From Candidatus Latescibacterota bacterium (GTDB lineage: Bacteria > Latescibacterota > UBA2968 > GCA-2709665), in the NCBI GenBank assembly GCA_965237675.1, contig OZ250150.1, positions 3,104,001 to 3,168,000 of the forward strand: DNA of 64,000 bases, written 5' to 3'. Below the pieces are notes generated by a model. The model was not told where the DNA came from. It did not search any database and worked only from the letters and a program-made list of their open reading frames with translations. A program made the position numbers and the translations under genes. Shown in pieces: positions 1 to 64,000 of this stretch (its first letter is position 1; every line of letters begins with the position of its first letter).

Positions 1-655
1 GATTTTCGATGTGGACGGTGTGATCGTGGATTCCGAGGCGGTATACTGCGAGACGTTCGACAGGACGTTGGGGGACTACGGCGCAGGGATAAGCAGGAAC
101 GAATATGCGGTTTGCGTGGGCCATCCGGTGGAAGAAAACAGTGAGTACGCCGTCGAACGCTATGGATTGGATGTGGCGCCCGCCGTATTTCGCGAGCGCT
201 GGATGGGTCGATTCGAGGATGCCATCTCAGATCCCCACCGGGTGATGTTGATGCCGGGGTTCCTGGAGCTGTTGGCGCACGTGCGGAACGGCGGTTACCT
301 GCTTGGCGTCGCTTCGTCCACGCGGCGGCGCCGGATGATGAAGACGCTGGGCAGCGGCCTGCTATCCAGAATGGATGAGGTGTGTGATCTGAGCGAGGTG
401 TTTGACGTCATGCTGTCCGGAAGCGACGTCGAACGGCTGAAGCCGGCGCCGGATATTTATATGATGGCGGCCGAAGAACTCGGAGTCGCGCCGGAGGGAT
501 GCGCGGTAGTCGAAGATAGCGAGGCAGGCGTGGGAGCCGGCAAGGCCGCCGGGATGACCGTGTTCGCGGTGCCGAATTGCTTCACCTTGCGTCAGCACCA
601 CCACGACGCCGATTTCGTCCTTGACGGACTGACGGACGCATTGCGGTACTTTTGA
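1..655 (+). CDS. HAD-family phosphatase (beta-phosphoglucomutase/CbbY-like), 5' end truncated by the window
   Basis: Frame open from base 2: IFDVDGVIVDSE (HAD motif I), ASS motif II, LKPAPDIY, VVEDSEAG motif IV. Confidence 0.9.
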   Translation, partial: IFDVDGVIVDSEAVYCETFDRTLGDYGAGISRNEYAVCVGHPVEENSEYAVERYGLDVAPAVFRERWMGRFEDAISDPHRVMLMPGFLELLAHVRNGGYLLGVASSTRRRRMMKTLGSGLLSRMDEVCDLSEVFDVMLSGSDVERLKPAPDIYMMAAEELGVAPEGCAVVEDSEAGVGAGKAAGMTVFAVPNCFTLRQHHHDADFVLDGLTDALRYF

Positions 656-702
656 AATCGGAAGCGGTCGCCCAATTTGAATGTCCGCTTCCGTACCGAC
701 CG

Positions 703-1425
703 TCAGGCGTAGGTTTCGGCGTCGTCTTCCGGGGCGTAGCCGAGTTCCTCGCGGGCGTTCCGGAGGTCCCAGTATGCGCGGGTATTGTTCGATATGCCGT
801 AGTAGATGCCGAAATGCACATCGGTTTGGATGCTGCGGCGTACGAGCTGGACGGTGTCACGGTGGCTCAGCCAGGACGCGAGGATCCGGTCGCTCTTACG
901 TTTGATGACCGAGTCCGCGGGCTGAAAGGAGCCGATGCGCAGGCAGATAACCGAGAGTCCGAAGGCGTCCGCGTAGTACCGGCCCAGGTCTTCTCCGTAC
1001 GCCTTGCTGGCGCCATAGAAGCTGTCCGGCCGCGCATTCACCTCGGTCGTGGTGCCGATGCCTTGTTTTTCGTAATATCCGGTGACGTGGTTGCTGCTGG
1101 CAAACACGACGCGGTGGACGCCGGACCTTCGGGCAGCTTCGTAAACGGTGTAGGTGCCGCGGATGTTGGCCTCCAGAATGTCTTCGAAGGAGGCGTTCCC
1201 GTTTGGATTGCCGGCCATATGGACAACGGCGTCCACGCCGTCCGCCGCCTCGACCAATTGGTCCATGTCCGTAATGCCTGAAATCTGAACCTCTTCGTCG
1301 GGGCGGGCCGGCAGGATGGTGTTGTGGTAGAGCAGTCTGAGACGGTAGTCGTTCCTTAATCCTTCTCGCAAGACGCGGCCGATTCTGCCGGCGGCGCCTG
1401 TGATGAGGATTTTCTTTTTTTGCAC
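703..1425 (-). CDS. NAD-dependent epimerase/dehydratase, uronate dehydrogenase-like
   Basis: ITGAAGRIG Rossmann motif, FASSNH, YGASK (YxxxK), LRIGSF, WLSHRD. Confidence 0.85.
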   Translation of the reverse strand: MQKKKILITGAAGRIGRVLREGLRNDYRLRLLYHNTILPARPDEEVQISGITDMDQLVEAADGVDAVVHMAGNPNGNASFEDILEANIRGTYTVYEAARRSGVHRVVFASSNHVTGYYEKQGIGTTTEVNARPDSFYGASKAYGEDLGRYYADAFGLSVICLRIGSFQPADSVIKRKSDRILASWLSHRDTVQLVRRSIQTDVHFGIYYGISNNTRAYWDLRNAREELGYAPEDDAETYA

Positions 1426-1524
1426 GTGAAGCCCTTCCTGTAAGCTGTGAGGCGCGATCGGATGTAGGACCGAAAAAAGCGTGACGTTGGCGGTAGGGGC
1501 CGGTTATGTCCGTCCAGTCGGAAT

Positions 1525-2361
1525 TTACAATGGCTTGACATTGGCCCACTCGGGAAGCAGCCTGGCGGCATTGTTCCAGAGAATGTCTCTCATGGTTCGA
1601 TTGGACAGGTTGGCGCCCAGCGTCTTGCCCAGACATTGCCCGAATAGGCGGACCGGCAGGTCCGACGCGAAGACGACGCGGCCGCTTCCGAGGGCGTCAA
1701 CGGCGGTTTCGACGATGCCGGCCTCGGGGTCGCCGCCGCCGGTGTCCACAACCAGGTTCGGGCAGTCCGCGACGTGTTCGATGCCGCGTAGCCCGCATCC
1801 GTTGAGGTGGGCCATGATGATTTTCGCTTCGGGGTGCCTGCGCGCCAGGTCGGCAACGTCACCGGGAAAGGACTCGCCGGGCAGGTTGCCGGTGGTTTTG
1901 TCCCACGCGTGCTGCAGGACGGGAACGTCGAGTTCGGCCGCGCGTTGTAGAATCGGATCCAGGCCGGGGTCGGTGGCGCGGCGCGCCACCCAGAGCTTGA
2001 TGCCGCACATGCGCTCTTCTTCGATGCAGCGGTTGATTTCGGCGACGGACTCGTCGGGAAAGGTGGGATTGACGTAGCAGAAGGGCAGGAAGGCCTCCGG
2101 AGCCTGATCGCGCATCAGGAGGTTGTAGTCGTTGCCGTCCCGGCAGTGTCGCATGGCAGGTTCATGGAGGCGGCTGCCCGCGCCGGATGCGGGATGCAGC
2201 AGGAAGATGCACATTTTCGTGATGCCGGCGCGTTTGGCGGCTTCCAGTATCCCCTGAGCGTCGGCTTTCACGGAGGCCGCGCCGGGGCCCAGAGGGTGGA
2301 CGTGCACATCCAGGACGTCACAGGGTGGTTTCAATGTGGCTCTCAAAATCGAAAGGTTCAC
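1525..2361 (-). CDS. Amidohydrolase family 2 protein
   Basis: DVHVH metal motif, GIKL, PVLQH, IMAHL, VVFASD. Confidence 0.85.
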   Translation of the reverse strand: MNLSILRATLKPPCDVLDVHVHPLGPGAASVKADAQGILEAAKRAGITKMCIFLLHPASGAGSRLHEPAMRHCRDGNDYNLLMRDQAPEAFLPFCYVNPTFPDESVAEINRCIEEERMCGIKLWVARRATDPGLDPILQRAAELDVPVLQHAWDKTTGNLPGESFPGDVADLARRHPEAKIIMAHLNGCGLRGIEHVADCPNLVVDTGGGDPEAGIVETAVDALGSGRVVFASDLPVRLFGQCLGKTLGANLSNRTMRDILWNNAARLLPEWANVKPL

Positions 2362-2373
2362 GCGGACACCTCG

Positions 2374-3126
2374 CTACCAGCTGACGATACGCTCCGCGTT
2401 CGCGCCCAGGATGGCTGCGGCATCGTCGTCGGATAGGTCCGTCACGACGCGCGCGAGGGCCGAATACGGGATGAAGAGCGGAGCGTGGGAGCCAAACAAC
2501 AATTTGTCTCTCAGGCCGTCTTCCACCAGCACTTTTACCGCATCCATGCCGTCCGACTGGGAGACGTCGGCATAGAGGTTGGGCAACCCCAGGATCCTGT
2601 TTTTGTGCGCCCTGATCTCAGCCGTGCGGGGTCCGCCGATGATGACCGTGAGGTCAGGGTGGCGTTCCGCGGCATCCGCGATTTCGGCGGCGGGGACGTC
2701 GGGCACCTGGGCGAGCGGATGCTGTCGGCGGGGATCCTCGAGTCGGGTCTGGACGATGACACCCAGCCCGGCGCCGGTCAGGGACGTGAACAGCTCGGAA
2801 GCGACGTCAAGATCGTACCCCGAATAAGCGGGCAGGAGTTTGACCAGCCGGACTCGGGGTTGCTGTTTCGCCCGCTCGAGTTCGTCGCGCCACGTGGCGA
2901 TGGTCGGATCCAGAACGGGAACGGGATAGACGTCGTCTGTATCGTCCGCCGCTGTGTAGAGATCGTTGTTGAACCTGTGGGGGTTGCGGCACCACGCGGC
3001 GTCCAGGGGAGAGACGCAGATGCGTTCCACGCCGTATTCCTTGAGGGAGGCCCGCACCCGGTCCAGGGCCCCCACGACGGGATGGGACGGCCAGTGGCCG
3101 GTGTACGCGTTGATGTCGATAATCAT
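2374..3126 (-). CDS. Amidohydrolase-fold protein lacking the HxH metal motif
   Basis: Start MIIDINAYTGHWP (ATG at 3126 after an AAGGAG RBS); LLFGSHAP C-terminus. The track's extension to 3822 overlaps the upstream gene. Confidence 0.8.
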   Translation of the reverse strand: MIIDINAYTGHWPSHPVVGALDRVRASLKEYGVERICVSPLDAAWCRNPHRFNNDLYTAADDTDDVYPVPVLDPTIATWRDELERAKQQPRVRLVKLLPAYSGYDLDVASELFTSLTGAGLGVIVQTRLEDPRRQHPLAQVPDVPAAEIADAAERHPDLTVIIGGPRTAEIRAHKNRILGLPNLYADVSQSDGMDAVKVLVEDGLRDKLLFGSHAPLFIPYSALARVVTDLSDDDAAAILGANAERIVSW

Positions 3127-3200
3127 GAATCTCTCCTTGGCGTTGATCGTACCCATATCGGGTGCGCCGCACCCCGCCGCCTGGGGCCCGCAACGATCGG

Positions 3201-4034
3201 TCAGAGGGTTTCGACGCCGCTCCACACCGGCAGAAGCCGGGCGGTGTTGTTCCACAGGATCTCTTTCTTGACGGTGTCCGGGAGATCGGTTCCGAGCGTC
3301 TTGCCGAGTTGCACGCCGAAGTGACGGATCGGGGCGTCGGAGCCGTAGACAATGCGCTCCGGCCCGATGGCGGATGCGGCCGCTTCGACGATTCCGCTGT
3401 CCGGATCTCCTCCCGAGGTGTCTACGTAGATGTTGGGACAGCCGGCCACGTCTTCCATGCCGGCGAGCCCGCAGCCATTCATATGAGCCATAATGATGTT
3501 CGCCTCCGGGTGGCGACGTGCGAGATCGGCCACATCGGCGGGAAAGGATTCGCCCACAAGATTGCCGTCTGTCTTGATCCAGGCGTGTTGCAGCACGGGA
3601 ACACCCAATTGTACGGCGCGTTCCATGATGGGATCCAGGCCCGGATCGGTAGCGCGGCGAGCGACCCACAACTTGACGCCCGCCATACGCTCGCTTGCGA
3701 TACAGCGATCTATTTCCGCGACGGATTCGACGGGGTACATCGGATTGACATAACAGAAGGGGATGAAGGTTTCCGGTGCGAAATCTCGCATGGCGAGGGC
3801 ATAGTCGTTCGCGTGTCTGCATTCTTCAACCGAGGGTTCTCTCGGGCAGGTGGTGTACAGCGAAAAGAGGCACATTTTTTCCACCCCGGCGCGCAGGGCG
3901 GATTCGATAATGAGGCGGGCATCTTCTCTGGCGTCGGCTATCCTGTAAAGGCCGAAACAGTCCAGCGGGTGGACGTGGACGTCGAGGGCCGGACACGGGG
4001 GTTTCAGGTGGCTCATCAGTTCGGAAGGCGTCAT
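3201..4034 (-). CDS. Amidohydrolase family 2 protein (close paralogue of 1525-2361)
   Basis: DVHVH, GVKL, PVLQH, IMAHM, IVYGSD; ATG at 4034. Confidence 0.85.
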   Translation of the reverse strand: MTPSELMSHLKPPCPALDVHVHPLDCFGLYRIADAREDARLIIESALRAGVEKMCLFSLYTTCPREPSVEECRHANDYALAMRDFAPETFIPFCYVNPMYPVESVAEIDRCIASERMAGVKLWVARRATDPGLDPIMERAVQLGVPVLQHAWIKTDGNLVGESFPADVADLARRHPEANIIMAHMNGCGLAGMEDVAGCPNIYVDTSGGDPDSGIVEAAASAIGPERIVYGSDAPIRHFGVQLGKTLGTDLPDTVKKEILWNNTARLLPVWSGVETL

Positions 4035-4322
4035 CGTTTTTCCCCCCGGATGAAGCGTTCGGTATGTGCAGGATGCAATCGCCGCGGGCGTTTTTTTCGT
4101 TATTTCCCTTGCCCGTTTGATTGTACCCATATATAATTAACTTTGGACGAAATGCCAGCGGATTTCGGACCCGCCAGGTGAGAAACGGGATGGCCACGCC
4201 GGGTTTTCGCTGACCCGAAACGGCCGTCCCATTCTGTAGACCCGTGCAATATTCTCGAAGACGCGGTACCGTTCAGTGGGGGTTCATGCCTTCGGCGGTC
4301 GGTCTCGTGCCCGGGGGCGGAG

Positions 4323-5084
4323 ATGAAAGCAATTGTCGTCGCGGCGGGATATGCCACCCGGCTCTACCCGCTCACGAAGAATTTTCCCAAAGGGCTTCTC
4401 AAGGTCGGCGGGCGCGCCATTATGGATTATCTGATGGATCAGCTCGAGGCCGTTCCGGGGCTGGATGAAGTCTATCTGATAACCAACAGGCGGTTTGCCG
4501 GCCATTTCGAGCGGTGGTCGGCCGGGTGGGGCGGCCGCCTGAACATCGACGTGATCGACGACGGGACCACATCCAACGAGAATCGGTTGGGCGCAGTGGG
4601 GGACATTCGGTTCGCCATCCGGGCGCGAGCCATTGCCGATGATGTACTGGTGTGTGGATCGGACAACCTGCTCCGGTTTCATCTGAAGGATCTGGTGGCG
4701 GACTTCCGCGCCAATCCGGTGGCGCATATCTGCGTGTATCACGTGGACGACGCGGAGGACCGCCGCCGGCACGGCATTGCGGTGCTGGATGCCGGGAACC
4801 GAGTTGTGAAATTTGCCGAAAAGCCCGATGAACCGGAGTCGTCCTGGGGTTCGGCGGCCTTCTACGTATACCCGGCATCCACACTGAAGCGGTTTGACGA
4901 GTACATCGACAGCGGACGGACGCCGGACGCGCCAGGGCATTTTGTCGAATGGCTCTGCCAGGTGGAGCCGGTTTATGCGCACCGGATTCAGGGGTCTGCG
5001 GTCGATATCGGCAATCCCGAGGTCCTGGAGCGGGTCAGGCGTGAATTTGAAGGGAAGCGCTGCGAAATGGATTTTCCACGCTGA
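4323..5084 (+). CDS. Sugar-phosphate nucleotidyltransferase family protein
   Basis: MKAIVVAAGYATRLYPLTKNFPKGLL signature; FAEKP; DIG. Confidence 0.9.
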   Translation: MKAIVVAAGYATRLYPLTKNFPKGLLKVGGRAIMDYLMDQLEAVPGLDEVYLITNRRFAGHFERWSAGWGGRLNIDVIDDGTTSNENRLGAVGDIRFAIRARAIADDVLVCGSDNLLRFHLKDLVADFRANPVAHICVYHVDDAEDRRRHGIAVLDAGNRVVKFAEKPDEPESSWGSAAFYVYPASTLKRFDEYIDSGRTPDAPGHFVEWLCQVEPVYAHRIQGSAVDIGNPEVLERVRREFEGKRCEMDFPR

Positions 5085-5092
5085 ATGGACGG

Positions 5093-6580
5093 GTGTCAAG
5101 GCGGAAGATCGGGGGTGGTTTTATGGGCTGCCGTGCGGCCCTGGGTGCAATGGTTCTCCTGATGATTCCAGTTGCGGGGTTTGCCCATAGTCTGGGGGCG
5201 GATTTCGACGGAGACGGGAAGGTGGGGTTTTCGGATTTCCTGCTGTTTGCAAAATCGTACGGATCCACGATTGTCCGATTCGACCTGAACGACGACGGCC
5301 GGGTGGACTTCGACGATTTTCTATTGTTTGCCGGGGATTACGGTAAGGTCACCCACGAGGCGGGAGAGACGGAGGTCGGGGGCGAACGGTCGACGTTCGA
5401 GGCGATACAGGACCATATATTCAACGACAGTTGCATCAGCAGTTCCTGCCACAGTTCGGCGTGGGCGGCCGCCGGGCTTTCGCTCGAACCGGACGTGGCG
5501 TACGAACAACTGGTGGGGCGGGTCCCGCAGAACGCGAAGGCGCGGGAACTGGGGATGCTGCTTGTCAAGGCGGGGGATCCCAAACAGAGTTTTCTGATGA
5601 CAAAGCTGACGGGGTCGGGAGTGGGGTTCGGCGATCCGATGCCGAGGTCGTATTCCAGTTTGAGCGGCGTTGCAATAGACGCGATTCGCTCCTGGATCGC
5701 GGCCGGCGCGCCGCGGGATAGCGTGGTGCCGGATGCGCCCGACATGGACCGGGTTCCGCACTCGACGACGTTCTATTTCCAACCGCCCGCGCCGCCCCGG
5801 CGAGGGTTACAGATTCACCTGAAACCCTTTGCGATCGCGCCACGTTCGGAGCGGGAGATTTTTTCGACGACACGGCTGGGTGCGGCGGAAGACCTGATGG
5901 TGAACAAAATCGTGGTGGTACAGCCGGAGGGCAGCCATCATTTCATCATCTATCAGCTGACGGACGAGAACCCGCCGCCGCCGGGCATTCGGAATCTGGA
6001 TCCGACCGATCTTTCGCAGGCTCTCGGGATCTTTAGCAAACGGTTTGTCGTGGGTAGCCAGTCGACGAAGGCGGTGTTCGATTTTCCGGACGGCATTGCA
6101 ATTCCGATGCCTGCCGATGCGACGTACGAGCTGAACTCCCATTTCGTAAATACGTCGGGTGAAAACACGCTTATCGGCGAGGTGTACGTCAATCTGCATA
6201 CGATGCCCGCCGACAGCGTCAAAGTGGTGGCAAAACCCATCTTTGTCAGCTATTTCGGCATTCAGGTTCCGCCGGGTCAATCGGTGGCCGCCGGTCGGGA
6301 CTGGACGATGCGGCGCGACATCAACCTGGTCATGCTGTCTTCACACATGCATCGCCACGGTCGCCGGTTTGATATTTTCCTGGGCGACGAACGGATCTAC
6401 CGGAGCGAGGAGTGGGACGAGCCGGCGACGCTCGTGTTCAATCCCGCGCTCGAGGTCAAAGCCGGAGAACGGGTGAGATTCGAGTGTACCCACGAGAACG
6501 ACGACAAGGATTTCACGATTGGATTCGGATTTACGGCCGAGAACGACGAGATGTGCATCATGCTGGGGTATTACTATTGA
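5093..6580 (+). CDS. Secreted protein: EF-hand/dockerin-like pair + cytochrome-c-like domain + copper type II (PHM/DBH-like) monooxygenase domain
   Basis: Signal peptide; DFDGDGKVGFSDF and DLNDDGRVDFDDF; CISSSCH...PMP...WIAAGA; SHHF, NSHF, SHMH, EMC copper ligands. Start may be 5123 or 5150. Confidence 0.75.
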   Translation: MSRRKIGGGFMGCRAALGAMVLLMIPVAGFAHSLGADFDGDGKVGFSDFLLFAKSYGSTIVRFDLNDDGRVDFDDFLLFAGDYGKVTHEAGETEVGGERSTFEAIQDHIFNDSCISSSCHSSAWAAAGLSLEPDVAYEQLVGRVPQNAKARELGMLLVKAGDPKQSFLMTKLTGSGVGFGDPMPRSYSSLSGVAIDAIRSWIAAGAPRDSVVPDAPDMDRVPHSTTFYFQPPAPPRRGLQIHLKPFAIAPRSEREIFSTTRLGAAEDLMVNKIVVVQPEGSHHFIIYQLTDENPPPPGIRNLDPTDLSQALGIFSKRFVVGSQSTKAVFDFPDGIAIPMPADATYELNSHFVNTSGENTLIGEVYVNLHTMPADSVKVVAKPIFVSYFGIQVPPGQSVAAGRDWTMRRDINLVMLSSHMHRHGRRFDIFLGDERIYRSEEWDEPATLVFNPALEVKAGERVRFECTHENDDKDFTIGFGFTAENDEMCIMLGYYY

Positions 6581-6664
6581 GAAATCCGAAGTCGCGTTAT
6601 CCGGGGAGGGATCCGCTCCTTACCCAAGAGCACGGGTTGGTGACGTGGGATTCGGATTCACGGG

Positions 6665-7435
6665 CTAATCAATGCTCCTCATCACCTCATCGAACAGAAC
6701 CCGGTTTGTGGAGATGGCTTCTTCGCCACGAATGGTCGATTTTCCACGCCAGTCCGTAAACGTCCCGCCCGCTTCTTCCAGTATGGGTTGCAATGCGGCG
6801 CAGTCCCATACGGCCATGATGGGGTCCAGCATAATTTCCGCGCGGCCTGTGGCGACCAGGATGTGACCATAACAATCCCCCCATCCACGGCAGTAGGCAA
6901 CCTTTCGCGCGAGATTTCGATACGCGCCGTCCTTACGGTGTTCGGCAAACGATTCGAAGTCGGTTGCGCACATGAGGGCGTCTTCCAGGCGTGAGACCGT
7001 GGAGACCCGTGCAGGCCTGCCATTCCACGTGCAGCCTGAGCCCCTGGCGGCACAGACCATCTCGTTTACGGCAGGAAGATTGACCACGCCCACAGACGGG
7101 ATGCCGTCGATTTCCACGCAGATCATCACTCCGTAGAGCGGTACGCCGTGTACAAAAGACTTGGTGCCGTCGATCGGATCGATGATCCAGCAACGGCCGG
7201 TCCGGCCGGGCCGATCTCCGAATTCTTCTCCCACAATGGCGTCGTCAGGGAAACGATTTTGAATCAACTCCGTGATTTTTCGTTCCGCGGCGAGGTCGGC
7301 GGCGGTAACCGGGCTATTGTCGGATTTCTTGTCAACCTGGACACCGGTCTGAAAGTGCCGCAGCGTAATGCGCCCGGCCTGCCAGGCCGCGTGGGTGCTG
7401 AAGTCCAGGAGTTCCTGGAGAGAAGGCTCTGCCAT
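6665..7435 (-). CDS. hisN: Histidinol-phosphatase, inositol monophosphatase family
   Basis: GEE, WIIDPIDGTKSF, GWGDCYG, WDCAAL. Confidence 0.8.
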   Translation of the reverse strand: MAEPSLQELLDFSTHAAWQAGRITLRHFQTGVQVDKKSDNSPVTAADLAAERKITELIQNRFPDDAIVGEEFGDRPGRTGRCWIIDPIDGTKSFVHGVPLYGVMICVEIDGIPSVGVVNLPAVNEMVCAARGSGCTWNGRPARVSTVSRLEDALMCATDFESFAEHRKDGAYRNLARKVAYCRGWGDCYGHILVATGRAEIMLDPIMAVWDCAALQPILEEAGGTFTDWRGKSTIRGEEAISTNRVLFDEVMRSID

Positions 7436-7591
7436 GGGGGTCCCTTTTTCTATTCCGTGAGGCGCAATGCGTTCGGGGGGCCGCCCCCAATCGCACGACG
7501 GAAATGAGCCGGTGCTGTTCCGTATGTGGCTGGAATGTATGCAGGCGTCGAAAGGTTGTCAAGTTCGCGCCGGCATTGTTCAGAGTTCTGC

Positions 7592-7620
7592 TTGCGTTTT
7601 CCGTCCGGAATGGTTATATT
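7592..7620 (+). promoter_or_regulatory. Sigma70-type promoter for the candidate ncRNA
   Basis: TTGCGT-17 bp-TATATT. Confidence 0.55.
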
Positions 7621-7626
7621 TTTCGG

Positions 7627-7767
7627 TGGAGGCTGGATCCTCGGGTTCAACCTTTAAAAGTGCCTTGAATCTACGTAAGGGTGACCCAACCGGAAGTTAT
7701 TCCACAGGTTACTGTGGAACTTCGTCAATAATTTTCGGCACCTGGTAGGTTAGGCGCTTTTTTTTTT
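7627..7767 (+). ncRNA. Candidate structured small RNA of unknown family
   Basis: Own promoter; short 5' hairpin; ~105-nt rod (AAAAGTGCCT/AGGCGCTTTT, AATCTAC/GTAGGTT, GGTGACC/GGCACC, GAAGT/ACTTC, TCCACAG/CTGTGGA) with an internal bubble; ends in a T10 tract; AT-richer than flanking genes. Confidence 0.5.
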
Positions 7768-7879
7768 CGGGTGCGCCACCATACTTCAATGCAGATGTGC
7801 CGTCCGCTTCGGGCGTACCGGCGCGTTCGGCGAGGTTTGCCCGCGGTGTGCTCGCGCATTGTATCGACGGGAGGTGCCG

Positions 7880-8653
7880 ATGCTGGAAGTCGAGTTTGTG
7901 GAGCCCGTGGACGTGGAGAAAGCGGCCCGGATTTTTCATCGGGACGGGTTTGTCGTGGTGCGGAATGCACTGACGCCACGGCAACTCGCCTATGCCAGGT
8001 CGGGGGCGGAACGGGTGATTGCACAGCAGACGGCGGCCATCCCGCTGGAGGATGCGAACCGCGGATATGCGCGCTACTCCTTCGGCCCGCAACTCCACCA
8101 TCCCGAGTGGGCGCAACTGATTGATTTGCAAACAGTTTTGCCAGTTCTGGAAGCGATATGGAAGTGCGATGATTTCTATTGCTGGGGTGGCGGGGGAGAT
8201 TACTCGCTGCCGGGAGCGGAAATTCAGAAATTGCATGCCGATACCGGGGATATGCTCCGTGATCCACAGGGACGGGTGACCGTGATGGATCTGCCCACGC
8301 CGATCATTGCGGTGAATTTTCCCATGGTTGATTTCACGCAGGTCAATGGCGCAACCCGGTTTGTCCCTGGCACCCACCGGTGCCGGCACCCGGTACCCTC
8401 GCTGGAGGAGGAACCTGAATGGATGAAACGGTCGATCGTCTGCGGGCCGTCGGGAGGGGCGGTGATTCGCGATATACGTTGCTGGCACGGGGGCACGGCC
8501 AACCGGTCGGATGAGATTCGCGCGATGACCAGCGTGGGGTATGCGGCGCCCTGGTTCTTGTGGTTCCGGAAAGACAACCTGTTGCCCCGGGGCGTGTACG
8601 ATGGTCTCCCGGCGCGGGCAATGCAACTGACTCGATTTATCGTGGACGTCTGA
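7880..8653 (+). CDS. Phytanoyl-CoA dioxygenase (PhyH) family Fe(II)/2OG dioxygenase
   Basis: DGFVVV, LHAD, NGATRFVPGTH, WHGG, R; GGAGG RBS before ATG 7880. Confidence 0.9.
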   Translation: MLEVEFVEPVDVEKAARIFHRDGFVVVRNALTPRQLAYARSGAERVIAQQTAAIPLEDANRGYARYSFGPQLHHPEWAQLIDLQTVLPVLEAIWKCDDFYCWGGGGDYSLPGAEIQKLHADTGDMLRDPQGRVTVMDLPTPIIAVNFPMVDFTQVNGATRFVPGTHRCRHPVPSLEEEPEWMKRSIVCGPSGGAVIRDIRCWHGGTANRSDEIRAMTSVGYAAPWFLWFRKDNLLPRGVYDGLPARAMQLTRFIVDV

Positions 8654-8766
8654 GTGGGAGGCGGTCAGGGCGCGGCAAGGGGTTGACTGGGCCGCGATGC
8701 GTTGGTAACACGGTTGTTTCGGGCTTGTTTCGGGGTCTACATCAGGCTGAACGAGAGTGAGCCGTC

Positions 8767-8802
8767 GAAGAGGCGCGCAACCGCATGGTTGCGCGCCTCT
8801 TC
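8767..8802. terminator. Perfect hairpin between convergent genes
   Basis: GAAGAGGCGCGCAACC-GCAT-GGTTGCGCGCCTCTTC. Confidence 0.75.
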
Positions 8803-8809
8803 ATTTAAA

Positions 8810-9829
8810 TCAGGGTACATATCCGACGTCTTTTAGAGTGACTTGCTTTCCGGTATTGTGCGCTTTGCAGGCCGCGGCGGAAACCGCGACGCTTTCCATA
8901 ATTTCAGGGTAGGGAACCGGTGGCTGGCCGGTTTCAATCAGCGTCTTGATCAGTTTGATGTTCTCGTAGGCGCCGTAGGGGAAGACATAATCGCCAAGGG
9001 GGGCTGAATGGATATCGCCCATGTTGCCGAATGCGCTGGCGTAGAAGGCGCAGTGATAAGTATCCCCGGTGTCGCAATTGAGTACGGCGCCGCATCGGGG
9101 AAAGCGGGGTCCGCCCGGGTAAATGAGGTGCATGAAGCCGCCCGTGTTCTCACCCATGGATTCCACGGCTCGCACACCGGGTCCAAACAGGTTTTGAGCC
9201 AGACAGATGGCGTGGATCTGACCGGCCAGGGTAGGACCTCCCCCACGGATGGAGACGAATTCCAGGTTTCCGACTTCCGGAAAGCGGGCGGCGAATTGCC
9301 TGGCCTGAGGGAGGGTATTCAGGATGGACCGTGAAAGCAACGGGGCGTTGTGTTTTTGCGCCAGGCCCACGATCGCGATCGCGTTGTCCAGGTTGTTCGC
9401 GAGCGGCTTGTCGATAAAGGTGGGTACGCCTTTTTCGAGGCCGGGCCTGGCCAGTTCGAGATGGTCGGCGCCATCGTAATTGCAGTCAGCCACCAGAACA
9501 AGGTCCACGTCGTCCGAGACTTCGTGAAAATGGTCGCATACCCGCGGCCTGGACGTGAAGACCTGCGAGAAGATCTCCCCGACGCCGGGGTGTTCGTCCC
9601 AGACGCGCGCGATTTCGAATTCGTGCAGACGGGGAACGGTCATGCGGGTGGGGTCGCTGTAGAATGTATAAAAATAGAAGTGGGCCCCGCCGCTCATCCA
9701 GGTGTACGGCGCGCCGGCGCTGTTTTCCATGGGCTTCTGCAGGCGAAGGGGCGCGTGCTCGGCCATCAGCGCACCATAATACATGCCGTGCATGTCGCAG
9801 CGGATCAGACCGACTCGGATTTTCTTCAT
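8810..9829 (-). CDS. Gfo/Idh/MocA-like oxidoreductase
   Basis: MKKIRVGLI N-terminus; H...FIDKPLA motif. Confidence 0.7.
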   Translation of the reverse strand: MKKIRVGLIRCDMHGMYYGALMAEHAPLRLQKPMENSAGAPYTWMSGGAHFYFYTFYSDPTRMTVPRLHEFEIARVWDEHPGVGEIFSQVFTSRPRVCDHFHEVSDDVDLVLVADCNYDGADHLELARPGLEKGVPTFIDKPLANNLDNAIAIVGLAQKHNAPLLSRSILNTLPQARQFAARFPEVGNLEFVSIRGGGPTLAGQIHAICLAQNLFGPGVRAVESMGENTGGFMHLIYPGGPRFPRCGAVLNCDTGDTYHCAFYASAFGNMGDIHSAPLGDYVFPYGAYENIKLIKTLIETGQPPVPYPEIMESVAVSAAACKAHNTGKQVTLKDVGYVP

Positions 9830-9945
9830 GGTTTATCTCCTCAAGACTCCAGCATGAATGTGCTCGACGAAGAATGCAGGGTCTTACCGGCGGCTTCGAG
9901 CGCGAAAAGTATGAAAAAAAAGTCACCAAAACAAGAAGTTTCTTC

Positions 9946-9974
9946 TTGAATACTGAACAAATGTTCAGTATATT
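9946..9974 (+). promoter_or_regulatory. Sigma70 promoter overlapped by a 20-bp palindromic operator (LexA-like)
   Basis: TTGAAT-17 bp-TATATT; palindrome TACTGAACA-AA-TGTTCAGTA at 9951-9970. Confidence 0.7.
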
Positions 9975-10060
9975 TTCTGTGCTGAAGTGCAATACATTGT
10001 TCCTTGGCGTGTGATTGATTCGCAATCGGTCGGGTTACTTCAGTTCACGGAGGTCGGTTC

Positions 10061-10921
10061 ATGTCTGTTGAAACTTCTGCATGTCGTCTCACGGCTGAAG
10101 ACAGGTCGCTGGTATATTATTACAGAGAGGTCGATCGACACCCGCGGATCGATTCGGAAGAAGAACGGGTTCTCGCAGCCAGAATTGAAGCGGGGGACGA
10201 CGAGGCGCTCGAGGCGCTGGTAAATGCCAACCTTCGGTTTGTCATACATATTGCCAGGGGGTTCCGAAATCAGGGTCTGCCGATGGGAGATCTCATCAAT
10301 GAGGGCAATTGCGGGTTGTTGACCGCTGCTCGTAAGTTTGATGGGCGCAAGGGTTTCAGATTCATTACCTACGCCGTCTGGTGGATTCGGCAGCATATAC
10401 TCAAGGCACTGGACGTACAAACCCGTTCTATCCGGTTACCCGCCAGTGTGTTGAACGATCTAGGCCGCCTGCGTAAGACTGAAGATCGACTTATGCAGCA
10501 CCTGGAGCGGGGTCCAGCGCGGGAGGAAATCGCCGCTGAGTCCGGTTTGCCGGTTAAAAGGCTGAATCGCTGTCTGGATGCCGCCGCAAACGCCATTTCG
10601 CTGGACACCACACCTGCTGACGACCGCGACAGCCTCAGGCTTGCGGAGACACTGGAAGACCGACGCGCCGTTCCTGCGGACGAGGTGTTTGATAGGCACT
10701 GCAGAATCCATGCCGTAGAAAAGTCACTGGATGGCCTTTCCGAACGGCACCGGAAGATCCTGACGCTTTATTTCGGGATGCACGGCGACGAACCGGCAAC
10801 GTACCAGGAAATCGGGCGCCGGTTGGGTATCAGCCGGGAGCGGGTGAGGCAGCTGAAAGAGGATGCTTTCGGAAAGTTGAGGCAGCCTTCGGTGCGGCGG
10901 CGGCTGGAGGGACATCTATAG
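10061..10921 (+). CDS. RNA polymerase sigma factor, RpoD/SigA family without region 1.1 (alternative sigma)
   Basis: ANLRFVIHIA, DLINEGNCGL, FRFITYAVWWIRQ, region 4 EIG...ISRERVRQ. Confidence 0.95.
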   Translation: MSVETSACRLTAEDRSLVYYYREVDRHPRIDSEEERVLAARIEAGDDEALEALVNANLRFVIHIARGFRNQGLPMGDLINEGNCGLLTAARKFDGRKGFRFITYAVWWIRQHILKALDVQTRSIRLPASVLNDLGRLRKTEDRLMQHLERGPAREEIAAESGLPVKRLNRCLDAAANAISLDTTPADDRDSLRLAETLEDRRAVPADEVFDRHCRIHAVEKSLDGLSERHRKILTLYFGMHGDEPATYQEIGRRLGISRERVRQLKEDAFGKLRQPSVRRRLEGHL

Positions 10922-10962
10922 AGTCGTCTCGGGACGGGATCCCGGGTTTGATGTCCACATGA

Positions 10963-10996
10963 ACGGGCCTGGAAAGTCCTCCGGCCCGTCTTTTTT
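10963..10996 (+). terminator. Intrinsic terminator after the sigma gene
   Basis: ACGGGCC...GGCCCGT followed by a T-tract. Confidence 0.65.
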
Positions 10997-11138
10997 CTGA
11001 CGTGTAAATCAAGAAAAAAAACAACCGTTCCATACATCGACCCCGTTTTCCGGACGTTTGTTCTTGACGAATCACGGGAAATGCTTCAATTTATATTCAA
11101 TTCGTCCGCATTCCACAGTTTCGCGAGGCCGTTAGTCT

Positions 11139-11924
11139 GTGTCAGTCATTATTTTTGCGATTCTCGGTGCCCTGGTCTTGATATGGGGCGGGATTGTTGC
11201 ACTGATCTATTGGGTGAAACCGTTGTCGCAGAATCACCTGCTGGGTTTTGGCGGTTATGTAAGCGTCGTGTCATGCGTGATGATTCTCCTTGTGATTCAG
11301 ACGGCCCTCCAACAGCAGGACGTGGCGATGAAAGATACACGCGAGCGTTTGGACAGGACGGTCGAGACGTTCCGCGAGAAGCTGGATGAGCAGGGTGCGA
11401 AACTGCTGGACCGAACCATGGAGAAGGCGGATCTGACCAAGTCGGAATGGGAAGTGCGCGCAGACTTGCAGGAGGAGCAGTCCCGGCTTGTGCGTACAAA
11501 AGCGGACCTCCAGGAAACGCGGAATCGGCTGCGGGACACGAAGGCGGAACTCACAAAAGAGACGAACGCCCACAGCGCCTATGCGGACAGCTTGAATACG
11601 GAACGCGCACTGAGGCGGGATTCGCTGACGCGCCTGGCTCAGGAAGAGGCACGTCACAAGACGACTTTTAGAGATCTCGCCCGTACGCGGGAAAGGCTCG
11701 CGGGCGCAGAGGCGCGCGCGGACCAGCGCAAAAGCGAATTGGGTCTGCTGCGGGCATCGTTGCAACGCGCGGAGAAGCGCGTGGAGGCGGCGCTGAGGAA
11801 TGCGTCTTCCGCACAGAATGAAATCAGCACAATGCTGATCCGGCAGCTTGAGGATGTGAACACCCTGCAGGCTGCCGTGGACTCCATCTACGTTAAGGTG
11901 ATGAAACGCCCGCGGAATCCGTAA
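11139..11924 (+). CDS. Membrane protein (2 TM) with long coiled coil, hypothetical
   Basis: Two hydrophobic N-terminal helices, then an E/R/K/L heptad-rich region. Confidence 0.75.
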   Translation: MSVIIFAILGALVLIWGGIVALIYWVKPLSQNHLLGFGGYVSVVSCVMILLVIQTALQQQDVAMKDTRERLDRTVETFREKLDEQGAKLLDRTMEKADLTKSEWEVRADLQEEQSRLVRTKADLQETRNRLRDTKAELTKETNAHSAYADSLNTERALRRDSLTRLAQEEARHKTTFRDLARTRERLAGAEARADQRKSELGLLRASLQRAEKRVEAALRNASSAQNEISTMLIRQLEDVNTLQAAVDSIYVKVMKRPRNP

Positions 11925-12020
11925 CCCGAAACGGGGCGGAAAGTTACGCCGCTCCGGGTATCACCCACACACACCATCGCGGTTCACCCGGCGTGAATCC
12001 GCGCACTTCGGAGGCTGCTC

Positions 12021-12884
12021 GTGAACAAAGAACCCGGTTCATCCGGTCATAAGGTGGGTATCGTTATTGTTGTCGGCTTTCTGGCGGCAATTCTGGTTGC
12101 TCTCCTGTTGACGATCTGGAAGCCCGAGACGGTTCCGGAGGTCGATCCTAAGGTCGTTCAGCTGGAAAGCGATATTGCGCTTTATACGGGCCAGATCGAT
12201 TCGCTGAATGCATTGGTGGATGAAATGGATTCCCGGATCAATGCGATGCGCGCTCATGTGGATAGCGCGAAGGTGTCCAACCGGAAGCTCCTGACGTCGC
12301 TGCACAGGGTGACGAGTGAAATGAGAGAGTATCAGGCGCTCTACCGGAAACAGCAGGCGATGAACGAAAAACTGGTTGCGGAGCTAAAACAGATGAGAGG
12401 CGAGAAAGAGGAGGCTACCGCAGCCGTCCGGGAGTTGAAGGTCGAAGTCGATACCCTGAACAAATTACTGCACGACAAGACAACCCGTCTGATGAGGCTG
12501 GAATCCAGCCTTAAAGAGGCCGTTGAGCAGGCTCAGACCATGCAGGAAACCGCGACCTCCGTGCTGGTCTACATTGGTACCGAAGACACGCTGAAACAGG
12601 TGGGTTATCTGAAAACGAAGCGGGGACTGACAATCAGGAAGAATTACAAACTCGTCGGCTTTCCCGACGTTACCGACGAGCAAAGCCTGGATACGATCAG
12701 AAGGGTCTCTATAGGCGAAACGTTCGCGGTTCCGGGCGAACTGGCGGCGCTTTGCGACCGGCACGGGAAGCTCAGCAAACGAAATGAATATCGGGCCAGC
12801 AGAGGTCCTGAGGGAAAAACGATGATCACATTCTGGGATTCAACGCTGATCGGCCAGCGCGTGCTGGCGGTGCTTAAGGAGTAA
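12021..12884 (+). CDS. Single-pass membrane coiled-coil protein, hypothetical
   Basis: GGAGG RBS + GTG; one TM, coiled coil, C-terminal VYIGT..L globular domain. Confidence 0.8.
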   Translation: MNKEPGSSGHKVGIVIVVGFLAAILVALLLTIWKPETVPEVDPKVVQLESDIALYTGQIDSLNALVDEMDSRINAMRAHVDSAKVSNRKLLTSLHRVTSEMREYQALYRKQQAMNEKLVAELKQMRGEKEEATAAVRELKVEVDTLNKLLHDKTTRLMRLESSLKEAVEQAQTMQETATSVLVYIGTEDTLKQVGYLKTKRGLTIRKNYKLVGFPDVTDEQSLDTIRRVSIGETFAVPGELAALCDRHGKLSKRNEYRASRGPEGKTMITFWDSTLIGQRVLAVLKE

Positions 12885-12910
12885 TAGGCGCAGGAACCTG
12901 AGGTTCATAC

Positions 12911-12945
12911 AAGCCGGCTGTCCAGTGTGATAGCCGGTTTTTTTT
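12911..12945 (+). terminator. Intrinsic terminator
   Basis: AAGCCGGCTGT...ATAGCCGGTT then a T-tract. Confidence 0.7.
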
Positions 12946-13747
12946 GTGCTCCAGGCATGGCGCGAAGCGGCGACTGAAGTGGAACGGCGCTGGACGCGGA
13001 AGCCGGGCGCCGGACGGCCGCGTCAGGACTTTTAACAAGGAGTGGCAGGATGCCTGTATCTTCGGGTCCGTGTGTCGGTAGCAGGAATTGTGAGCCTACC
13101 CGTAAAGTGCCGGCGATACGGTATTCAGACGACCAATTTCGGGAACCACTTATGGGTCTGCAGTCACAACCACTGAAGCACATCGCTGGCAGCCCTTGTC
13201 GCAAAATGCGACACTGTGCACGGGGCCGTCGAACTGTGTCCACGTCGGCGACGGCGCGGTCTCGGCAGTTACAGCCCGACCGCAACTGGAAACGCGTGTG
13301 GGCGGTGATGGACCTCCGGGTCACTGTTCAAGAATTGCAGCTTGACAGGCTGCCGCCAAGGGTTTACGTTACCCGTGATATTACGTTTCTATACTTTATA
13401 TTTTGGTTATAATATCAACATTTGGCCAGTTGGCGGCGGCGGCGCCGATCTTCCAGGGTCCTCGAAAAGCCTCAACGCCATCAGTATTCATGGGAGGGCA
13501 CGTGGCCTCGTCGACCTACCGTGTTCCCACGTCGCCAGTTGGAGGAACAATTGTAGCGGTGCGTTACAGGAATGGCAACCCGACAACACGATGGTGGAGA
13601 ATCCGGACTACCGTTGCGACCACACTTTCGTAGTAAACCACGCATTCGAATGGGGGTATGACTGTGGGACGTATGGCATATAAATCGTTCGTCGCCGGAT
13701 TGGCGAGTCTCGGCCGTATACGCGGTATCGTGGGCGGCTTGCCATTT

Positions 13748-16700
13748 ATGCACAATTCATCGTACCTGGCGGTATTGTTGATTGCGATGATTTCCCCACC
13801 CGTGTTTGCGCAGGACGTGTTGCCGCCGTCGAACCTCGCCGCGTCCGTGGGTGACAGTATGGTGACGCTGACGTGGGACGAGCCGGCGGCTCTTGCGGTG
13901 ACGGGGTTTGAAGTCCGCTATGGGGAAAGCGACGCTGTTCTGCCGGAGGATTGGACCGATATCGATTGGAAGAAGAAGGTCGGTACCGACACGGTCACGC
14001 ACCCGGTAACGGGCCTGACGAACGGTAGGGAGCATACGTTCGAGGTGCGCGCGTTTACCGCGGATGGACGGGGCCAGGCGGCCAGGGTGACGGCGACGCC
14101 GGTGTCGCCGCCCGTGGCGCCGGAGGGTCTGAGAGCGTCGGCGGGTGCGGGGACGGTGCTGCTGGCATGGGACGATCCGTATGACGACACCATCACGGCG
14201 TATGAAACGCGCTACGGCGAGAGCAGGACGCTTGCTTTTTCGGGATGGATCGAGGGTTGGACGGAAATCTATGGCAGCGATGCCGGCACGACGTCCCTTG
14301 AGGTGAGGGATCTGGCGAATTGGGTCGAGCATACGTTCGAGGTGCGCGCGAAGAACGCGGCCGGCGCGGGCGATTCGAGCCGTGTGACGTTTGTGCTGGG
14401 GCCGGCGCCCTCGAACCTTGCGGCGTCGGCGGGTGACAGTATGGTGACGCTGACGTGGGACGAGCCGACGGCTCTTGCGGTGACGGGGTTTGAAGTCCGC
14501 TATGGCGAGAGCGACGCTGTCCTGCCGGAGGATTGGACCGATATCGATTGGAAGAAGAAGGTCGGTACCGACACGGTCACGCACCCGGTAACGGGCCTGA
14601 CGAACGGTAGGGAGCATACGTTCGAGGTGCGCGCGTTTACCGCGGATGGACGGGGCCAGGCGGCCAGGGTGACGGCGACGCCGGTGTCGCCGCCCGTGGC
14701 GCCGGAGGGTCTGAGAGCGTCGGCGGGTGCGGGGACGGTGCTGCTGGCATGGGACGATCCGTATGACAACACCATCACGGCGTATGAAACGCGCTACGGC
14801 GAGAGCAGTACGCTTGCTTTTTCGGGATGGATCGAGGGTTGGACGGAAATCTATGGCAGCGATGCCGGCACGACGTCCCTTGAGGTGAGCGGCCCGGCGA
14901 ATTGGGTCGAGCATACGTTCGAGGTGCGCGCGAAGAACGCGGCCGGCGCGGGCGATTCGAGCCGTGTGACGTTTGTGCTGGGGCCGGCGCCCTCGAACCT
15001 TGCGGCGTCGGCGGGTGACAGTATGGTGACGCTGACGTGGGACGAGCCGACGGCTCTTGCGGTGACGGGGTTTGAAGTCCGCTATGGGGAAAGCGACGCT
15101 GTCCTGCCGGAGGATTGGACCGATATCGGATGGCAGAACCGGCCCCTTACCGACACGGTCACGCACGAGGTGAGTGGTCTGACGAACGGGATCGAGCATA
15201 CGTTCGAGGTGCGTGCGTTCACCGCCGACGGCCGTGGCCAATCGGCCAGGGTGACGGTGAGGATGCCGCCTGCGGCGCTGCGTGACCTCACGGGTGCGGC
15301 GGGCCCCGCTGACGTGACGCTGACGTGGGCCGATCCGGAGGACGCTTCAATCACGGGATACCAGGTCCGGTATGGGGCAAGCGGCACGGCACTGCCCGAT
15401 TGGAGCGCCGATGAAGTGGTTGAGAAAGATGCGGGCGTGACGACCCACACGGTGAGGGGCTTGACGATCGATACACAATACAGGTTCGAGGTGCGCGCGC
15501 AAGCAGGGACGGCTTACGGGGAGGCGACCGCCGTGACGGTGACGACGGAGGCGGCGACGCCGACGAACCTGAGGGCCACGGTGGCGTCTGGCGACGTGGT
15601 CCTGACGTGGGACGCGCCCGCCGCATCGGTTACGGGATACCAGATCCTGCGGCGTGTGGTAAGGAGCGGTTACTCGAGAGAATTCCGCGTCATCGCCACG
15701 ACGGGCCGTGCCGCAACGACGTATGAAGACGAGAGCGTCGGGTTTGGCTGGAGGTATACCTATCGTGTGAAGGCGATGTACGGCGAGGTTCTGAGCCAGG
15801 GGTCCAGGTTGGCACGGGCCTACGTGCCGGAGCCGCCGGCCGCGCCCGAAGGCCTGGCGGCCAGGGAAGGCGACGGGACGGTGGTGCTGACGTGGGATGA
15901 TCCCCGTGACGACACGTTGACGGGATACCAGGTCCGTTATGAGGAAAGCGGTACGAGACTGCCAACATGGAGCGGTGATCATGACATTGAAAGCGATGCG
16001 GCCACGACGACCCACGAGGTGGGGGGCCTGACGAACGGGAACGAGTATACGTTCGAGGTGCGCCCGCGCAATGCGGCGGGATACTACGGATCGTCGAGGG
16101 TGACGGCGACGCCGCGGCCGGCGCCTGCGGCGCCTGACAGCCTGGCGGCCATGGCAGGCGACGGGACGGTGGTGCTGACGTGGGCCGACCCGGAGGACGC
16201 GTCCATCACGGGATACCAGGTTCGTTATGGACAAAGCCGTACGGCGCTGCCTGCTTGGAGCGGTGATCATGACGTTGAAAGCAATGCGAGCACGACGAGA
16301 CACACGGTGCGTGCCGTGGCGAAAGGGGTGGAGTACAGGTTCGAGGTGCGCGCCAGGAGGGCTTCGGCCTACGGCGCATCGTCTGGCGTCACGGCCAGGC
16401 TGCCGCTGCCGGCGCCGGAAGGGCTATCGGCAACCCCGGGTGACGGGCAGGTGACGCTGTCGTGGCGCGATCCACAAAACCCGTATATCACCCGGTACCA
16501 GGTGCGGTGGGCGGCAGGATCCGCCGCCCTGCCGCAGTGGAGCGATGATCACACCATTGACGACAGCGGCGCGGCAACGACGACCCATACGGTGGAGGAT
16601 CTGACGAACGGCAGGAAATATACGTTCGAGGTGCGCGCGCGGGTGGACGACGTGTCCGGCGCGTCGGCCCCTTCGATGGCGACCCTGCCGCCACCTGCGC

Positions 16701-19700
16701 CTGCCGACCTGGAGGCGACACCGGGTGACGGACGGGTGGCGTTGACGTGGACCGATCCGGAAAACGACGCGATCACCGGGTATCAGATCCGTTACAGTGA
16801 TACGGACGTGGAGCAAGCGCCCTGGACGGTTATAGCCGGGAGTGGCGCCGCCACGACGCGTCACACCGTGCCCGATCTGGCCAACGGGAGGGTGTATACG
16901 ATCGAGGTGCGTGCGCACGTCGGAACCGGTGCGGGCGATGCCGCCAGGGTGACGGTGCCGCTGCTGCCGCTGCCGGGGGCGCCGCGCAACCTCCGCGCGG
17001 CGCTGGACGATGGCAACGTGGAACTGACCTGGGATCCGCCCGTCGTGCATGTTGAATCGGTCAGGTCATACAGGATCGCCTATTGGTACGCCGGGCGGTC
17101 CGGGACGATCGGCACCCCAACGGCCGTCACCCGATGGGAGTACGTCGTGTACGGCGGGGAGGGAATAGTACGGTATACCTTCAAGGTACGCGCCGTGAGT
17201 AACGAAGGGTTCGGCGACTGGTCCGAAAACGTCACGATCGAGGTCGACACGGGTGGGTCAATTGATCCTCTGCCCCCGCCCGCCAATCTCGCGGCGACGG
17301 CCGGTGTCGGACAGGTGCTGCTGGCGTGGACGGATCCGGACGACGACACCATCACCGGGTATCAGGTCCGTTATAGCGATCGGGGCGCGGCCTTGCCGGC
17401 GTGGAGCGATCGTCACAACATAACAAGCACTGCAAGTACGACCAGCCACCCTGTGACGGGTCTTACCGACGGGACGGCGTATACGTTCCAGGTGCGGGCG
17501 AAGAAGGGTGACGTCGCCGGCGCCTCTGCCAGCGTGACGCAGCCTGCCGCGCCGGGCAATCTGGGCGCGTCGGCAGGTGACGCGTCCGCCACGCTGTCGT
17601 GGGCCAATCCGCAGGACGCCGCCATCGTCGGGTACCAGGTGCGGTGGGCCGAAGCCGGCGCGGCGCTGCCCGCGTGGGGCGACATCGGCGGGAGCGGCGC
17701 GGCCACCACCAGTCACGCCGTGACGGGTGTGACGCACACCACGGCGTATACGTTCCATGTGCGGGCGAAGACGGCAGACGCTGACGGCGCCTATGCCGGC
17801 GTGACGCAGCCTGCCCCGCCGGGGGCGCTGACCGCGTCGGTAGGCGACGGGTCCGTGACGCTGTCGTGGGATGACCCGCAAAACGTCGCCGTCACAGGTT
17901 ACCAATACCGGTATCGGGTGGGCGGGGGGAGTTTCACCGTGTGGACCGGCTTTACGCAGGGCGGCGGCGCTGCGACGAGCGGAACGATTGGCGGCCTGAC
18001 CAACGGCAGCAGGCATACGTTCGAGGTGCGTGCGAAAGCCGGCAACGTCGACGGCGCGGCGGCAAGCCTGATCACGATACCGGGGCCGCCCGCACCGCCG
18101 GCCAACCTGAGGGCAGGCGCGGGGAACGGGTCGGTGACACTGACGTGGAACGACCCGAACAACGACACTATCGACGGGTACCATGTGCGCTATGGCCGTA
18201 GCAACGTGAACCTGCCGGACTGGAGCGACGATCACAACGTTGACAACAGCGGCCCGACCACGACGCGTCACCGTGTGTCGGGACTGACGAACGGGAGGGC
18301 GTATACCTTTGACGTGCGGGCATACAACGAGGTAGGCGTGGGCGTATCCGACAGCGTGGTGGCTACGCCCACTGTGCCGCCGTGTGAGACGCTCACCATC
18401 GACGCGATCAACGACGTGAAAGTGTCCGTGAATCAGAGCTTCTCGCGAACCGCCCGTGCGAGAGGGGGATGTGCGCCAATAACAATTACAATGTCTGGCG
18501 CACCGTCGGGCGTGACAATCGAATCCGGCACCGGACGCAGCAAGACCATCAGCAGTTCGGGTCTCTCTCCGGAGGGTACCCACACCGTGACGGTGACGGC
18601 CAGGGACGGCCGAGGGACTACCGCCACAGAGCCGTTCGATATCATAGTCGATTGTCCGTCGATTTCAGTCTCGCAGAGCCCGGCCAACCCGAAGGTGGCG
18701 GTTGGCGACTCGGTGATCGTGACGGCGAGTGCGTCAGGGGGGTGTGGGTCCCATACGTTCTCTGATCCAAGTGGGCTGTCGTGGGTAACGAAGAAAGATG
18801 AGAGTGACAACCAGTACATCGTGGCGCCGACGGTTGGCACGCCGACCGGACCCCATTATTTCAATGTGATTGCAAGGGACGACCACGACAATACCGGCAC
18901 GGGACGTCTCAAAGTTACGGTTATTCCGCCGTCGCCGCCAGAATGTTCGGCGATCGTGGTCTCGATAGCACCGTCGTCCGTGACGGTGAAGGCCGGCGGT
19001 ACCAAGACAGCGACGGCCAGCGCAGAAGCGGATTGTCCTCCGATAACATTCGGGAAGAAGCCTCCCAGCGGGCCTCCTACGTGGGTGACGGTCACCTCGA
19101 CTGGTGGCATCACCATTAATCCCCCCGCAACGGCGGCAGGCGGTCACACGGCCGTGGTGACGGCCACGGACAACCAACAAAATACCGCCGACAAAGATCT
19201 GCCGATCACGGTCTGTGAGCCGGTTGCGATCGGTTCGATTTCCACTCAGACGGTGCCGCAGGGTGGTACGAAGACGGTTTCGGTGACTGCGTCAGGGGGC
19301 TGTGGTACCATAAATATGAGTCACTCGTCCCCGGATTGGGTGGGAATGGTAAGTACCGGAGGCAGCGGGACCATCACCATATCGCCACCAAGAGGTACGC
19401 CCACGCGTGATTACACCGCCACAGTAACGGCGAGGGACTCGGACCTTCCAGAGGAGAATAAGGCTGAGACGAGTTTCAAAATTAAGGTAGTGGCTCCTCC
19501 AGTACGTCCTTGCGATGTTACCGTTGGCGGGCTTCCATCTGGTACGGTGACGGCGACGGTGTGCGAGCCCATCGAGTCTATTACTGCGGTGGCCTCTGGC
19601 GATTGTCCTCCGTATACATTTAGGATAATGGGCGGGCCGGCTGGTGTCAGCATCGGCGATTCGAGCGGGGTCATCAGCGGCAAACCCACACAGACCGGCG

Positions 19701-21058
19701 ACTTCACCGTGACGGTGACCGCAACGCCCATGGACGGACAGGCCGGCACGGGTTCATTCGATCTCGAGGTAATATGCCCTGGCATCAGTGTGGGCGGCCT
19801 GCCTTCTTCGACCGTGAAGGCAACCCTAGACCAGGATATCGACGCCATCCAGGCAACGGCGTCCGGCGGACAATCGCCGTATGAGTTTGAGAAGAAGAAC
19901 GGACCGTCGTGGGTGACCGTAACCTCCAGCGGGCGCATCACCGGCACGCCCACCGAAACCGGAGAATTCACCGTGGAGGTGGAGGCGAAGGACGATTGTG
20001 ACTGTAAGGGCACGGGTTCATTTACAATCAAGGTGTGTGAGCCGGTTGCGATCGCGAGTATCTCGGACATCGACGTGTTTGTGAATGGCGCCATCTCGAG
20101 CGACGCGAATGCGACGGGCGGATGCGGAAAAATCGAATATTCGATGGCAGGCGCGCCGTCGGGTGTGAGTATTGATGCTGACAACGGTAACATTACCGGC
20201 ACGGCGCCATCCGCGCCCGACACGTTCGACGTAACGGTGACGGCGACCGACAAGGACTACAGCGATAATCATGCAGAAACGGGTTTTGCAATCACCGTAA
20301 AGACCTGCTCGCCGGTGTCCATCGCGTCGATTGCGGACCCGTGTGTGACGGTGGGCGGGTCCCTCTCGCTTTCGGCGAGTGCGACCGGCGGATGCGGGAC
20401 GATCAACTTTTCGAAGAAGAGCGGCTCGTCATGGGTGACGGTCTCATCGGGCGGTAGCATCACCGGTACGGCGCCGTCGACTGCAGGCACGCACCCGGTG
20501 ACGGTCACGGCCAAGGACTCTAACGACGAATCGAATACCGACGATGAGTCCTTCACGGTCACCGTCGTGACGCCGCTGACCATCGCGGAGCTTTCCGACG
20601 TGGTGGTGACGTGGTTTCTTGACATGACGCCGATCCAGGTGTCGGTATCCGGCGGCAAGGCGCCGTATTCGTACTCACTTGAGAGCGCGCCTATGGGCAT
20701 CTCGATTGACGAGGCGAGCGGGGAGATCAGCGGCACGCCCACGCAACTGGGCAGCGCCACGGTGACGGTTGTCGTTGACGACGACGCCGACCAGCGGGCG
20801 ACCGAGTCGTTCACCTTGACAATCGCGTTGCCCGGCGACTTCAACGGCGACGGCAGGCGCGATGCCGCCGATGCGAAGCTATTCAACAAGAAGATGGGGC
20901 TCGGCAGGTCGGATACGGGGTATGACAAGAGGATGGATCTCAACGGCGACGGGACGATCAACTATGCGGATTTCGTTATCCTCGCGGGCTATATCGAAAG
21001 CGACGCGGCTGCGCGTGGCGACGGTGAATCTGGAAATTCCGGCAAATCGGGTGATTGA
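13748..21058 (+). CDS. Giant secreted surface protein: ~16 fibronectin type III repeats + ~9 putative Ig (He_PIG-like) repeats + C-terminal EF-hand/dockerin-like pair
   Basis: Signal peptide (VFA-QD); repeated VTLTW...GYQVRY...GLTNG..YTFEVRA; ISGTPT..G..TVTVTA; DFNGDGRRDAADA/DLNGDGTINYADF. Frame is open from 13658; start chosen from the signal peptide; repeat counts are by eye. Confidence 0.9.
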   Translation: MHNSSYLAVLLIAMISPPVFAQDVLPPSNLAASVGDSMVTLTWDEPAALAVTGFEVRYGESDAVLPEDWTDIDWKKKVGTDTVTHPVTGLTNGREHTFEVRAFTADGRGQAARVTATPVSPPVAPEGLRASAGAGTVLLAWDDPYDDTITAYETRYGESRTLAFSGWIEGWTEIYGSDAGTTSLEVRDLANWVEHTFEVRAKNAAGAGDSSRVTFVLGPAPSNLAASAGDSMVTLTWDEPTALAVTGFEVRYGESDAVLPEDWTDIDWKKKVGTDTVTHPVTGLTNGREHTFEVRAFTADGRGQAARVTATPVSPPVAPEGLRASAGAGTVLLAWDDPYDNTITAYETRYGESSTLAFSGWIEGWTEIYGSDAGTTSLEVSGPANWVEHTFEVRAKNAAGAGDSSRVTFVLGPAPSNLAASAGDSMVTLTWDEPTALAVTGFEVRYGESDAVLPEDWTDIGWQNRPLTDTVTHEVSGLTNGIEHTFEVRAFTADGRGQSARVTVRMPPAALRDLTGAAGPADVTLTWADPEDASITGYQVRYGASGTALPDWSADEVVEKDAGVTTHTVRGLTIDTQYRFEVRAQAGTAYGEATAVTVTTEAATPTNLRATVASGDVVLTWDAPAASVTGYQILRRVVRSGYSREFRVIATTGRAATTYEDESVGFGWRYTYRVKAMYGEVLSQGSRLARAYVPEPPAAPEGLAAREGDGTVVLTWDDPRDDTLTGYQVRYEESGTRLPTWSGDHDIESDAATTTHEVGGLTNGNEYTFEVRPRNAAGYYGSSRVTATPRPAPAAPDSLAAMAGDGTVVLTWADPEDASITGYQVRYGQSRTALPAWSGDHDVESNASTTRHTVRAVAKGVEYRFEVRARRASAYGASSGVTARLPLPAPEGLSATPGDGQVTLSWRDPQNPYITRYQVRWAAGSAALPQWSDDHTIDDSGAATTTHTVEDLTNGRKYTFEVRARVDDVSGASAPSMATLPPPAPADLEATPGDGRVALTWTDPENDAITGYQIRYSDTDVEQAPWTVIAGSGAATTRHTVPDLANGRVYTIEVRAHVGTGAGDAARVTVPLLPLPGAPRNLRAALDDGNVELTWDPPVVHVESVRSYRIAYWYAGRSGTIGTPTAVTRWEYVVYGGEGIVRYTFKVRAVSNEGFGDWSENVTIEVDTGGSIDPLPPPANLAATAGVGQVLLAWTDPDDDTITGYQVRYSDRGAALPAWSDRHNITSTASTTSHPVTGLTDGTAYTFQVRAKKGDVAGASASVTQPAAPGNLGASAGDASATLSWANPQDAAIVGYQVRWAEAGAALPAWGDIGGSGAATTSHAVTGVTHTTAYTFHVRAKTADADGAYAGVTQPAPPGALTASVGDGSVTLSWDDPQNVAVTGYQYRYRVGGGSFTVWTGFTQGGGAATSGTIGGLTNGSRHTFEVRAKAGNVDGAAASLITIPGPPAPPANLRAGAGNGSVTLTWNDPNNDTIDGYHVRYGRSNVNLPDWSDDHNVDNSGPTTTRHRVSGLTNGRAYTFDVRAYNEVGVGVSDSVVATPTVPPCETLTIDAINDVKVSVNQSFSRTARARGGCAPITITMSGAPSGVTIESGTGRSKTISSSGLSPEGTHTVTVTARDGRGTTATEPFDIIVDCPSISVSQSPANPKVAVGDSVIVTASASGGCGSHTFSDPSGLSWVTKKDESDNQYIVAPTVGTPTGPHYFNVIARDDHDNTGTGRLKVTVIPPSPPECSAIVVSIAPSSVTVKAGGTKTATASAEADCPPITFGKKPPSGPPTWVTVTSTGGITINPPATAAGGHTAVVTATDNQQNTADKDLPITVCEPVAIGSISTQTVPQGGTKTVSVTASGGCGTINMSHSSPDWVGMVSTGGSGTITISPPRGTPTRDYTATVTARDSDLPEENKAETSFKIKVVAPPVRPCDVTVGGLPSGTVTATVCEPIESITAVASGDCPPYTFRIMGGPAGVSIGDSSGVISGKPTQTGDFTVTVTATPMDGQAGTGSFDLEVICPGISVGGLPSSTVKATLDQDIDAIQATASGGQSPYEFEKKNGPSWVTVTSSGRITGTPTETGEFTVEVEAKDDCDCKGTGSFTIKVCEPVAIASISDIDVFVNGAISSDANATGGCGKIEYSMAGAPSGVSIDADNGNITGTAPSAPDTFDVTVTATDKDYSDNHAETGFAITVKTCSPVSIASIADPCVTVGGSLSLSASATGGCGTINFSKKSGSSWVTVSSGGSITGTAPSTAGTHPVTVTAKDSNDESNTDDESFTVTVVTPLTIAELSDVVVTWFLDMTPIQVSVSGGKAPYSYSLESAPMGISIDEASGEISGTPTQLGSATVTVVVDDDADQRATESFTLTIALPGDFNGDGRRDAADAKLFNKKMGLGRSDTGYDKRMDLNGDGTINYADFVILAGYIESDAAARGDGESGNSGKSGD
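13829..15258 (+). repeat. Near-identical 582-bp tandem repeat (~2.4 copies; each unit is two Fn3 domains)
   Basis: Units start at 13829, 14411 and 14993 (TCGAACCT...) with only scattered substitutions. Confidence 0.95.
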
Positions 21059-21079
21059 CGCGAAGGGAGTGATGGCGAT

Positions 21080-23329
21080 ATGAAGAGACGCTTTGTACCT
21101 CGTTTGCCGGCAAGGATTTGGCTGGCGGCGTGCTGGCTTTTGCTGTTGTGCCTGCCGGGTGCGGGCTCCGGCTCGTCCGCGCGCGCCGATAACGTGGAAT
21201 TCTGCGGTGTGATGGACCACGAGGCGTGGCTGCGCGAGCACGCCGTGGGTGCGGGCAAGCGCGCGGCGGAACTCATCGCGGGGGAGCCGCGGACGGTGCG
21301 TATGATCTATTTTCTCCCCAACGACCGGCCGTACCGGCAGTCGATGGTGGATACGATGAAGGCGAGGATGGTGCGTCTGCAGGCGTGGTTTGGCCGGCAG
21401 ATGGAGGCGCACGGGTATGGATACATGACGTTCCGGTATGAGGCGGACGCTGCCGGCGACCCCGTTGTGCACCGCCTGGACGGCGACCACGGCGACGCCT
21501 ATTATCTCGAGGAGACGTCGATTAAGATGCAGCGGGAGTTATATCGGCGCTTTGACGTGAAGAATGTGGTTGACTTCATCGTGGTGGACACCAGCACCGG
21601 ACTGCTGCACGAGCCGGGAGGCCAGAGGTATGCCGGAATGGCAAGCGGCGGAAAAGATGGAGGTCAAGCGGAGGTTGGAGGCGGCTTCAGTTTCTTCGTT
21701 GCCGCCCACGAGCTGGCGCACGCCTTCGGGTTGATGTGGCACGATTTCCGTGACGACACCTACATCCTGTCGTATGGCTTCGGTTTGCGCACCCGGCTGT
21801 CGGCGTGCTCGGCGCGGTATCTGGCGGTGACACCCCTCCTCAACCCTGAGATTCCCCTGGGAATAGACCGGACGTCGGCGCCGACCATCGAATTCGCGGG
21901 CCCGACGGTCTGGTATGCTCCCGGCACCGAGCGCTTCACGGTGTCGTGGCGCGTGGCCGACCCCGACGGCGTCCACCAGGTGATCCAGTGGACCGGCAAT
22001 CCCATGAGCCGCTCTCTGGCACCTCAAGTGAAGGCGTGCCGCGACGTGGCGGGAGAGACGGAAGCCGTGGTGTCGTTCGAGTATGACGGCGCGATCCCGT
22101 CGATGGCCCATTCGAGTCTTTCGAATCCCACCTCGCACCAGTTGCCGGCTAAAACCGTCGATACGCAAGGTAACGGGTCTTCGGAAGGTCTCATAATCGC
22201 GCAGGCGTCGCCGCATCACGTGGCCACGCTGAAGGTGGAGACGGAAACCATATCCAGCATCGCGATCTCTCCGTTGGGTGACCTGCTGGCGGCGGGCACG
22301 CGGGAGAGTTACACCGTGTCGAAGTGGGGGCAAGACGGTTACGTCAGGTTGTGGGACCTGGCGCGGCGGGAAGAGGTGGCCACGCTGGTAGGGGATGCGC
22401 AATACGTCAAATCGGTGGCGTTTTCTCCCGACGGGGGCCTCCTGGCGTCGGCGGGGGTAACGGATGATACCGTGAAGCTGTGGGACGTGGCGCGGCGTGA
22501 AGAGGTCGCCGTGCTGGAAGGGCATACGGGAACGATCAATTCGGTGGCGTTTTCTCCCGACGGCAGCCTCCTGGCATCGGCAGGGCGGGACAGCACCGTC
22601 AGGGTGTGGGACGTGGCGCGGCGGGAAGCCGTGGCCGTGCTGGAAGGGCACGACGGCTGGGTGAATTCCGTGGCGTTTTCTCCCGACGGGGGCGTCCTGG
22701 CATCGGCGGGGTGGGACCAAACCATCAGGGTGTGGGACGTGGCCGCGCGGCAGGAGGTCGCCGTGCTTGACAGGCATACGGACGTGATCAACTCGGTGGC
22801 GTTTTCTCCCGACGGGGGCGTCCTGGCATCGGCGGGGAGGTTCGACAGAACCGTCAGGCTGTGGGACACCGCGGCGTGGAACGAAGTCGCCGTGCTCACA
22901 AGAGCGGGCACGTTCGCCGCCTCGGACCTGGCGTTTTCTCCCGACGGCGGGAAACTGGCAGCCGGAATGGAACTTGGAAAGATCGATCTGTGGGACGTGC
23001 ACAGCGAAGAAGTCGTGGAGAAGTATAGCTATCCAGGCTCTCTGCGCTCCATTGCGTTTTCTCCCGACGGCCGCACGCTGTTCGTGGGCCTGTCCAGGGG
23101 CCGCATCGAAATGTTTGATACGTCACCGCACACCAGCCCTGGATCCAGGATCCCGGACTGGGACGGCGACGGGGAGGTGGGTTTTGGCGACTTCGTGAAG
23201 TTCGCGAAAAAGTTCGGATACAGCCGCGGCAAGGCCGGGTATGACCCGCGCTTCGACCTGGACAGGGACGGCGAGGTGGGGTTCTCGGACTTCCTCATCC
23301 TGGCCAGGGCGTTCGGCGCAAACACGTAG
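21080..23329 (+). CDS. Secreted zinc metallopeptidase-like domain + WD40 propeller + C-terminal EF-hand/dockerin-like pair
   Basis: Signal peptide; AHELAHAFGLMWHD (HExxH); ~7 SVAFSPDG..LASAG.D.TV..WD repeats; DWDGDGEVGFGDF/DLDRDGEVGFSDF. Confidence 0.9.
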   Translation: MKRRFVPRLPARIWLAACWLLLLCLPGAGSGSSARADNVEFCGVMDHEAWLREHAVGAGKRAAELIAGEPRTVRMIYFLPNDRPYRQSMVDTMKARMVRLQAWFGRQMEAHGYGYMTFRYEADAAGDPVVHRLDGDHGDAYYLEETSIKMQRELYRRFDVKNVVDFIVVDTSTGLLHEPGGQRYAGMASGGKDGGQAEVGGGFSFFVAAHELAHAFGLMWHDFRDDTYILSYGFGLRTRLSACSARYLAVTPLLNPEIPLGIDRTSAPTIEFAGPTVWYAPGTERFTVSWRVADPDGVHQVIQWTGNPMSRSLAPQVKACRDVAGETEAVVSFEYDGAIPSMAHSSLSNPTSHQLPAKTVDTQGNGSSEGLIIAQASPHHVATLKVETETISSIAISPLGDLLAAGTRESYTVSKWGQDGYVRLWDLARREEVATLVGDAQYVKSVAFSPDGGLLASAGVTDDTVKLWDVARREEVAVLEGHTGTINSVAFSPDGSLLASAGRDSTVRVWDVARREAVAVLEGHDGWVNSVAFSPDGGVLASAGWDQTIRVWDVAARQEVAVLDRHTDVINSVAFSPDGGVLASAGRFDRTVRLWDTAAWNEVAVLTRAGTFAASDLAFSPDGGKLAAGMELGKIDLWDVHSEEVVEKYSYPGSLRSIAFSPDGRTLFVGLSRGRIEMFDTSPHTSPGSRIPDWDGDGEVGFGDFVKFAKKFGYSRGKAGYDPRFDLDRDGEVGFSDFLILARAFGANT

Positions 23330-23397
23330 GCGTGACATGATCGCTGTGGCGACGAGGCGGAAGAACAGCTGACGATGGCGTGCAGGCTGATTCGTGT

Positions 23398-23864
23398 GTA
23401 GGGGCGTCCCTTGTGGGCCTGCCTGCAGCGCAGTACGCTGCGCAGGCAGGCACCCGCACTGTGAAGAAGCGCGTGTGAAGGTGGGGCAGACATTCCTGTC
23501 TGCCCGCCTCGATGTCGTTCTGTCCACGTCGTACGGCATCCTCGTTTCCGGTGGATCAGGGCAGGTTTGAAACCTGCCCCTACCGTCGGGGGCGGATCTG
23601 GATCTTCTGATCGAACAGACGGGAGATGCTTCGACTTCGTTCAGAATGACATGTTTTGCAATAACGATTGGCGAAACCGGTCTGTCACGTCTCGGCACAA
23701 ACTGTCATCCTGAGGAAGCCCTGTCTGCCGTGCCCGGCACAGGCAGGCGCCAGGCTGACGAAGGATCTCCTGCGGCATGGGACGCTCCCATGCCGGCATC
23801 AAACCACGTTTCGATCGCTTCGTGGAAACGGAAGGAAATGAGCAGACAGGAATGTCTGCTCCAC
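23398..23864. repeat. Cluster of REP-like palindromic elements of several types
   Basis: GTAGGGGCGTCCCTTGTGGGC (23398); GTGGGGCAGACATTCCTGTCTGCCC (23481) with an inverted partner (23841-23864); inverted GTAGGGGCAGGTTTCAAACCTGCCC (ends 23583); inverted pair of TGTCAT(T/C)CTGA...GAAG..TCT (23624-23651, 23703-23768). Confidence 0.7.
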
Positions 23865-23938
23865 CCTCTCAACCATCAGATGTGTTCTTGGCACGTACGG
23901 CCGCACCCTCCTGCTGGGGAAGCCTTGGGGCGGTCGGG

Positions 23939-24361
23939 CTACCACATATGCACGAAAACCGCGGGTCGGACTTTTCTGCCCGTCGGGGACGTTGAGAGCA
24001 GGGAGTCGGCGTAGGCCGCGTGGCTGACCATATAGTCCCGGCTGCCGCCGCGCAGAAAGAGGTGAAGATTACGTTCGGGATGGGCGATAAGCCCGGCGGT
24101 GAGCCGTTTGAACTCCCCCGGCCGGAGCAGCCGGTCTACGGATTTCCCGTCGCCCGACAGGCCTGGACCCCTGGCCGTGTAGATGAGGACCAGGTCCTCG
24201 GGCCTGGGGTCGTGGTGATGCACCCGCCAGACCGGTTGCACAACATTGAGGATCATAATGCCCAGGGTGAGCATGAGCATCATGATTCCCAAAAAGAGTT
24301 CTTTGCTCACGTCGTGTTCTTCCGCCTGTGTGGCGGCGCGTTGGAGGAATCGGCCTCTCAC
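23939..24361 (-). CDS. Single-TM hypothetical protein, possible divergent ExbD/MotB-type partner
   Basis: Start overlaps the stop of the MotA/ExbB-like gene (GTGA); one TM preceded by acidic residues. Confidence 0.6.
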   Translation of the reverse strand: MRGRFLQRAATQAEEHDVSKELFLGIMMLMLTLGIMILNVVQPVWRVHHHDPRPEDLVLIYTARGPGLSGDGKSVDRLLRPGEFKRLTAGLIAHPERNLHLFLRGGSRDYMVSHAAYADSLLSTSPTGRKVRPAVFVHMW

Positions 24362-25155
24362 GTGACTTCGCCCCCAGGCTCATCTCTCAGGGCCAGCCAG
24401 GCCCGTTCCAGGGCTCCGACCCTTCCAAGCAATATGTCGAAGCACTTTCTGAGCGGCAGATAGGCCAGCAAGGCGATTAGTGTTGTCTTGAACGCCAGGG
24501 TCAGCCCGTCGGCCATGTCCCTGAGGACTTTGAACGATTCGGTGGCCTCGTCCAAATGGGCGAGTTGCTGCGCCATAAGCAGGATGCCGCAAACCGTGCC
24601 CAGATAGCCATAAAACGGAATACGGCTGAGCGCGCGATGGCCCAGTAGCAACCGTTCGCCGATAACGCCGATCAGATCGGTGACCAGCTCGTCGTCACGG
24701 GCCTTCAGATCCATGTACGTGTCCGTATCATGCTCCAGTTTTTTCAGGCCCTCATTTCGACGTGAAAGAAGCGTGCCCTGGCGGCGGCCGGTTGCCGGGG
24801 AGCGCAGGGCTTTCTCTTCAGTCCGAATACGCATCCACATATGGACGACGAGAGAAAGATGCGCTGCGGACGCTGCCACGATGAGCGCATATGAAGACCG
24901 GCCTACCCATTCGATCCAGCTTTGAGGCGGCGGGACGAACATGTAATAGTAGATTCCCAGCAGGGCGATGCCCAGTCCCGCAAGGCCGCCGAGCGCGGCG
25001 CTGGTGAGATTCGCGTGGATTGCCGGCAGTCCGTACCGGTGCTCTTCCCGGCGGATTACCGCCATGTCCCGCATCAGAGTGAGCGAGCCCGCCATTGCGC
25101 AGGCGGATATGAAAAGGATCGATGTGAGAATTTCGATCCTGGTTAAACTCTCCAC
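24358..25155 (-). CDS. MotA/TolQ/ExbB proton-channel family protein
   Basis: IPFYGYLGTVCGI...GLTLAFKTTLIAL; three extra N-terminal TMs. Confidence 0.75.
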   Translation of the reverse strand: MESLTRIEILTSILFISACAMAGSLTLMRDMAVIRREEHRYGLPAIHANLTSAALGGLAGLGIALLGIYYYMFVPPPQSWIEWVGRSSYALIVAASAAHLSLVVHMWMRIRTEEKALRSPATGRRQGTLLSRRNEGLKKLEHDTDTYMDLKARDDELVTDLIGVIGERLLLGHRALSRIPFYGYLGTVCGILLMAQQLAHLDEATESFKVLRDMADGLTLAFKTTLIALLAYLPLRKCFDILLGRVGALERAWLALRDEPGGEVT

Positions 25156-25179
25156 GGCGCGTTCTCCCGTCGGGAAAAC

Positions 25180-26418
25180 TCACACACGAAATACATCCCT
25201 GCTCTTCGAAATGACAAACCCCACATACGCGGCGATAACAATGGTGGGCAAGAGCAAGCCCGCACGGGAAGCCCGCCCGCTGCTCCCGGCGCTTCCAACG
25301 GGTTCGCTTACGGCGGGATCTTCTTTTCTTCCCTTGTATCTGGCATTCGATTTTTCACCGGGGGACCGTTCCTCGGGCGGGCGATAGGCGTTCCGACGGT
25401 CACCAACTTCCGTGCCAGAGGCTGCCGTTCCGGCGGCCGCAATGAGGGCGCCTTCACCCTTCAGGGCGCGTTTTCGGGGGTAGACGAGGCGCTTTTCCGT
25501 TTCTGCCAGTTTCTCCGCCCACAATTTGACTTCCTTCGCGAAGGTGAGCGACTTCTCTTCCTTCAAAGGCCCCGCCTTGCCCAGCGTGAGGCTGATTCCC
25601 GGATTCTGATGTCCGTCGTAAACGGGCTGCATGACAGGACCCGCGGACTCTCGAAGCTGGCGTTCGAGCCCGGCGCGTGTTTCCTGCAGGGATAACAGGC
25701 TTTGCACAAAGCTGTGGTAGTCCATTCGTTTCCGCTTCGTGTTCGGGGCGGATTTCCACGACGTTTTCGACAGGGCCTGTTCGATATCCCGACGGCTGAA
25801 CCGCTTCACGAATTCCGCCTGCCCGAAGACCCGGGAATGCCAGATAATCCGGGCTGAGGGAATGTCCGGCACGGGATGTGCGTAGATGATTTCGAGGGCC
25901 GGTCCGTTTGTTGACTGCCAGGTATCGTCGGAGACCAGAATAGGGTGCAGCGCGCCGTTTGCGTTCTTCAGATAAAGACCGAAGAGGAATCCGCTTTCCA
26001 CGTGGTCCGTGTCCCAGCATCGGGCGCGGATCCGATTCCTGTTTTTCAGATAGACGCGCGGGATTTCGATCTCCACCGGTGTGAGGCGGGTTTCACCGAC
26101 GAGGAAGTCGTTGAGCCAGACACGGGCCTCGTCATCGGCCCAGAAGATGCAGACAACGGACGTCCCTTCCGGAAGACGCAGGACGTCGGCCGCCCGGGGC
26201 AGGCGTTTGTCATCGACGGCTCCGGGGTCCGCTGCATTCATCGCGCCGACGAGGCTGTCTATCTGCGAAGAGACCGCGTTATACTCCTGGCGAATGGAAA
26301 TCAGTGTACGGTCCGTCGCGGCGGTTCTGTCAGCTGTGCTCCCTGGGACGTCGGGTAACGCCCACGGGAAGACGGCCAGGGCGAGCGCGGTCAGCCATCG
26401 GTTTCGCGACCGGTACAT
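25180..26418 (-). CDS. Secreted hypothetical protein with a beta-sandwich (lectin-like) domain and C-terminal membrane anchor
   Basis: Signal peptide after a GGAG RBS; ADDEARVWLNDFLVG...LVSDDTW; terminal hydrophobic helix plus basic tail. Confidence 0.65.
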   Translation of the reverse strand: MYRSRNRWLTALALAVFPWALPDVPGSTADRTAATDRTLISIRQEYNAVSSQIDSLVGAMNAADPGAVDDKRLPRAADVLRLPEGTSVVCIFWADDEARVWLNDFLVGETRLTPVEIEIPRVYLKNRNRIRARCWDTDHVESGFLFGLYLKNANGALHPILVSDDTWQSTNGPALEIIYAHPVPDIPSARIIWHSRVFGQAEFVKRFSRRDIEQALSKTSWKSAPNTKRKRMDYHSFVQSLLSLQETRAGLERQLRESAGPVMQPVYDGHQNPGISLTLGKAGPLKEEKSLTFAKEVKLWAEKLAETEKRLVYPRKRALKGEGALIAAAGTAASGTEVGDRRNAYRPPEERSPGEKSNARYKGRKEDPAVSEPVGSAGSSGRASRAGLLLPTIVIAAYVGFVISKSRDVFRV

Positions 26419-26689
26419 GGGGATTGTCTCCGGCGTATCAGGAGGCCATTGACGAACGGGTCCTTGCGAATACACCATAGCGATTACTACTGCGTCATCC
26501 GGAACAAGTGTTCTGTCCCGAAGATAGACCGTCGAAATTCGGCCGACGAGCTCGTTTCGACAAGCTCAATGACCACGTTTCAACAGGCTCGTCTCGAGAG
26601 GCTTAACGCAGGCAACACACGCTACGAAGTCAACGTAGCGATACTGGATGAACCGTCGGAAGAATGGTGATATATTCCCTGTCAGGTCA

Positions 26690-27814
26690 CTAAAAGTCCA
26701 CAAAGGATCCATCTTCTTCGGAGCGCCACATACCACGGAAGCGAAAGCGTTCGTCCCGCATGGCATCGAGGGCGTCGTCGTCAATTTCGAATCCCAGTCC
26801 GGGGCCGGTGGGCAGGTCAATAAAGCCGTCTTTGAAAGTGAGAGGCGGCAACAATAGACCTTCGCCGCGAGTGGTGCCGCCTTCGCAGATCAGGAAATTC
26901 GGGACCGTGGCCATGGTGTGGATGGACGCGACGACGCCGATGGGACCGGCCGCGTTGTGCGGGGCCACGGCAATGTCCCGGATTTCGGCCAGCGTGGCGA
27001 TTTTTTTCATTTCCGAGATGCCTCCCACGTGCCGGATATCCGGCTGTATAACGGCGCAGGCCTGCTTTTCCACAATGTCCCAGAAACTCCAGCGGGTGAG
27101 GTGGCGTTCCCCGGTTGCGATGGGTGTGGGGGTTGAACGGGAGAGGGCGAGCAGGGCATCGTTGTTTTCCGGATGACAGGGTTCTTCCGCAAAAAACAGA
27201 TTGTAGGGTTCGAGCGCTTTGACGGTGATGATGGCCATCCGGGGGCTGAGGCGGCGGTGCAGATCCACCGCAATGTCGACGTCGTCGCCCACGGCCTCGC
27301 GCACCGCGGCGACGCGGGCAACCATTTCGTCTACCGTTTTTGTTGTATCCACAAATCGGACGGGTTCGACGGAGACACCCATTTTGATGGCCGTGAACCC
27401 GTCGGCGACCCTCTCGCGGGCCTGTTTCGCACAGGATTCCGGCGTATTCCCTCCGGCGTGGGCGTAGACGCGCACCCGGTCTCGAACCGAGCCGCCAAGA
27501 AGTCGCCAAACGGGCACGTTCAGAACTTTACCCATAATGTCCCACATGGCCATGTCCACGCCACTGAGCGCGCCAATAATGATAGGCATGCTGCGACTGT
27601 AAGTGGAGCGAAAAAAGGTCTGCCAATGGTCTTCGATCTGGAGCGGGTCCTTGCCGATGAGATATTCGGCCAGGTCGTCCATTGCGCGCGCGACAATCCG
27701 CCAGTGCGAATAGTCGAGGGGTTCGCCATAGCCGACAATGCCCTCGTCGGTATGCATTTTGAGAAGCAGGAACCGTTGTGCAACGGGGATGGTTTCAAGG
27801 CGGGTGATCTTCAT
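26690..27814 (-). CDS. dgoD: Galactonate dehydratase (mandelate racemase/enolase superfamily)
   Basis: MKITRLET, GYGEP, ALSGVDMAMWDI, VDLH, EEP, ATGER, QPD, APHN, W...DGS ending. Confidence 0.75.
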   Translation of the reverse strand: MKITRLETIPVAQRFLLLKMHTDEGIVGYGEPLDYSHWRIVARAMDDLAEYLIGKDPLQIEDHWQTFFRSTYSRSMPIIIGALSGVDMAMWDIMGKVLNVPVWRLLGGSVRDRVRVYAHAGGNTPESCAKQARERVADGFTAIKMGVSVEPVRFVDTTKTVDEMVARVAAVREAVGDDVDIAVDLHRRLSPRMAIITVKALEPYNLFFAEEPCHPENNDALLALSRSTPTPIATGERHLTRWSFWDIVEKQACAVIQPDIRHVGGISEMKKIATLAEIRDIAVAPHNAAGPIGVVASIHTMATVPNFLICEGGTTRGEGLLLPPLTFKDGFIDLPTGPGLGFEIDDDALDAMRDERFRFRGMWRSEEDGSFVDF

Positions 27815-27954
27815 TGGGATTGACCTCGATGGAAAATCCGGCGATCCGGCGTTTTCGGCATGCCGGGCATGCTCGTCCGTTCCCGTGCCTGTCAGGCGTG
27901 GTTCTCGGGCCGGCATGCATGCCGCGCCGGGCCCGGAGGCATTCAGCCGTCGGC

Positions 27955-28812
27955 TTATTCACTCCGGGAGTTCTCGTGGTTCGCGGCGGCGATTACCGGT
28001 GCGATTTTATCGGCGAACCGAATCTGGCTGTTGTCTTCGGGATCGTAGCCGATGACCTTCCGGGCGTTGGCGATGCTCCAGAAATTGTGGCTGTTTCCGC
28101 TGATACCGTAGAAAATCTGAAACGGGATGCCGTTTTCGTCTTCGATGTTCTCCGTCTCGATGCTCTTGATCAGCAGTTGGGTCTGGTCCCGGGCACTCAA
28201 ATAGGCCCCGAGGCCACGGTGCATCCGCTTCGGGTTTTCCGGGCTGAGGTTGTCGGCAACGTTTTCACGGGGGGCGCCGATGCGCAGTTGAATATTCTGA
28301 AGCTTCCGTCCGTTTCCGATTTTTCCCGCGGAGAAGGCGAACCCCAGCAATTCGTAGGCGGCCTTTGCCCAGCCGTAGAAGTTGTCGGATAGCGGCCGCA
28401 TGTCCGGCGTGACGAATTCCATGCCCCCGGACCAGATGAGGGTCTCGTAAAAATCGGCGGCGTGGTTGGAACTGATGACGACCACACGGCGGACGTTCTC
28501 TTCAAGGCAGGTCTGGTACACGTTGTACGCCATGGCGATGTTGTCGGCTTCGGCCCAGTATTGATCCTGCGGTTTTTTTGCACGGGTGAAGCCGCAGTGT
28601 ATCACCGCGTCCGCGCCCGTGAAATACTCCCTATACCGTTCCCGGTCCCGTTCGAGGAGGTCGGCCTGGACGATGCCCTCCACTTTATTGCCGTTTCTGT
28701 CCGTTTTGCGGACGTCCAGCAGGCCGAGGTTATAGCGCTCCCGGAGGGCAGGCAGACTTCGTCCCGCGATATATCCGGCCGCGCCGGTGACGACAACCCT
28801 GCGTTTCGCCAT
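27955..28812 (-). CDS. NAD-dependent epimerase/dehydratase
   Basis: VTGAAGYIA, SSNHA, YGWAK, LRIG. Confidence 0.85.
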   Translation of the reverse strand: MAKRRVVVTGAAGYIAGRSLPALRERYNLGLLDVRKTDRNGNKVEGIVQADLLERDRERYREYFTGADAVIHCGFTRAKKPQDQYWAEADNIAMAYNVYQTCLEENVRRVVVISSNHAADFYETLIWSGGMEFVTPDMRPLSDNFYGWAKAAYELLGFAFSAGKIGNGRKLQNIQLRIGAPRENVADNLSPENPKRMHRGLGAYLSARDQTQLLIKSIETENIEDENGIPFQIFYGISGNSHNFWSIANARKVIGYDPEDNSQIRFADKIAPVIAAANHENSRSE

Positions 28813-28823
28813 CGGAATTCCCT

Positions 28824-29585
28824 TTATGGTAGTGGAAAGGGCGTGGGGATTCTGGGGTGGTGCGTGTATCGGTTTTCGCCCCTGAGCAGGACGGGCTGCC
28901 AGGCCTGGCCGATCGAGTTTTCGTCGACCTGTCTGGCTTCCGGCGGGATAAACCGAACGGTAAGGCCGCAACGCCGCCGGTTCGAGGTATTGGGCATGCT
29001 CGCGTGGAAAAGCTGGCCGTGGTGCACGGAAACCTGGCCAGCGCTGAGTTCGAGGTCGATCGCGTGGCTGGTGTCCACGAGTTCGTCCGGGATTTCCTGG
29101 TTGATGCTCAGTAGATTACCCTCTCGCTCCGACGTACCGTGGGTGACGATCCCCCTCTTGTGGGAGCCGGGGATAACGCGCATGCAGCCGTTCTCCACGT
29201 CGCTGTCGTCGATGGCGATCCAGGCCGTATGCGCCAGAGGCGGCTTCAGACCCCAGTAGGTGATATCCTGGTGCCACGCCACGAAGTGTTTCTCGGATTT
29301 GCCGGGGTATTTGCAAAAAAAGTGTGTGGCCAGAAGAAGGATATCTCTACCCATGGCCTGTTCCATGACGTCGAGAATACGGGCGTCGGTGGAGAGCCTC
29401 CAGATGAATTCTTCTTCGAAATGGCGGGACTGGAGGCCGACCTGGCAGATTTCTCTGCCTTCTCTGGATTCGAGTTCGTCGAACTGCGCCCTGAATGCGC
29501 CGATCTCGGTTTCGGAGAAGACTTCGATTCGAGGCAGCACGCCATTGGCATCATAGTATTCGCTCAGGTTCTCGACGGCGGGCAT
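28824..29585 (-). CDS. PhyH-family dioxygenase
   Basis: WHQD, ENGCMRVIPGSH, HASMPN, RR. Confidence 0.9.
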   Translation of the reverse strand: MPAVENLSEYYDANGVLPRIEVFSETEIGAFRAQFDELESREGREICQVGLQSRHFEEEFIWRLSTDARILDVMEQAMGRDILLLATHFFCKYPGKSEKHFVAWHQDITYWGLKPPLAHTAWIAIDDSDVENGCMRVIPGSHKRGIVTHGTSEREGNLLSINQEIPDELVDTSHAIDLELSAGQVSVHHGQLFHASMPNTSNRRRCGLTVRFIPPEARQVDENSIGQAWQPVLLRGENRYTHHPRIPTPFPLP

Positions 29586-29805
29586 AGCGGAATCCCCGGT
29601 TTAATGCAAGAGCAGGTGGCGGATAATCTAAGGTGAATGACGCGCGGGTGCAACCTTTTTGGTGCCGGCGGCCGATCCGGCATGTGAAGATTGACAGGCA
29701 GGGCGTGGGTGAGTATCATGCGAACGGCGGAACCGCTTGCGGCGCGCTATCGTGCCCGGTTTCGATGCCGTGGCGCCAACTGTTTTCGATGATCGGAGGC
29801 CCGAA

Positions 29806-30918
29806 ATGAAAATCACCCGCGTAACCGCAATGGTGTTGCGCCTGCCCCAAGTCACCGATGCCTGCGACGGGACGCAGGATACCTGTTTGATCAAAGTCGA
29901 TACCGACGCCGGACTCACAGGCTGGGGGGAGGTGGATTCCTGTCCGACGGCCGTCAAGGCGATCGTGGATGCGCCGCTGTCGCACCAGATCTGCAACGGG
30001 CTTGGAAACGCGCTTTACGGCGAGGATCCACTGGCGGTGCAAGTATGTATGCATCGCATGATGGACGCGGCGAACTACTACGGCGGAGCGGGCGTGGGCC
30101 TGCACGCCATGGCGGGCATCAATCTGGCGCTCTGGGATATCGCGGGCAAAGCCTGTGACCTGCCGGTCTACCGGCTTCTGGGTGGACCCTTCCGGAAGCG
30201 TTTCCGGGCCTATTGTTCGATTCTGTTCGGAGATACGCCTGCTCAGACCGGAGAACTGGGGCGGAGGTTTGCAGGTGAGGGATTCACGGCGGTCAAATTC
30301 GGATGGGGGCCAATGGGACGGGACGAGGAGACCGATATCGCCCTGGTAAAGGAAGCTCGGCGCGGCGTGGGAGACGGGGTGGACGTGCTGATCGACGCGG
30401 GGCAGGTCTGGGATTGGAAGACAGCCCTGAAGCGAGCGTGCCAGTTCGCGGAGTTCCGCCCGTTCTGGCTTGAAGAGCCGCTTCATCCTGAAGACCTGCG
30501 TGGTTACGCCCGGCTGGCGGCGGAGAGCCCCCTACCCATCGCGGCGGGCGAAGCGGAAGCGCGTCTCGACGCTTTCGAGCGTCTGGTGTCGGATGGCGGA
30601 CTGGATTGGGTGCAGCCTGATCCCGGAAGGTGCGGCATTTCGACCATGGTGGAGGTGGGAAGGATGGCGCATCGCCACCACACCAGGGTGGTGAATCACA
30701 GCTTCAAGAGCGGGATTACGATTGCGGCGTCGCTTCATGCGCTCGCCGCGGTACCGGGCGGGGAGATGTTCGAGTATTGTATGTCGGAATCCCCGCTGCG
30801 CCACGAACTGACCCGCCAGCGCTTTGAAGTCGTCGACGGGTACGTCACCGTGCCCGAAGAAGCAGGACTGGGTGTGACGATCAACGAGGACACCGTGGCC
30901 AAGTACCGGGTGGCGTAA
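29806..30918 (+). CDS. Mandelate racemase/muconate lactonizing enzyme family protein
   Basis: GWGE, ALWDIAGK, KFGW, DAG, EEP, GE, QPD. Confidence 0.9.
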   Translation: MKITRVTAMVLRLPQVTDACDGTQDTCLIKVDTDAGLTGWGEVDSCPTAVKAIVDAPLSHQICNGLGNALYGEDPLAVQVCMHRMMDAANYYGGAGVGLHAMAGINLALWDIAGKACDLPVYRLLGGPFRKRFRAYCSILFGDTPAQTGELGRRFAGEGFTAVKFGWGPMGRDEETDIALVKEARRGVGDGVDVLIDAGQVWDWKTALKRACQFAEFRPFWLEEPLHPEDLRGYARLAAESPLPIAAGEAEARLDAFERLVSDGGLDWVQPDPGRCGISTMVEVGRMAHRHHTRVVNHSFKSGITIAASLHALAAVPGGEMFEYCMSESPLRHELTRQRFEVVDGYVTVPEEAGLGVTINEDTVAKYRVA

Positions 30919-30929
30919 AAAGCATCCGG

Positions 30930-31826
30930 TCACCCGCTGGAGGAACCCCGGTTTTCGTCCTGAAGTTCCCTGACGAACGCCGGGCTCAGGGCGCCCTGCC
31001 CGACCTCCGCGACAGGGCCCTTCATGGTAAGGCGGAATTCGGAGTCAACGGCGACGTGGAGGGCGCCGCCCGGAGCATTGACGGTTACCGGCGATTCCAC
31101 CAGCCCCAGGCGGACGGCGGCGCATGCCGCCGCGCAGGACGACGATCCGGATGCCTGTGTTTCTCCGGCGCCGCGCTCCCAGATGAGGATGAAGATTTCC
31201 TTCGGACCCGTGGGTACGGCCAGTTGCACGTTGATGCGATTGGGGAAGAGTTCGTGATTCTCCAGGGAGGGACCCAGGCTGAGCAGTTCATCGCGGGTCC
31301 ACGCCTGGTTCGAGGGTTTGAAGATAACACAGTGGGGGTTTCCCACGCTGACGCCGGTGAACTTCAGGTCGCGGCCGCCGGCGGTTATCGGACAATCGAT
31401 GAGTTCACCGGCCGCCAGCGTGCACGGGAGCTCGTCGGGAGTGAAGTCGGCCTGTCCCATCTCCACAGTTGCCACGCTGGCGTCGCCGTACCGGTCGATG
31501 TCAACCTGGATTGTCACAAGTCCGCCGGGGGTGTCTACGGTGAAGTTACGCTTCCGCGTCCGCCGGGTGGCGCGGAGGAACCGGGCGAAAATGCGAAGGC
31601 CATTGCCCGACTTTTCAGCTTCGCTGCCATCGGGGTTGAAAATGCGCAGGCCGAAGTCGGCGCCTGTTGCGGGTTCCAGGGTGAGGATGCCGTCACCGCC
31701 GAGGCCCCGGTTGCGGTCGCAGATATATCGGATATTTTCCGGAGTGAGTTCAAAGTCGAGTTGGGCCGGATCCATGACGATATAGTCATTGCCGAGACCG
31801 TGGCCCTTGTAAAAACCGTTCTTCAC
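30930..31826 (-). CDS. dapF: Diaminopimelate epimerase homologue (Ser instead of Cys at both catalytic sites)
   Basis: KGHGLGNDY, GGDG, NPDGSEAEKSGNG, GNPH, WERGAGETQASGS. Confidence 0.8.
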   Translation of the reverse strand: MKNGFYKGHGLGNDYIVMDPAQLDFELTPENIRYICDRNRGLGGDGILTLEPATGADFGLRIFNPDGSEAEKSGNGLRIFARFLRATRRTRKRNFTVDTPGGLVTIQVDIDRYGDASVATVEMGQADFTPDELPCTLAAGELIDCPITAGGRDLKFTGVSVGNPHCVIFKPSNQAWTRDELLSLGPSLENHELFPNRINVQLAVPTGPKEIFILIWERGAGETQASGSSSCAAACAAVRLGLVESPVTVNAPGGALHVAVDSEFRLTMKGPVAEVGQGALSPAFVRELQDENRGSSSG

Positions 31827-31903
31827 GAAACCTCCGGTTTACGTGTTCCGAACATCGAACGCCGGGGACGGAAACCGGCATATCCGATCTTTAGCCCCCT
31901 CCT

Positions 31904-32872
31904 CTACTTCCACACCAGCACGACGCCCATGGTCTCACCCAACCGCCTGTAAAGCATGTCAAAGGCTTCGGAGGCTTCCTGGAAGGGGAAGCGGTGGGTG
32001 ATCATCTCTTCGGCGCGAATCCTGTTTTCGGCAAGAAGCCGGAGGGCCCGGTCGGACCCCAGCGAGCGTTTGCCGCCGTCCGAATAGCCGCCGATGACGC
32101 GTCGACCCTGGATCTTCCCGGAGTCGAGGGGAAGCGGCTCGTCCTCATATAGGCCGATGACCTGGATGAGGCCCCTTCGTTTCACCATATCCTGCGCTTG
32201 TGCGAACGCGGCCGCGCCCGCGCGCCCGCCAACGGCCTCAACCACGACGTCGGCGCCCGCGCCGTCCGTCAGCCGTCGGATCGCCCGCACGGGATCTTCG
32301 CGGGATGCATCGACCACGTGGTCGGCCCCGAGGCGTTCGGCCAGATCGCACCTGAGGGGCAGCGCGTCGACCGCAATAACGCGGGGGTTCACGTCCGCGT
32401 TGAGGGCCTGCATGCAGATGGAGCCCACCAGACCCTGGCCGAGAATGACGACCGTGTTTTCCTTGCGGGCGTCGATTTCCCACATCCAGAGAACGGAACT
32501 GGTACCCAACGGCCAGAACGTCGCGGCTTCCGAGGAGACCGCGTCCGGAAGTTGCACAACCGGTTCTTTGTAGGGTGAGCCGACGACCTCGACAACCACG
32601 TATTCTGCGTGAGGCGCCAGCGCGGCGACGCGGTCTCCCACGGAGTACCCGTCCACGCGAGCGCCCACCCCCACGACGTCTCCAACGAGAGAATAACCCA
32701 TACGTTGGTGGTCGATGGCCTCCTCGCGGATGTACCGGCGCCAGATTTCCGAGCCCCGGCTGATCAGGCTGCATTCCGCCCGGATCAGGACCTGTGTGGC
32801 GGTGATCTCAGGAATTGGAACGTCTTCGATGACAATATTGTACTCGCCTTCCGGCTTTGCAACGCGTTTCAT
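31904..32872 (-). CDS. MDR-family (zinc-binding alcohol dehydrogenase-like) oxidoreductase
   Basis: SLISRGSE, GYSLVG, GQGLVG, GADVVVEAVG, ITHRF. Confidence 0.85.
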   Translation of the reverse strand: MKRVAKPEGEYNIVIEDVPIPEITATQVLIRAECSLISRGSEIWRRYIREEAIDHQRMGYSLVGDVVGVGARVDGYSVGDRVAALAPHAEYVVVEVVGSPYKEPVVQLPDAVSSEAATFWPLGTSSVLWMWEIDARKENTVVILGQGLVGSICMQALNADVNPRVIAVDALPLRCDLAERLGADHVVDASREDPVRAIRRLTDGAGADVVVEAVGGRAGAAAFAQAQDMVKRRGLIQVIGLYEDEPLPLDSGKIQGRRVIGGYSDGGKRSLGSDRALRLLAENRIRAEEMITHRFPFQEASEAFDMLYRRLGETMGVVLVWK

Positions 32873-32984
32873 GCTGGGCTTCCCGATTTTGAAATAGCGA
32901 ACAAGGTGGATGCGAACGTCTTGCGGACGCACGGAGCGACGCGTTTGCGGCGGCCCTTTTGGGTGGACACTTCGGAACTGACGG

Positions 32985-33722
32985 CTATTCCACGGGTGTG
33001 AGGTCCTGAATGTCGCGGCGATAGACCCACGTGCCCGTTTTTACGTAGTGGGTCGCAAAGGCCAGCCGGGGTCTGCGATCGGAGCGGTTTGCATAGGATC
33101 CGTGGATGGTTCTACCGGTAAAGAAGACACCGGACCCTCGCGGCACCGTAAGGTAAGTGAGTTCATCCGGGTGGACGTCTGCGACTTCGTGCGAGTGCAT
33201 GGTTTCCGACCATTCCCTTCCGTCAGGGCCGCGCATGGCATAATCCTTCACCCAGGAGGCGTGTTCACTGCTGTCTTTCGGGGGTCGGGTCTTTCGGAGC
33301 GGCGCCAGGTGGCTGCCCGCCGCGACGCAGAGACCGCCGTTGTTTCTGTCGGTGTCGCTCAGCGCGAGCCAGCATGCCATGAGGGTGCCCGGTTCGTTGC
33401 GGATATAGTGAGCGTCCTGGTGCAGCGCGATGCCGGCGCCGCCTCTCGGCGCTTTTGCCATGTACATGGTCTGAACGATCGTCGGGGGCCCGCCCAGCAG
33501 TTGGGCCGCGCTGCCCGCGACGCGAGGGTGCGACGCCAGAAAACGCCACTGCGGGTCCGCGGTGTGCCTGCGCAGGCCGAGTTCCAGGATTTCGGGAGGT
33601 TTCGTGGCAGCCTCGCATTCCAGAAAGGCGTCGATTTCAGGCCGGGTCAATAGATCCGGAACCTGGACGAAACCGTTTGCCCGATACGCCTCCACCTGTT
33701 CGGGTGTCAGGGAAAACCTCAT
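32985..33722 (-). CDS. PhyH-family dioxygenase
   Basis: LTPEQVEAYRANGF, LHQD, NGGL, GSH, HGS.AN.S..PR. Confidence 0.9.
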   Translation of the reverse strand: MRFSLTPEQVEAYRANGFVQVPDLLTRPEIDAFLECEAATKPPEILELGLRRHTADPQWRFLASHPRVAGSAAQLLGGPPTIVQTMYMAKAPRGGAGIALHQDAHYIRNEPGTLMACWLALSDTDRNNGGLCVAAGSHLAPLRKTRPPKDSSEHASWVKDYAMRGPDGREWSETMHSHEVADVHPDELTYLTVPRGSGVFFTGRTIHGSYANRSDRRPRLAFATHYVKTGTWVYRRDIQDLTPVE

Positions 33723-33735
33723 TGCGGCTTCCGCT

Positions 33736-34680
33736 TCAAGTGAGGTCGAATGGATTGGACCAGGCTTTCGTGCCGTCCGCTCCGAAGACCTCGAAACGGA
33801 CCCGGCGCGCGCCGGGACGCAGGGTGAAGGTGGCCCTCGTAAAGGGTTTCCCGGAATCTCTGTATTCGGTACCGAAGGTGTCGCAAATGGCGAAGATACA
33901 CCGGGATTCGGAGCATTCAACGGTGGCTTCCACCGCCATCCGCTCCCCGTCGGTCTTGCGGAGGCTGATGTTGTGAATTTCAGCGCCCGTGCTCGAATAG
34001 CTCGCACCCTGTTCCAGTGCGTTGACAATGGCCCGCGGGGACCGGTCTCTCACCCGTGCCATCGTCCAGCCCTGGTAAGTGTCCCGGTCATCGGACTCGA
34101 GGGCGTGAGAATCGTCGTTGGCCAGGGCGGGATACAGCCTGTTTCCGAGGTCCATCCAATCGTCCCAATGAACGCCGGATTCGCCCCGTCCCGCGCAGCG
34201 GCAGGTTGTGTTGAACACTTCCACGCCGGCCATTCCCGTAAGGGGCGCGGTGTCACGCAGGATGTTGACCGAGCTCCAGTAAGGGTGGGCCAGCCAGGTG
34301 ACGCCGCCCTGGTCCCGGACGGCGTCGATGACGTGCTGAGGCGGCATGTTCTCCGAGTCGATATCTTCGTGGATGTTCAAGCAGAGAAAATGGTGCTTCT
34401 GGCCGCCGAAGGGGTTGTCGGGATGCAGCTCGGCGCCCTGGATGAGCACAAAGTCATCCGGACAATCCACGGATTCGACCCGGGTGATTCTGCGGTGGTC
34501 CGAAAGGCAAAGGTAGTCGTATCCCTGGTTGACATAACCGTCGAGGCGTTCCTGTGGAGACGCTTTGCCATCGGAATTCGTCGTGTGGGAGTGGAGGTTG
34601 CCTTTCAGCCACACGTAACCGTCTTCGGATTTGAGGGTGAAGGGATTGACCACGTTGTGCCTCGGTGTGTTTTCAGCCAT
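33736..34680 (-). CDS. PHP-like metallohydrolase (CehA/McbA family)
   Basis: WLKGNLHSHTTNSDG, LSDH, AHPYW, DDSH, AWSNP. Confidence 0.85.
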   Translation of the reverse strand: MAENTPRHNVVNPFTLKSEDGYVWLKGNLHSHTTNSDGKASPQERLDGYVNQGYDYLCLSDHRRITRVESVDCPDDFVLIQGAELHPDNPFGGQKHHFLCLNIHEDIDSENMPPQHVIDAVRDQGGVTWLAHPYWSSVNILRDTAPLTGMAGVEVFNTTCRCAGRGESGVHWDDWMDLGNRLYPALANDDSHALESDDRDTYQGWTMARVRDRSPRAIVNALEQGASYSSTGAEIHNISLRKTDGERMAVEATVECSESRCIFAICDTFGTEYRDSGKPFTRATFTLRPGARRVRFEVFGADGTKAWSNPFDLT

Positions 34681-34744
34681 TGAATTTCTCCGGAAAAAAG
34701 CCGAACGATAGGATCGATACCGGCGCGGCGCTTGCGGGATCCTG

Positions 34745-35914
34745 TCAGGGCCTGCCGACAATGGACGGCAGGTTGGTTACGGGGCAGGCTCTCGGCCCCT
34801 TGACGGCATATCCCATGTCTTTTAGGATACAGCTGATCTGCGCTTCAAGCTTGAGCAGATATTCCTTCTCCTCGTTGCTCATGGCCTGGCGTGGCGGGCC
34901 GACGTCGAAACCCCGCACGGCCACGCCGGTTTTAAAGCCTTCCGGGAAGTTCACGCCCAGCAGCATGAGGTTGATGAGATCCAGAATGCGGTATTGCATG
35001 TTGCGTGCGTTTTCGAGATCGCCCGCCAGGGTTTTTTCGTAGATGTCCACGATGACTTCGGGAACGATGCCGGATGTCGCGATCGTGCCGCCGCTGGCGC
35101 CCATCATGATGGAGGGACAGAGGATTTCTTCACAACCCACAAGGACCACGTAGTCCGGGCGCTGTGCGCGAAGCCGGTGCATGGTGTTGATCAGCCGCGG
35201 CATGTCCCGGCTGGAGTCTTTGGTACCCATAATGCGTTCGAACGGCAGCAACCGTTCCATGATGTCCAGCGTGAGTTCCTGCGTGAACTGGGGGATATTG
35301 TAGAGGAGAACGTCGAGAGGCGTCTGTCTGGCGATTTCGGCGAAGTATTCGAAGAGACTCGTGTCGGAAATTTCGTAATAATAGGGGGGTACAAGAGAGA
35401 TGACGTCGACGTCGATGCCGGCGTAGTATTCGCTCATATTGAGCACGTCGCGGAGGTTTGCTTCACTCGCGCCGGCCAGAACCGGCACCCGCCCCTGGTT
35501 GACGTTTGTGACAACGCGCACCACTTCTTTGCGCTCGTCTCTGGACAGGCGCACGAATTCGCCCGTGCTGCCATTGGGATATAACCCGTGGATGCCGGCC
35601 TCGATGAGCCAGTTGACGTAACGCTCCATTTCCCCGTAGTTGATGCGATCGTTGCGGTCGAAGATGACGATGTTGGGACAGAAGATGCCTTTGAATTCCT
35701 TTTTTGCGGCAGGGTTGCGATGCCGGGACGGCACCGAAGTCCGCGAACCGGCGGGCGCGGCGTCTTTCCTTGTCACCTCCACGCGGTTGGCCGCCAGGTA
35801 GTCCAGCGCCAGCGGCGTCAGCTTTGCCCGCGGGCAGATTTCGACCTCACGCTGCGTGCCAAGTTTCTCCTTGAGTAGCTGTTCGGTAACAACCGGATCG
35901 TCAATACGGATCAT
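34745..35914 (-). CDS. Dihydrodipicolinate synthase-family (class I) aldolase with an N-terminal EutT/EutQ-like BMC-associated domain
   Basis: NGSTGEF, PPYY, LYNIP, GTKDSS; N-terminal VVTEQLL...AKLTPLALDYL. Confidence 0.85.
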   Translation of the reverse strand: MIRIDDPVVTEQLLKEKLGTQREVEICPRAKLTPLALDYLAANRVEVTRKDAAPAGSRTSVPSRHRNPAAKKEFKGIFCPNIVIFDRNDRINYGEMERYVNWLIEAGIHGLYPNGSTGEFVRLSRDERKEVVRVVTNVNQGRVPVLAGASEANLRDVLNMSEYYAGIDVDVISLVPPYYYEISDTSLFEYFAEIARQTPLDVLLYNIPQFTQELTLDIMERLLPFERIMGTKDSSRDMPRLINTMHRLRAQRPDYVVLVGCEEILCPSIMMGASGGTIATSGIVPEVIVDIYEKTLAGDLENARNMQYRILDLINLMLLGVNFPEGFKTGVAVRGFDVGPPRQAMSNEEKEYLLKLEAQISCILKDMGYAVKGPRACPVTNLPSIVGRP

Positions 35915-35954
35915 TGATTTCCTCGGGAGCGGGACAGAGACATCCGGCGGCCGG

Positions 35955-37115
35955 TCAGTGAATCAAGCGTTCTTCCAGGGCACGAAAGGGATGGGGGATG
36001 AGATGGGCGGACACCAGTTCTCCATATTTCTCGGCTTCCGTGGCGCCGACTCTCAGCGCCGTGCGCACCGCGCCGACGTCTCCCCGGACAACGCTTGCAG
36101 TGAGAAAGTAACCCACCTTGTACCGTCCCTCGTATTCCACGTCTGCGGATTTCAGCATCTGATCCACCGCCTTGACCAGGGCGACGGTGCTGCGCGTTTC
36201 GATCAGCCCCATCGCCTGATTCCGGCTCACGGGTCTCCTGGCGTCGCCGCAGCCAAAACAGGCCAGAATTTCGGACGATGGACGGGAAACGACGCAGGAT
36301 GCATTCAGTTCCCCGGCCTCCCGGGCGCCGTCGACGCCGGCATGGACGGCCGCCTGAACCGCGTCCAGGGTGCCCTTGACGAGCGCGTCTACTCGACCTC
36401 CGCTGGCGATTACGAGGCGCACGAGGTCCACGTCGACCGCTTTGACCATCGCGTCGCAACCGCCGACTGCGGACGCATAACCCGTCGTTTCCAGTATGCC
36501 CAGCGCGCCGACGTCGGTCTCGGGCGCGTTCGTTATCGGTGTGAAGGGAAGCAGGAGAGCGACGCCCGCTTCGGGGCTCGGAATGTCCAGGGCGGCGAAA
36601 ACTTCTCCAACCTCACTCGCACACGCTTTGCCGGCCTGCACCGCGGTCCGGACCGACGATATATCGCCCCTTACCACAAGATGAACCAGAGCGCCGCCGA
36701 TGGATGTCCAGCCGGCAACCTGGACGGGCGCGCTTTTGATCATGGCGTCCGCGCCGCGGATGAGGGGTACCATGCCGCGGGTTTCCAGAATCCCCAACGC
36801 CAGGGGTCCGACGGGCCTTGTCGAGGGTGCGGCCATCCTGTGTGGCATGGGTTCCAGGGCGCGTACATCAGGACCCGGGATGACATCGGCGGTAACCAGT
36901 TCGCCGTGGTTTTCGGCCTCGGTTCTCCCTATTCGGACCGCGGCCTCTACATCCGAAACGGCGCCTTCAACGACGACGGTTACCCAACCGGAACCGACGC
37001 CGTGTCGTCCGAGAACCCTCACGTCCACGGTCTTCAGCATGGCGTCCAGGGCCGCGATGAGCGCGGCCATGCCGCGGGTTTCCAGAATCCCCATGGCATG
37101 ATTTCGTGCGTTCAC
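35955..37115 (-). CDS. BMC shell protein with four tandem BMC domains
   Basis: Four copies of A(M/L)G(I/L)xET...DxMxK...G...V..A...G...P.P. Confidence 0.9.
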   Translation of the reverse strand: MNARNHAMGILETRGMAALIAALDAMLKTVDVRVLGRHGVGSGWVTVVVEGAVSDVEAAVRIGRTEAENHGELVTADVIPGPDVRALEPMPHRMAAPSTRPVGPLALGILETRGMVPLIRGADAMIKSAPVQVAGWTSIGGALVHLVVRGDISSVRTAVQAGKACASEVGEVFAALDIPSPEAGVALLLPFTPITNAPETDVGALGILETTGYASAVGGCDAMVKAVDVDLVRLVIASGGRVDALVKGTLDAVQAAVHAGVDGAREAGELNASCVVSRPSSEILACFGCGDARRPVSRNQAMGLIETRSTVALVKAVDQMLKSADVEYEGRYKVGYFLTASVVRGDVGAVRTALRVGATEAEKYGELVSAHLIPHPFRALEERLIH

Positions 37116-37124
37116 GGCAGCCGC

Positions 37125-37682
37125 TCAGGGGCCGAATGCCCGGAGGACTTCGGGCAAGGGTTGAGGGATCAGTGCGTCACAGAGGAAGTTTTCCCCGGAT
37201 TCAACGCACGCGCGACCGACGGGCAGGGCTTCGCTCACGGAGGCCACGTCCCCCAGAATAAGGGAGCAGACCACCCGGTTGTGCACGGTGAGCACGTTAT
37301 AGACCCGGACGTCGGCGGCCTTGACCATGCGGTCGTTGGCGGTGACGTGCACGCCGTATCCCCTGGTTTCGATCAGACCCAATGCGCCGGACGGTGTACG
37401 CCGTTCCGGGGCGCCGGGAATCGAGACGTATTCCCGGCAAACGGGTTCGGGTTGTGTCATCGGCGCCGCTACCACGTGGCTCACGACCTCTCTGGCCGCC
37501 TTTTCGCCGCTCTTCAGCGCCGTTGCGACTCTGCTTATGGATCCACCCAAGAAAACGGTGGTGAATCCGCCGATGGATTCCCAACCCAAAAGGTCCACGC
37601 CGGCGGTTTTACAGGCGGCATCCGACGCGAGAATAATGCCGGCGACGCCTTCGACTTCGATCATGCCGATTGCGGCTGACAT
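37125..37682 (-). CDS. BMC shell protein with two tandem BMC domains
   Basis: AIGMIEVEG...DAACK and ALGLIETRG...DRMVK, ending IPQP. Confidence 0.9.
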   Translation of the reverse strand: MSAAIGMIEVEGVAGIILASDAACKTAGVDLLGWESIGGFTTVFLGGSISRVATALKSGEKAAREVVSHVVAAPMTQPEPVCREYVSIPGAPERRTPSGALGLIETRGYGVHVTANDRMVKAADVRVYNVLTVHNRVVCSLILGDVASVSEALPVGRACVESGENFLCDALIPQPLPEVLRAFGP

Positions 37683-38056
37683 GCTTCCGTCCAGGTGTCG
37701 TTATGTCGTACGGTTTGGTCGATATCACTCAACCCGAAAAAATAGATACGGGCCGAACCAAAGTCAAGGGTTATCGACCCCAAGAGACGGGGTTACAACC
37801 TGAGTCGGGCGCGCTATGACCGTTACGTGACGAGACCTCCGCGTTCATACTCGAAAAGCGATGAATTCCCGCTGAAAAGTCGTTTGACAACCGCGGTGAG
37901 TCACGAGTACGGACTCCGGCCGGTGGTACGGCGGTTCGATCTTCCGGAGTGCCAGGGATGAGGAATTCGGTGGGCGGACGATACTGGATTGGCAGGAGAC
38001 ACGGAGGCGGCCGGGGTGCCGGGAAACGACGCTCCTCTATGTGCCCATGTCGGGGC

Positions 38057-40477
38057 TTAGAACAGCAGTACCGAGACCGCTTTCTGGATCATGGCAATGG
38101 AGACGGAGGCCATGCCCACCAGGGACATGCCCACCGAAAACCCGACGTATAGCACCGCGGCATAGAGGCGCCACTGCTGTTTGCCGAAGCGTTTCCAGAA
38201 ATAGAACCGCGCCAGGAGTGCGCCGATGATTTCGGTGATGAGGAGGTGCGGAATGCTGGTCAGGCTCCGTATGTACCCGAAAATGAGCAGTATCGGCAGG
38301 CCGAAGACGGACAGAACCACGAACGAGACCAGGCCGGCGGCGAGTCCGATGAAGATAACCTCTTTCTTGAGGGCCTCGAACAGGATCGGCACGTCGTCCG
38401 AACTCTGAAGGAACGAACCATCGAAGGAGGGTACCTGATCCACTTCGAACTGGTACACCAGTTCCCGCCCCTGAGGGTCCCGGGCTTCGAGAACGACCAG
38501 GTTGGGGTTGGGGTTGTCCGCGTGGCTTTCGTCTGACGGACTTCGCAACACGGGCGCCGAAGGCAGCCCATATAGAAGGGCATCGGAAATGTCCGGTTCC
38601 GCGCGGTCCACCGGGAGCGGTGGCGTGAGCGGACGTTCGAAATCGTTGAAGTTCGTATAAAAGTACCCGACCCGGGACCATGGTCCGTAGGCGCGTTGTT
38701 CGTGATCTTCAATGTCGACGTTGGCCGAGGCGCGTGCGCGCCAGTACCACCAGCTGCCGTCGGGCAGATTGCTGGGCTGGAAGGACACCGTTCCGGAGGA
38801 CACATCCGTTTCCACTTCGCCCTGCATGGTGCCGGTGTACCAGACGCTGCTCTGCAGCGCCCGAAGCGGCCACATCAGCTGTACGTACGGGTAGGCGGCC
38901 GAGGGAATGGGCGCCAGCTTCCAGATGTAGGACCAGTACATGAAGCTGGTAATAAAAATGAGGGGAACCATGAAAATCTCGGCTTTCACGATCCCCGTAA
39001 ATTTCGTGCCCGTGAGTTCGATCTGCCGGAAACGCTCGGCTTCCGCCCCCCAGTTTGCCAGCGGGAAGGGCACAAACCAGATTTCGATGCCCTTGAACCC
39101 GCTCAGAAAGATGGTGGCTTCCTTGATATACGGGATATTGACGTTCTGTCCGACCAGGCCGTCGAGCCGGGCGTTGACAAAGGAGATCAGCGGGGTGTAG
39201 ACAAAAGCGAAGATGAAAAAGAAGGTGAGCAGAACTTTTCCAACCAGGGCGGGAAAGAGAATCTTGGCCAGGATGATGGTGTACATGCTGGCAAGACAGA
39301 AAAGCACGATGCAGATCCAGATACGGAAGTCGCCCCGTCCGGGCGGCGGGGTCCAGCTTCCCGTTTCTTTCTTTTCCAGACGGGCGGTGCGAACCCCGGT
39401 CCAGACCTGGTAGAACCCGATAATTGCGATGGCAACGGTGATGCCGATGCCGAAGCTCATCCAGAAGTCGATGCCGGTGACAAAGTGGGTCATGATGGTA
39501 TCCATGCCCATGAACCAGTGGGGCATGTAACCGTGCCGGTACAGAATGGGGCTGGCCACGGTGTGGATGACGACGCCGATGAACGCGCCCATAACGGCCC
39601 AGAAGGGGGCCAGGAGCCCGGCGAAGATGGGCGCCAGGTGGAGCGTGAATCCCAGCGGCGTGGCCTCCAGGAAATAACCCGTGTACTGGGTGAAATCCAC
39701 CCATGGAATGGGGATGAGTTGAAGCGGATTTTCCATAAACGCGCCGGTAATGGCGGGCACGGCCACGTAAATGGCCCCCCATACCACACCGATGACGGCG
39801 CCGATACTGAAGACGCGCCACTTCCATGTGTATTGCCCGCTGCTCTCTTCCGCAAGCGCCATGGCGGCCTGGGCGTTGATGGGGGCGAACGGAAAGGGCA
39901 GGCGTTCGTAGTCCGAGGTAATGCGGAAGAGCACGTAACTGGCGGTGAACCACTGGATGCGGACCATGATTGTCCCCAGGACGAGCAGGGAGATGGGCAG
40001 GAGCCAGTCCGCGTGGAGAAAGGTGCGGTCGATCAGGGCGGGGGAGTCGGGCGGGGGCGCCCACCAGCGGGGGATGAGGTGCGAGATGCCGAACTGTTTG
40101 GCGGCGGGTGACTGAACATAGTACTGGTGCCAGAGCAGGCCCTCGAATGCGCCGGTTTCGCGGGCAACCAGGGCGCTGGTGACATAAAAGAGAAGATAGA
40201 GTTCCTGCTTTTTCAGCACGGTGAACGAGCGCTTGGCCAGTTCCAGAAACAGGATGATGGTCACCCACTGGGCAGCGGCGCCCACGGTTTGACCCACCAT
40301 AAGTTCCAGGTAGATGTTCCCCGGAACCATAATAATGGAGACGAAGAGCGCGCCGAGAACGGTCTTGGAGTTGAAGCCCTCTTCGAATTCCTTGGGGACT
40401 TCAAGCAGATCCCGGTATTCTTCGATTTCCTCGTACGGATTGGTTTTGCGCCTGCGAAAGAGGTTCGATAACGCCAT
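38057..40477 (-). CDS. OPT/oligopeptide-transporter-like polytopic membrane protein with an inserted Fn3-like soluble domain
   Basis: Many TM helices; YERLPFP; PIPSAAYP; hydrophilic insert at ~38392-38822. Confidence 0.7.
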   Translation of the reverse strand: MALSNLFRRRKTNPYEEIEEYRDLLEVPKEFEEGFNSKTVLGALFVSIIMVPGNIYLELMVGQTVGAAAQWVTIILFLELAKRSFTVLKKQELYLLFYVTSALVARETGAFEGLLWHQYYVQSPAAKQFGISHLIPRWWAPPPDSPALIDRTFLHADWLLPISLLVLGTIMVRIQWFTASYVLFRITSDYERLPFPFAPINAQAAMALAEESSGQYTWKWRVFSIGAVIGVVWGAIYVAVPAITGAFMENPLQLIPIPWVDFTQYTGYFLEATPLGFTLHLAPIFAGLLAPFWAVMGAFIGVVIHTVASPILYRHGYMPHWFMGMDTIMTHFVTGIDFWMSFGIGITVAIAIIGFYQVWTGVRTARLEKKETGSWTPPPGRGDFRIWICIVLFCLASMYTIILAKILFPALVGKVLLTFFFIFAFVYTPLISFVNARLDGLVGQNVNIPYIKEATIFLSGFKGIEIWFVPFPLANWGAEAERFRQIELTGTKFTGIVKAEIFMVPLIFITSFMYWSYIWKLAPIPSAAYPYVQLMWPLRALQSSVWYTGTMQGEVETDVSSGTVSFQPSNLPDGSWWYWRARASANVDIEDHEQRAYGPWSRVGYFYTNFNDFERPLTPPLPVDRAEPDISDALLYGLPSAPVLRSPSDESHADNPNPNLVVLEARDPQGRELVYQFEVDQVPSFDGSFLQSSDDVPILFEALKKEVIFIGLAAGLVSFVVLSVFGLPILLIFGYIRSLTSIPHLLITEIIGALLARFYFWKRFGKQQWRLYAAVLYVGFSVGMSLVGMASVSIAMIQKAVSVLLF

Positions 40478-40604
40478 AGAACTCAATCGAGATTTGAGGG
40501 TTGACGGGCCGAAATTATACACACAATGGCCCGATTTGCAAAGAGAATTTCAGATTTGTGCATTCGGAAGACCCGAATACGCGCGATACACGGCGGGTCT
40601 TTTT

Positions 40605-43600
40605 TTATACGGGTTTCGCCGCTTGTTCGCCGGAGGCCAGTATCCGCATGCCTTTTTCGCGGTAAGCGGCTTTGTCGGCGGGACCGACGGTACGCCATAT
40701 GAGGAACTGTTTGCGCAGGGTGTTTATGAATCCCTGGTTGACCCGGCGCCACGACGCGACTTCACCGGAGAGGCGCCTGAGAGAGAGCGTCAGGGTGTAG
40801 ATGTTGAATTCGCCGGTGGGTTCCGCCTCGAAACGAAGCTCCTGGTTCACACCCAGATCGAAGGGCGCCAGCCAGAGGGTTGTTTGGATGGCGTACCCCT
40901 CCGGGTCGTCCGCGCTTCCGATCCGGTATAAGTGGGCCCCGTCCGTGTAAAATGCCCCTATGGCTTCGCCAGTGTGGGATCGGAAGTAGTCTGCGAGAAA
41001 GACGCAGAGCCCGAACACGTCATTGCCGCCAACCGTAAAGGGGAATTCGAACCGCCAGTCGTCGCCGTCCGGCTCGGGGATTTTCCACCGACGGGACACG
41101 TCCGGCACGGCCATCAGGGAAGCCTGGCGCGCCGGATAGACGGTGGACAGGATCACAACGGCCATAACCAGTACCGACGCGGCAACCGCGGACCGGGCGG
41201 AGTAGTTCAGCGTGACGCCGGAGAGCCAGTCCTGCCACAGCAGCAGTTTGGCAACGCCCTGACCCATCAGGTAGCCGCTCACCGTGCCGAGGACCGCGTA
41301 GACGCACGCTTCGGCAATAAAAAGAAAGGCAACGTGGACCGGAGCCAGGCCCACCGCCGAATAGACGCCGATTTCACGGAAACGTTCGTAAACCGATCCC
41401 ATCATGGTGTTCAGCACGATGAGGGAGGCGATGAGGATGGGGATAAAGAGGTTGCTCAACCCGCGGACCGAGGTGTCTCCGAGCGAACTGAAGACGGCAA
41501 CGTTGATACGCCCGTCCGCGTCCGGCAATCCCGCAAAGAGCACAACCGAGAGCCTGGAAAGGAGCTCCTTGACATAGAACTCCACGTCTGCCCCGGCATC
41601 AAAGCGCAGCGCAACCGATTGCAGCGGGCTGCCCACCTGGCGCAGGAACTTGTAGGGTACAATCAGGATATCGTCAGGGTTGATGTGTTCAAAGGGCATG
41701 ATTTCAACTTCCGGTTGTTCGAGGCCCTGTTTTTCCCGTGTCTCCTGGGTGGTCATCCGGGCGATGGATTCCTCGTCGGTGAGCTTGAAGTCCGCGGGAC
41801 TGAGGGGTTCCTCATCCAGGTCTTTGAGCCGATTGAACGCCTTGGCGTCGATCAGGCCGATAACCGGAAGCGATTCGCCGAAAATCCGGATGCGGGACGC
41901 CGCCAGGCGCCCCGGGTCGACACCGAGGAGGTCCGCCATCTTTTCGGGCAAGATGCAGGCGGTCTCGCCCGGACGGAACCAACGGCCGGTCTTCAGGGTG
42001 CGGTGGACGCCGGTAACGTCAGCCTCCTGGGGCGTCATTCCCAGGACGCCAAGAGCGTGGGTCGAGCGGGTTTCAGACTGGACGGGGATAATCTTCTTCT
42101 CCCGTGTGTAGTACCAACTCCGGGGGGCCGTTATGGCGGATTCCCCGAAATGGGTGACGGCGTAATCGTAAACGACGTCTTCGAGCGCGCCCCAGAATTT
42201 GCTGCGGATGAGCATACCCGGATAGGCGCCCTCGGTGTCTTTTGGAATCCGGTAATATTCAAGGGCCGATTTCATGGAGGTGAACGAGAGAACGGTGAAG
42301 GTGAGCAGCAGCAGTGTGGTAAACGTAAGCACGGTGCGCAGTTTGCGCCGTTTCATGTTCGCGATGCCAAGCTGGAAGGCCGCCATGGACGCGGATACTC
42401 GGCCGACGTCGGTTTCGTGCAGAAGCACTTCCGGGACCCGTAACCGCCGCATGTTTTCGTTGAAGCGCTTGAAGACCAGCGCAATGACGAATGCCGCCAG
42501 CGCCAGAATAACGAAGGCGAGCAGGACGACCATCGGATTGGAGATCTCGAATGCCGGATGAACTCTTGAAAGAAAGAGCCAGATGACCAAAAAGATGCCC
42601 GTAAATCCGACGATCTGTCTTCGGATATCCACGGCGGCGAAAATAAGGCGTTCGGCGAAAAATGCGCATGGGATAACCAGGGCCATGAAGAAAACGATAC
42701 CGCGGACCACACCGTTCTGTGTGTCTTTGACATCCGGATAGGCGCGGGATTCGATGCCGAGCGCCGCCCGCGTGTGTTTCATAAAGTCATCCCAGCGTTT
42801 TGCGGACATCGCGTCCTCAGCCAATTTGAGGTGTTGGCCGGCCTGGCTGTGGAGCAGGTCCAGGCGCTGGTTTTCAATGGCGTATTTCTTCATCTCCCGT
42901 ATACGGGCTTCGTTCAGGATCCACATGTCCCGCGCGGCCCGAAAGGACGTCCGTACAAACGAACCGTGGGTGAAGGTGGGGTACCCGCGGCCACGGGCAA
43001 TTTCCTCACTTTCCGCGCTGTGAGCGTTCAGCAACAGGTACCGGATGCCAATGTCGCCTGAGCCTGCGGTGATGTCGCCCGCGCGCATGGCGATTTTGAC
43101 CCTCTCGCCGGGTTGCGTGAACAGGGTGCCTACGGGTTCTGTCGGACCGAATCCGATGGCGTAACCGTATTCCTGCGGCGTGACGTTGCCGCTTCCGTAA
43201 ACGCTGATCTGCGAGAGTTTGGTGAGGTAACGTGGATCGACGGTATCGTAAAAGTCTGTGGCGACGCAGGGGAATAAAATGAGATTTCGCTTGGAGATCC
43301 ACCAGTCCATATCGAAGTTACCCCGGTAGATACGCGCCTGCTGTCCAAAGTTGGGGGCGTAAGTGATTTCGCCGGTGTCCGGATCCAGGTAGTACGCGCT
43401 GACGGAGACACGGCGTTCGGCGATCCCGGGCATGTAGAATTCGCCGTTTTCGTCCGCCAGGTCGTAATAGATGCGGCGAACGCCCTTGATGGACTTGTCG
43501 ATGCCCATACGCAGCGCGGCGATCGCGCCCTTTTTGGGACGGTCGGGTACGATGCTGCGCCTCGGATAGGTTCGCACGAATCCCTTAAGCCCGCGCATAC

Positions 43601-45140
43601 GGTCGTCCGGGTTGAGTCGGTAGTCCGGGATGAGCGTGGGGTCGTTCAGGGCAATGTCGAGAACGCCGGTGATCAGTCGAATCTGCCTGGTGAGGTTCTC
43701 AAAGTTGACCCGATCCGGCTGGTCCAGCGGCGTATCGACGCGAAAACGGGCGTCGTTCAAGGTGACCAGAGACAGGGAGAGGGTGCCGGCTTCGAGAACC
43801 ACTTCGCCGTCGGTTTTCAGGTTTTTGCCGGGCATGTACATGTCCCAGGTCATTCCGCCCGTGGGATTGATGCCGTCAAGCAGCGCCTGCCTGGGGTCGA
43901 GCCCGAAGCCGGGCGCGATGGCTTTGGAGATCCTGACGAATTTCTTGCCGAACGGCGTGAAGAACCGGTTGTAATAAAAGTTGCGCGTGCTGTTCCAGAC
44001 GCCGATCTGGGAGGTCTGGCTGGAGAGGTCCAGTCCAATGAAGAGCCGAATGTCGATGGGATCTGTCATCAGGGCCGCAAAGTGTCGTTCCTTCCTGGCG
44101 TGACGGCCCAGAAAATCGCAGATTCCGCGAAAGCCCAGGTGGTGGGCGGAAGTGGCCAGAAAGAGCACCGTACGCCCCGTCGGATATCGATGAAAGTAGT
44201 TGACCAATTCAAGCAGTGCGACGGCGCCGCTGGCCATCTCAGCGCCCGGGGCGAGGGCGGGCACAACGGACATGGCGTCGTAGTACGCGTTGATCACGAC
44301 GATCTGGTCCCGGAGATCCGGATCCGTGCCCGGCAGAAAGCCCAGAATATTGTGGGCGGTGTGGTTCTCCCAATCCATTTTCGCGTTCAGTTCGATTTCC
44401 AGTTCGCCGTACCGTGCCAGCAACCGTTTGAGGGCCTGCCCCGACTGTTTGTCGATCCAGAAGCGTTCCACGCTGTTTGGCACCTGCAGGAATTTCTGTT
44501 CGGCTTCGGTGTAAAACGTGGAGTCCGGTTCAATGAAGATAATTTGTCCCGCCCCGAGGGTGGCCGCGTTGAGCCAGTTGTTCCGGGTGTTGAATTCCAT
44601 CAGGACGGCCGCCGCCTCAAGTGTGTGACCGTTGAAGTCGGAAAATTCGCCGTTCGCCCCGTAGATCAGGCGCGTGCGAACCCCTCCCCGCGGCAGGGTG
44701 GAGGTCTTGACCAGGTTCGGCCAGATGGCGTGAATGGCAAACGTGGTATTGTCGCGCAACAGGGTCAGACTACCGCCCTTGTCGATGGGGGCGGTGACGT
44801 CGAAGGGCTCGGCGCGGACGTCCTGGAGGCCGGCGCGCTCGAAAGTTTGGCGGATATAGTCTGCGGCGGCGTTGTGGCCGGGATATCCCGGAATTCGGGA
44901 ACCATGTTCCGTAAAGCGGGCCATGTGGGCCCGCACGCCTTCATGCGAGACCGTATCCAGGACGCGGACCGATGTCTCGCCGGCTCCCGGGACCGGCAAG
45001 GACGGCGAGGGTTGGGGCGTCTGCAGGCCCAACAGGGAGGAAAGAAGCGGGTTGACGCGTTCCGGGCCCACCGCCAGGCCGATAAAGGCGGCGGCGGTGA
45101 GCAAGAGCGCCACGGCGGATGCGATACGGCGGTTTTTCAT
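40605..45140 (-). CDS. Large membrane protein: PA/M28-peptidase-like domain + MacB/FtsX-like ABC permease
   Basis: SRIPGYPGH, HNILG, NAYYD, PGAE; NMKRRKLRTVLT; NTMMGSVYERFREIGVYSAVG; YPARQAS. Confidence 0.85.
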   Translation of the reverse strand: MKNRRIASAVALLLTAAAFIGLAVGPERVNPLLSSLLGLQTPQPSPSLPVPGAGETSVRVLDTVSHEGVRAHMARFTEHGSRIPGYPGHNAAADYIRQTFERAGLQDVRAEPFDVTAPIDKGGSLTLLRDNTTFAIHAIWPNLVKTSTLPRGGVRTRLIYGANGEFSDFNGHTLEAAAVLMEFNTRNNWLNAATLGAGQIIFIEPDSTFYTEAEQKFLQVPNSVERFWIDKQSGQALKRLLARYGELEIELNAKMDWENHTAHNILGFLPGTDPDLRDQIVVINAYYDAMSVVPALAPGAEMASGAVALLELVNYFHRYPTGRTVLFLATSAHHLGFRGICDFLGRHARKERHFAALMTDPIDIRLFIGLDLSSQTSQIGVWNSTRNFYYNRFFTPFGKKFVRISKAIAPGFGLDPRQALLDGINPTGGMTWDMYMPGKNLKTDGEVVLEAGTLSLSLVTLNDARFRVDTPLDQPDRVNFENLTRQIRLITGVLDIALNDPTLIPDYRLNPDDRMRGLKGFVRTYPRRSIVPDRPKKGAIAALRMGIDKSIKGVRRIYYDLADENGEFYMPGIAERRVSVSAYYLDPDTGEITYAPNFGQQARIYRGNFDMDWWISKRNLILFPCVATDFYDTVDPRYLTKLSQISVYGSGNVTPQEYGYAIGFGPTEPVGTLFTQPGERVKIAMRAGDITAGSGDIGIRYLLLNAHSAESEEIARGRGYPTFTHGSFVRTSFRAARDMWILNEARIREMKKYAIENQRLDLLHSQAGQHLKLAEDAMSAKRWDDFMKHTRAALGIESRAYPDVKDTQNGVVRGIVFFMALVIPCAFFAERLIFAAVDIRRQIVGFTGIFLVIWLFLSRVHPAFEISNPMVVLLAFVILALAAFVIALVFKRFNENMRRLRVPEVLLHETDVGRVSASMAAFQLGIANMKRRKLRTVLTFTTLLLLTFTVLSFTSMKSALEYYRIPKDTEGAYPGMLIRSKFWGALEDVVYDYAVTHFGESAITAPRSWYYTREKKIIPVQSETRSTHALGVLGMTPQEADVTGVHRTLKTGRWFRPGETACILPEKMADLLGVDPGRLAASRIRIFGESLPVIGLIDAKAFNRLKDLDEEPLSPADFKLTDEESIARMTTQETREKQGLEQPEVEIMPFEHINPDDILIVPYKFLRQVGSPLQSVALRFDAGADVEFYVKELLSRLSVVLFAGLPDADGRINVAVFSSLGDTSVRGLSNLFIPILIASLIVLNTMMGSVYERFREIGVYSAVGLAPVHVAFLFIAEACVYAVLGTVSGYLMGQGVAKLLLWQDWLSGVTLNYSARSAVAASVLVMAVVILSTVYPARQASLMAVPDVSRRWKIPEPDGDDWRFEFPFTVGGNDVFGLCVFLADYFRSHTGEAIGAFYTDGAHLYRIGSADDPEGYAIQTTLWLAPFDLGVNQELRFEAEPTGEFNIYTLTLSLRRLSGEVASWRRVNQGFINTLRKQFLIWRTVGPADKAAYREKGMRILASGEQAAKPV

Positions 45141-45245
45141 TGGAAAATACGCAAAAGCTCCTGTAGAACTGCGATTGATGGGCTGTGCTGCCACATAGAT
45201 ACACGCTGCGGGCGCCGTTCGGCGAAGACCTCGCGTGCGTGCAGA

Positions 45246-47252
45246 TCAATATCGATGAACGCTGTGGCCGCGCTCCGGGAACCACAGGATGTCAATGAAA
45301 GCGGAGAGGGCAACGCCCAACACATAGCCGGTGAGCAGGCCGATGAAGAGGGGGCGGGACTTTCTGAAAAACGAAGGCCCCCCCACCTTGAGCATCACCA
45401 ATTTGACGAGCCAGGCAAGAAGGATGGTCAAGCCGGTCCGGCGGGCGAGGTACGATCCGGAGATTGCCATACCGATCGGATGCAGCGGCCACCAGACGAA
45501 TCGATGCCGCAGGTAAATGAGCAGGAGCGTGACCAGGCCGCCCAGGCCGAAAAACACCACCTGTTCAGGGTGTTCGCGGTAAACGGGCGGATCCGGCTTT
45601 TTTTCGAGGAAGTTCTTGATGGAAGTCGCGGTGCCTTCGAAATGTTTGGGTCCCGCACGTACGATCTCCCATGAGTTGAAGTTGTACGCACCGTCTCGGT
45701 ATCCCAGATGGATCGTGAGCAGTACGCTGACGCCATAGCTGGTCAAAAAGGCCATCCCGACGGCCAGCATGAGCTTTCTGCGGTCGCCCCGAACGCCCTC
45801 AGCCACGCGCCCCGCGTGGGCAAGCGCCGGCAGGAAGAGACCCTTGAAATGGGACGTAATCCTGGACGCGAACCGGAGGGCGACCCGCGTACTTGCGTTG
45901 ACCGCGGGTCCCTCGAGAAAGGGCGCCACGAGGCCCCAGGGGCCGGCGGGGACGTTCGTGTACGGCATGCCGGTTTCGGCGAGAATTTTAGCCATGCCGA
46001 CGTAGGTGAAGATCACAGCCGGGAGGAGGAGGGATGCCAGCAGCGGATCAAAGCCGATGCGCGTGAGCCAGAGCCACATGTATCCCAGGCCCACGAGCAG
46101 GGCGATAACAGCCGTCCGATAGGAGAGCGGTTCGTCCCGGTCGTCCAGGGGATCGTTCTTGCGCCATGCTTTGCGGACCACATCCCTAATGTGACGTCTG
46201 GCAACCCAGAAAACCGAGGCGGCCAGCACAACAAATGCGCCCTTGGTCTGCCAGTAATAGACGCCTCGGTAATAGTAGGGGGAAATGGCCGTAAACCCTC
46301 GCCGGTGCAGCCAGCCGCCTTCGAAGATAAACAGCAGGTCAAAAAACCAGATGCTGAAGAGTATGTCCAGGCTGGCGAAGTAAGAAAAAAAGATGGTGAA
46401 GAGTCCCAGGAAACGAAACACTGGCGGATGCTGCCGGTCGATCCAGTACCAACTCCCGCGGTAGATGGGAAACCGCGGAAAGCCGGGCAGGAAGTAGTTG
46501 ATGCAGTTCCACGCGATCATCCCGAAGGCCAGTCCGAACCCGATCCAGAACAGGTAATTCCTGGTGAAGTCCGGCAGCACGAATTTACCTCTGCCCGGAT
46601 TCTCCACCATGTTGACCAGGGGCGCCATGGCGGGAAAAGCCAGCCGCTCGTTTTGTACCCATTGTTTGCGAAAAACGACGGCGACACACGCCAGAACCAC
46701 GAATGCGGCAACGATGAACGTGGTCCACCACAGCAGCGGAAGGACCCACGCGGCCCAGGGGATCTGCGCGCCCCTGGGGATGCCCTCGAAAAACCAGGTC
46801 ACCGCTTTGTTTTCGTCCGAAGGGACGAGCCACGGATTGATATAAGGATGCAGGTACGTGGCCCATTCGTTGACTTCGGTGGCGAAATAATATGGTGCCG
46901 CGATGTAACCGATCAGGTATCCGCTGATGCCGAAGCCGGGTATGGCGGCGCCCACAACGCCCATGGCCAGGATGGTATGCCATTCCGATTGTGAGAGCTG
47001 CCATCGGGTAAAACGTGCGATCAACGCGCCGATGACGATCATCAGTACAAACACAATGAGCATGGCCATCGGTACATGGCTGTAGGTCATTAACGAGCCG
47101 CCCACGACGTACCGGATGTGGATCGCCAGGGCGTCCAGGCCGACGACCAGCACCAGGCCCGAAATGACGGATCGGACCGTGACGCCGGGGGACCTTTCGG
47201 AGGGGACTTCGTCCGGTTTGCCGGATTGTACGATTCTCTGTGGGTTGGCCAT
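45246..47252 (-). CDS. Conserved polytopic membrane protein (DUF6785/DUF6784-like, distant OPT relative)
   Basis: RKQWVQNERLAFP; WWPLHPIG; SRPLFIGLLTG. Confidence 0.7.
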   Translation of the reverse strand: MANPQRIVQSGKPDEVPSERSPGVTVRSVISGLVLVVGLDALAIHIRYVVGGSLMTYSHVPMAMLIVFVLMIVIGALIARFTRWQLSQSEWHTILAMGVVGAAIPGFGISGYLIGYIAAPYYFATEVNEWATYLHPYINPWLVPSDENKAVTWFFEGIPRGAQIPWAAWVLPLLWWTTFIVAAFVVLACVAVVFRKQWVQNERLAFPAMAPLVNMVENPGRGKFVLPDFTRNYLFWIGFGLAFGMIAWNCINYFLPGFPRFPIYRGSWYWIDRQHPPVFRFLGLFTIFFSYFASLDILFSIWFFDLLFIFEGGWLHRRGFTAISPYYYRGVYYWQTKGAFVVLAASVFWVARRHIRDVVRKAWRKNDPLDDRDEPLSYRTAVIALLVGLGYMWLWLTRIGFDPLLASLLLPAVIFTYVGMAKILAETGMPYTNVPAGPWGLVAPFLEGPAVNASTRVALRFASRITSHFKGLFLPALAHAGRVAEGVRGDRRKLMLAVGMAFLTSYGVSVLLTIHLGYRDGAYNFNSWEIVRAGPKHFEGTATSIKNFLEKKPDPPVYREHPEQVVFFGLGGLVTLLLIYLRHRFVWWPLHPIGMAISGSYLARRTGLTILLAWLVKLVMLKVGGPSFFRKSRPLFIGLLTGYVLGVALSAFIDILWFPERGHSVHRY

Positions 47253-47428
47253 CGTTGGGAGTTGGGTGTTGACAGATTGGGCGTTTTTTCCGGTATGAGG
47301 CGTTCAGGCCGGGTGTTCCGCCTGGTTTCTGCGCGAGAATACTGTCACGGTTGAGGCGTTAACGTGTGTTTGCTCTGTCTCCCGGGATTGTCAAGACGGC
47401 CGGACCGTAGAAAACGGTTGCAAGTGTC

Positions 47429-47457
47429 TTGACATCCGTGGGAGGTTTTGTTAGATT
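47429..47457 (+). promoter_or_regulatory. Sigma70 promoter of tRNA-Phe
   Basis: TTGACA-17 bp-TAGATT with extended TG. Confidence 0.7.
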
Positions 47458-47504
47458 TCCGCGTTTGTCGCACAACGGGAACGTTGCGTTTTCCCGGCGA
47501 ATGG

Positions 47505-47580
<76 letters not shown>

Positions 47581-47712
47581 ATCTTTCGTGCAGGAATATC
47601 CGGACAACCTTCCATCTGCCCTTGCAACAAGGGGCTGATGGGAGCCGCTAACGATGCCGCGGGTCGCCAGTTTTATCCGGGGGACGAAGCAATTTCCCGG
47701 GCTCGGAGGTCA

Positions 47713-47895
47713 ATGATGGCTGTTCCCGAACACATCGTGAGTCGCGACCGCCTGATTGAATGCGTTCAAGACGGCCGGACACCCGAACAAATTGCGGCGA
47801 TGTTCCGCGTCGACGCCGCCATCATTCGAGATATGATCCGTCGACTCGAGCAGAACGGATATTACGACTTGCTATATGGAAAAGAAGGGCGTTAG
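47713..47895 (+). CDS. Small HTH-like hypothetical protein (60 aa)
   Basis: GGAGG RBS; GRTPEQIAAMFRVDAAIIRDMIRRL helix-turn-helix pattern. Confidence 0.6.
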   Translation: MMAVPEHIVSRDRLIECVQDGRTPEQIAAMFRVDAAIIRDMIRRLEQNGYYDLLYGKEGR

Positions 47896-47970
47896 AGGCC
47901 GGCCGTCAACCGGTTTTCGGGATGACTCCCGAACAGAGGCAGGACTGGCTTCCAGGACCCGGTGAACAAG

Positions 47971-48006
47971 AAAAGGCGTTCGTCGTTCTGACGGACGCCT
48001 TTTTTC
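47971..48006. terminator. Bidirectional intrinsic terminator
   Basis: AAAAGGCGTTCGTC-GTTCT-GACGGACGCCTTTTTT. Confidence 0.75.
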
Positions 48007-48022
48007 TTTGTGGTGTTGCGTA

Positions 48023-48811
48023 TCAGTTGCTCAGTTCTTCGATATCCAGGCCTTCGATTCTTCCTTCCTGAATGTCGATTTCGTCGCGCCTCCGCACCAG
48101 ATCCACCTGTCCGTCGCGCAGGTCCACAACGCGGTCGGATGCGTCCAGCATCTTGTGGTCGTGCGTGTTTGTGACGATGGTGACGCCACTCTCCGACTGG
48201 AGTCTTTGCAGCAACTCGATGATTTCCTGACCGGTCTTGAGGTCCAGGTTGCCCGTGGGTTCATCTGCCAGAACCAGGTCCGGGTCGTTGGCGATCGCGC
48301 GGGCGATTGCCACGCGCTGCTGCTGGCCACCCGAGAGTTCATACGGGTTGTGGTGAAGGCGTTCACCCAGACCCACGAGTGAGAGTTTGTGGGCGGCCTT
48401 TTTCTCGTATTCCAATTTCTTCATTCCCGAAAACACCATGGGCAACGCGACGTTTTCGAGGGCGGTCATTACGGGGATCAGGTTGAAGCTCTGGAAAATG
48501 TATCCGATATTGTGGCAGCGCAGGTACGCAATTTGCGCCTGGCTCAAGGTATCCATTTCTATAGCGTTGACCGCTACCGTGCCCTTGGTGGGGCGGTCCA
48601 GGGCGCCAACCATATTGAACAGCGTCGTCTTACCGGAGCCTGAGGGGCCCATGATGGAGAGGTACTCTCCCCGGATGACATTCAGAGAGACGCCCCGAAG
48701 TGCATGGACCTCCTGGTCTCCCATTATATAGGTCTTCCAGACGTCGTGCACCTCAATGATGTAGTCTTCACTTACGGGATCTGTGGATTGGGCACCGGGC
48801 GCAGAGGCCAT
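48023..48811 (-). CDS. ABC transporter ATP-binding protein (LolD/MacB/FtsE-like)
   Basis: [41 protein letters not shown]. Confidence 0.95.
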
Positions 48812-49117
48812 AATGGCTTCTCCTGAACGTTTTCCTTGGATTTTTGAGATAGCCCGATTATGTTAGAGAAAATCGGGGCTTCTGTCAAGGGTTTTGTCAC
48901 AACCGGAATGATGTCGTATTCGTCCCCGCCGCGAAATCATGTCTGTGATCTTCCAGGCCGGGTCGGTTCCGTGGCCGGAAATCCTCCTGGCAGGCGCCGC
49001 GTCCGATTCGCGCCGAGTGTCGTCCCGGTGCGAGGCCATGATGGTCCGATTGCAGCGTCCAACCACGGCGGCCGATGATCGGCTGGAATTCCGGCTGGAC
49101 GCCAGGAGGTGTCGGCT

Positions 49118-49945
49118 ATGAAGCTTGCGGTCTGCAATGAGTTCTTCGAAGGTTGGGAGATCGAGCGGGTGTTCGACTATGCCGCGCTTATCGGATGCGC
49201 CGGGGTGGAGATCGCGCCATTCACGCTGGCGGAGTCGGTCCACGGCATTTCATCCGCCAGCAGGCGGAACATCCGCCGGGCGGCGGCAGGGGCGGGTGTG
49301 GAGATCGTGGGGCTGCACTGGTTGCTGGTAAAACCCGCCGGGTTATATATCAACCATCCGGATCGGCAGATCTGGAAGCGCACGCAGGAATACGTAAAGG
49401 CGCTGATCGATTTCTGCGGGGACCTGGGGGGAAGCGTGATGATTCACGGCTCACCCCAGCAGCGGAATATTCAGGAGGGTTGGGACGCGGAGGACTGTTT
49501 TGCTCGGGCGGCGGAACTGTTTGCCGGTTGCACGGATCTGATGGCCGATCGGGGCGTAACGTATTGCATCGAGCCGCTTACGGATCAGGAGACCAATTTC
49601 GTAACCAGCGTGGCCGGGGCCTTGAAGCTGGTCGAGGCGGTCGGGCATCCGAATTTTCAGACGATGGTTGACTGCCGGGCAGCTGCCTCGGAGGAACGAC
49701 CCCATACCGAGGTGATCGCCCAGGCCGGAATGGCCATGCGGCATGTGCATGTAAACGACCCGAATCTGCGAGGACCCGGATTCGGAGACCTTCAATTTAC
49801 GCCCATCATGAGGGCGCTGCAGGATCAGGATTACAATGGATACGTCTCGGTTGAGGTGTTCGAATTCGATCCGGATCCGCAGACGATCGCCGCCCGCAGT
49901 ATCGGCTATCTGAAAGGGATTCTCGAGGCCCTTGCCCCCGGATGA
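49118..49945 (+). CDS. Sugar phosphate isomerase/epimerase (D-psicose/tagatose 3-epimerase-like)
   Basis: GVEIAPF, IEPL, HVHVND, GPG, SVEVF. Confidence 0.85.
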   Translation: MKLAVCNEFFEGWEIERVFDYAALIGCAGVEIAPFTLAESVHGISSASRRNIRRAAAGAGVEIVGLHWLLVKPAGLYINHPDRQIWKRTQEYVKALIDFCGDLGGSVMIHGSPQQRNIQEGWDAEDCFARAAELFAGCTDLMADRGVTYCIEPLTDQETNFVTSVAGALKLVEAVGHPNFQTMVDCRAAASEERPHTEVIAQAGMAMRHVHVNDPNLRGPGFGDLQFTPIMRALQDQDYNGYVSVEVFEFDPDPQTIAARSIGYLKGILEALAPG

Positions 49946-50089
49946 AACGCCGCGGTGTCAAAGCGCCCGCCCGGATTCAGGTGCATGCGCCGGGTTCTGG
50001 TGTGTCCTGCGATCGCCAATATTTGATATTCGATGGGATAAGTCAAAACGGCGTGAACCGGCGCACAGTTCCGCCGTCTCCGGGTGGGA

Positions 50090-51526
50090 TCAGAATTCAC
50101 CGGCGCCGTCTGCCGGAATCGGCGTGAGGCGCAATACGGTACCGGGGTTGTTCAGAACGACGTAGATTGCGCCGTCCGGTCCACTCGCCACGTCCCGCAC
50201 GCGGCCGGCATTCTTGAGGATGGTTTCCTGGTAGATCACACGGTCGTTCTCAACCGTGAGGAGTCGGACTTCCTCATACGCGAGGGCGCCCACGAGAAGC
50301 CGGTTCTTCCACCTGGGAAAAAGATCTCCGCGGTAAAAATCGATGCCACAGACGGCGATGGAGGGGCGCCAGAACAGGACGGGTTGCTCCAGGCCGGGCT
50401 TGCGTTCGAATTCCGAGACGAGGGTTCCGTTGTAGTTTCGGCCGTAAGTGACCTCCGGCCAGCCGTAGTTGATTCCAGCCCGGATCAGGTTGATTTCATC
50501 CCCGCCCATCGGCCCGTGTTCGCTTTCCCATACAGCGCCTGAAGCCGGATGCACCGCCAGGCCCTGCGGGTTGCGCTGGCCGTAGCTGAAGACGGTGGGG
50601 AGGGCGCCATCCTGATTGACGAAGGGGTTGTCCGGAGGAATCCGGCCGTCCCTGTGAATGCGGTGAATTTTGCCCGAGGGTCGGCTCAGATCCTGCGCGT
50701 GCCGGGGGATTCCACGGTCCCCGATCGGGAAGTAGAGATAGCCCGCCGGGTCGAAGACGATCCGGCAGCCGTAATGGTGTCGCGTTATTCCATAGGCCTC
50801 GTGAGGGGCTTCATAGATGACCTGCTGGTCTGTCCATGCGTTGTCTTTCAGACGACCTCGTACAAGGCGCGTCATGGCGGGTGGGCGTTGGATGTTGGCG
50901 GTGTCCGTGAGCACATGGCTGTAAGACAGGTAGATCCAGCCGTTTTCCGCATAGGCGGGATCGACGGCCACGTCCATAAGACCGCCCTGTCCCTGATGCA
51001 GAACCTGTGGCGTAGCCGACGCCGGTTCGGGTCGAAGCACGCCGTTCCTGACCACGCGAAGCCTTCCGGGCCGCTCGGTGATGAGCGCTGTGGCGGCATC
51101 CGCAAAGTCAATCGCCCAGGGTATCTGCAGGCCCTCTACCCAGCGTTCGACGCGGATCCGATAGTCATACGTGTCCAGGGTGTCGGGAATGGGGGGTTTG
51201 GTGGCGCCGGCAGACTTTTCGACCTCCCGGATATATGCCGAGAGGGCGTTGATCTGGCCCTGCGAGAGTACTTCCCCGAACGCCGGCATACCCTGCTGGA
51301 CAATGCCGAATCTGATGTTCCGGGCGATGTTCCCACGTCCGCCGTAGATCCAGACGCCGTCAATCAGACTGGGTGCGTTGACGCCCTCCAGGTTCTTTCC
51401 GTGGCAGGACCCGCAATACTGGCGATAGAGGGTTTGGCCGTCGGAAGACGGTTCGCCGGCCGCACGCGGGGGGTGGTAGAGAGCGGACAGTGCGCACAGC
51501 AGGAAGCAGCCTGACACACGCAGCAT
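50090..51526 (-). CDS. PQQ-dependent glucose/sorbosone dehydrogenase with N-terminal cytochrome c
   Basis: CGSCHG...GMP; PWAIDF, GQGGL, RNPQG, EHGP.GGDEIN, NYGWP. Confidence 0.9.
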   Translation of the reverse strand: MLRVSGCFLLCALSALYHPPRAAGEPSSDGQTLYRQYCGSCHGKNLEGVNAPSLIDGVWIYGGRGNIARNIRFGIVQQGMPAFGEVLSQGQINALSAYIREVEKSAGATKPPIPDTLDTYDYRIRVERWVEGLQIPWAIDFADAATALITERPGRLRVVRNGVLRPEPASATPQVLHQGQGGLMDVAVDPAYAENGWIYLSYSHVLTDTANIQRPPAMTRLVRGRLKDNAWTDQQVIYEAPHEAYGITRHHYGCRIVFDPAGYLYFPIGDRGIPRHAQDLSRPSGKIHRIHRDGRIPPDNPFVNQDGALPTVFSYGQRNPQGLAVHPASGAVWESEHGPMGGDEINLIRAGINYGWPEVTYGRNYNGTLVSEFERKPGLEQPVLFWRPSIAVCGIDFYRGDLFPRWKNRLLVGALAYEEVRLLTVENDRVIYQETILKNAGRVRDVASGPDGAIYVVLNNPGTVLRLTPIPADGAGEF

Positions 51527-51624
51527 AAATCCTCCTTTGACGTCGTCGTTGAAGTCTCAGGTTAAGGTTGGCCGCAGGACGAGCGTTTCGCTCCACATCC
51601 TGCGGACACAGGCCGAGGAATCCT

Positions 51625-52653
51625 ATGGTGGAACCGGTGCAACCCGTAGACGTCGCCGTTATCGGCCCGGGTCGGATGGGCGGACTCTACGCTCGGATTC
51701 TCGATCAGTCGGCGCTGACGCGGCTGGTTGCCGTCTGCGGGCAGGGGGAGGTCGCCGCGCGGAACGTGGCGACGGAAATGGGGGTGCCGGTCTATACCGG
51801 GGCTCGCTACAACGACATGCTCTCCGACCATCCACAGATTGAAGCGGTCGTTGTCGCCACCTCCGAATGGGCGCACGCGGACCCCGTCGCGGCCTGTCTG
51901 GAGTTCGGGAAGCATGTCCTTGTGGAAAAACCGATGGCGACGTCCCCTTCAGACGCTGTCCGGATGGCGCGTGGAGCGGATCGGAACGGCGTCCATCTGA
52001 TGGTATGCCATAGCCTGCGTTTCGACCCCCGATTCGCCGCCATGCGGGAGACTGTGGCTCGTGGCGAAATTGGTGAGGTTCTCCACGTGTACAGCCGGAG
52101 GTCCTCGCAGCCCGCCGCCGTCGATAGGGTGCTCGGCCGCTTTCCGCTGGCCTACTGGTTGTTGCCCCACGACATCGATCTGGCACTCTGGACGTCCCGA
52201 AGCCCGGTCGCGCGGGTGATGGCCACCTCGAGGTCCGGGGGACGGAGCCGGCAGGATCTGATTGTCGTCGTCCTCACCTTCGACTGCGGCGCAGTTGCCG
52301 TTCTGGAAAATGTATGGGGTTCGCCCATCCGGGGAGGGCGGCCTCAGAACCAACTCTTCACCGTACGCGGCACGACCGGGGCCGTAGAGGTCCTTCCTTA
52401 CGAAAATGGTCTCGCGATTTACGGCGCGAACGACGTCGTGTATCCCGATACATCCGTCGCTCCCGACGTTCACGGCCAGACGGAGGGCACGTCACGTTCA
52501 CTGATCAGGCACTTCGCGGGGGTGGTACGGAACTTGTGGAAGCCGCTGATCACCCCCCGGGACGGGGTGGAGGTCGTCCGGATCGCGTCTGCGGTCGATG
52601 CCTCTCTGGAGGAGGGCCGCGAGATTACCATTTCACCGAAGGGGGATGCATGA
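51625..52653 (+). CDS. Gfo/Idh/MocA oxidoreductase
   Basis: IGPGRMG, HVLVEKPM, HDID. Confidence 0.9.
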   Translation: MVEPVQPVDVAVIGPGRMGGLYARILDQSALTRLVAVCGQGEVAARNVATEMGVPVYTGARYNDMLSDHPQIEAVVVATSEWAHADPVAACLEFGKHVLVEKPMATSPSDAVRMARGADRNGVHLMVCHSLRFDPRFAAMRETVARGEIGEVLHVYSRRSSQPAAVDRVLGRFPLAYWLLPHDIDLALWTSRSPVARVMATSRSGGRSRQDLIVVVLTFDCGAVAVLENVWGSPIRGGRPQNQLFTVRGTTGAVEVLPYENGLAIYGANDVVYPDTSVAPDVHGQTEGTSRSLIRHFAGVVRNLWKPLITPRDGVEVVRIASAVDASLEEGREITISPKGDA

Positions 52654-53033
52654 TCCGATCGATAGAGCATATCGCGATTGTTGCGGCCGACCCCAACACG
52701 CTCGCCCGCTGGTACTGTGACATCCTGGGTTTTGAGATGATCCTTGAAAACGACGAGAGCCAGACCTATTTCTTGCGCCTTCCAGGCGGAGGCATTCTGG
52801 AGTTCCTGCCGTCGAACCAACGGCCGCCCGCGGAAAGCGCCGCCGATGACGCCGGCATTCGGCATATCGCGCTCGCGGTGGATAACTTCGATTCGGCGTG
52901 CCGGATGCTGGAGAGACGTGGCGCCGAATTTGTGGGGCCGTACCGCGAGACGTCAACGGGGACCCGGTTCAACTTCCTGGCGGACCCGGAGGGGAATTTG
53001 CTCCAGATCGTATACAGGGCCGAGCCACTATAG
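52650..53033 (+). CDS. VOC/glyoxalase family protein
   Basis: IEHIAI, LEF, GIRHIAL, DPEGNLLQI; ATGA overlap with the upstream gene. Confidence 0.9.
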   Translation: MIRSIEHIAIVAADPNTLARWYCDILGFEMILENDESQTYFLRLPGGGILEFLPSNQRPPAESAADDAGIRHIALAVDNFDSACRMLERRGAEFVGPYRETSTGTRFNFLADPEGNLLQIVYRAEPL

Positions 53034-53091
53034 CGATCGCACAGCCTGCCCCGGCGGGCGCCTGCGATCTTGCCCCGCGGACGGATCCGTC

Positions 53092-54168
53092 TCAACGTTG
53101 AAATTTCGGCTGCCGGGGCGGCCTGTTTCGCTGCAAACGGTACCGGCTCCCCATCAGCGGCAATTCGACCCGTGCGCCACCCCGAGCATGCGATTCGACA
53201 AAAGCGAAGATGAGTTCCGTGTTTGCCCGCGCCGTTCTGACGCCGCCGCGTGGCGGTTCGCCGGTGTCAAGCGAGCGGACGAGATCTTCGATCAGCCGCT
53301 GGGTTGAACTGGCCGGTTTGAAAGCTGGAAACTCCCCCGTCGTCAGAACGGACCGGCCGCGATGGTCCTCGGCGCCGTGTTCGCGCACGTGCCATTCAAC
53401 CCCGTTGCGCAGGCCTGAGACCACGCCACGGTCGCCCACCGCCTCCACTTCCATACCCCGTCCGGAATTCAGCGCGTAGGCGGTGACGCCGTTTTCGAAT
53501 TGAAGGATGCCGTGTCCAATCGGGTCTTCGGACAGGCGTTCGCCGTCGATCACCTGGTCCCCGTTTGGCAGATGGGCCTGAACCCACGATACGGGATTGT
53601 CGTTGTTAAGCCACATGAGCACGTCGAAGCTGTGACTGGCTCCATTGAAAAGGGGGCCCGTCTGATGGACGATCAGCGACCGCAACCGGCCGGTCCGTCC
53701 GCTGTCGATCACGTCTTTCATCGCGTCGAATCCCGGATCCCAGCGGCGGTTGGTGCCCAGGTTGAAAACGGCGCCGTGACGCTCGACCGCTTCCACCATC
53801 GCGTCGGCTTCGTCGAGCGATGCGGCCATGGCCTTTTCACCATAGATCGCGCTGACTCCCCGCTCTGCCGCGTCCACGACGATTTTCGCGCGCTGTTCGG
53901 GCTGCGTGGCCACGCTGACGATATCCGGTCGCTCGCGTTCAAGCATTTCTCTGTAGTCGAGATATTGCTTGTCGTCTGGCACGCCATAGCGGCGTCCGAC
54001 CTGTCTCATCGCTTCGCCGCGTAAATCCGAACAGGCGATCATTTCCGTACGTTCGCACGCCTCGTATCCCGCCGCATGCGAATAAGCGCCCCAGGAATCC
54101 GGTACTTCGTTGTCGATAAAGGCGCCCATTCGGCTACACCCGATCAGCGCGGCTTTGTAGATTTTCAT
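53092..54168 (-). CDS. Gfo/Idh/MocA oxidoreductase
   Basis: ALIGCSRMG, DIVSVAT, EKAM, SHSFD. Confidence 0.9.
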   Translation of the reverse strand: MKIYKAALIGCSRMGAFIDNEVPDSWGAYSHAAGYEACERTEMIACSDLRGEAMRQVGRRYGVPDDKQYLDYREMLERERPDIVSVATQPEQRAKIVVDAAERGVSAIYGEKAMAASLDEADAMVEAVERHGAVFNLGTNRRWDPGFDAMKDVIDSGRTGRLRSLIVHQTGPLFNGASHSFDVLMWLNNDNPVSWVQAHLPNGDQVIDGERLSEDPIGHGILQFENGVTAYALNSGRGMEVEAVGDRGVVSGLRNGVEWHVREHGAEDHRGRSVLTTGEFPAFKPASSTQRLIEDLVRSLDTGEPPRGGVRTARANTELIFAFVESHARGGARVELPLMGSRYRLQRNRPPRQPKFQR

Positions 54169-54383
54169 GGTTTTCTTCTCCCCCTTTTTAAAGGGTTTCT
54201 GTCCGAGCCCAGAGGGAATTTTCAGGGTCGGCCAAGCCGAAACCCGCGCCGCATCGGACGCCCCGAAAACTCGATCAGGCGTTTCCATGTGCGGGATCGC
54301 TAATATTCGACCATCGGGCGGGGATGTCAAGGGCAAACGATTGAAAGGGACTGCCAATGCCACCCGGAATCAGCCGCTCAAGA

Positions 54384-56474
54384 ATGCGCCATATCTCCCA
54401 GAAGGACCTCTTCGCCGCGTTGAAACTGGATCAGCCCGGCCTCAAACCCGTCCGTGAGGCGGCCATGGCGCGCCGCTGGAAGGATGCCTATTCCGCCTGG
54501 GGCGCCTACTTTGCAGGGAGAAAAACCGGGAAAAATCTTGTAGACCGTTTTGAGAGGCGCCCAGGCGCCGACGCGATTGAGCAGGCGGAACGATTGGTAA
54601 AGCACGAAATCACGTATCAGGGATGGCAGACGCCCACCTACAAATTCGGGAAGCGGGTCGACTTCAACGCGGACTGGGGGCAGAGCGGCAAATACGGCAT
54701 GCACTACTGGTTCTGGAGCGATCCGCTGCGCGTGGCTTTCGCGAAGTCGGGCGATCTGAGATACGCAGCGTGTTTCCAGGAACTGTTCAAACAGTGGTAC
54801 GAACAGCGGAATGTTATCGAGAATACCATTCCTCGTCTCGACGTGATCTTTTACGAACTTGGGATCGGAGGCAGGAATCCACAGTTTGTCGACCACTATT
54901 TCGCATATAGAAAGACGGGCGTTCTCGAATGGCGAACTCACGAACGTCTTCTGAAGACCATTCTGGGCGGGTGCCGGTGGCTCAACCTGCTCGAACGTGA
55001 AGGATACGTGAGCGGGAACTGGCAGTTGACCGGGTCATTCGCCCTTGTCTACTGCGGCGGGCTCTTTCCTGAATTCCGCGAGGCCGGGGACTGGGTCGAG
55101 ATAGGGATGCGGCGAATTGCCGAACATGCCGAAAAGGATTTCTTCGCGGACGGCTGCCACTCCGAGCGCACGGCCGGCTACGGCGTCGTGAGCCTTCGTT
55201 GCGTTCAACGAACGGTGGATTTTGCAGACCTGAATCCACACGTCCCGTTGCCGGAGCACTTGAAATCCCGCCTCGTGGAAATGTACGAGTGGTTTCTGGC
55301 AACCGCGACGCCGCTGGGCGAGTCCATTGGCTTCAACGACGGTGGTTTTGCCAACCAGGACGACCTTCTGAAGGAAGCGGTCCGGTATACCGGCAGCGGG
55401 CGTTATCTCTGGCCGGTGCGCGACAGGATTCGATCCCGTGGCAAGGTGTGTCCTGAAAAGCCAGCTTTCTCGTCGATCAACCTTGCGCCTTCCGGGTATG
55501 CGGTGATGCGGTCGGGCTGGGACCGAAATGCGCTTTATATGGTCATCAATTACGGCGGCTGGGGCGGCGGTCACAGCCACAACGATCTGCTCGATTTCTC
55601 GATGTATGCGTATGGAAAACCCCTCGCGCTGGAGACAACCCGGTGGGGATCCTACGATAATCCGCTGAATCACTTCTTCCGGTCTCCGCGGGCCCACAAT
55701 CAGGTCGTTGTCAACGATGCGCCGCTCGACCGGGTCAATCACCGCGGCGAAGACGTCGTGTGGGTGTCCGGGGAAGGGATGGACTATTTTTCCGCCAGAC
55801 ATCGCGGCTACGAGATTGAATTCGGCGTGATCGTTGAACGGAGGATTGTGTTTCTGAAACCGTGCTATTTCCTGGTCTCAGATACCGTTTTGGAGGCCGA
55901 GCGGCATCATGCGTACACCTGGTATCTGCATTCGCCGTACAAATGGCGGGCGGGAAAGCGCCGATCGATCACCGGGGATGGTCCCGGGCTTCAGGTCGTT
56001 CCTGCCAAACCCTCTGAAATCCGCCACGTGCGACATGGCGTTTCATACGTGGAAGCCGATGGCGCGCCGCATCCTTACCCTGACCGGTATTGGATTGGAC
56101 TGCAGAAATGGATTTCAGGCAAGAACCAGTTCTCCCTCCTATACGACGTTGCGCTGGTGCCATTCAGAAAGATCCCGGCACCGGTGGGCATCGCCCGGGT
56201 GCCAGTGGACGTAAATGGGCGCAGAGCGCCGATGCATCTGGCGCATGGAATACGCGTGGAGCGGAACCGACGAACAGACTTGATCGTCTATGGAACAGGG
56301 GAAGGAGATCGGGTCGTGTGTGGAGATCTGAGTTTTAGAGGACGGCTCTGCGTCGTGTCGTTTGAAAACGGCAGGATCATTTACGGCGCGGTTGCCCACG
56401 GTGACGAGGTCGCTTACAAGGGCAGGCCGCTCATTCTGGGGAAATTGCGCGACCTCACCGAACGGGCGCCGTAA
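54384..56474 (+). CDS. Heparinase II/III-family polysaccharide lyase
   Basis: GNW, DGCHSERTAGY, SGYAVMRSGW, GHSHNDLL, AHNQVVVN. Confidence 0.9.
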   Translation: MRHISQKDLFAALKLDQPGLKPVREAAMARRWKDAYSAWGAYFAGRKTGKNLVDRFERRPGADAIEQAERLVKHEITYQGWQTPTYKFGKRVDFNADWGQSGKYGMHYWFWSDPLRVAFAKSGDLRYAACFQELFKQWYEQRNVIENTIPRLDVIFYELGIGGRNPQFVDHYFAYRKTGVLEWRTHERLLKTILGGCRWLNLLEREGYVSGNWQLTGSFALVYCGGLFPEFREAGDWVEIGMRRIAEHAEKDFFADGCHSERTAGYGVVSLRCVQRTVDFADLNPHVPLPEHLKSRLVEMYEWFLATATPLGESIGFNDGGFANQDDLLKEAVRYTGSGRYLWPVRDRIRSRGKVCPEKPAFSSINLAPSGYAVMRSGWDRNALYMVINYGGWGGGHSHNDLLDFSMYAYGKPLALETTRWGSYDNPLNHFFRSPRAHNQVVVNDAPLDRVNHRGEDVVWVSGEGMDYFSARHRGYEIEFGVIVERRIVFLKPCYFLVSDTVLEAERHHAYTWYLHSPYKWRAGKRRSITGDGPGLQVVPAKPSEIRHVRHGVSYVEADGAPHPYPDRYWIGLQKWISGKNQFSLLYDVALVPFRKIPAPVGIARVPVDVNGRRAPMHLAHGIRVERNRRTDLIVYGTGEGDRVVCGDLSFRGRLCVVSFENGRIIYGAVAHGDEVAYKGRPLILGKLRDLTERAP

Positions 56475-56618
56475 CGGGAAAGAGAGGTACGGAACCGCCA
56501 GTTTGTTGCGAAATGCCTGCCAGGGCATCGCGGCGAAATTTTTTCGGCTGCATGTTGACGGTTCGATCGTTCTTCGCCGTTGAGCCAAAACTTCAGCCCT
56601 TTGATCCGGAGGAACGCC

Positions 56619-57698
56619 ATGTCCAATCTTGCCATCCCCACGGAACCTATCGGTTCCATTCCCCGTACCGCGGAACTGGTCCGCGCCGACAAACAGTTCC
56701 GCGAAGGCGGGATCAGCCAGCAGGCGCTGGATGCCGTCGCGCATCAAGCGACCGTCGAGACCATGCGCGGATTAGAGGAGACGGGTTCGCCCGTCATTAG
56801 CGACGGTGAGCAGCGCAAGTTCGGCGGTTTTGCCTTTTATTGTCTGCACGGAGCGGACAACATTGCTCCCGACGGCGTGGAAGTTCAGTTTTCGGATGGT
56901 CACACCCGGCAGCTCCCGCGTCTGACATCCGGCCCGTTCCGGTATACGCAAAGCGCCGACCGCTTTCTCGATTCCGCGTTGAAATACGCGCGCGCTTCCG
57001 TCAAGCAGGCCGTGATTTCACCCTCCCTGTTGAGTCTCATTTATCCGTCGGACGGGATCGAGGATTATTCACGTGAACAGTTCGTTGCGGACCTCACGCG
57101 CGAGCACGTCGAGGAAGTTCGCCGGTGCCTGGACGCGGGCGCGCACAGGGTCCAGATCGACTTCACCGAAGGACGCCTCGCCGTCAAACTGGATCCGTCG
57201 GGCGAACTTCTCAATAGCTTTGTGGCGTTGCTGAATTCCGGCCTGGAAGCGTTTACCGAGGAAGAACGTACGAAGTTGGGCGTTCACACCTGCCCGGGGG
57301 GCGATTGGGACGCCACCCACAGTGCCGATGTGGATTACAGCGACCTGCTGCCGACGCTTTTCGAGATAAAAGTGGGCAATTTCTATGTCGCTATGGCCTC
57401 CGAAAAAGACCCCGGAAAGGCCCTGGAACTGATCCGGACGCTCATCCGACCCGGCCACCGTGTCTTTGTCGGCGTTATCGATGCGATCGATCCCCGCGTG
57501 GAGTCGTCCGAAGAAGTGAGAGACCGCGTTGTGGAAGCCGCCAGATACATACCGACAGCGCAACTGGGCACAACGGACGATTGTGGTTTTTCGCCCTTTG
57601 CGGATGACCTGTCCACCTCCCGCGAACTGGCGTTTGCCAAAATCCGCGCGCGCGTGGAAGGTACTCGGCTTGCTGAGGCTGCACTGCGGGGAGCTTGA
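56619..57698 (+). CDS. Cobalamin-independent methionine synthase II family protein
   Basis: IGSIPR, SDGEQ, VQID, HTC, GVID, DCGF. Confidence 0.85.
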   Translation: MSNLAIPTEPIGSIPRTAELVRADKQFREGGISQQALDAVAHQATVETMRGLEETGSPVISDGEQRKFGGFAFYCLHGADNIAPDGVEVQFSDGHTRQLPRLTSGPFRYTQSADRFLDSALKYARASVKQAVISPSLLSLIYPSDGIEDYSREQFVADLTREHVEEVRRCLDAGAHRVQIDFTEGRLAVKLDPSGELLNSFVALLNSGLEAFTEEERTKLGVHTCPGGDWDATHSADVDYSDLLPTLFEIKVGNFYVAMASEKDPGKALELIRTLIRPGHRVFVGVIDAIDPRVESSEEVRDRVVEAARYIPTAQLGTTDDCGFSPFADDLSTSRELAFAKIRARVEGTRLAEAALRGA

Positions 57699-57938
57699 AA
57701 ACGACGGGTCATCGCCTGTCGGTAAACGGTGCGCATTAGCACGAAATTCAAGCGAATCGGTGGTCGCCCGAACCCGCGGTGCGATCCCATATTCCGCTTG
57801 ACTTCGCCCATTATTTCGTATAGATTTGCTGTCTGAAATAGCCTATGGGATGGCGCCGCTGATTCGAATTGATGCTATCCCCGGCCGTGCAATTCTAATG
57901 GGTTTCGAGGTGTTTGGCAAGACTGGTACGCAATGGAT

Positions 57939-58015
57939 GGGCGATTAGCTCAGGTGGTTAGAGTGCTTGCTTGACATGCAAGAGGTCACTGGTTCGAGTC
58001 CAGTATCGCCCACCA
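57939..58015 (+). tRNA. tRNA-Val (GAC)
   Basis: GGGCGAT/ATCGCCC acceptor stem, TTGACAT anticodon loop, GGTTCGAGTCC, CCA; promoter TTGACT-17-TAGATT at ~57798. Confidence 0.97.
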
Positions 58016-58034
58016 TTTCAATTAACTGAAAATA

Positions 58035-58071
58035 ACGGGCCTGTGGTAAATTTACCACAGGCCCTGTTTCA
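58035..58071 (+). terminator. tRNA-Val terminator hairpin, also the intron target
   Basis: GGGCCTGTGGTA-AATT-TACCACAGGCCC followed by TGTTTCA. Confidence 0.8.
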
Positions 58072-58788
58072 GTGTGCCGAGCATGATCGACAGCTTGGAG
58101 GTGGAAGTCCTCTATCCAGCCTGATGGCTGCGAAGGGTTAGCGAAGCGCAAGGGCATTGTCGCGAGGGGATGTCTGAAGGAAGCGCGTAGCAAAGGCGCG
58201 ACCCGATGGACAAGAACCGGATAGGAGGCCTACCCGGCGGGACGAGCGAGCTGATGATCGCGAAGTCCAATGCCATCAAGTGCCGGGGTGGTAAATCCGG
58301 CGGGTGTGCGCTGAAGGCGGTCGATCTTACGTCGGGAGGTCTGCGTCGTGTCCGGAGGGAGAGGACTGAGCGGCTCGTAAGGGCCGTGATCGCGGCGCAG
58401 AAGTCAGCAGAGGGCATAGTAGCCGGGCGACCGGCGAAGGCCCAAACGATGGACAGGACAAGTAGGACGGCACGCTTATGCGCACCAGGCGGCAGAAAAT
58501 CCAGTTGGAACTGGCCTTGGCACCGGTGGCGAAGGGTGAAGCCCGGGCCGCCGCCACCGCGTCGGTAAGCACCTGGCGGCGCAGACCGCCGGTAGCCCCC
58601 ACGGACCCTGGCGGCTCAGCAACAGTCCCGCCCTTTCCATCGCCTTGTCCAACGCCTTCTTCGCCAAGCTTGGGCTCGCTTCTCTTTCGCCCGGCTTGAC
58701 CGCATAAATCCATCGAACCGCCGTGTACGGACCCGTACGCACGGTGGTGTGGGAGGGGCGGAGCCGCAAGGCTCCCCCCTATCCCGAT
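58072..58788 (+). mobile_element. Group IIC intron, non-autonomous (RT/maturase ORF internally deleted)
   Basis: 5' GTGTGCC right after a terminator; AAGTCAGCAGAGGGCATAGTAG domain III; domain V GAACCGCCGTGTACGGACCCGTACGCACGGTGGTGTGGGAGG; domain VI ending CCTATCCCGAT. Confidence 0.92.
58478..58707 (+). pseudogene. Remnant of the intron-encoded RT/maturase (N- and C-terminal stubs in different frames)
   Basis: MRTRRQKIQLELAL...GEA from 58478; in another frame from 58561 VGKHLAAQTAGSPHGPWRLSNSPALSIALSNAFFAKLGL*; no YADD core. Confidence 0.8.
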
Positions 58789-59074
58789 TTTTCATCTGTG
58801 GCGCTCCAATATCCCGGTCCGGATGAACCATAGCGGAAACGACCCGGTATGCATCCATCGTGAAAGGAATGACGACCCGAGCGCGAAACGCACCCCGCGG
58901 CAGACCTGCGGTCCATGCCGGACACCCGTGAGTTCCAGGCATCGGAGGTTTTTCGTCGTTGTTCTTGCTTTAGCCGTCGCATTTCAGTAACATACCGCCG
59001 AGCCTGTGCAACGTCGCGAACCATCGCCTTCAACGAGAGAACACGTGGTCACCGCCGCGAGAGGAACAGGATCT

Positions 59075-60235
59075 GTGCAGGAAATAAACCAGCAGGAAGC
59101 GCGGTATTCCGAAGATCTAAGCGCGACGCCGTTGGGCTACGGGAGCGCGGTTTTCGACAGAAGGAAGTTCGTTCAGGCGCTCGACGATATCTACGGCCAG
59201 ACGGATGTGGATGTACTGCGAACCAAAACGTTGAGTGTTCAAAACGTCGTCGAATCTCCTGAACGCAGTTCCGACGGATTCTCGGAGCCGAGCCCGGGGC
59301 GCGATACCGTTTCGTTGCGAAGGGATGTGCTGATTTCGGAACTGAACCAGATCCTGGAGGCGCGGACGGTCGAACGCGCAAGGTATTACGTCAAGCGGTT
59401 GCGTGACGGCGTCCAGAAGGTCAGGAAGACGGAGATCAACGACATCAATCTCCTGAGGTGGAAGGAGTATGAGGACGTCCTGACGGACAGTCTGTGGGTC
59501 ATGAAGCGGCGGGATTCGACGGGCGGGCATCTCGGGTGGTATTGGGGCAACTTTATCCCTCAGATTCCCCAACAGATGATGCTCAGATACACCCGCCGGC
59601 AGGATTGGGTAATGGACACATTTGTCGGTAGCGGGACCACGCTGATCGAGTGCAGACGGCTCGGGCGTAACGGCATCGGCCTGGAACTCAATCAGGGCAT
59701 CGCCGCAGAGGCAAAAAAGCTTGTTGAGTCAACCCGAAATGACGACGACGTGACAACGGAAATCGTGGTTGGCGACAACCGAAAGATGGACATTCGCGGC
59801 GCGCTGGTGAAGTGTCGCGTCAGGCAGGTGCAGCTTCTCATCATGCATCCTCCGTACCACGATATCATTCGATTCTCCGATGACCGCGAAGATCTCTCAA
59901 ACGCCGGAAGTACCGAAGCGTTTCTTCGCATGTTCGGCCAGGCTGTGGACAACGCGACACCGTACCTGGAGAAGGATCGGTATTTCGTCCTGGTCGTGGG
60001 GGACAAATACGCCAGAGGAACGTGGATACCTCTCGGGTTCTACTGTATGAATGAGGTCCTGAAAAGACCCTACTCGCTTAAGAGCATCGTTGTGAAAAAT
60101 TTCGACGAGACCCGATCCAAGCGGAACCAGGCGGAACTCTGGCGTTACCGTGCCCTTGCCGGCGGCTTCTATGTCTTTAAACACGAATACATTTTTCTTT
60201 TCAGGAAAACGGGCGAATCGTCTGCGGGTGCCTGA
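59075..60235 (+). CDS. DNA N4/N6 methyltransferase-like protein (orphan)
   Basis: GNFIPQIP, DTFVGSGTT, GIGLE, HPPY, HEYIFLF; frame open from 59006, start uncertain. Confidence 0.85.
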   Translation: MQEINQQEARYSEDLSATPLGYGSAVFDRRKFVQALDDIYGQTDVDVLRTKTLSVQNVVESPERSSDGFSEPSPGRDTVSLRRDVLISELNQILEARTVERARYYVKRLRDGVQKVRKTEINDINLLRWKEYEDVLTDSLWVMKRRDSTGGHLGWYWGNFIPQIPQQMMLRYTRRQDWVMDTFVGSGTTLIECRRLGRNGIGLELNQGIAAEAKKLVESTRNDDDVTTEIVVGDNRKMDIRGALVKCRVRQVQLLIMHPPYHDIIRFSDDREDLSNAGSTEAFLRMFGQAVDNATPYLEKDRYFVLVVGDKYARGTWIPLGFYCMNEVLKRPYSLKSIVVKNFDETRSKRNQAELWRYRALAGGFYVFKHEYIFLFRKTGESSAGA

Positions 60236-60512
60236 ACCCTTCCTGTGTTCTCCCGGGGTATCGAAATCCTGGTCTGCTCAGGAAGATAGCCGCGCACCGT
60301 GTGTTTGCATAAAAAGTACACCAAATAACCGCACGGCTCCCATAATGAGTCTGCGCTTACGAAAGGAAAAACAGTGATACCGAACCCAACGGCAGCCCGT
60401 CCAGGGCCCTGCGTTGCTGACGGTCCTGAACGTCTGTGTCTACCGCAGAAACCTGCCGACTTAGCAAGGAGCATGTGACATGAAGACCTCGGACACGGCT
60501 GCTGATGTGTCG

Positions 60513-61295
60513 ATGCAGAGAGAATCCGCCCAGATCCACCCCATGTCGGAATACGAGAAGTTTCTCTTCGACCTTAAGGGTTTCCTCGTTATTCCGGGCG
60601 TGCTCACCGACCAGGAAATTCAAACGGTACGTGAGCACATGGAAGTTCTCCTGAAAGATCCGGAGCGCCTGCCCGGACACCTCCAGGCGCCAATTGCCGG
60701 GCCCGCGGAATTCCTCATCGATCATCCGAGAGTCATGGGTCTCCTGCAGGAGGTCATTCATCCGGATCGCGATCGCATTCGTCTCGAGAGCGTCTTTATT
60801 TCCGGGCGCTCCATCAAGAATTCCGAAAATCAGTGGCGGCCCCACGTGGGCGGGACAAATCTCGATCCGTCCCTGTCCTACCGTTTTCACAACGGCCGGA
60901 TCTACAGTGGGATGACACGCATTGTCTGGGAACTGAACGAAGTCAAAAAGGGACAGGGCGGCACGTGCCTGGTGCCGGGCTCGCACAAGGCCAATCTGTT
61001 TTCGGCGCAGGAAGGGACGTGGCCGGTGGAAGCCGACGATCCGGACTCTGGAGTCTGGGAGACCTATGGATGCCCTCCGGGAAGTCTCGTCATGTTTTCC
61101 GAGGGCGTTCGCCATACCGGATCTGCCTGGACAAACCCGGACAATCCCCGTCGGGCTATCCTCATCGCGTACAACCATGTGACGGTTCGGTTTCACGAAC
61201 CCAAACCGTGTATGAATCCCCAGGTGATCGGCGGCATGTCCGGATCGCGTCGGAAGTTCTTCCGGGAGGTATGGTACCTGCGCAACAGGAGATAA
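60513..61295 (+). CDS. PhyH-family dioxygenase
   Basis: FLFDLKGF, PHVG, GGTCLVPGSHK, HTG, RR; alternative starts 60480 or 60543. Confidence 0.85.
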   Translation: MQRESAQIHPMSEYEKFLFDLKGFLVIPGVLTDQEIQTVREHMEVLLKDPERLPGHLQAPIAGPAEFLIDHPRVMGLLQEVIHPDRDRIRLESVFISGRSIKNSENQWRPHVGGTNLDPSLSYRFHNGRIYSGMTRIVWELNEVKKGQGGTCLVPGSHKANLFSAQEGTWPVEADDPDSGVWETYGCPPGSLVMFSEGVRHTGSAWTNPDNPRRAILIAYNHVTVRFHEPKPCMNPQVIGGMSGSRRKFFREVWYLRNRR

Positions 61296-61385
61296 TCGAA
61301 GATTTGCACCGGACCGGGTCCACGGAATTCCCTTATGAATCCGGATGGCTTTTTTCCGATGATCGGGTCCCGGCTGGAAGAACGG

Positions 61386-61420
61386 AAAAGCCCGGCCAAA
61401 CACGCTCACCGGGCTTTTTT
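61386..61420. terminator. Bidirectional terminator
   Basis: AAAAGCCCGG...CCGGGCTTTTTT between convergent genes. Confidence 0.7.
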
Positions 61421-61477
61421 CGTCTCAGTATTTTTTTCGGATTTCGACCTCACACGTGTATTGGCAGACGGCCGCGA

Positions 61478-62350
61478 TCAGCGCTCCCACCGTCCCGGAT
61501 CAATAGCCGGAGCGTCGGTTCTCATGCCTTTGGGTTTGTGCGGCTGGTTCCAGTCCAGACCGGTTGTATTGGGGCTTTGCAGAAAGCGTCTTGTTTCGGC
61601 CGGGGCCCTTGCAACGAGTTCCGGGTCCCATTCCGGCATCGGTTGTATGGGCCCCGCCCAGCCCGGGCGGTACCCCAGTTGAACCAGCGTGCGCTGGGAG
61701 CCGGTTCTGTTGGGATGGGTACCGTGGAACAAATTGATGGGGATCACGAGCGCCGTCCCCGCCTTGACGCAAAGGGTGACCTCGCCGCGGTGGTACTTGT
61801 AACGCACGTACGGGTTCGCTTCGGCGTGAAACGACAGGTGGGAGCGAGGGACGAGCCGGAAGGGCGCCCGGTCCGGGGTCAGGTCGTCAAGGTAATACAG
61901 GACGCGGAGTAGACGGGGGGAACTTCCTTCGTATCCGAAGATGGATGAACCGAACGGCTGTCCGTCGGTGTGTAACGAGATGGGCGGCGAGCCCGAGAGC
62001 GTCCGGGTGAAGAGCCCCCGGGTGAACACGATGTCTTCGCCGAGCAGTGTCTCCAGGAACTCGATCATTGGCCGGTGCGCGATCAGTTCGGCCACGGCCC
62101 GACTGCGCCATTGGGGCTCCAGACAGTAGGTTTGCGCGGCGCTGTAGTCCTTCGTCTGCATCGGCGCATCGGCCATTTCGCGTTTGATGCGAACCATGAA
62201 ATCCGCATCGAGCACGTCCGGTAGAACGACGAATCCCTCCACTTCGAGGTGTCGGATTCGCTCGGCCGGCGTGAAGCAACTGAAGTCGGTCTCGTCCACG
62301 TTCATGAATTCGATTTCTTCGTTTGGGTCAATTCGTACTTCAGCTTGCAT
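61478..62350 (-). CDS. PhyH-family dioxygenase
   Basis: EGFVVL, LHTD, VPRSH, FHGTHPN, R. Confidence 0.85.
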   Translation of the reverse strand: MQAEVRIDPNEEIEFMNVDETDFSCFTPAERIRHLEVEGFVVLPDVLDADFMVRIKREMADAPMQTKDYSAAQTYCLEPQWRSRAVAELIAHRPMIEFLETLLGEDIVFTRGLFTRTLSGSPPISLHTDGQPFGSSIFGYEGSSPRLLRVLYYLDDLTPDRAPFRLVPRSHLSFHAEANPYVRYKYHRGEVTLCVKAGTALVIPINLFHGTHPNRTGSQRTLVQLGYRPGWAGPIQPMPEWDPELVARAPAETRRFLQSPNTTGLDWNQPHKPKGMRTDAPAIDPGRWER

Positions 62351-62544
62351 TGCGGTTCTCCCTTTTTCAACGGCCCCGGCGGGCGCCGAAAACCCGCGCG
62401 GGACAGGTTCCGATTCTGAAAGCGAGCCATTTCGGGACGGACGATTTTCCCGGCGAAAGGATTCTTCTTGGGAATCCCGAACGCCGCGCGACTTCCCATT
62501 CGTCGATAGTCGGGCCAAGATAATCATTGCGATCGGATAGGGCA

Positions 62545-64000
62545 ATGGATGGATTGGGTGTATTATTCAGTCTTCTCGTTCTGTGCTGGCTCTGGCCAGG
62601 CAGGTGCGCGGCCACGGGGGTTTCGCGCCCGGTTTACCGCACCTCGCCGCCGGAAGAAACGCTGGAGAAACTGAAGCGGGCTGTCTCGCCGCTGATGGCG
62701 ATGTCAGAGGCTGAGATGGCGGCGCTGGTTCCTGATCGGACCGGATTCCGGTACGTGGCGTGCGCGCGCTGCGACGAGGGCGTTAGTGAACGTCAGCTCG
62801 ACTGGTCGATGGAAGACCCGGATCGTATCCGGTGCCGACACTGCGGTACGGTTTTCCCCGGTGTGGAATTCAAGGAGAATCGGGTGTTTCGAATATTGAA
62901 TCCCGTGGGGATCGAGGTCGAGTATCCGTTTTTCGAAGATGGATCGGGCAGACGGTTTTTCTTTCGCGCCAGGGCCTGGTGGTGCGCCCGGTTCTATCTC
63001 TCGGACCGCGCCCGGGATTTCGGTGTTTTGTACCGCGCAACCGGAGACCGGGCGTATGCGCGGCGCTCGGCGTTGATTCTGGACGCATTTGCAGGATTCT
63101 ATCCGGGCTTTCTTGTCTGGACGGACGTGGCAAATACAGCCAAGGTGGTTTGTATGAACGCACCTTTTCCCAGGCGAGGCGGAAAGTGGGGAGAATGGCG
63201 CTACGCGGAGATCCCCACCGATATGATCTACGCATACGATTCAATTCGGGACAGCGGCGAGCTGGAGCGACTTTCCGGCGAACGGGGTGTGGATGTCGGC
63301 CGTCGTATCGTGGACGAGTTTTTCAGGGGGGCAATTCGTCAGGACGCCTTTCATGGTCTATTGTATACCAACGCCAGCCCCGAGACCTACGAGGGATATG
63401 CGGTGGCCGGCCGCGTGATGAGAGATCCCTCGCTGGTTCACCGGGCGGTACGGTGCGCGCACGGCCTGTTCCGACGATTCTCCGTGGATGGGTTCTGGTG
63501 CCAGGGGAGTGCCGGATATCATCGGTATACGTTGACGGGTCTGCTGCGTGTGATGGACGCCCTGGCCGGTTATTCCGATCCTTGGGGATATGTGGATCCG
63601 GAAGACGGCAGGCGTTTCGTCAATCTGGATCCGTTTCGCGAATTTTCGGAAGTGGCACGGTGCAGTCGTGTTCTCGAGACATTCAGGTACCCCGATGGAC
63701 GCCTGTTACCGGTCCACGATTCGTGGGCGCGATATGAGGACCTGAAGCCTTCAGTCTGCTCGTGTCCGACCTTGTTTGCAGGGTTGGGGCATGCATGGCT
63801 CGGGTGTGGGGAGGGTCGTCGCCAGGCGCAGGTACACCTTCATTTCTCAGAAGGGGGCCACGGACACGACCACGCAGATCTGTTGAATCTGACGCTCTTT
63901 GCAAATGGCGAGGAACTGTTGCCTGACCTGGGATACACCCACTCGCGTTACAGGTTCTGGACCGTCAGCACGCTGGCGCACAATACGGTGGTGATCGATG
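62545..64000 (+). CDS. Secreted heparinase II/III-family lyase with an N-terminal CxxC...CxxC motif; 3' end truncated, absent from the ORF track
   Basis: Translated by hand at both ends: MDGLGVLFSLLVLCWLWPGRCAA signal, CARC...CRHC; end GHDHADLLNL...DLGY...STLAHNTVVID in the same frame. Confidence 0.85.
   Translation, partial: MDGLGVLFSLLVLCWLWPGRCAATGVSRPVYRTSPPEETLEKLKRAVSPLMAMSEAEMAALVPDRTGFRYVACARCDEGVSERQLDWSMEDPDRIRCRHCGTVFPGVEFKENRVFRILNPVGIEVEYPFFEDGSGRRFFFRARAWWCARFYLSDRARDFGVLYRATGDRAYARRSALILDAFAGFYPGFLVWTDVANTAKVVCMNAPFPRRGGKWGEWRYAEIPTDMIYAYDSIRDSGELERLSGERGVDVGRRIVDEFFRGAIRQDAFHGLLYTNASPETYEGYAVAGRVMRDPSLVHRAVRCAHGLFRRFSVDGFWCQGSAGYHRYTLTGLLRVMDALAGYSDPWGYVDPEDGRRFVNLDPFREFSEVARCSRVLETFRYPDGRLLPVHDSWARYEDLKPSVCSCPTLFAGLGHAWLGCGEGRRQAQVHLHFSEGGHGHDHADLLNLTLFANGEELLPDLGYTHSRYRFWTVSTLAHNTVVID

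What the first reader, a model, noticed from the sequence alone, without database searches (positions are those of the whole stretch)
35955..37682. Microcompartment shell built as a 4+2 fusion: six different BMC domains, possibly one asymmetric pseudo-hexamer
Seen: adjacent co-oriented genes, 9 bp apart, encode two and four non-permuted BMC domains. All six keep the hexamer-edge DxxxK motif (DAACK, DRMVK, DAMLK, DAMIK, DAMVK, DQMLK). Each has a different pore loop (SIGG, TVHN, GVGSG, SIGG, ASGG, KVGY in differing contexts). Established: shell tiles are 6x single-domain BMC-H or 3x two-domain BMC-T. Four domains cannot close a six-membered ring alone. Inference: the two proteins form a 1:1 heterodimer, giving a fully asymmetric tile with a pore tailored to an asymmetric substrate such as a keto-deoxy sugar acid. 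Alternatively, three 4-domain chains could cross-link two rings. I know of no described natural tile of this kind.
Basis: partly seen in the sequence, partly recalled or inferred. Interest (0 to 1): 0.88.

Follow-up and report, generated by a model that had tools for sequence, protein, structure and literature searches.

The report
Two-gene, six-domain microcompartment shell tile
Two always-adjacent genes encode two and four shell domains that most likely join one-to-one into a single lopsided six-part tile of a bacterial microcompartment, a kind of tile not described among the known symmetric ones.

Summary
On the minus strand, 37125..37682 encodes two PF00936 (BMC) domains and 35955..37115 encodes four, 9 bp apart. 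All six keep the D-x-x-x-K edge motif and each has its own pore loop.

It is not an assembly artefact. In 151 genomes of the phylum, 70 carry the four-domain gene. All 70 also carry the two-domain gene, and in 69 it lies directly upstream. An independent metagenome sample gave 47 of 49. In 27 of 28 loci the junction is -14 to +9 nt. Each of the six domain positions forms its own clade.

A complex model closes the ring in gene order: score 0.82, best of three controls 0.00. This may partly reflect memory of solved BMC hexamers.

I found no fused six-domain form and no solved chain with more than two BMC domains. Seven paper searches and the main texts of two BMC catalogues gave no description of such a tile.

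A DHDPS-family aldolase with a targeting-like N-terminal domain usually follows. In this genome the trio is a satellite of a PVM-like microcompartment locus.

The 1:1 asymmetric tile is well supported computationally but unproven. The substrate-tailored pore is untested.

The parts
37125..37682 (-). Gene for the two-domain shell protein (185 aa; domains A1-A2), first gene of the pair
   Evidence: ORF. PF00936 x2. A family of 255 clusters. An orthologue is present in 71 of 151 phylum genomes.
37389..37679 (-). Domain A1 (residues 2-98, including the linker to A2). Edge motif DAACK, pore loop WESIGGF.
   Evidence: Alignment. Invariant D21, K25, W34, G38 and G39. Single clade with aLRT 100.
37128..37388 (-). 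Domain A2 (residues 99-185). Edge motif DRMVK. Deviant pore loop LTVHNRVVC with a one-residue insertion.
   Evidence: Alignment. Invariant D117, K121, R136, V137, V138 and C139. Single clade with aLRT 99. Modelled to contact B1.
35955..37115 (-). Gene for the four-domain shell protein (386 aa from the GTG start, or 379 aa from the ATG at codon 8; domains B1-B4)
   Evidence: ORF. PF00936 x4. A family of 286 clusters, of which the 120 listed are 366-424 aa. Present in 70 of 151 phylum genomes. AF2 pLDDT 90.1 and pTM 0.88.
36804..37103 (-). Domain B1 (residues 5-104). DAMLK; pore loop GRHGVGSGW.
   Evidence: Clade aLRT 98. Residues 8-92 are modelled against A2.
36510..36803 (-). Domain B2 (residues 105-202). 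DAMIK; pore loop GWTSIGGAL.
   Evidence: Clade aLRT 100. The pore-tip residue G140 touches the other chain in the model.
36219..36509 (-). Domain B3 (residues 203-299). DAMVK; pore loop RLVIASGGR.
   Evidence: Clade aLRT 89.
35958..36218 (-). Domain B4 (residues 300-386). DQMLK; pore loop GRYKVGYFL.
   Evidence: Clade aLRT 99. Residues 308-365 are modelled against A1.
37116..37124 (-). 9-bp junction between the two genes. Homologous junctions range from -14 to +9 nt.
   Evidence: 27 of 28 loci fall in this range and one has a 175-nt gap. DNA and RNA-library contigs bridge the junction.
34745..35914 (-). DHDPS/NAL-family class I aldolase (389 aa), 40 bp downstream of the four-domain gene. It is the usual third member of the module.
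   Evidence: PF00701 at residues 74-361, E 1.9e-56. All NCBIfam equivalog matches are below their cut-offs. Closest solved: 3eb2 and YagE 2v8z, E about 1e-35. Directly downstream in 17 of 20 genome loci and 33 of 41 metagenome loci.
35735..35914 (-). N-terminal extension of the aldolase (about 60 aa). It is homologous to the N-terminus of a Cys-rich 165-aa protein that precedes the pair in related loci. Candidate shell-targeting domain.
   Evidence: Alignment of 17 aldolases and 16 Cys-rich proteins. Genome search E 8.6e-4 over residues 3-57. No Pfam hit. A faint TIGR02536 'eut_hyp' hit at E 0.065.
37739..37767 (-). Promoter-like site (TTGACT-17-TATTTT) about 57 nt upstream of the two-domain gene
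   Evidence: Consensus scan only: 3 sites found against 1.5 expected in the region. No terminator-like site lies on the minus strand between 38143 and 33147.

Best explanation
The two genes encode the two pieces of one hexagonal shell tile. One copy of the two-domain chain (A1-A2) and one copy of the four-domain chain (B1-B2-B3-B4) assemble into a closed six-domain ring. The ring order follows the gene order: A1-A2-B1-B2-B3-B4 and back to A1. The tile therefore has no internal symmetry. It has six different edges that all keep the canonical lysine contact, six different pore loops, and six different faces.

The genes are made together from one transcript with coupled translation, which would give equal amounts of both chains (inferred). 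The tile inserts into the facets of the cell's microcompartment like an ordinary hexamer (inferred).

In this genome the pair travels with a DHDPS-family aldolase that carries a targeting-like N-terminal domain. Together they form a satellite 'enzyme plus its own tile' module for a PVM-like microcompartment encoded 3.1 Mb away. The aldolase would make pyruvate plus an aldehyde inside the shell, and the core aldehyde dehydrogenase would take over the aldehyde (inferred). The tile would supply the matching conduit, the docking site, or both (inferred).
For: (1) Architecture. There are 4 + 2 unpermuted PF00936 domains. All six D-x-x-x-K edge motifs are conserved across 48 and 49 homologues.

(2) Obligate pairing in genomes. 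In one sample of 151 genomes of the phylum, 70 have the four-domain gene and 71 have the A1A2-type gene. Both are present in 70, the four-domain gene alone in 0, the two-domain gene alone in 1 (cut at a contig end), and neither in 80. In 69 of 70 the two-domain gene is directly upstream on the same strand. The exception is a fragmented assembly.

(3) Obligate pairing in metagenomes. Of 62 metagenome loci, 49 showed the upstream side. 47 of these have A1A2 just upstream. The 2 misses are contigs that begin inside the four-domain ORF.

(4) Junction. It is -14 to +9 nt in 27 of 28 loci.

(5) Fixed positions. Position-specific HMMs read A1-A2 then B1-B2-B3-B4 in 28 of 28 loci, with the best position scoring about twice the runner-up. 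In a quick ML tree of 129 domains each position is one clade (aLRT 100, 99, 98, 100, 89, 99).

(6) Geometry. AF2 gives pTM 0.88 for the four-domain chain and 0.89 for the two-domain chain. Consecutive domains of both superpose on chains of 6ner, a tandem BMC-H fusion in a solved shell: TM by target 0.89-0.92 and 0.82-0.86.

(7) Complex model. Score 0.82 (runs 0.84, 0.82, 0.81), best of 3 controls 0.00. That mark was reached by 58 of 80 solved complexes and 2 of 110 mismatched pairs. These counts hold only roughly, because my own alignments were used. The runs share at least 94% of contacts and the partner pLDDT is at least 90. B1 (8-92) contacts A2 (107-138), B4 (308-365) contacts A1 (7-87), and pore-tip G140 of B2 touches the other chain. 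This is a closed ring.

(8) Interface conservation. Modelled interface residues are enriched in conserved columns in the four-domain chain: 24 of 44 against 103 of 342, p 0.002.

(9) No other tandem tile here. The genome has no other multi-domain BMC protein: 8 PF00936 domains, of which 2 are single-domain and 6 are these.

(10) Module context. The aldolase is directly downstream in 17 of 20 and 33 of 41 loci. The main locus has PTAC, BMC-H, 3 BMC-P, AldDH, class II aldolase, acetate kinase and a second BMC-H.
Against: No experiment shows binding. The complex model may pass from likeness to the many solved BMC hexamers. Its controls were unrelated proteins, not other BMC proteins, so it shows feasibility and not specificity.

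Inter-chain co-variation gave no signal. With 60 unique pairs and Neff 36.6, predicted-face pairs were only slightly above background (p 0.09). 0 of the top 60 pairs lay in the interface.

Interface conservation in the two-domain chain is weak: 18 of 42 against 41 of 143, p 0.09.

No fused six-domain gene was found that would prove the ring by the Rosetta-stone argument. The genes stay separate although a small change at the junction could join them, which is unexplained.

The aldolase is absent from the downstream position in 3 of 20 and 8 of 41 loci (some of the 8 are script artefacts), so the tile is not strictly tied to it.

Nothing tested here bears on what passes the pore.
Confidence: 0.66

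Rival explanations
1. There are two separate tiles. The two-domain protein forms an ordinary homotrimeric BMC-T-like pseudo-hexamer. Three four-domain chains form two covalently linked pseudo-hexamers, either side by side as a staple or stacked face to face like the double-layer BMC-T. The pairing of the genes would then reflect only co-regulation.
For: Two-domain BMC proteins normally form trimers (passages of PMC8217296 seen). 12 domains divide into two rings. All inter-domain linkers have similar length, so none marks a special break. Nothing I ran excludes it, and the complex tool does not compare alternative stoichiometries.
Against: The one-to-one, always-adjacent, translationally coupled arrangement is more than co-regulation requires. 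Related loci already carry one or two ordinary 185-aa two-domain genes beside the pair, so A1A2 is not needed there as the generic trimer. A1 and A2 sit on the longest stems of the tree (1.77 and 1.88), and A2 has lost the usual pore motif. The model joins A2 to B1 and B4 to A1 with low expected error. AF2 fixes all four domains in one rigid arrangement (pTM 0.88) and does not split them into two pairs.
Confidence: 0.17
2. The heterodimeric ring forms, but its role is structural or organisational and has nothing to do with transport. The asymmetric tile would offer one unique docking surface for the shared N-terminal domain of the aldolase and of the Cys-rich protein. Alternatively, its six different edges would place it at one defined position in the facet. 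Its pore would be closed or irrelevant.
For: The aldolase and the 165-aa Cys-rich protein that flank the pair in related loci share an N-terminal domain of about 55 aa. The pore-tip residue of B2 touches the opposite chain in the model, and bulky H/N/R (A2) and Y/F (B4) sit in the pore loops. Corner motifs differ between the six positions.
Against: No test of docking could be run. The pair also occurs without the aldolase directly downstream, in 3 of 20 and 8 of 41 loci. This reading refines the best explanation and does not exclude it.
Confidence: 0.3
3. The four-domain gene is an assembly chimera or a decaying array of duplicated shell genes.
For: None found. Two metagenome contigs carry a break inside a linker: an in-frame TAG in L055 and a frameshift in L088.
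Against: The same intact 4-domain ORF occurs in 70 genomes, many of them single-contig assemblies. It also occurs in 286 protein clusters and 62 metagenome loci. Contigs of independent DNA runs bridge both gene junctions. All four domains are conserved, with 54 invariant columns.
Confidence: 0.01

Closest known systems
BMC-T(s), the standard tandem-domain shell trimers (PduT, CcmO, HO BMC-T1)
   Same: They are fusions of unpermuted PF00936 domains that fill neighbouring positions of a hexagonal tile. The 185-aa protein has the same length and domain count. The best NCBIfam model for both proteins is CcmO.
   Different: A BMC-T is one gene whose product forms a threefold-symmetric trimer. Here two different chains of 2 and 4 domains are needed, and the ring has no symmetry. 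CcmO scores are below the cut-off: 240 and 82 bits against 270. Models of both chains superpose poorly on solved PduT and HO BMC-T chains (TM about 0.4, rmsd about 15 A) but well on a tandem BMC-H fusion.
Synthetic tandem BMC-H fusion in the synthetic Haliangium ochraceum shell (PDB 6ner)
   Same: It is the best sequence match (E 7e-35) and the best structural match for both chains. Two BMC-H-like domains are joined head to tail in adjacent ring positions.
   Different: It is engineered, has two identical-type domains, and forms a symmetric trimer. The natural pair has six diverged domains on two chains.
Mixed hexamers of carboxysome paralogues (CcmK3 with CcmK4). This name is recalled from my own knowledge; only the word 'heterohexamer' was seen in search listings.
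   Same: It is a natural hexagonal tile built from more than one kind of BMC domain, thought to tune permeability.
   Different: It has single-domain subunits and variable stoichiometry, with no covalent order. Here order and stoichiometry would be fixed by the two chains.
Satellite 'EUT modules': signature enzymes plus a EutL-type shell protein added to another microcompartment type (passage of PMC8217296)
   Same: It is a distal locus that combines a cargo enzyme with its own dedicated shell tile. The window locus lies 3.1 Mb from the main locus and holds tile genes plus an aldolase.
   Different: The enzyme family (DHDPS aldolase) and the tile architecture differ. In related families of the phylum the same genes sit inside the main locus.
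Three-domain PF00936 proteins found here (P0256 and relatives)
   Same: They are another natural fusion of more than two unpermuted BMC domains whose count divides or complements six.
   Different: They are not orthologous to any of the six positions here, since position scores are ambiguous. Two copies of one chain could close a ring with twofold symmetry. I did not examine their loci.

Membership tests
BMC shell protein (PF00936 domain family) | PF00936 domain above Pfam's gathering score | tested here: met
   253.5 bits (4 stretches) and 108.7 bits (2 stretches) against a cut-off of 24.5.
BMC shell protein (PF00936 domain family) | Conserved edge D-x-x-x-K with the tile-to-tile lysine (the role of the motif is recalled from the literature) | tested here: met
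   Present in all six domains. D is invariant in all six. K is invariant in five and at least 90% conserved in one, across 48 and 49 homologues.
BMC shell protein (PF00936 domain family) | Genomic association with pentamer (PF03319) and core enzymes | tested here: met
   The own genome has 3 PF03319 genes, AldDH, PTAC and acetate kinase at C1:2841-12385. In related loci the pair lies between PTAC/AldDH/BMC-P and the aldolase.
BMC-T(s) (standard trimer) | Exactly two PF00936 domains in one chain | tested here: not met
   The 386-aa protein has four. The 185-aa protein alone meets this feature.
BMC-T(s) (standard trimer) | Forms a homotrimer | not testable with these tools
   Only one complex job was allowed, and it was used for the 4+2 pair.
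Permuted shell proteins (BMC-Hp, BMC-Tsp, BMC-Tdp) | Circularly permuted secondary-structure order | tested here: not met
   Pfam matches run 1-75 in order. The AF2 models show the unpermuted order in all six domains.
CcmO (beta-carboxysome assembly protein, NF053792) | Score above NCBI's equivalog cut-off | tested here: not met
   240.2 and 82.4 bits against 270. The EutM and CsoS1 models exceed their cut-offs for the 386-aa protein only because four domains add up.
Heterodimeric 4+2 pseudo-hexamer (proposed here) | Both chains always encoded together, in fixed order | tested here: met
   70 of 70 genomes co-occur and 69 of 70 are adjacent. 47 of 49 metagenome loci, with the 2 misses truncated. 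28 of 28 loci have the domain order A1-A2 then B1-B2-B3-B4.
Heterodimeric 4+2 pseudo-hexamer (proposed here) | The chains bind 1:1 and close a ring | tested here: inconclusive
   The model supports it: score 0.82 and best control 0.00. The mark was reached by 58 of 80 solved and 2 of 110 mismatched pairs. It may rest on likeness to solved hexamers. Co-variation gave no signal.
PVM-like microcompartment (main locus of this genome) | Class II aldolase signature enzyme with AldDH, PTAC and a BMC-P triplet (definition from passages of PMC4207490 and PMC8217296) | tested here: met
   PF00596, PF00171, PF06130 and PF00871, with 3x PF03319 and 2x PF00936, all within C1:2841-12385. Subtype assignment with the authors' own HMMs was not possible.
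Satellite locus (sense of PMC8217296) | [quoted passage not shown] | tested here: met
   The window locus is at C1:3139958-3141682 and the main locus at C1:2841-12385. No PF03319 is near the window locus.
DHDPS/NAL class I aldolase family (downstream gene) | PF00701 above cut-off; assignment to a named equivalog | tested here: inconclusive
   PF00701 scores 191.4 bits against 22.1. Every NCBIfam equivalog (NanA, DapA, KDG aldolase, KdgD) is below its cut-off. Closest solved: 3eb2, YagE and KDG aldolases, E 1e-35 to 1e-33.

The most novel reading that the evidence does not exclude
Nature has built a fully asymmetric, genetically hard-wired shell tile from a 2-domain and a 4-domain chain. This would be a fourth architectural class beside hexamer, trimer and pentamer. 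It moves as a portable plug-in together with an aldolase. The tile would give that enzyme both a private, shaped pore for its acid-sugar or oxo-acid substrate and a single unique docking face for the enzyme's N-terminal domain. An existing fucose/rhamnose-type microcompartment would thereby be retrofitted for a second substrate. Three-domain relatives elsewhere suggest a wider, unrecognised family of 'sum to six' tiles.
Probability: 0.3. Interest if true: 0.88.

Novelty: new variant of a known kind. Interest (0 to 1): 0.72.

Why it matters
Microcompartment shells are taught as tilings of symmetric units: six single-domain chains, three double-domain chains or five pentamer chains. The main catalogue of 2021 counts five hexagonal building blocks, all of these kinds (passages).

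A conserved tile made of one 2-domain chain and one 4-domain chain would break that rule. It would have one pore lined by six different loops, six non-equivalent edges and a single copy of every surface feature.

That bears on how shells achieve selective transport and how cargo is attached in defined numbers. It would also give engineers a natural template for addressable tiles, with one modification per tile and directional assembly.

The finding further defines a widespread but uncharacterised locus type in Latescibacterota-like bacteria. That locus holds AldDH, PTAC, a DHDPS aldolase, a DAO-family oxidoreductase and a second DHDPS-like protein, and its substrate is unknown.

Tried and rejected
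**Search for a fused form.** I looked for a fused six-domain form in two searches. In the near-length search (212-676 aa) the 120 best of 286 hits are all 366-424 aa. In the search of 1.84 billion representatives, the best 150 of 4982 hits hold one full-length four-domain representative, fragments, and three-, two- and one-domain proteins. P0290 (569 aa) has only two BMC domains. No fusion was found. The remaining hits of both searches were not listed, so this does not prove absence.

**Inter-chain co-variation** (mutual information with APC, 60 unique pairs, Neff 36.6). Predicted-face pairs had mean 0.005 against a background of -0.0001 (p 0.09). Swapped-face pairs gave p 0.64. 0 of the top 60 pairs lay in either set. 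The test is too weak to count either way.

**Assembly chimera.** Rejected.

**CcmO, EutM or CsoS1 identity.** Rejected on cut-offs and domain counts.

**Family of the aldolase N-terminal domain and of the Cys-rich protein.** Pfam at E up to 10 gave nothing. NCBIfam gave only TIGR02536 at E 0.065. The PDB sequence search gave nothing.

**Expression.** Contigs from two RNA libraries of one sponge metatranscriptome study, from a relative about 90-93% identical, cover the pair. They bridge the junction (X19 at 36403-37703, X20 at 36977-37413). The tool warns that DNA can be present in such libraries and that a contig does not show a single transcript. I treat this as a weak hint only. Parts without cover in those runs mean nothing.

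**First junction script.** My first script used motifs that were too strict and missed 15 of 28 loci. It was replaced by the HMM-based script.

**Tree.** The careful tree search did not finish in 300 s, so the quick tree is reported.

**Aldolase count.** Among the 8 of 41 metagenome loci counted as lacking a downstream aldolase, L085 and L096 are script artefacts. In L078 and L089 an unassigned gap of 1.2-1.3 kb could still hold one.

**Literature.** Searches and the title search found no paper describing BMC proteins with three or four domains. Of PMC8217296 I saw the outline, section 6 and passages. Of PMC4207490 and PMC4454575 I saw passages only. Supplementary Data 1-2 of PMC8217296 (shell-protein trees, locus diagrams) could not be read and may well contain these proteins or this locus type under another label.

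- The pdb_via library was not installed.
Full report
**What is in the window**

On the minus strand, 37125..37682 encodes a 185-aa protein and 35955..37115 a 386-aa protein. Nine bases separate them. Pfam finds two and four PF00936 (BMC) domains respectively, each matched over the whole profile in normal order.

I cut the six domains at their conserved N-terminal strand and aligned them with the two single-domain BMC-H proteins of the same genome.
- They are 24-48% identical to one another.
- All carry the D-x-x-x-K edge motif: DAACK, DRMVK, DAMLK, DAMIK, DAMVK, DQMLK.
- Each has a different pore loop.

**The genes are real and conserved**

The four-domain protein has 286 related 90%-identity clusters. 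The 120 listed are 366-424 aa long and 52-100% identical. The two-domain protein has 255 clusters at 57-92% identity. Source names, where given, are Latescibacterota or Gemmatimonadota MAGs.

Alignments of 48 and 49 members have the same mean column identity, 59% and 60%. The aspartate of all six edge motifs is invariant. The lysine is invariant in five and at least 90% conserved in the sixth. Most pore-loop residues are also invariant or nearly so, for example:
- H38, W44 in B1
- W136, G140 in B2
- G239, G240, R241 in B3
- G335, L338, T339 in B4
- W34, G38, G39 in A1
- R136, V137, V138, C139 in A2

Contigs of independent DNA runs bridge both gene junctions. An assembly chimera is excluded.

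**The pairing is obligate**

The same sample of 151 genomes of the window's phylum was searched three times.
- The four-domain gene (E up to 1e-40) is in 70 genomes. By family the counts, which exclude the window's own genome, are 13 of 18 in f1 (all in the window's genus), 2 of 30 in f2 and 54 of 64 in f3.
- The A1A2-type gene (E up to 1e-25) is in 71.

Comparing coordinates gives: both genes in 70 genomes, the four-domain gene alone in 0, the two-domain gene alone in 1, and neither in 80. The single two-domain-only case (G114) has its match cut by a contig end.

In 69 of the 70, the two-domain gene lies directly upstream on the same strand. The exception (G139, 77% complete, 660 contigs) has both genes at contig ends.

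An independent scan of metagenome contigs gave 62 loci. Of 49 whose upstream side my script judged visible, 47 have A1A2 ending just upstream. The two misses (L082, L089) are contigs that begin inside the four-domain ORF.

In 27 of 28 genome loci the distance from the stop of the first gene to a start codon of the second is -14 to +9 nt. Many are one- or four-base overlaps. One locus has 175 nt. This is the usual signature of coupled translation, which I infer but did not test.

**Six fixed positions**

I built one HMM per domain position from the alignments. In the window and 27 other loci every pair reads A1-A2 then B1-B2-B3-B4. The right position scores roughly twice the next best. The complete metagenome loci give the same order.

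I also built a quick maximum-likelihood tree of 129 domains from 14 loci, including the generic two-domain and single-domain shell proteins of those loci. It puts each of the six positions in a single clade, with SH-aLRT 100, 99, 98, 100, 89 and 99. The stems are long, 0.6-1.9 changes per column. The careful search did not finish, so only the quick tree is reported.

The six domains therefore diverged before these genera did, and each position has kept its identity since.

**Structure**

AlphaFold2 with the family alignments gives these values:

| Chain | Mean pLDDT | pTM |
|---|---|---|
| Four-domain | 90.1 | 0.88 |
| Two-domain | 92.7 | 0.89 |

The relative placement of the domains is therefore predicted with confidence.

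Foldseek puts chains of 6ner first for both. 6ner is a tandem BMC-H fusion protein in a solved synthetic shell. TM normalised by target is 0.89-0.92 with rmsd 2.3-4.0 A for the four-domain chain, and 0.82-0.86 with rmsd 4.1-5.0 A for the two-domain chain. Consecutive domains thus sit like neighbours in a hexagonal tile, and both chains use the same geometry.

Solved natural two-domain trimers (PduT, HO BMC-T1, 3nwg) fit only one domain: TM about 0.4, rmsd about 15 A. I cannot explain this. It may mean that the chain runs the other way round the ring.

Among 49 PDB sequences matching at E up to 1e-10, none is longer than 213 residues. No chain with more than two BMC domains has been solved.

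**The complex model**

The verdict was that the model supports binding but does not show it.
- Score 0.82 (runs 0.84, 0.82, 0.81); best of three controls 0.00.
- That mark was reached by 58 of 80 solved complexes and 2 of 110 mismatched pairs. These counts hold only roughly, because my own alignments were used.
- The runs share at least 94% of contacts, and the partner's pLDDT is at least 90.

The interface has two patches. B1 residues 8-92 lie against A2 residues 107-138. B4 residues 308-365 lie against A1 residues 7-87. The pore-tip G140 of B2 also touches the other chain.

In both patches the helix-1 and strand-2 face of one domain meets the strand-1, pore-loop and C-terminal face of the next. 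It follows that the ring runs A1-A2-B1-B2-B3-B4-A1, which simply continues the gene order.

The caveat is serious. BMC hexamers are abundant among solved structures, and the controls were unrelated proteins. The pass shows that the two chains can close a canonical ring. It does not show that they prefer each other to other arrangements.

Modelled interface residues are enriched in conserved columns in the four-domain chain (24 of 44 against 103 of 342, p 0.002). The enrichment is only weak in the two-domain chain (18 of 42 against 41 of 143, p 0.09). A co-variation test on 60 paired sequences was uninformative.

**Context in this genome**

The genome has eight PF00936 domains. Six are the ones in the window. 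The other two are single-domain genes at C1:5139 and C1:11948. That main locus holds, in order:
- PTAC
- BMC-H
- BMC-P
- an aldehyde dehydrogenase
- two more BMC-P
- a class II aldolase
- acetate kinase
- a BMC-H with a C-terminal extension

. This matches the PVM-like type described in passages of PMC4207490 and PMC8217296. The window locus lies 3.1 Mb away and has no pentamer gene, so it is a satellite locus in the sense of PMC8217296. It encodes the only multi-domain tile found in the genome.

Forty bases downstream of the pair lies a 389-aa DHDPS/NAL-family protein (PF00701, residues 74-361). It reaches no NCBIfam equivalog cut-off. Its closest solved relatives are a putative DHDPS (3eb2), YagE-type 2-keto-3-deoxy-sugar-acid aldolases, KDG aldolase and N-acetylneuraminate lyases.

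Further downstream on the same strand are a CehA/McbA-type metallohydrolase, two PhyH dioxygenases, a zinc alcohol dehydrogenase, a DAP-epimerase-like protein, an NAD epimerase/dehydratase and an enolase-superfamily protein. No terminator-like site lies on that strand before 33147. A promoter-like site lies at 37767-37739 (consensus matches only).

**Context in relatives**

In the related family f3 and in most metagenome loci the pair sits inside a complete locus, in this order:
1. LytB-like protein
2. BMC-P
3. FAA-hydrolase (opposite strand)
4. One or two pairs of a generic 185-aa two-domain gene and an 87-aa BMC-H
5. Aldehyde dehydrogenase
6. PTAC
7. A 165-aa Cys-rich protein of no known family
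8. A1A2
9. B1-B4
10. The N-extended DHDPS aldolase
11. A DAO-family FAD oxidoreductase
12. A second, weak DHDPS-like protein
13. A LON-substrate-binding-domain protein

.

The aldolase is directly downstream in 17 of 20 diverse genome loci. My script counted 33 of 41 in metagenome loci, and some of the 8 misses are artefacts.

The first ~55 residues of the aldolase align with the N-terminus of the Cys-rich protein (E 8.6e-4). The Cys-rich protein itself was not found in the window's genome with that query. The shared domain has no Pfam family. Its only other match is a faint one to an ethanolamine-utilisation hypothetical family, TIGR02536, at E 0.065. I read it as a candidate shell-targeting domain. 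This is inference.

**How it most likely works**

Shown:
- two co-inherited, tightly joined genes;
- six conserved, position-specific, edge-competent BMC domains;
- confident tile-like geometry in the models;
- a frequent aldolase neighbour;
- a distal main locus with pentamers and a core enzyme set.

Inferred:
- the chains are made in equal amounts and form a 1:1 closed ring;
- the ring tiles into the facets of the PVM-like shell;
- the aldolase is carried inside and makes pyruvate plus an aldehyde, which the core aldehyde dehydrogenase takes over;
- the asymmetric tile supplies the conduit for the aldolase's substrate or products, its docking site, or both.

From sequence alone, the pore is lined by small residues from A1, B1, B2 and B3. 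Bulky residues come from A2 (H/N/R) and B4 (Y/F), which flank A1 in the ring. Whether this makes a shaped opening or a plug cannot be told without a structure. The substrate is unknown. The DAO-family neighbour in related loci would also fit a D-amino-acid-derived or hydroxy-oxo-acid substrate. I did not test this.

**Comparison with what is known, and novelty**

The proteins are unquestionably BMC shell proteins. The four-domain chain fails the defining feature of BMC-T (two domains). Neither chain is permuted, and neither reaches the CcmO cut-off.

The closest analogues are standard BMC-T trimers, the engineered tandem BMC-H of 6ner, and mixed CcmK hexamers (the last recalled, not seen in a call). 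At the level of locus logic, the closest are the satellite 'EUT modules' of enzyme plus EutL-type tile (passage).

The 2021 catalogue builds trees for six shell-protein types and speaks of five hexagonal building blocks, all single- or double-domain. Seven full-text searches found no description of three- or four-domain BMC proteins. The catalogue's supplementary trees and locus diagrams, which I could not open, may include these proteins without comment.

I therefore rate it a new variant of a known kind. It is a new tile architecture within a well-known shell system.

In passing I found that three-domain BMC proteins also exist. At least 14 representative clusters appeared. One family lists dozens of clusters of about 283-316 aa, some named from Sumerlaeia and Hydrogenedentota. 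This suggests that 'domain counts that sum to six' may be a broader theme.

**Verdict**

The 1:1 asymmetric tile is the best explanation (about two chances in three). The main rival is separate homo-oligomers, which I could not model. The pore-tailoring idea is open.

Interest is high for specialists, because it challenges the symmetric-tile rule and is directly testable by co-expression and cryo-EM. It rests so far on sequence, genomic linkage and models only.

Noticed in passing
Proteins P0250, P0252-P0258, P0260, P0264, P0271, P0278, P0288, P0297; family of P0256: Natural proteins of about 283-330 aa with three unpermuted PF00936 domains. At least 14 representative clusters were seen. The P0256 family lists dozens of clusters at 42-81% identity, some named from Sumerlaeia and Hydrogenedentota. 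They are not orthologous to the six positions here. Two copies of one chain could close a ring.
   Followed up: partly
L023:8412-8909 (+) and its homologues in 16 of 20 genome loci: A 165-aa protein directly upstream of the pair in related loci. It has no Pfam, NCBIfam or PDB match and a conserved Cys-rich core. Its N-terminal domain of about 55 aa is shared with the DHDPS aldolase. It was not found in the window's own genome with this query.
   Followed up: partly
L055:277-1452 and L088:3258-4431: Two metagenome contigs carry a break in the four-domain gene, and both breaks fall inside inter-domain linkers. L055 has an in-frame TAG between B2 and B3, directly followed by a start codon. L088 has a frameshift between B3 and B4. 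These may be errors, or natural 2+2+2 and 2+3+1 splits.
   Followed up: partly
Models m71607bc72bf7 and mdab8f5777c8f: Both chains superpose on the synthetic tandem BMC-H of 6ner (TM 0.82-0.92). They fit solved natural two-domain trimers (PduT, HO BMC-T1, 3nwg) with one domain only (TM about 0.4, rmsd about 15 A). The chain possibly runs the other way round the ring. Unexplained.
   Followed up: no
L020-L038 and L047-L091 (related loci): A conserved, apparently uncharacterised microcompartment locus type: LytB-like, BMC-P, FAA hydrolase, AldDH, PTAC, generic BMC-T plus BMC-H pairs, the 4+2 pair, N-extended DHDPS aldolase, DAO-family oxidoreductase, second DHDPS-like protein, and a LON-substrate-binding-domain protein. 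The substrate is unknown.
   Followed up: partly
G000:C1:11936-12385 (main locus, outside the window): The second BMC-H of the main locus has a C-terminal extension of about 60 aa after the BMC domain (149 aa in all).
   Followed up: no
window 38057-40522 (-), 40605-45194 (-), 45246-47252 (-): Upstream of the pair lie three large genes. One is an 821-aa multi-pass membrane protein with no Pfam family. One is a 1529-aa protein with a C-terminal FtsX-like permease domain. One is a DUF6785/DUF6784 protein. I saw no link to the shell genes.
   Followed up: no
window 13658-21058 (+): A 2466-aa open reading frame lies in a stretch of raised G+C (0.66-0.68 against about 0.60 elsewhere). Not examined.
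   Followed up: no
window 36403-37703 and 36977-37413: Contigs from two RNA libraries of one sponge metatranscriptome study match a relative about 90-93% identical. They cover the two-domain gene and part of the four-domain gene and bridge their junction. This is a weak hint of expression only.
   Followed up: partly
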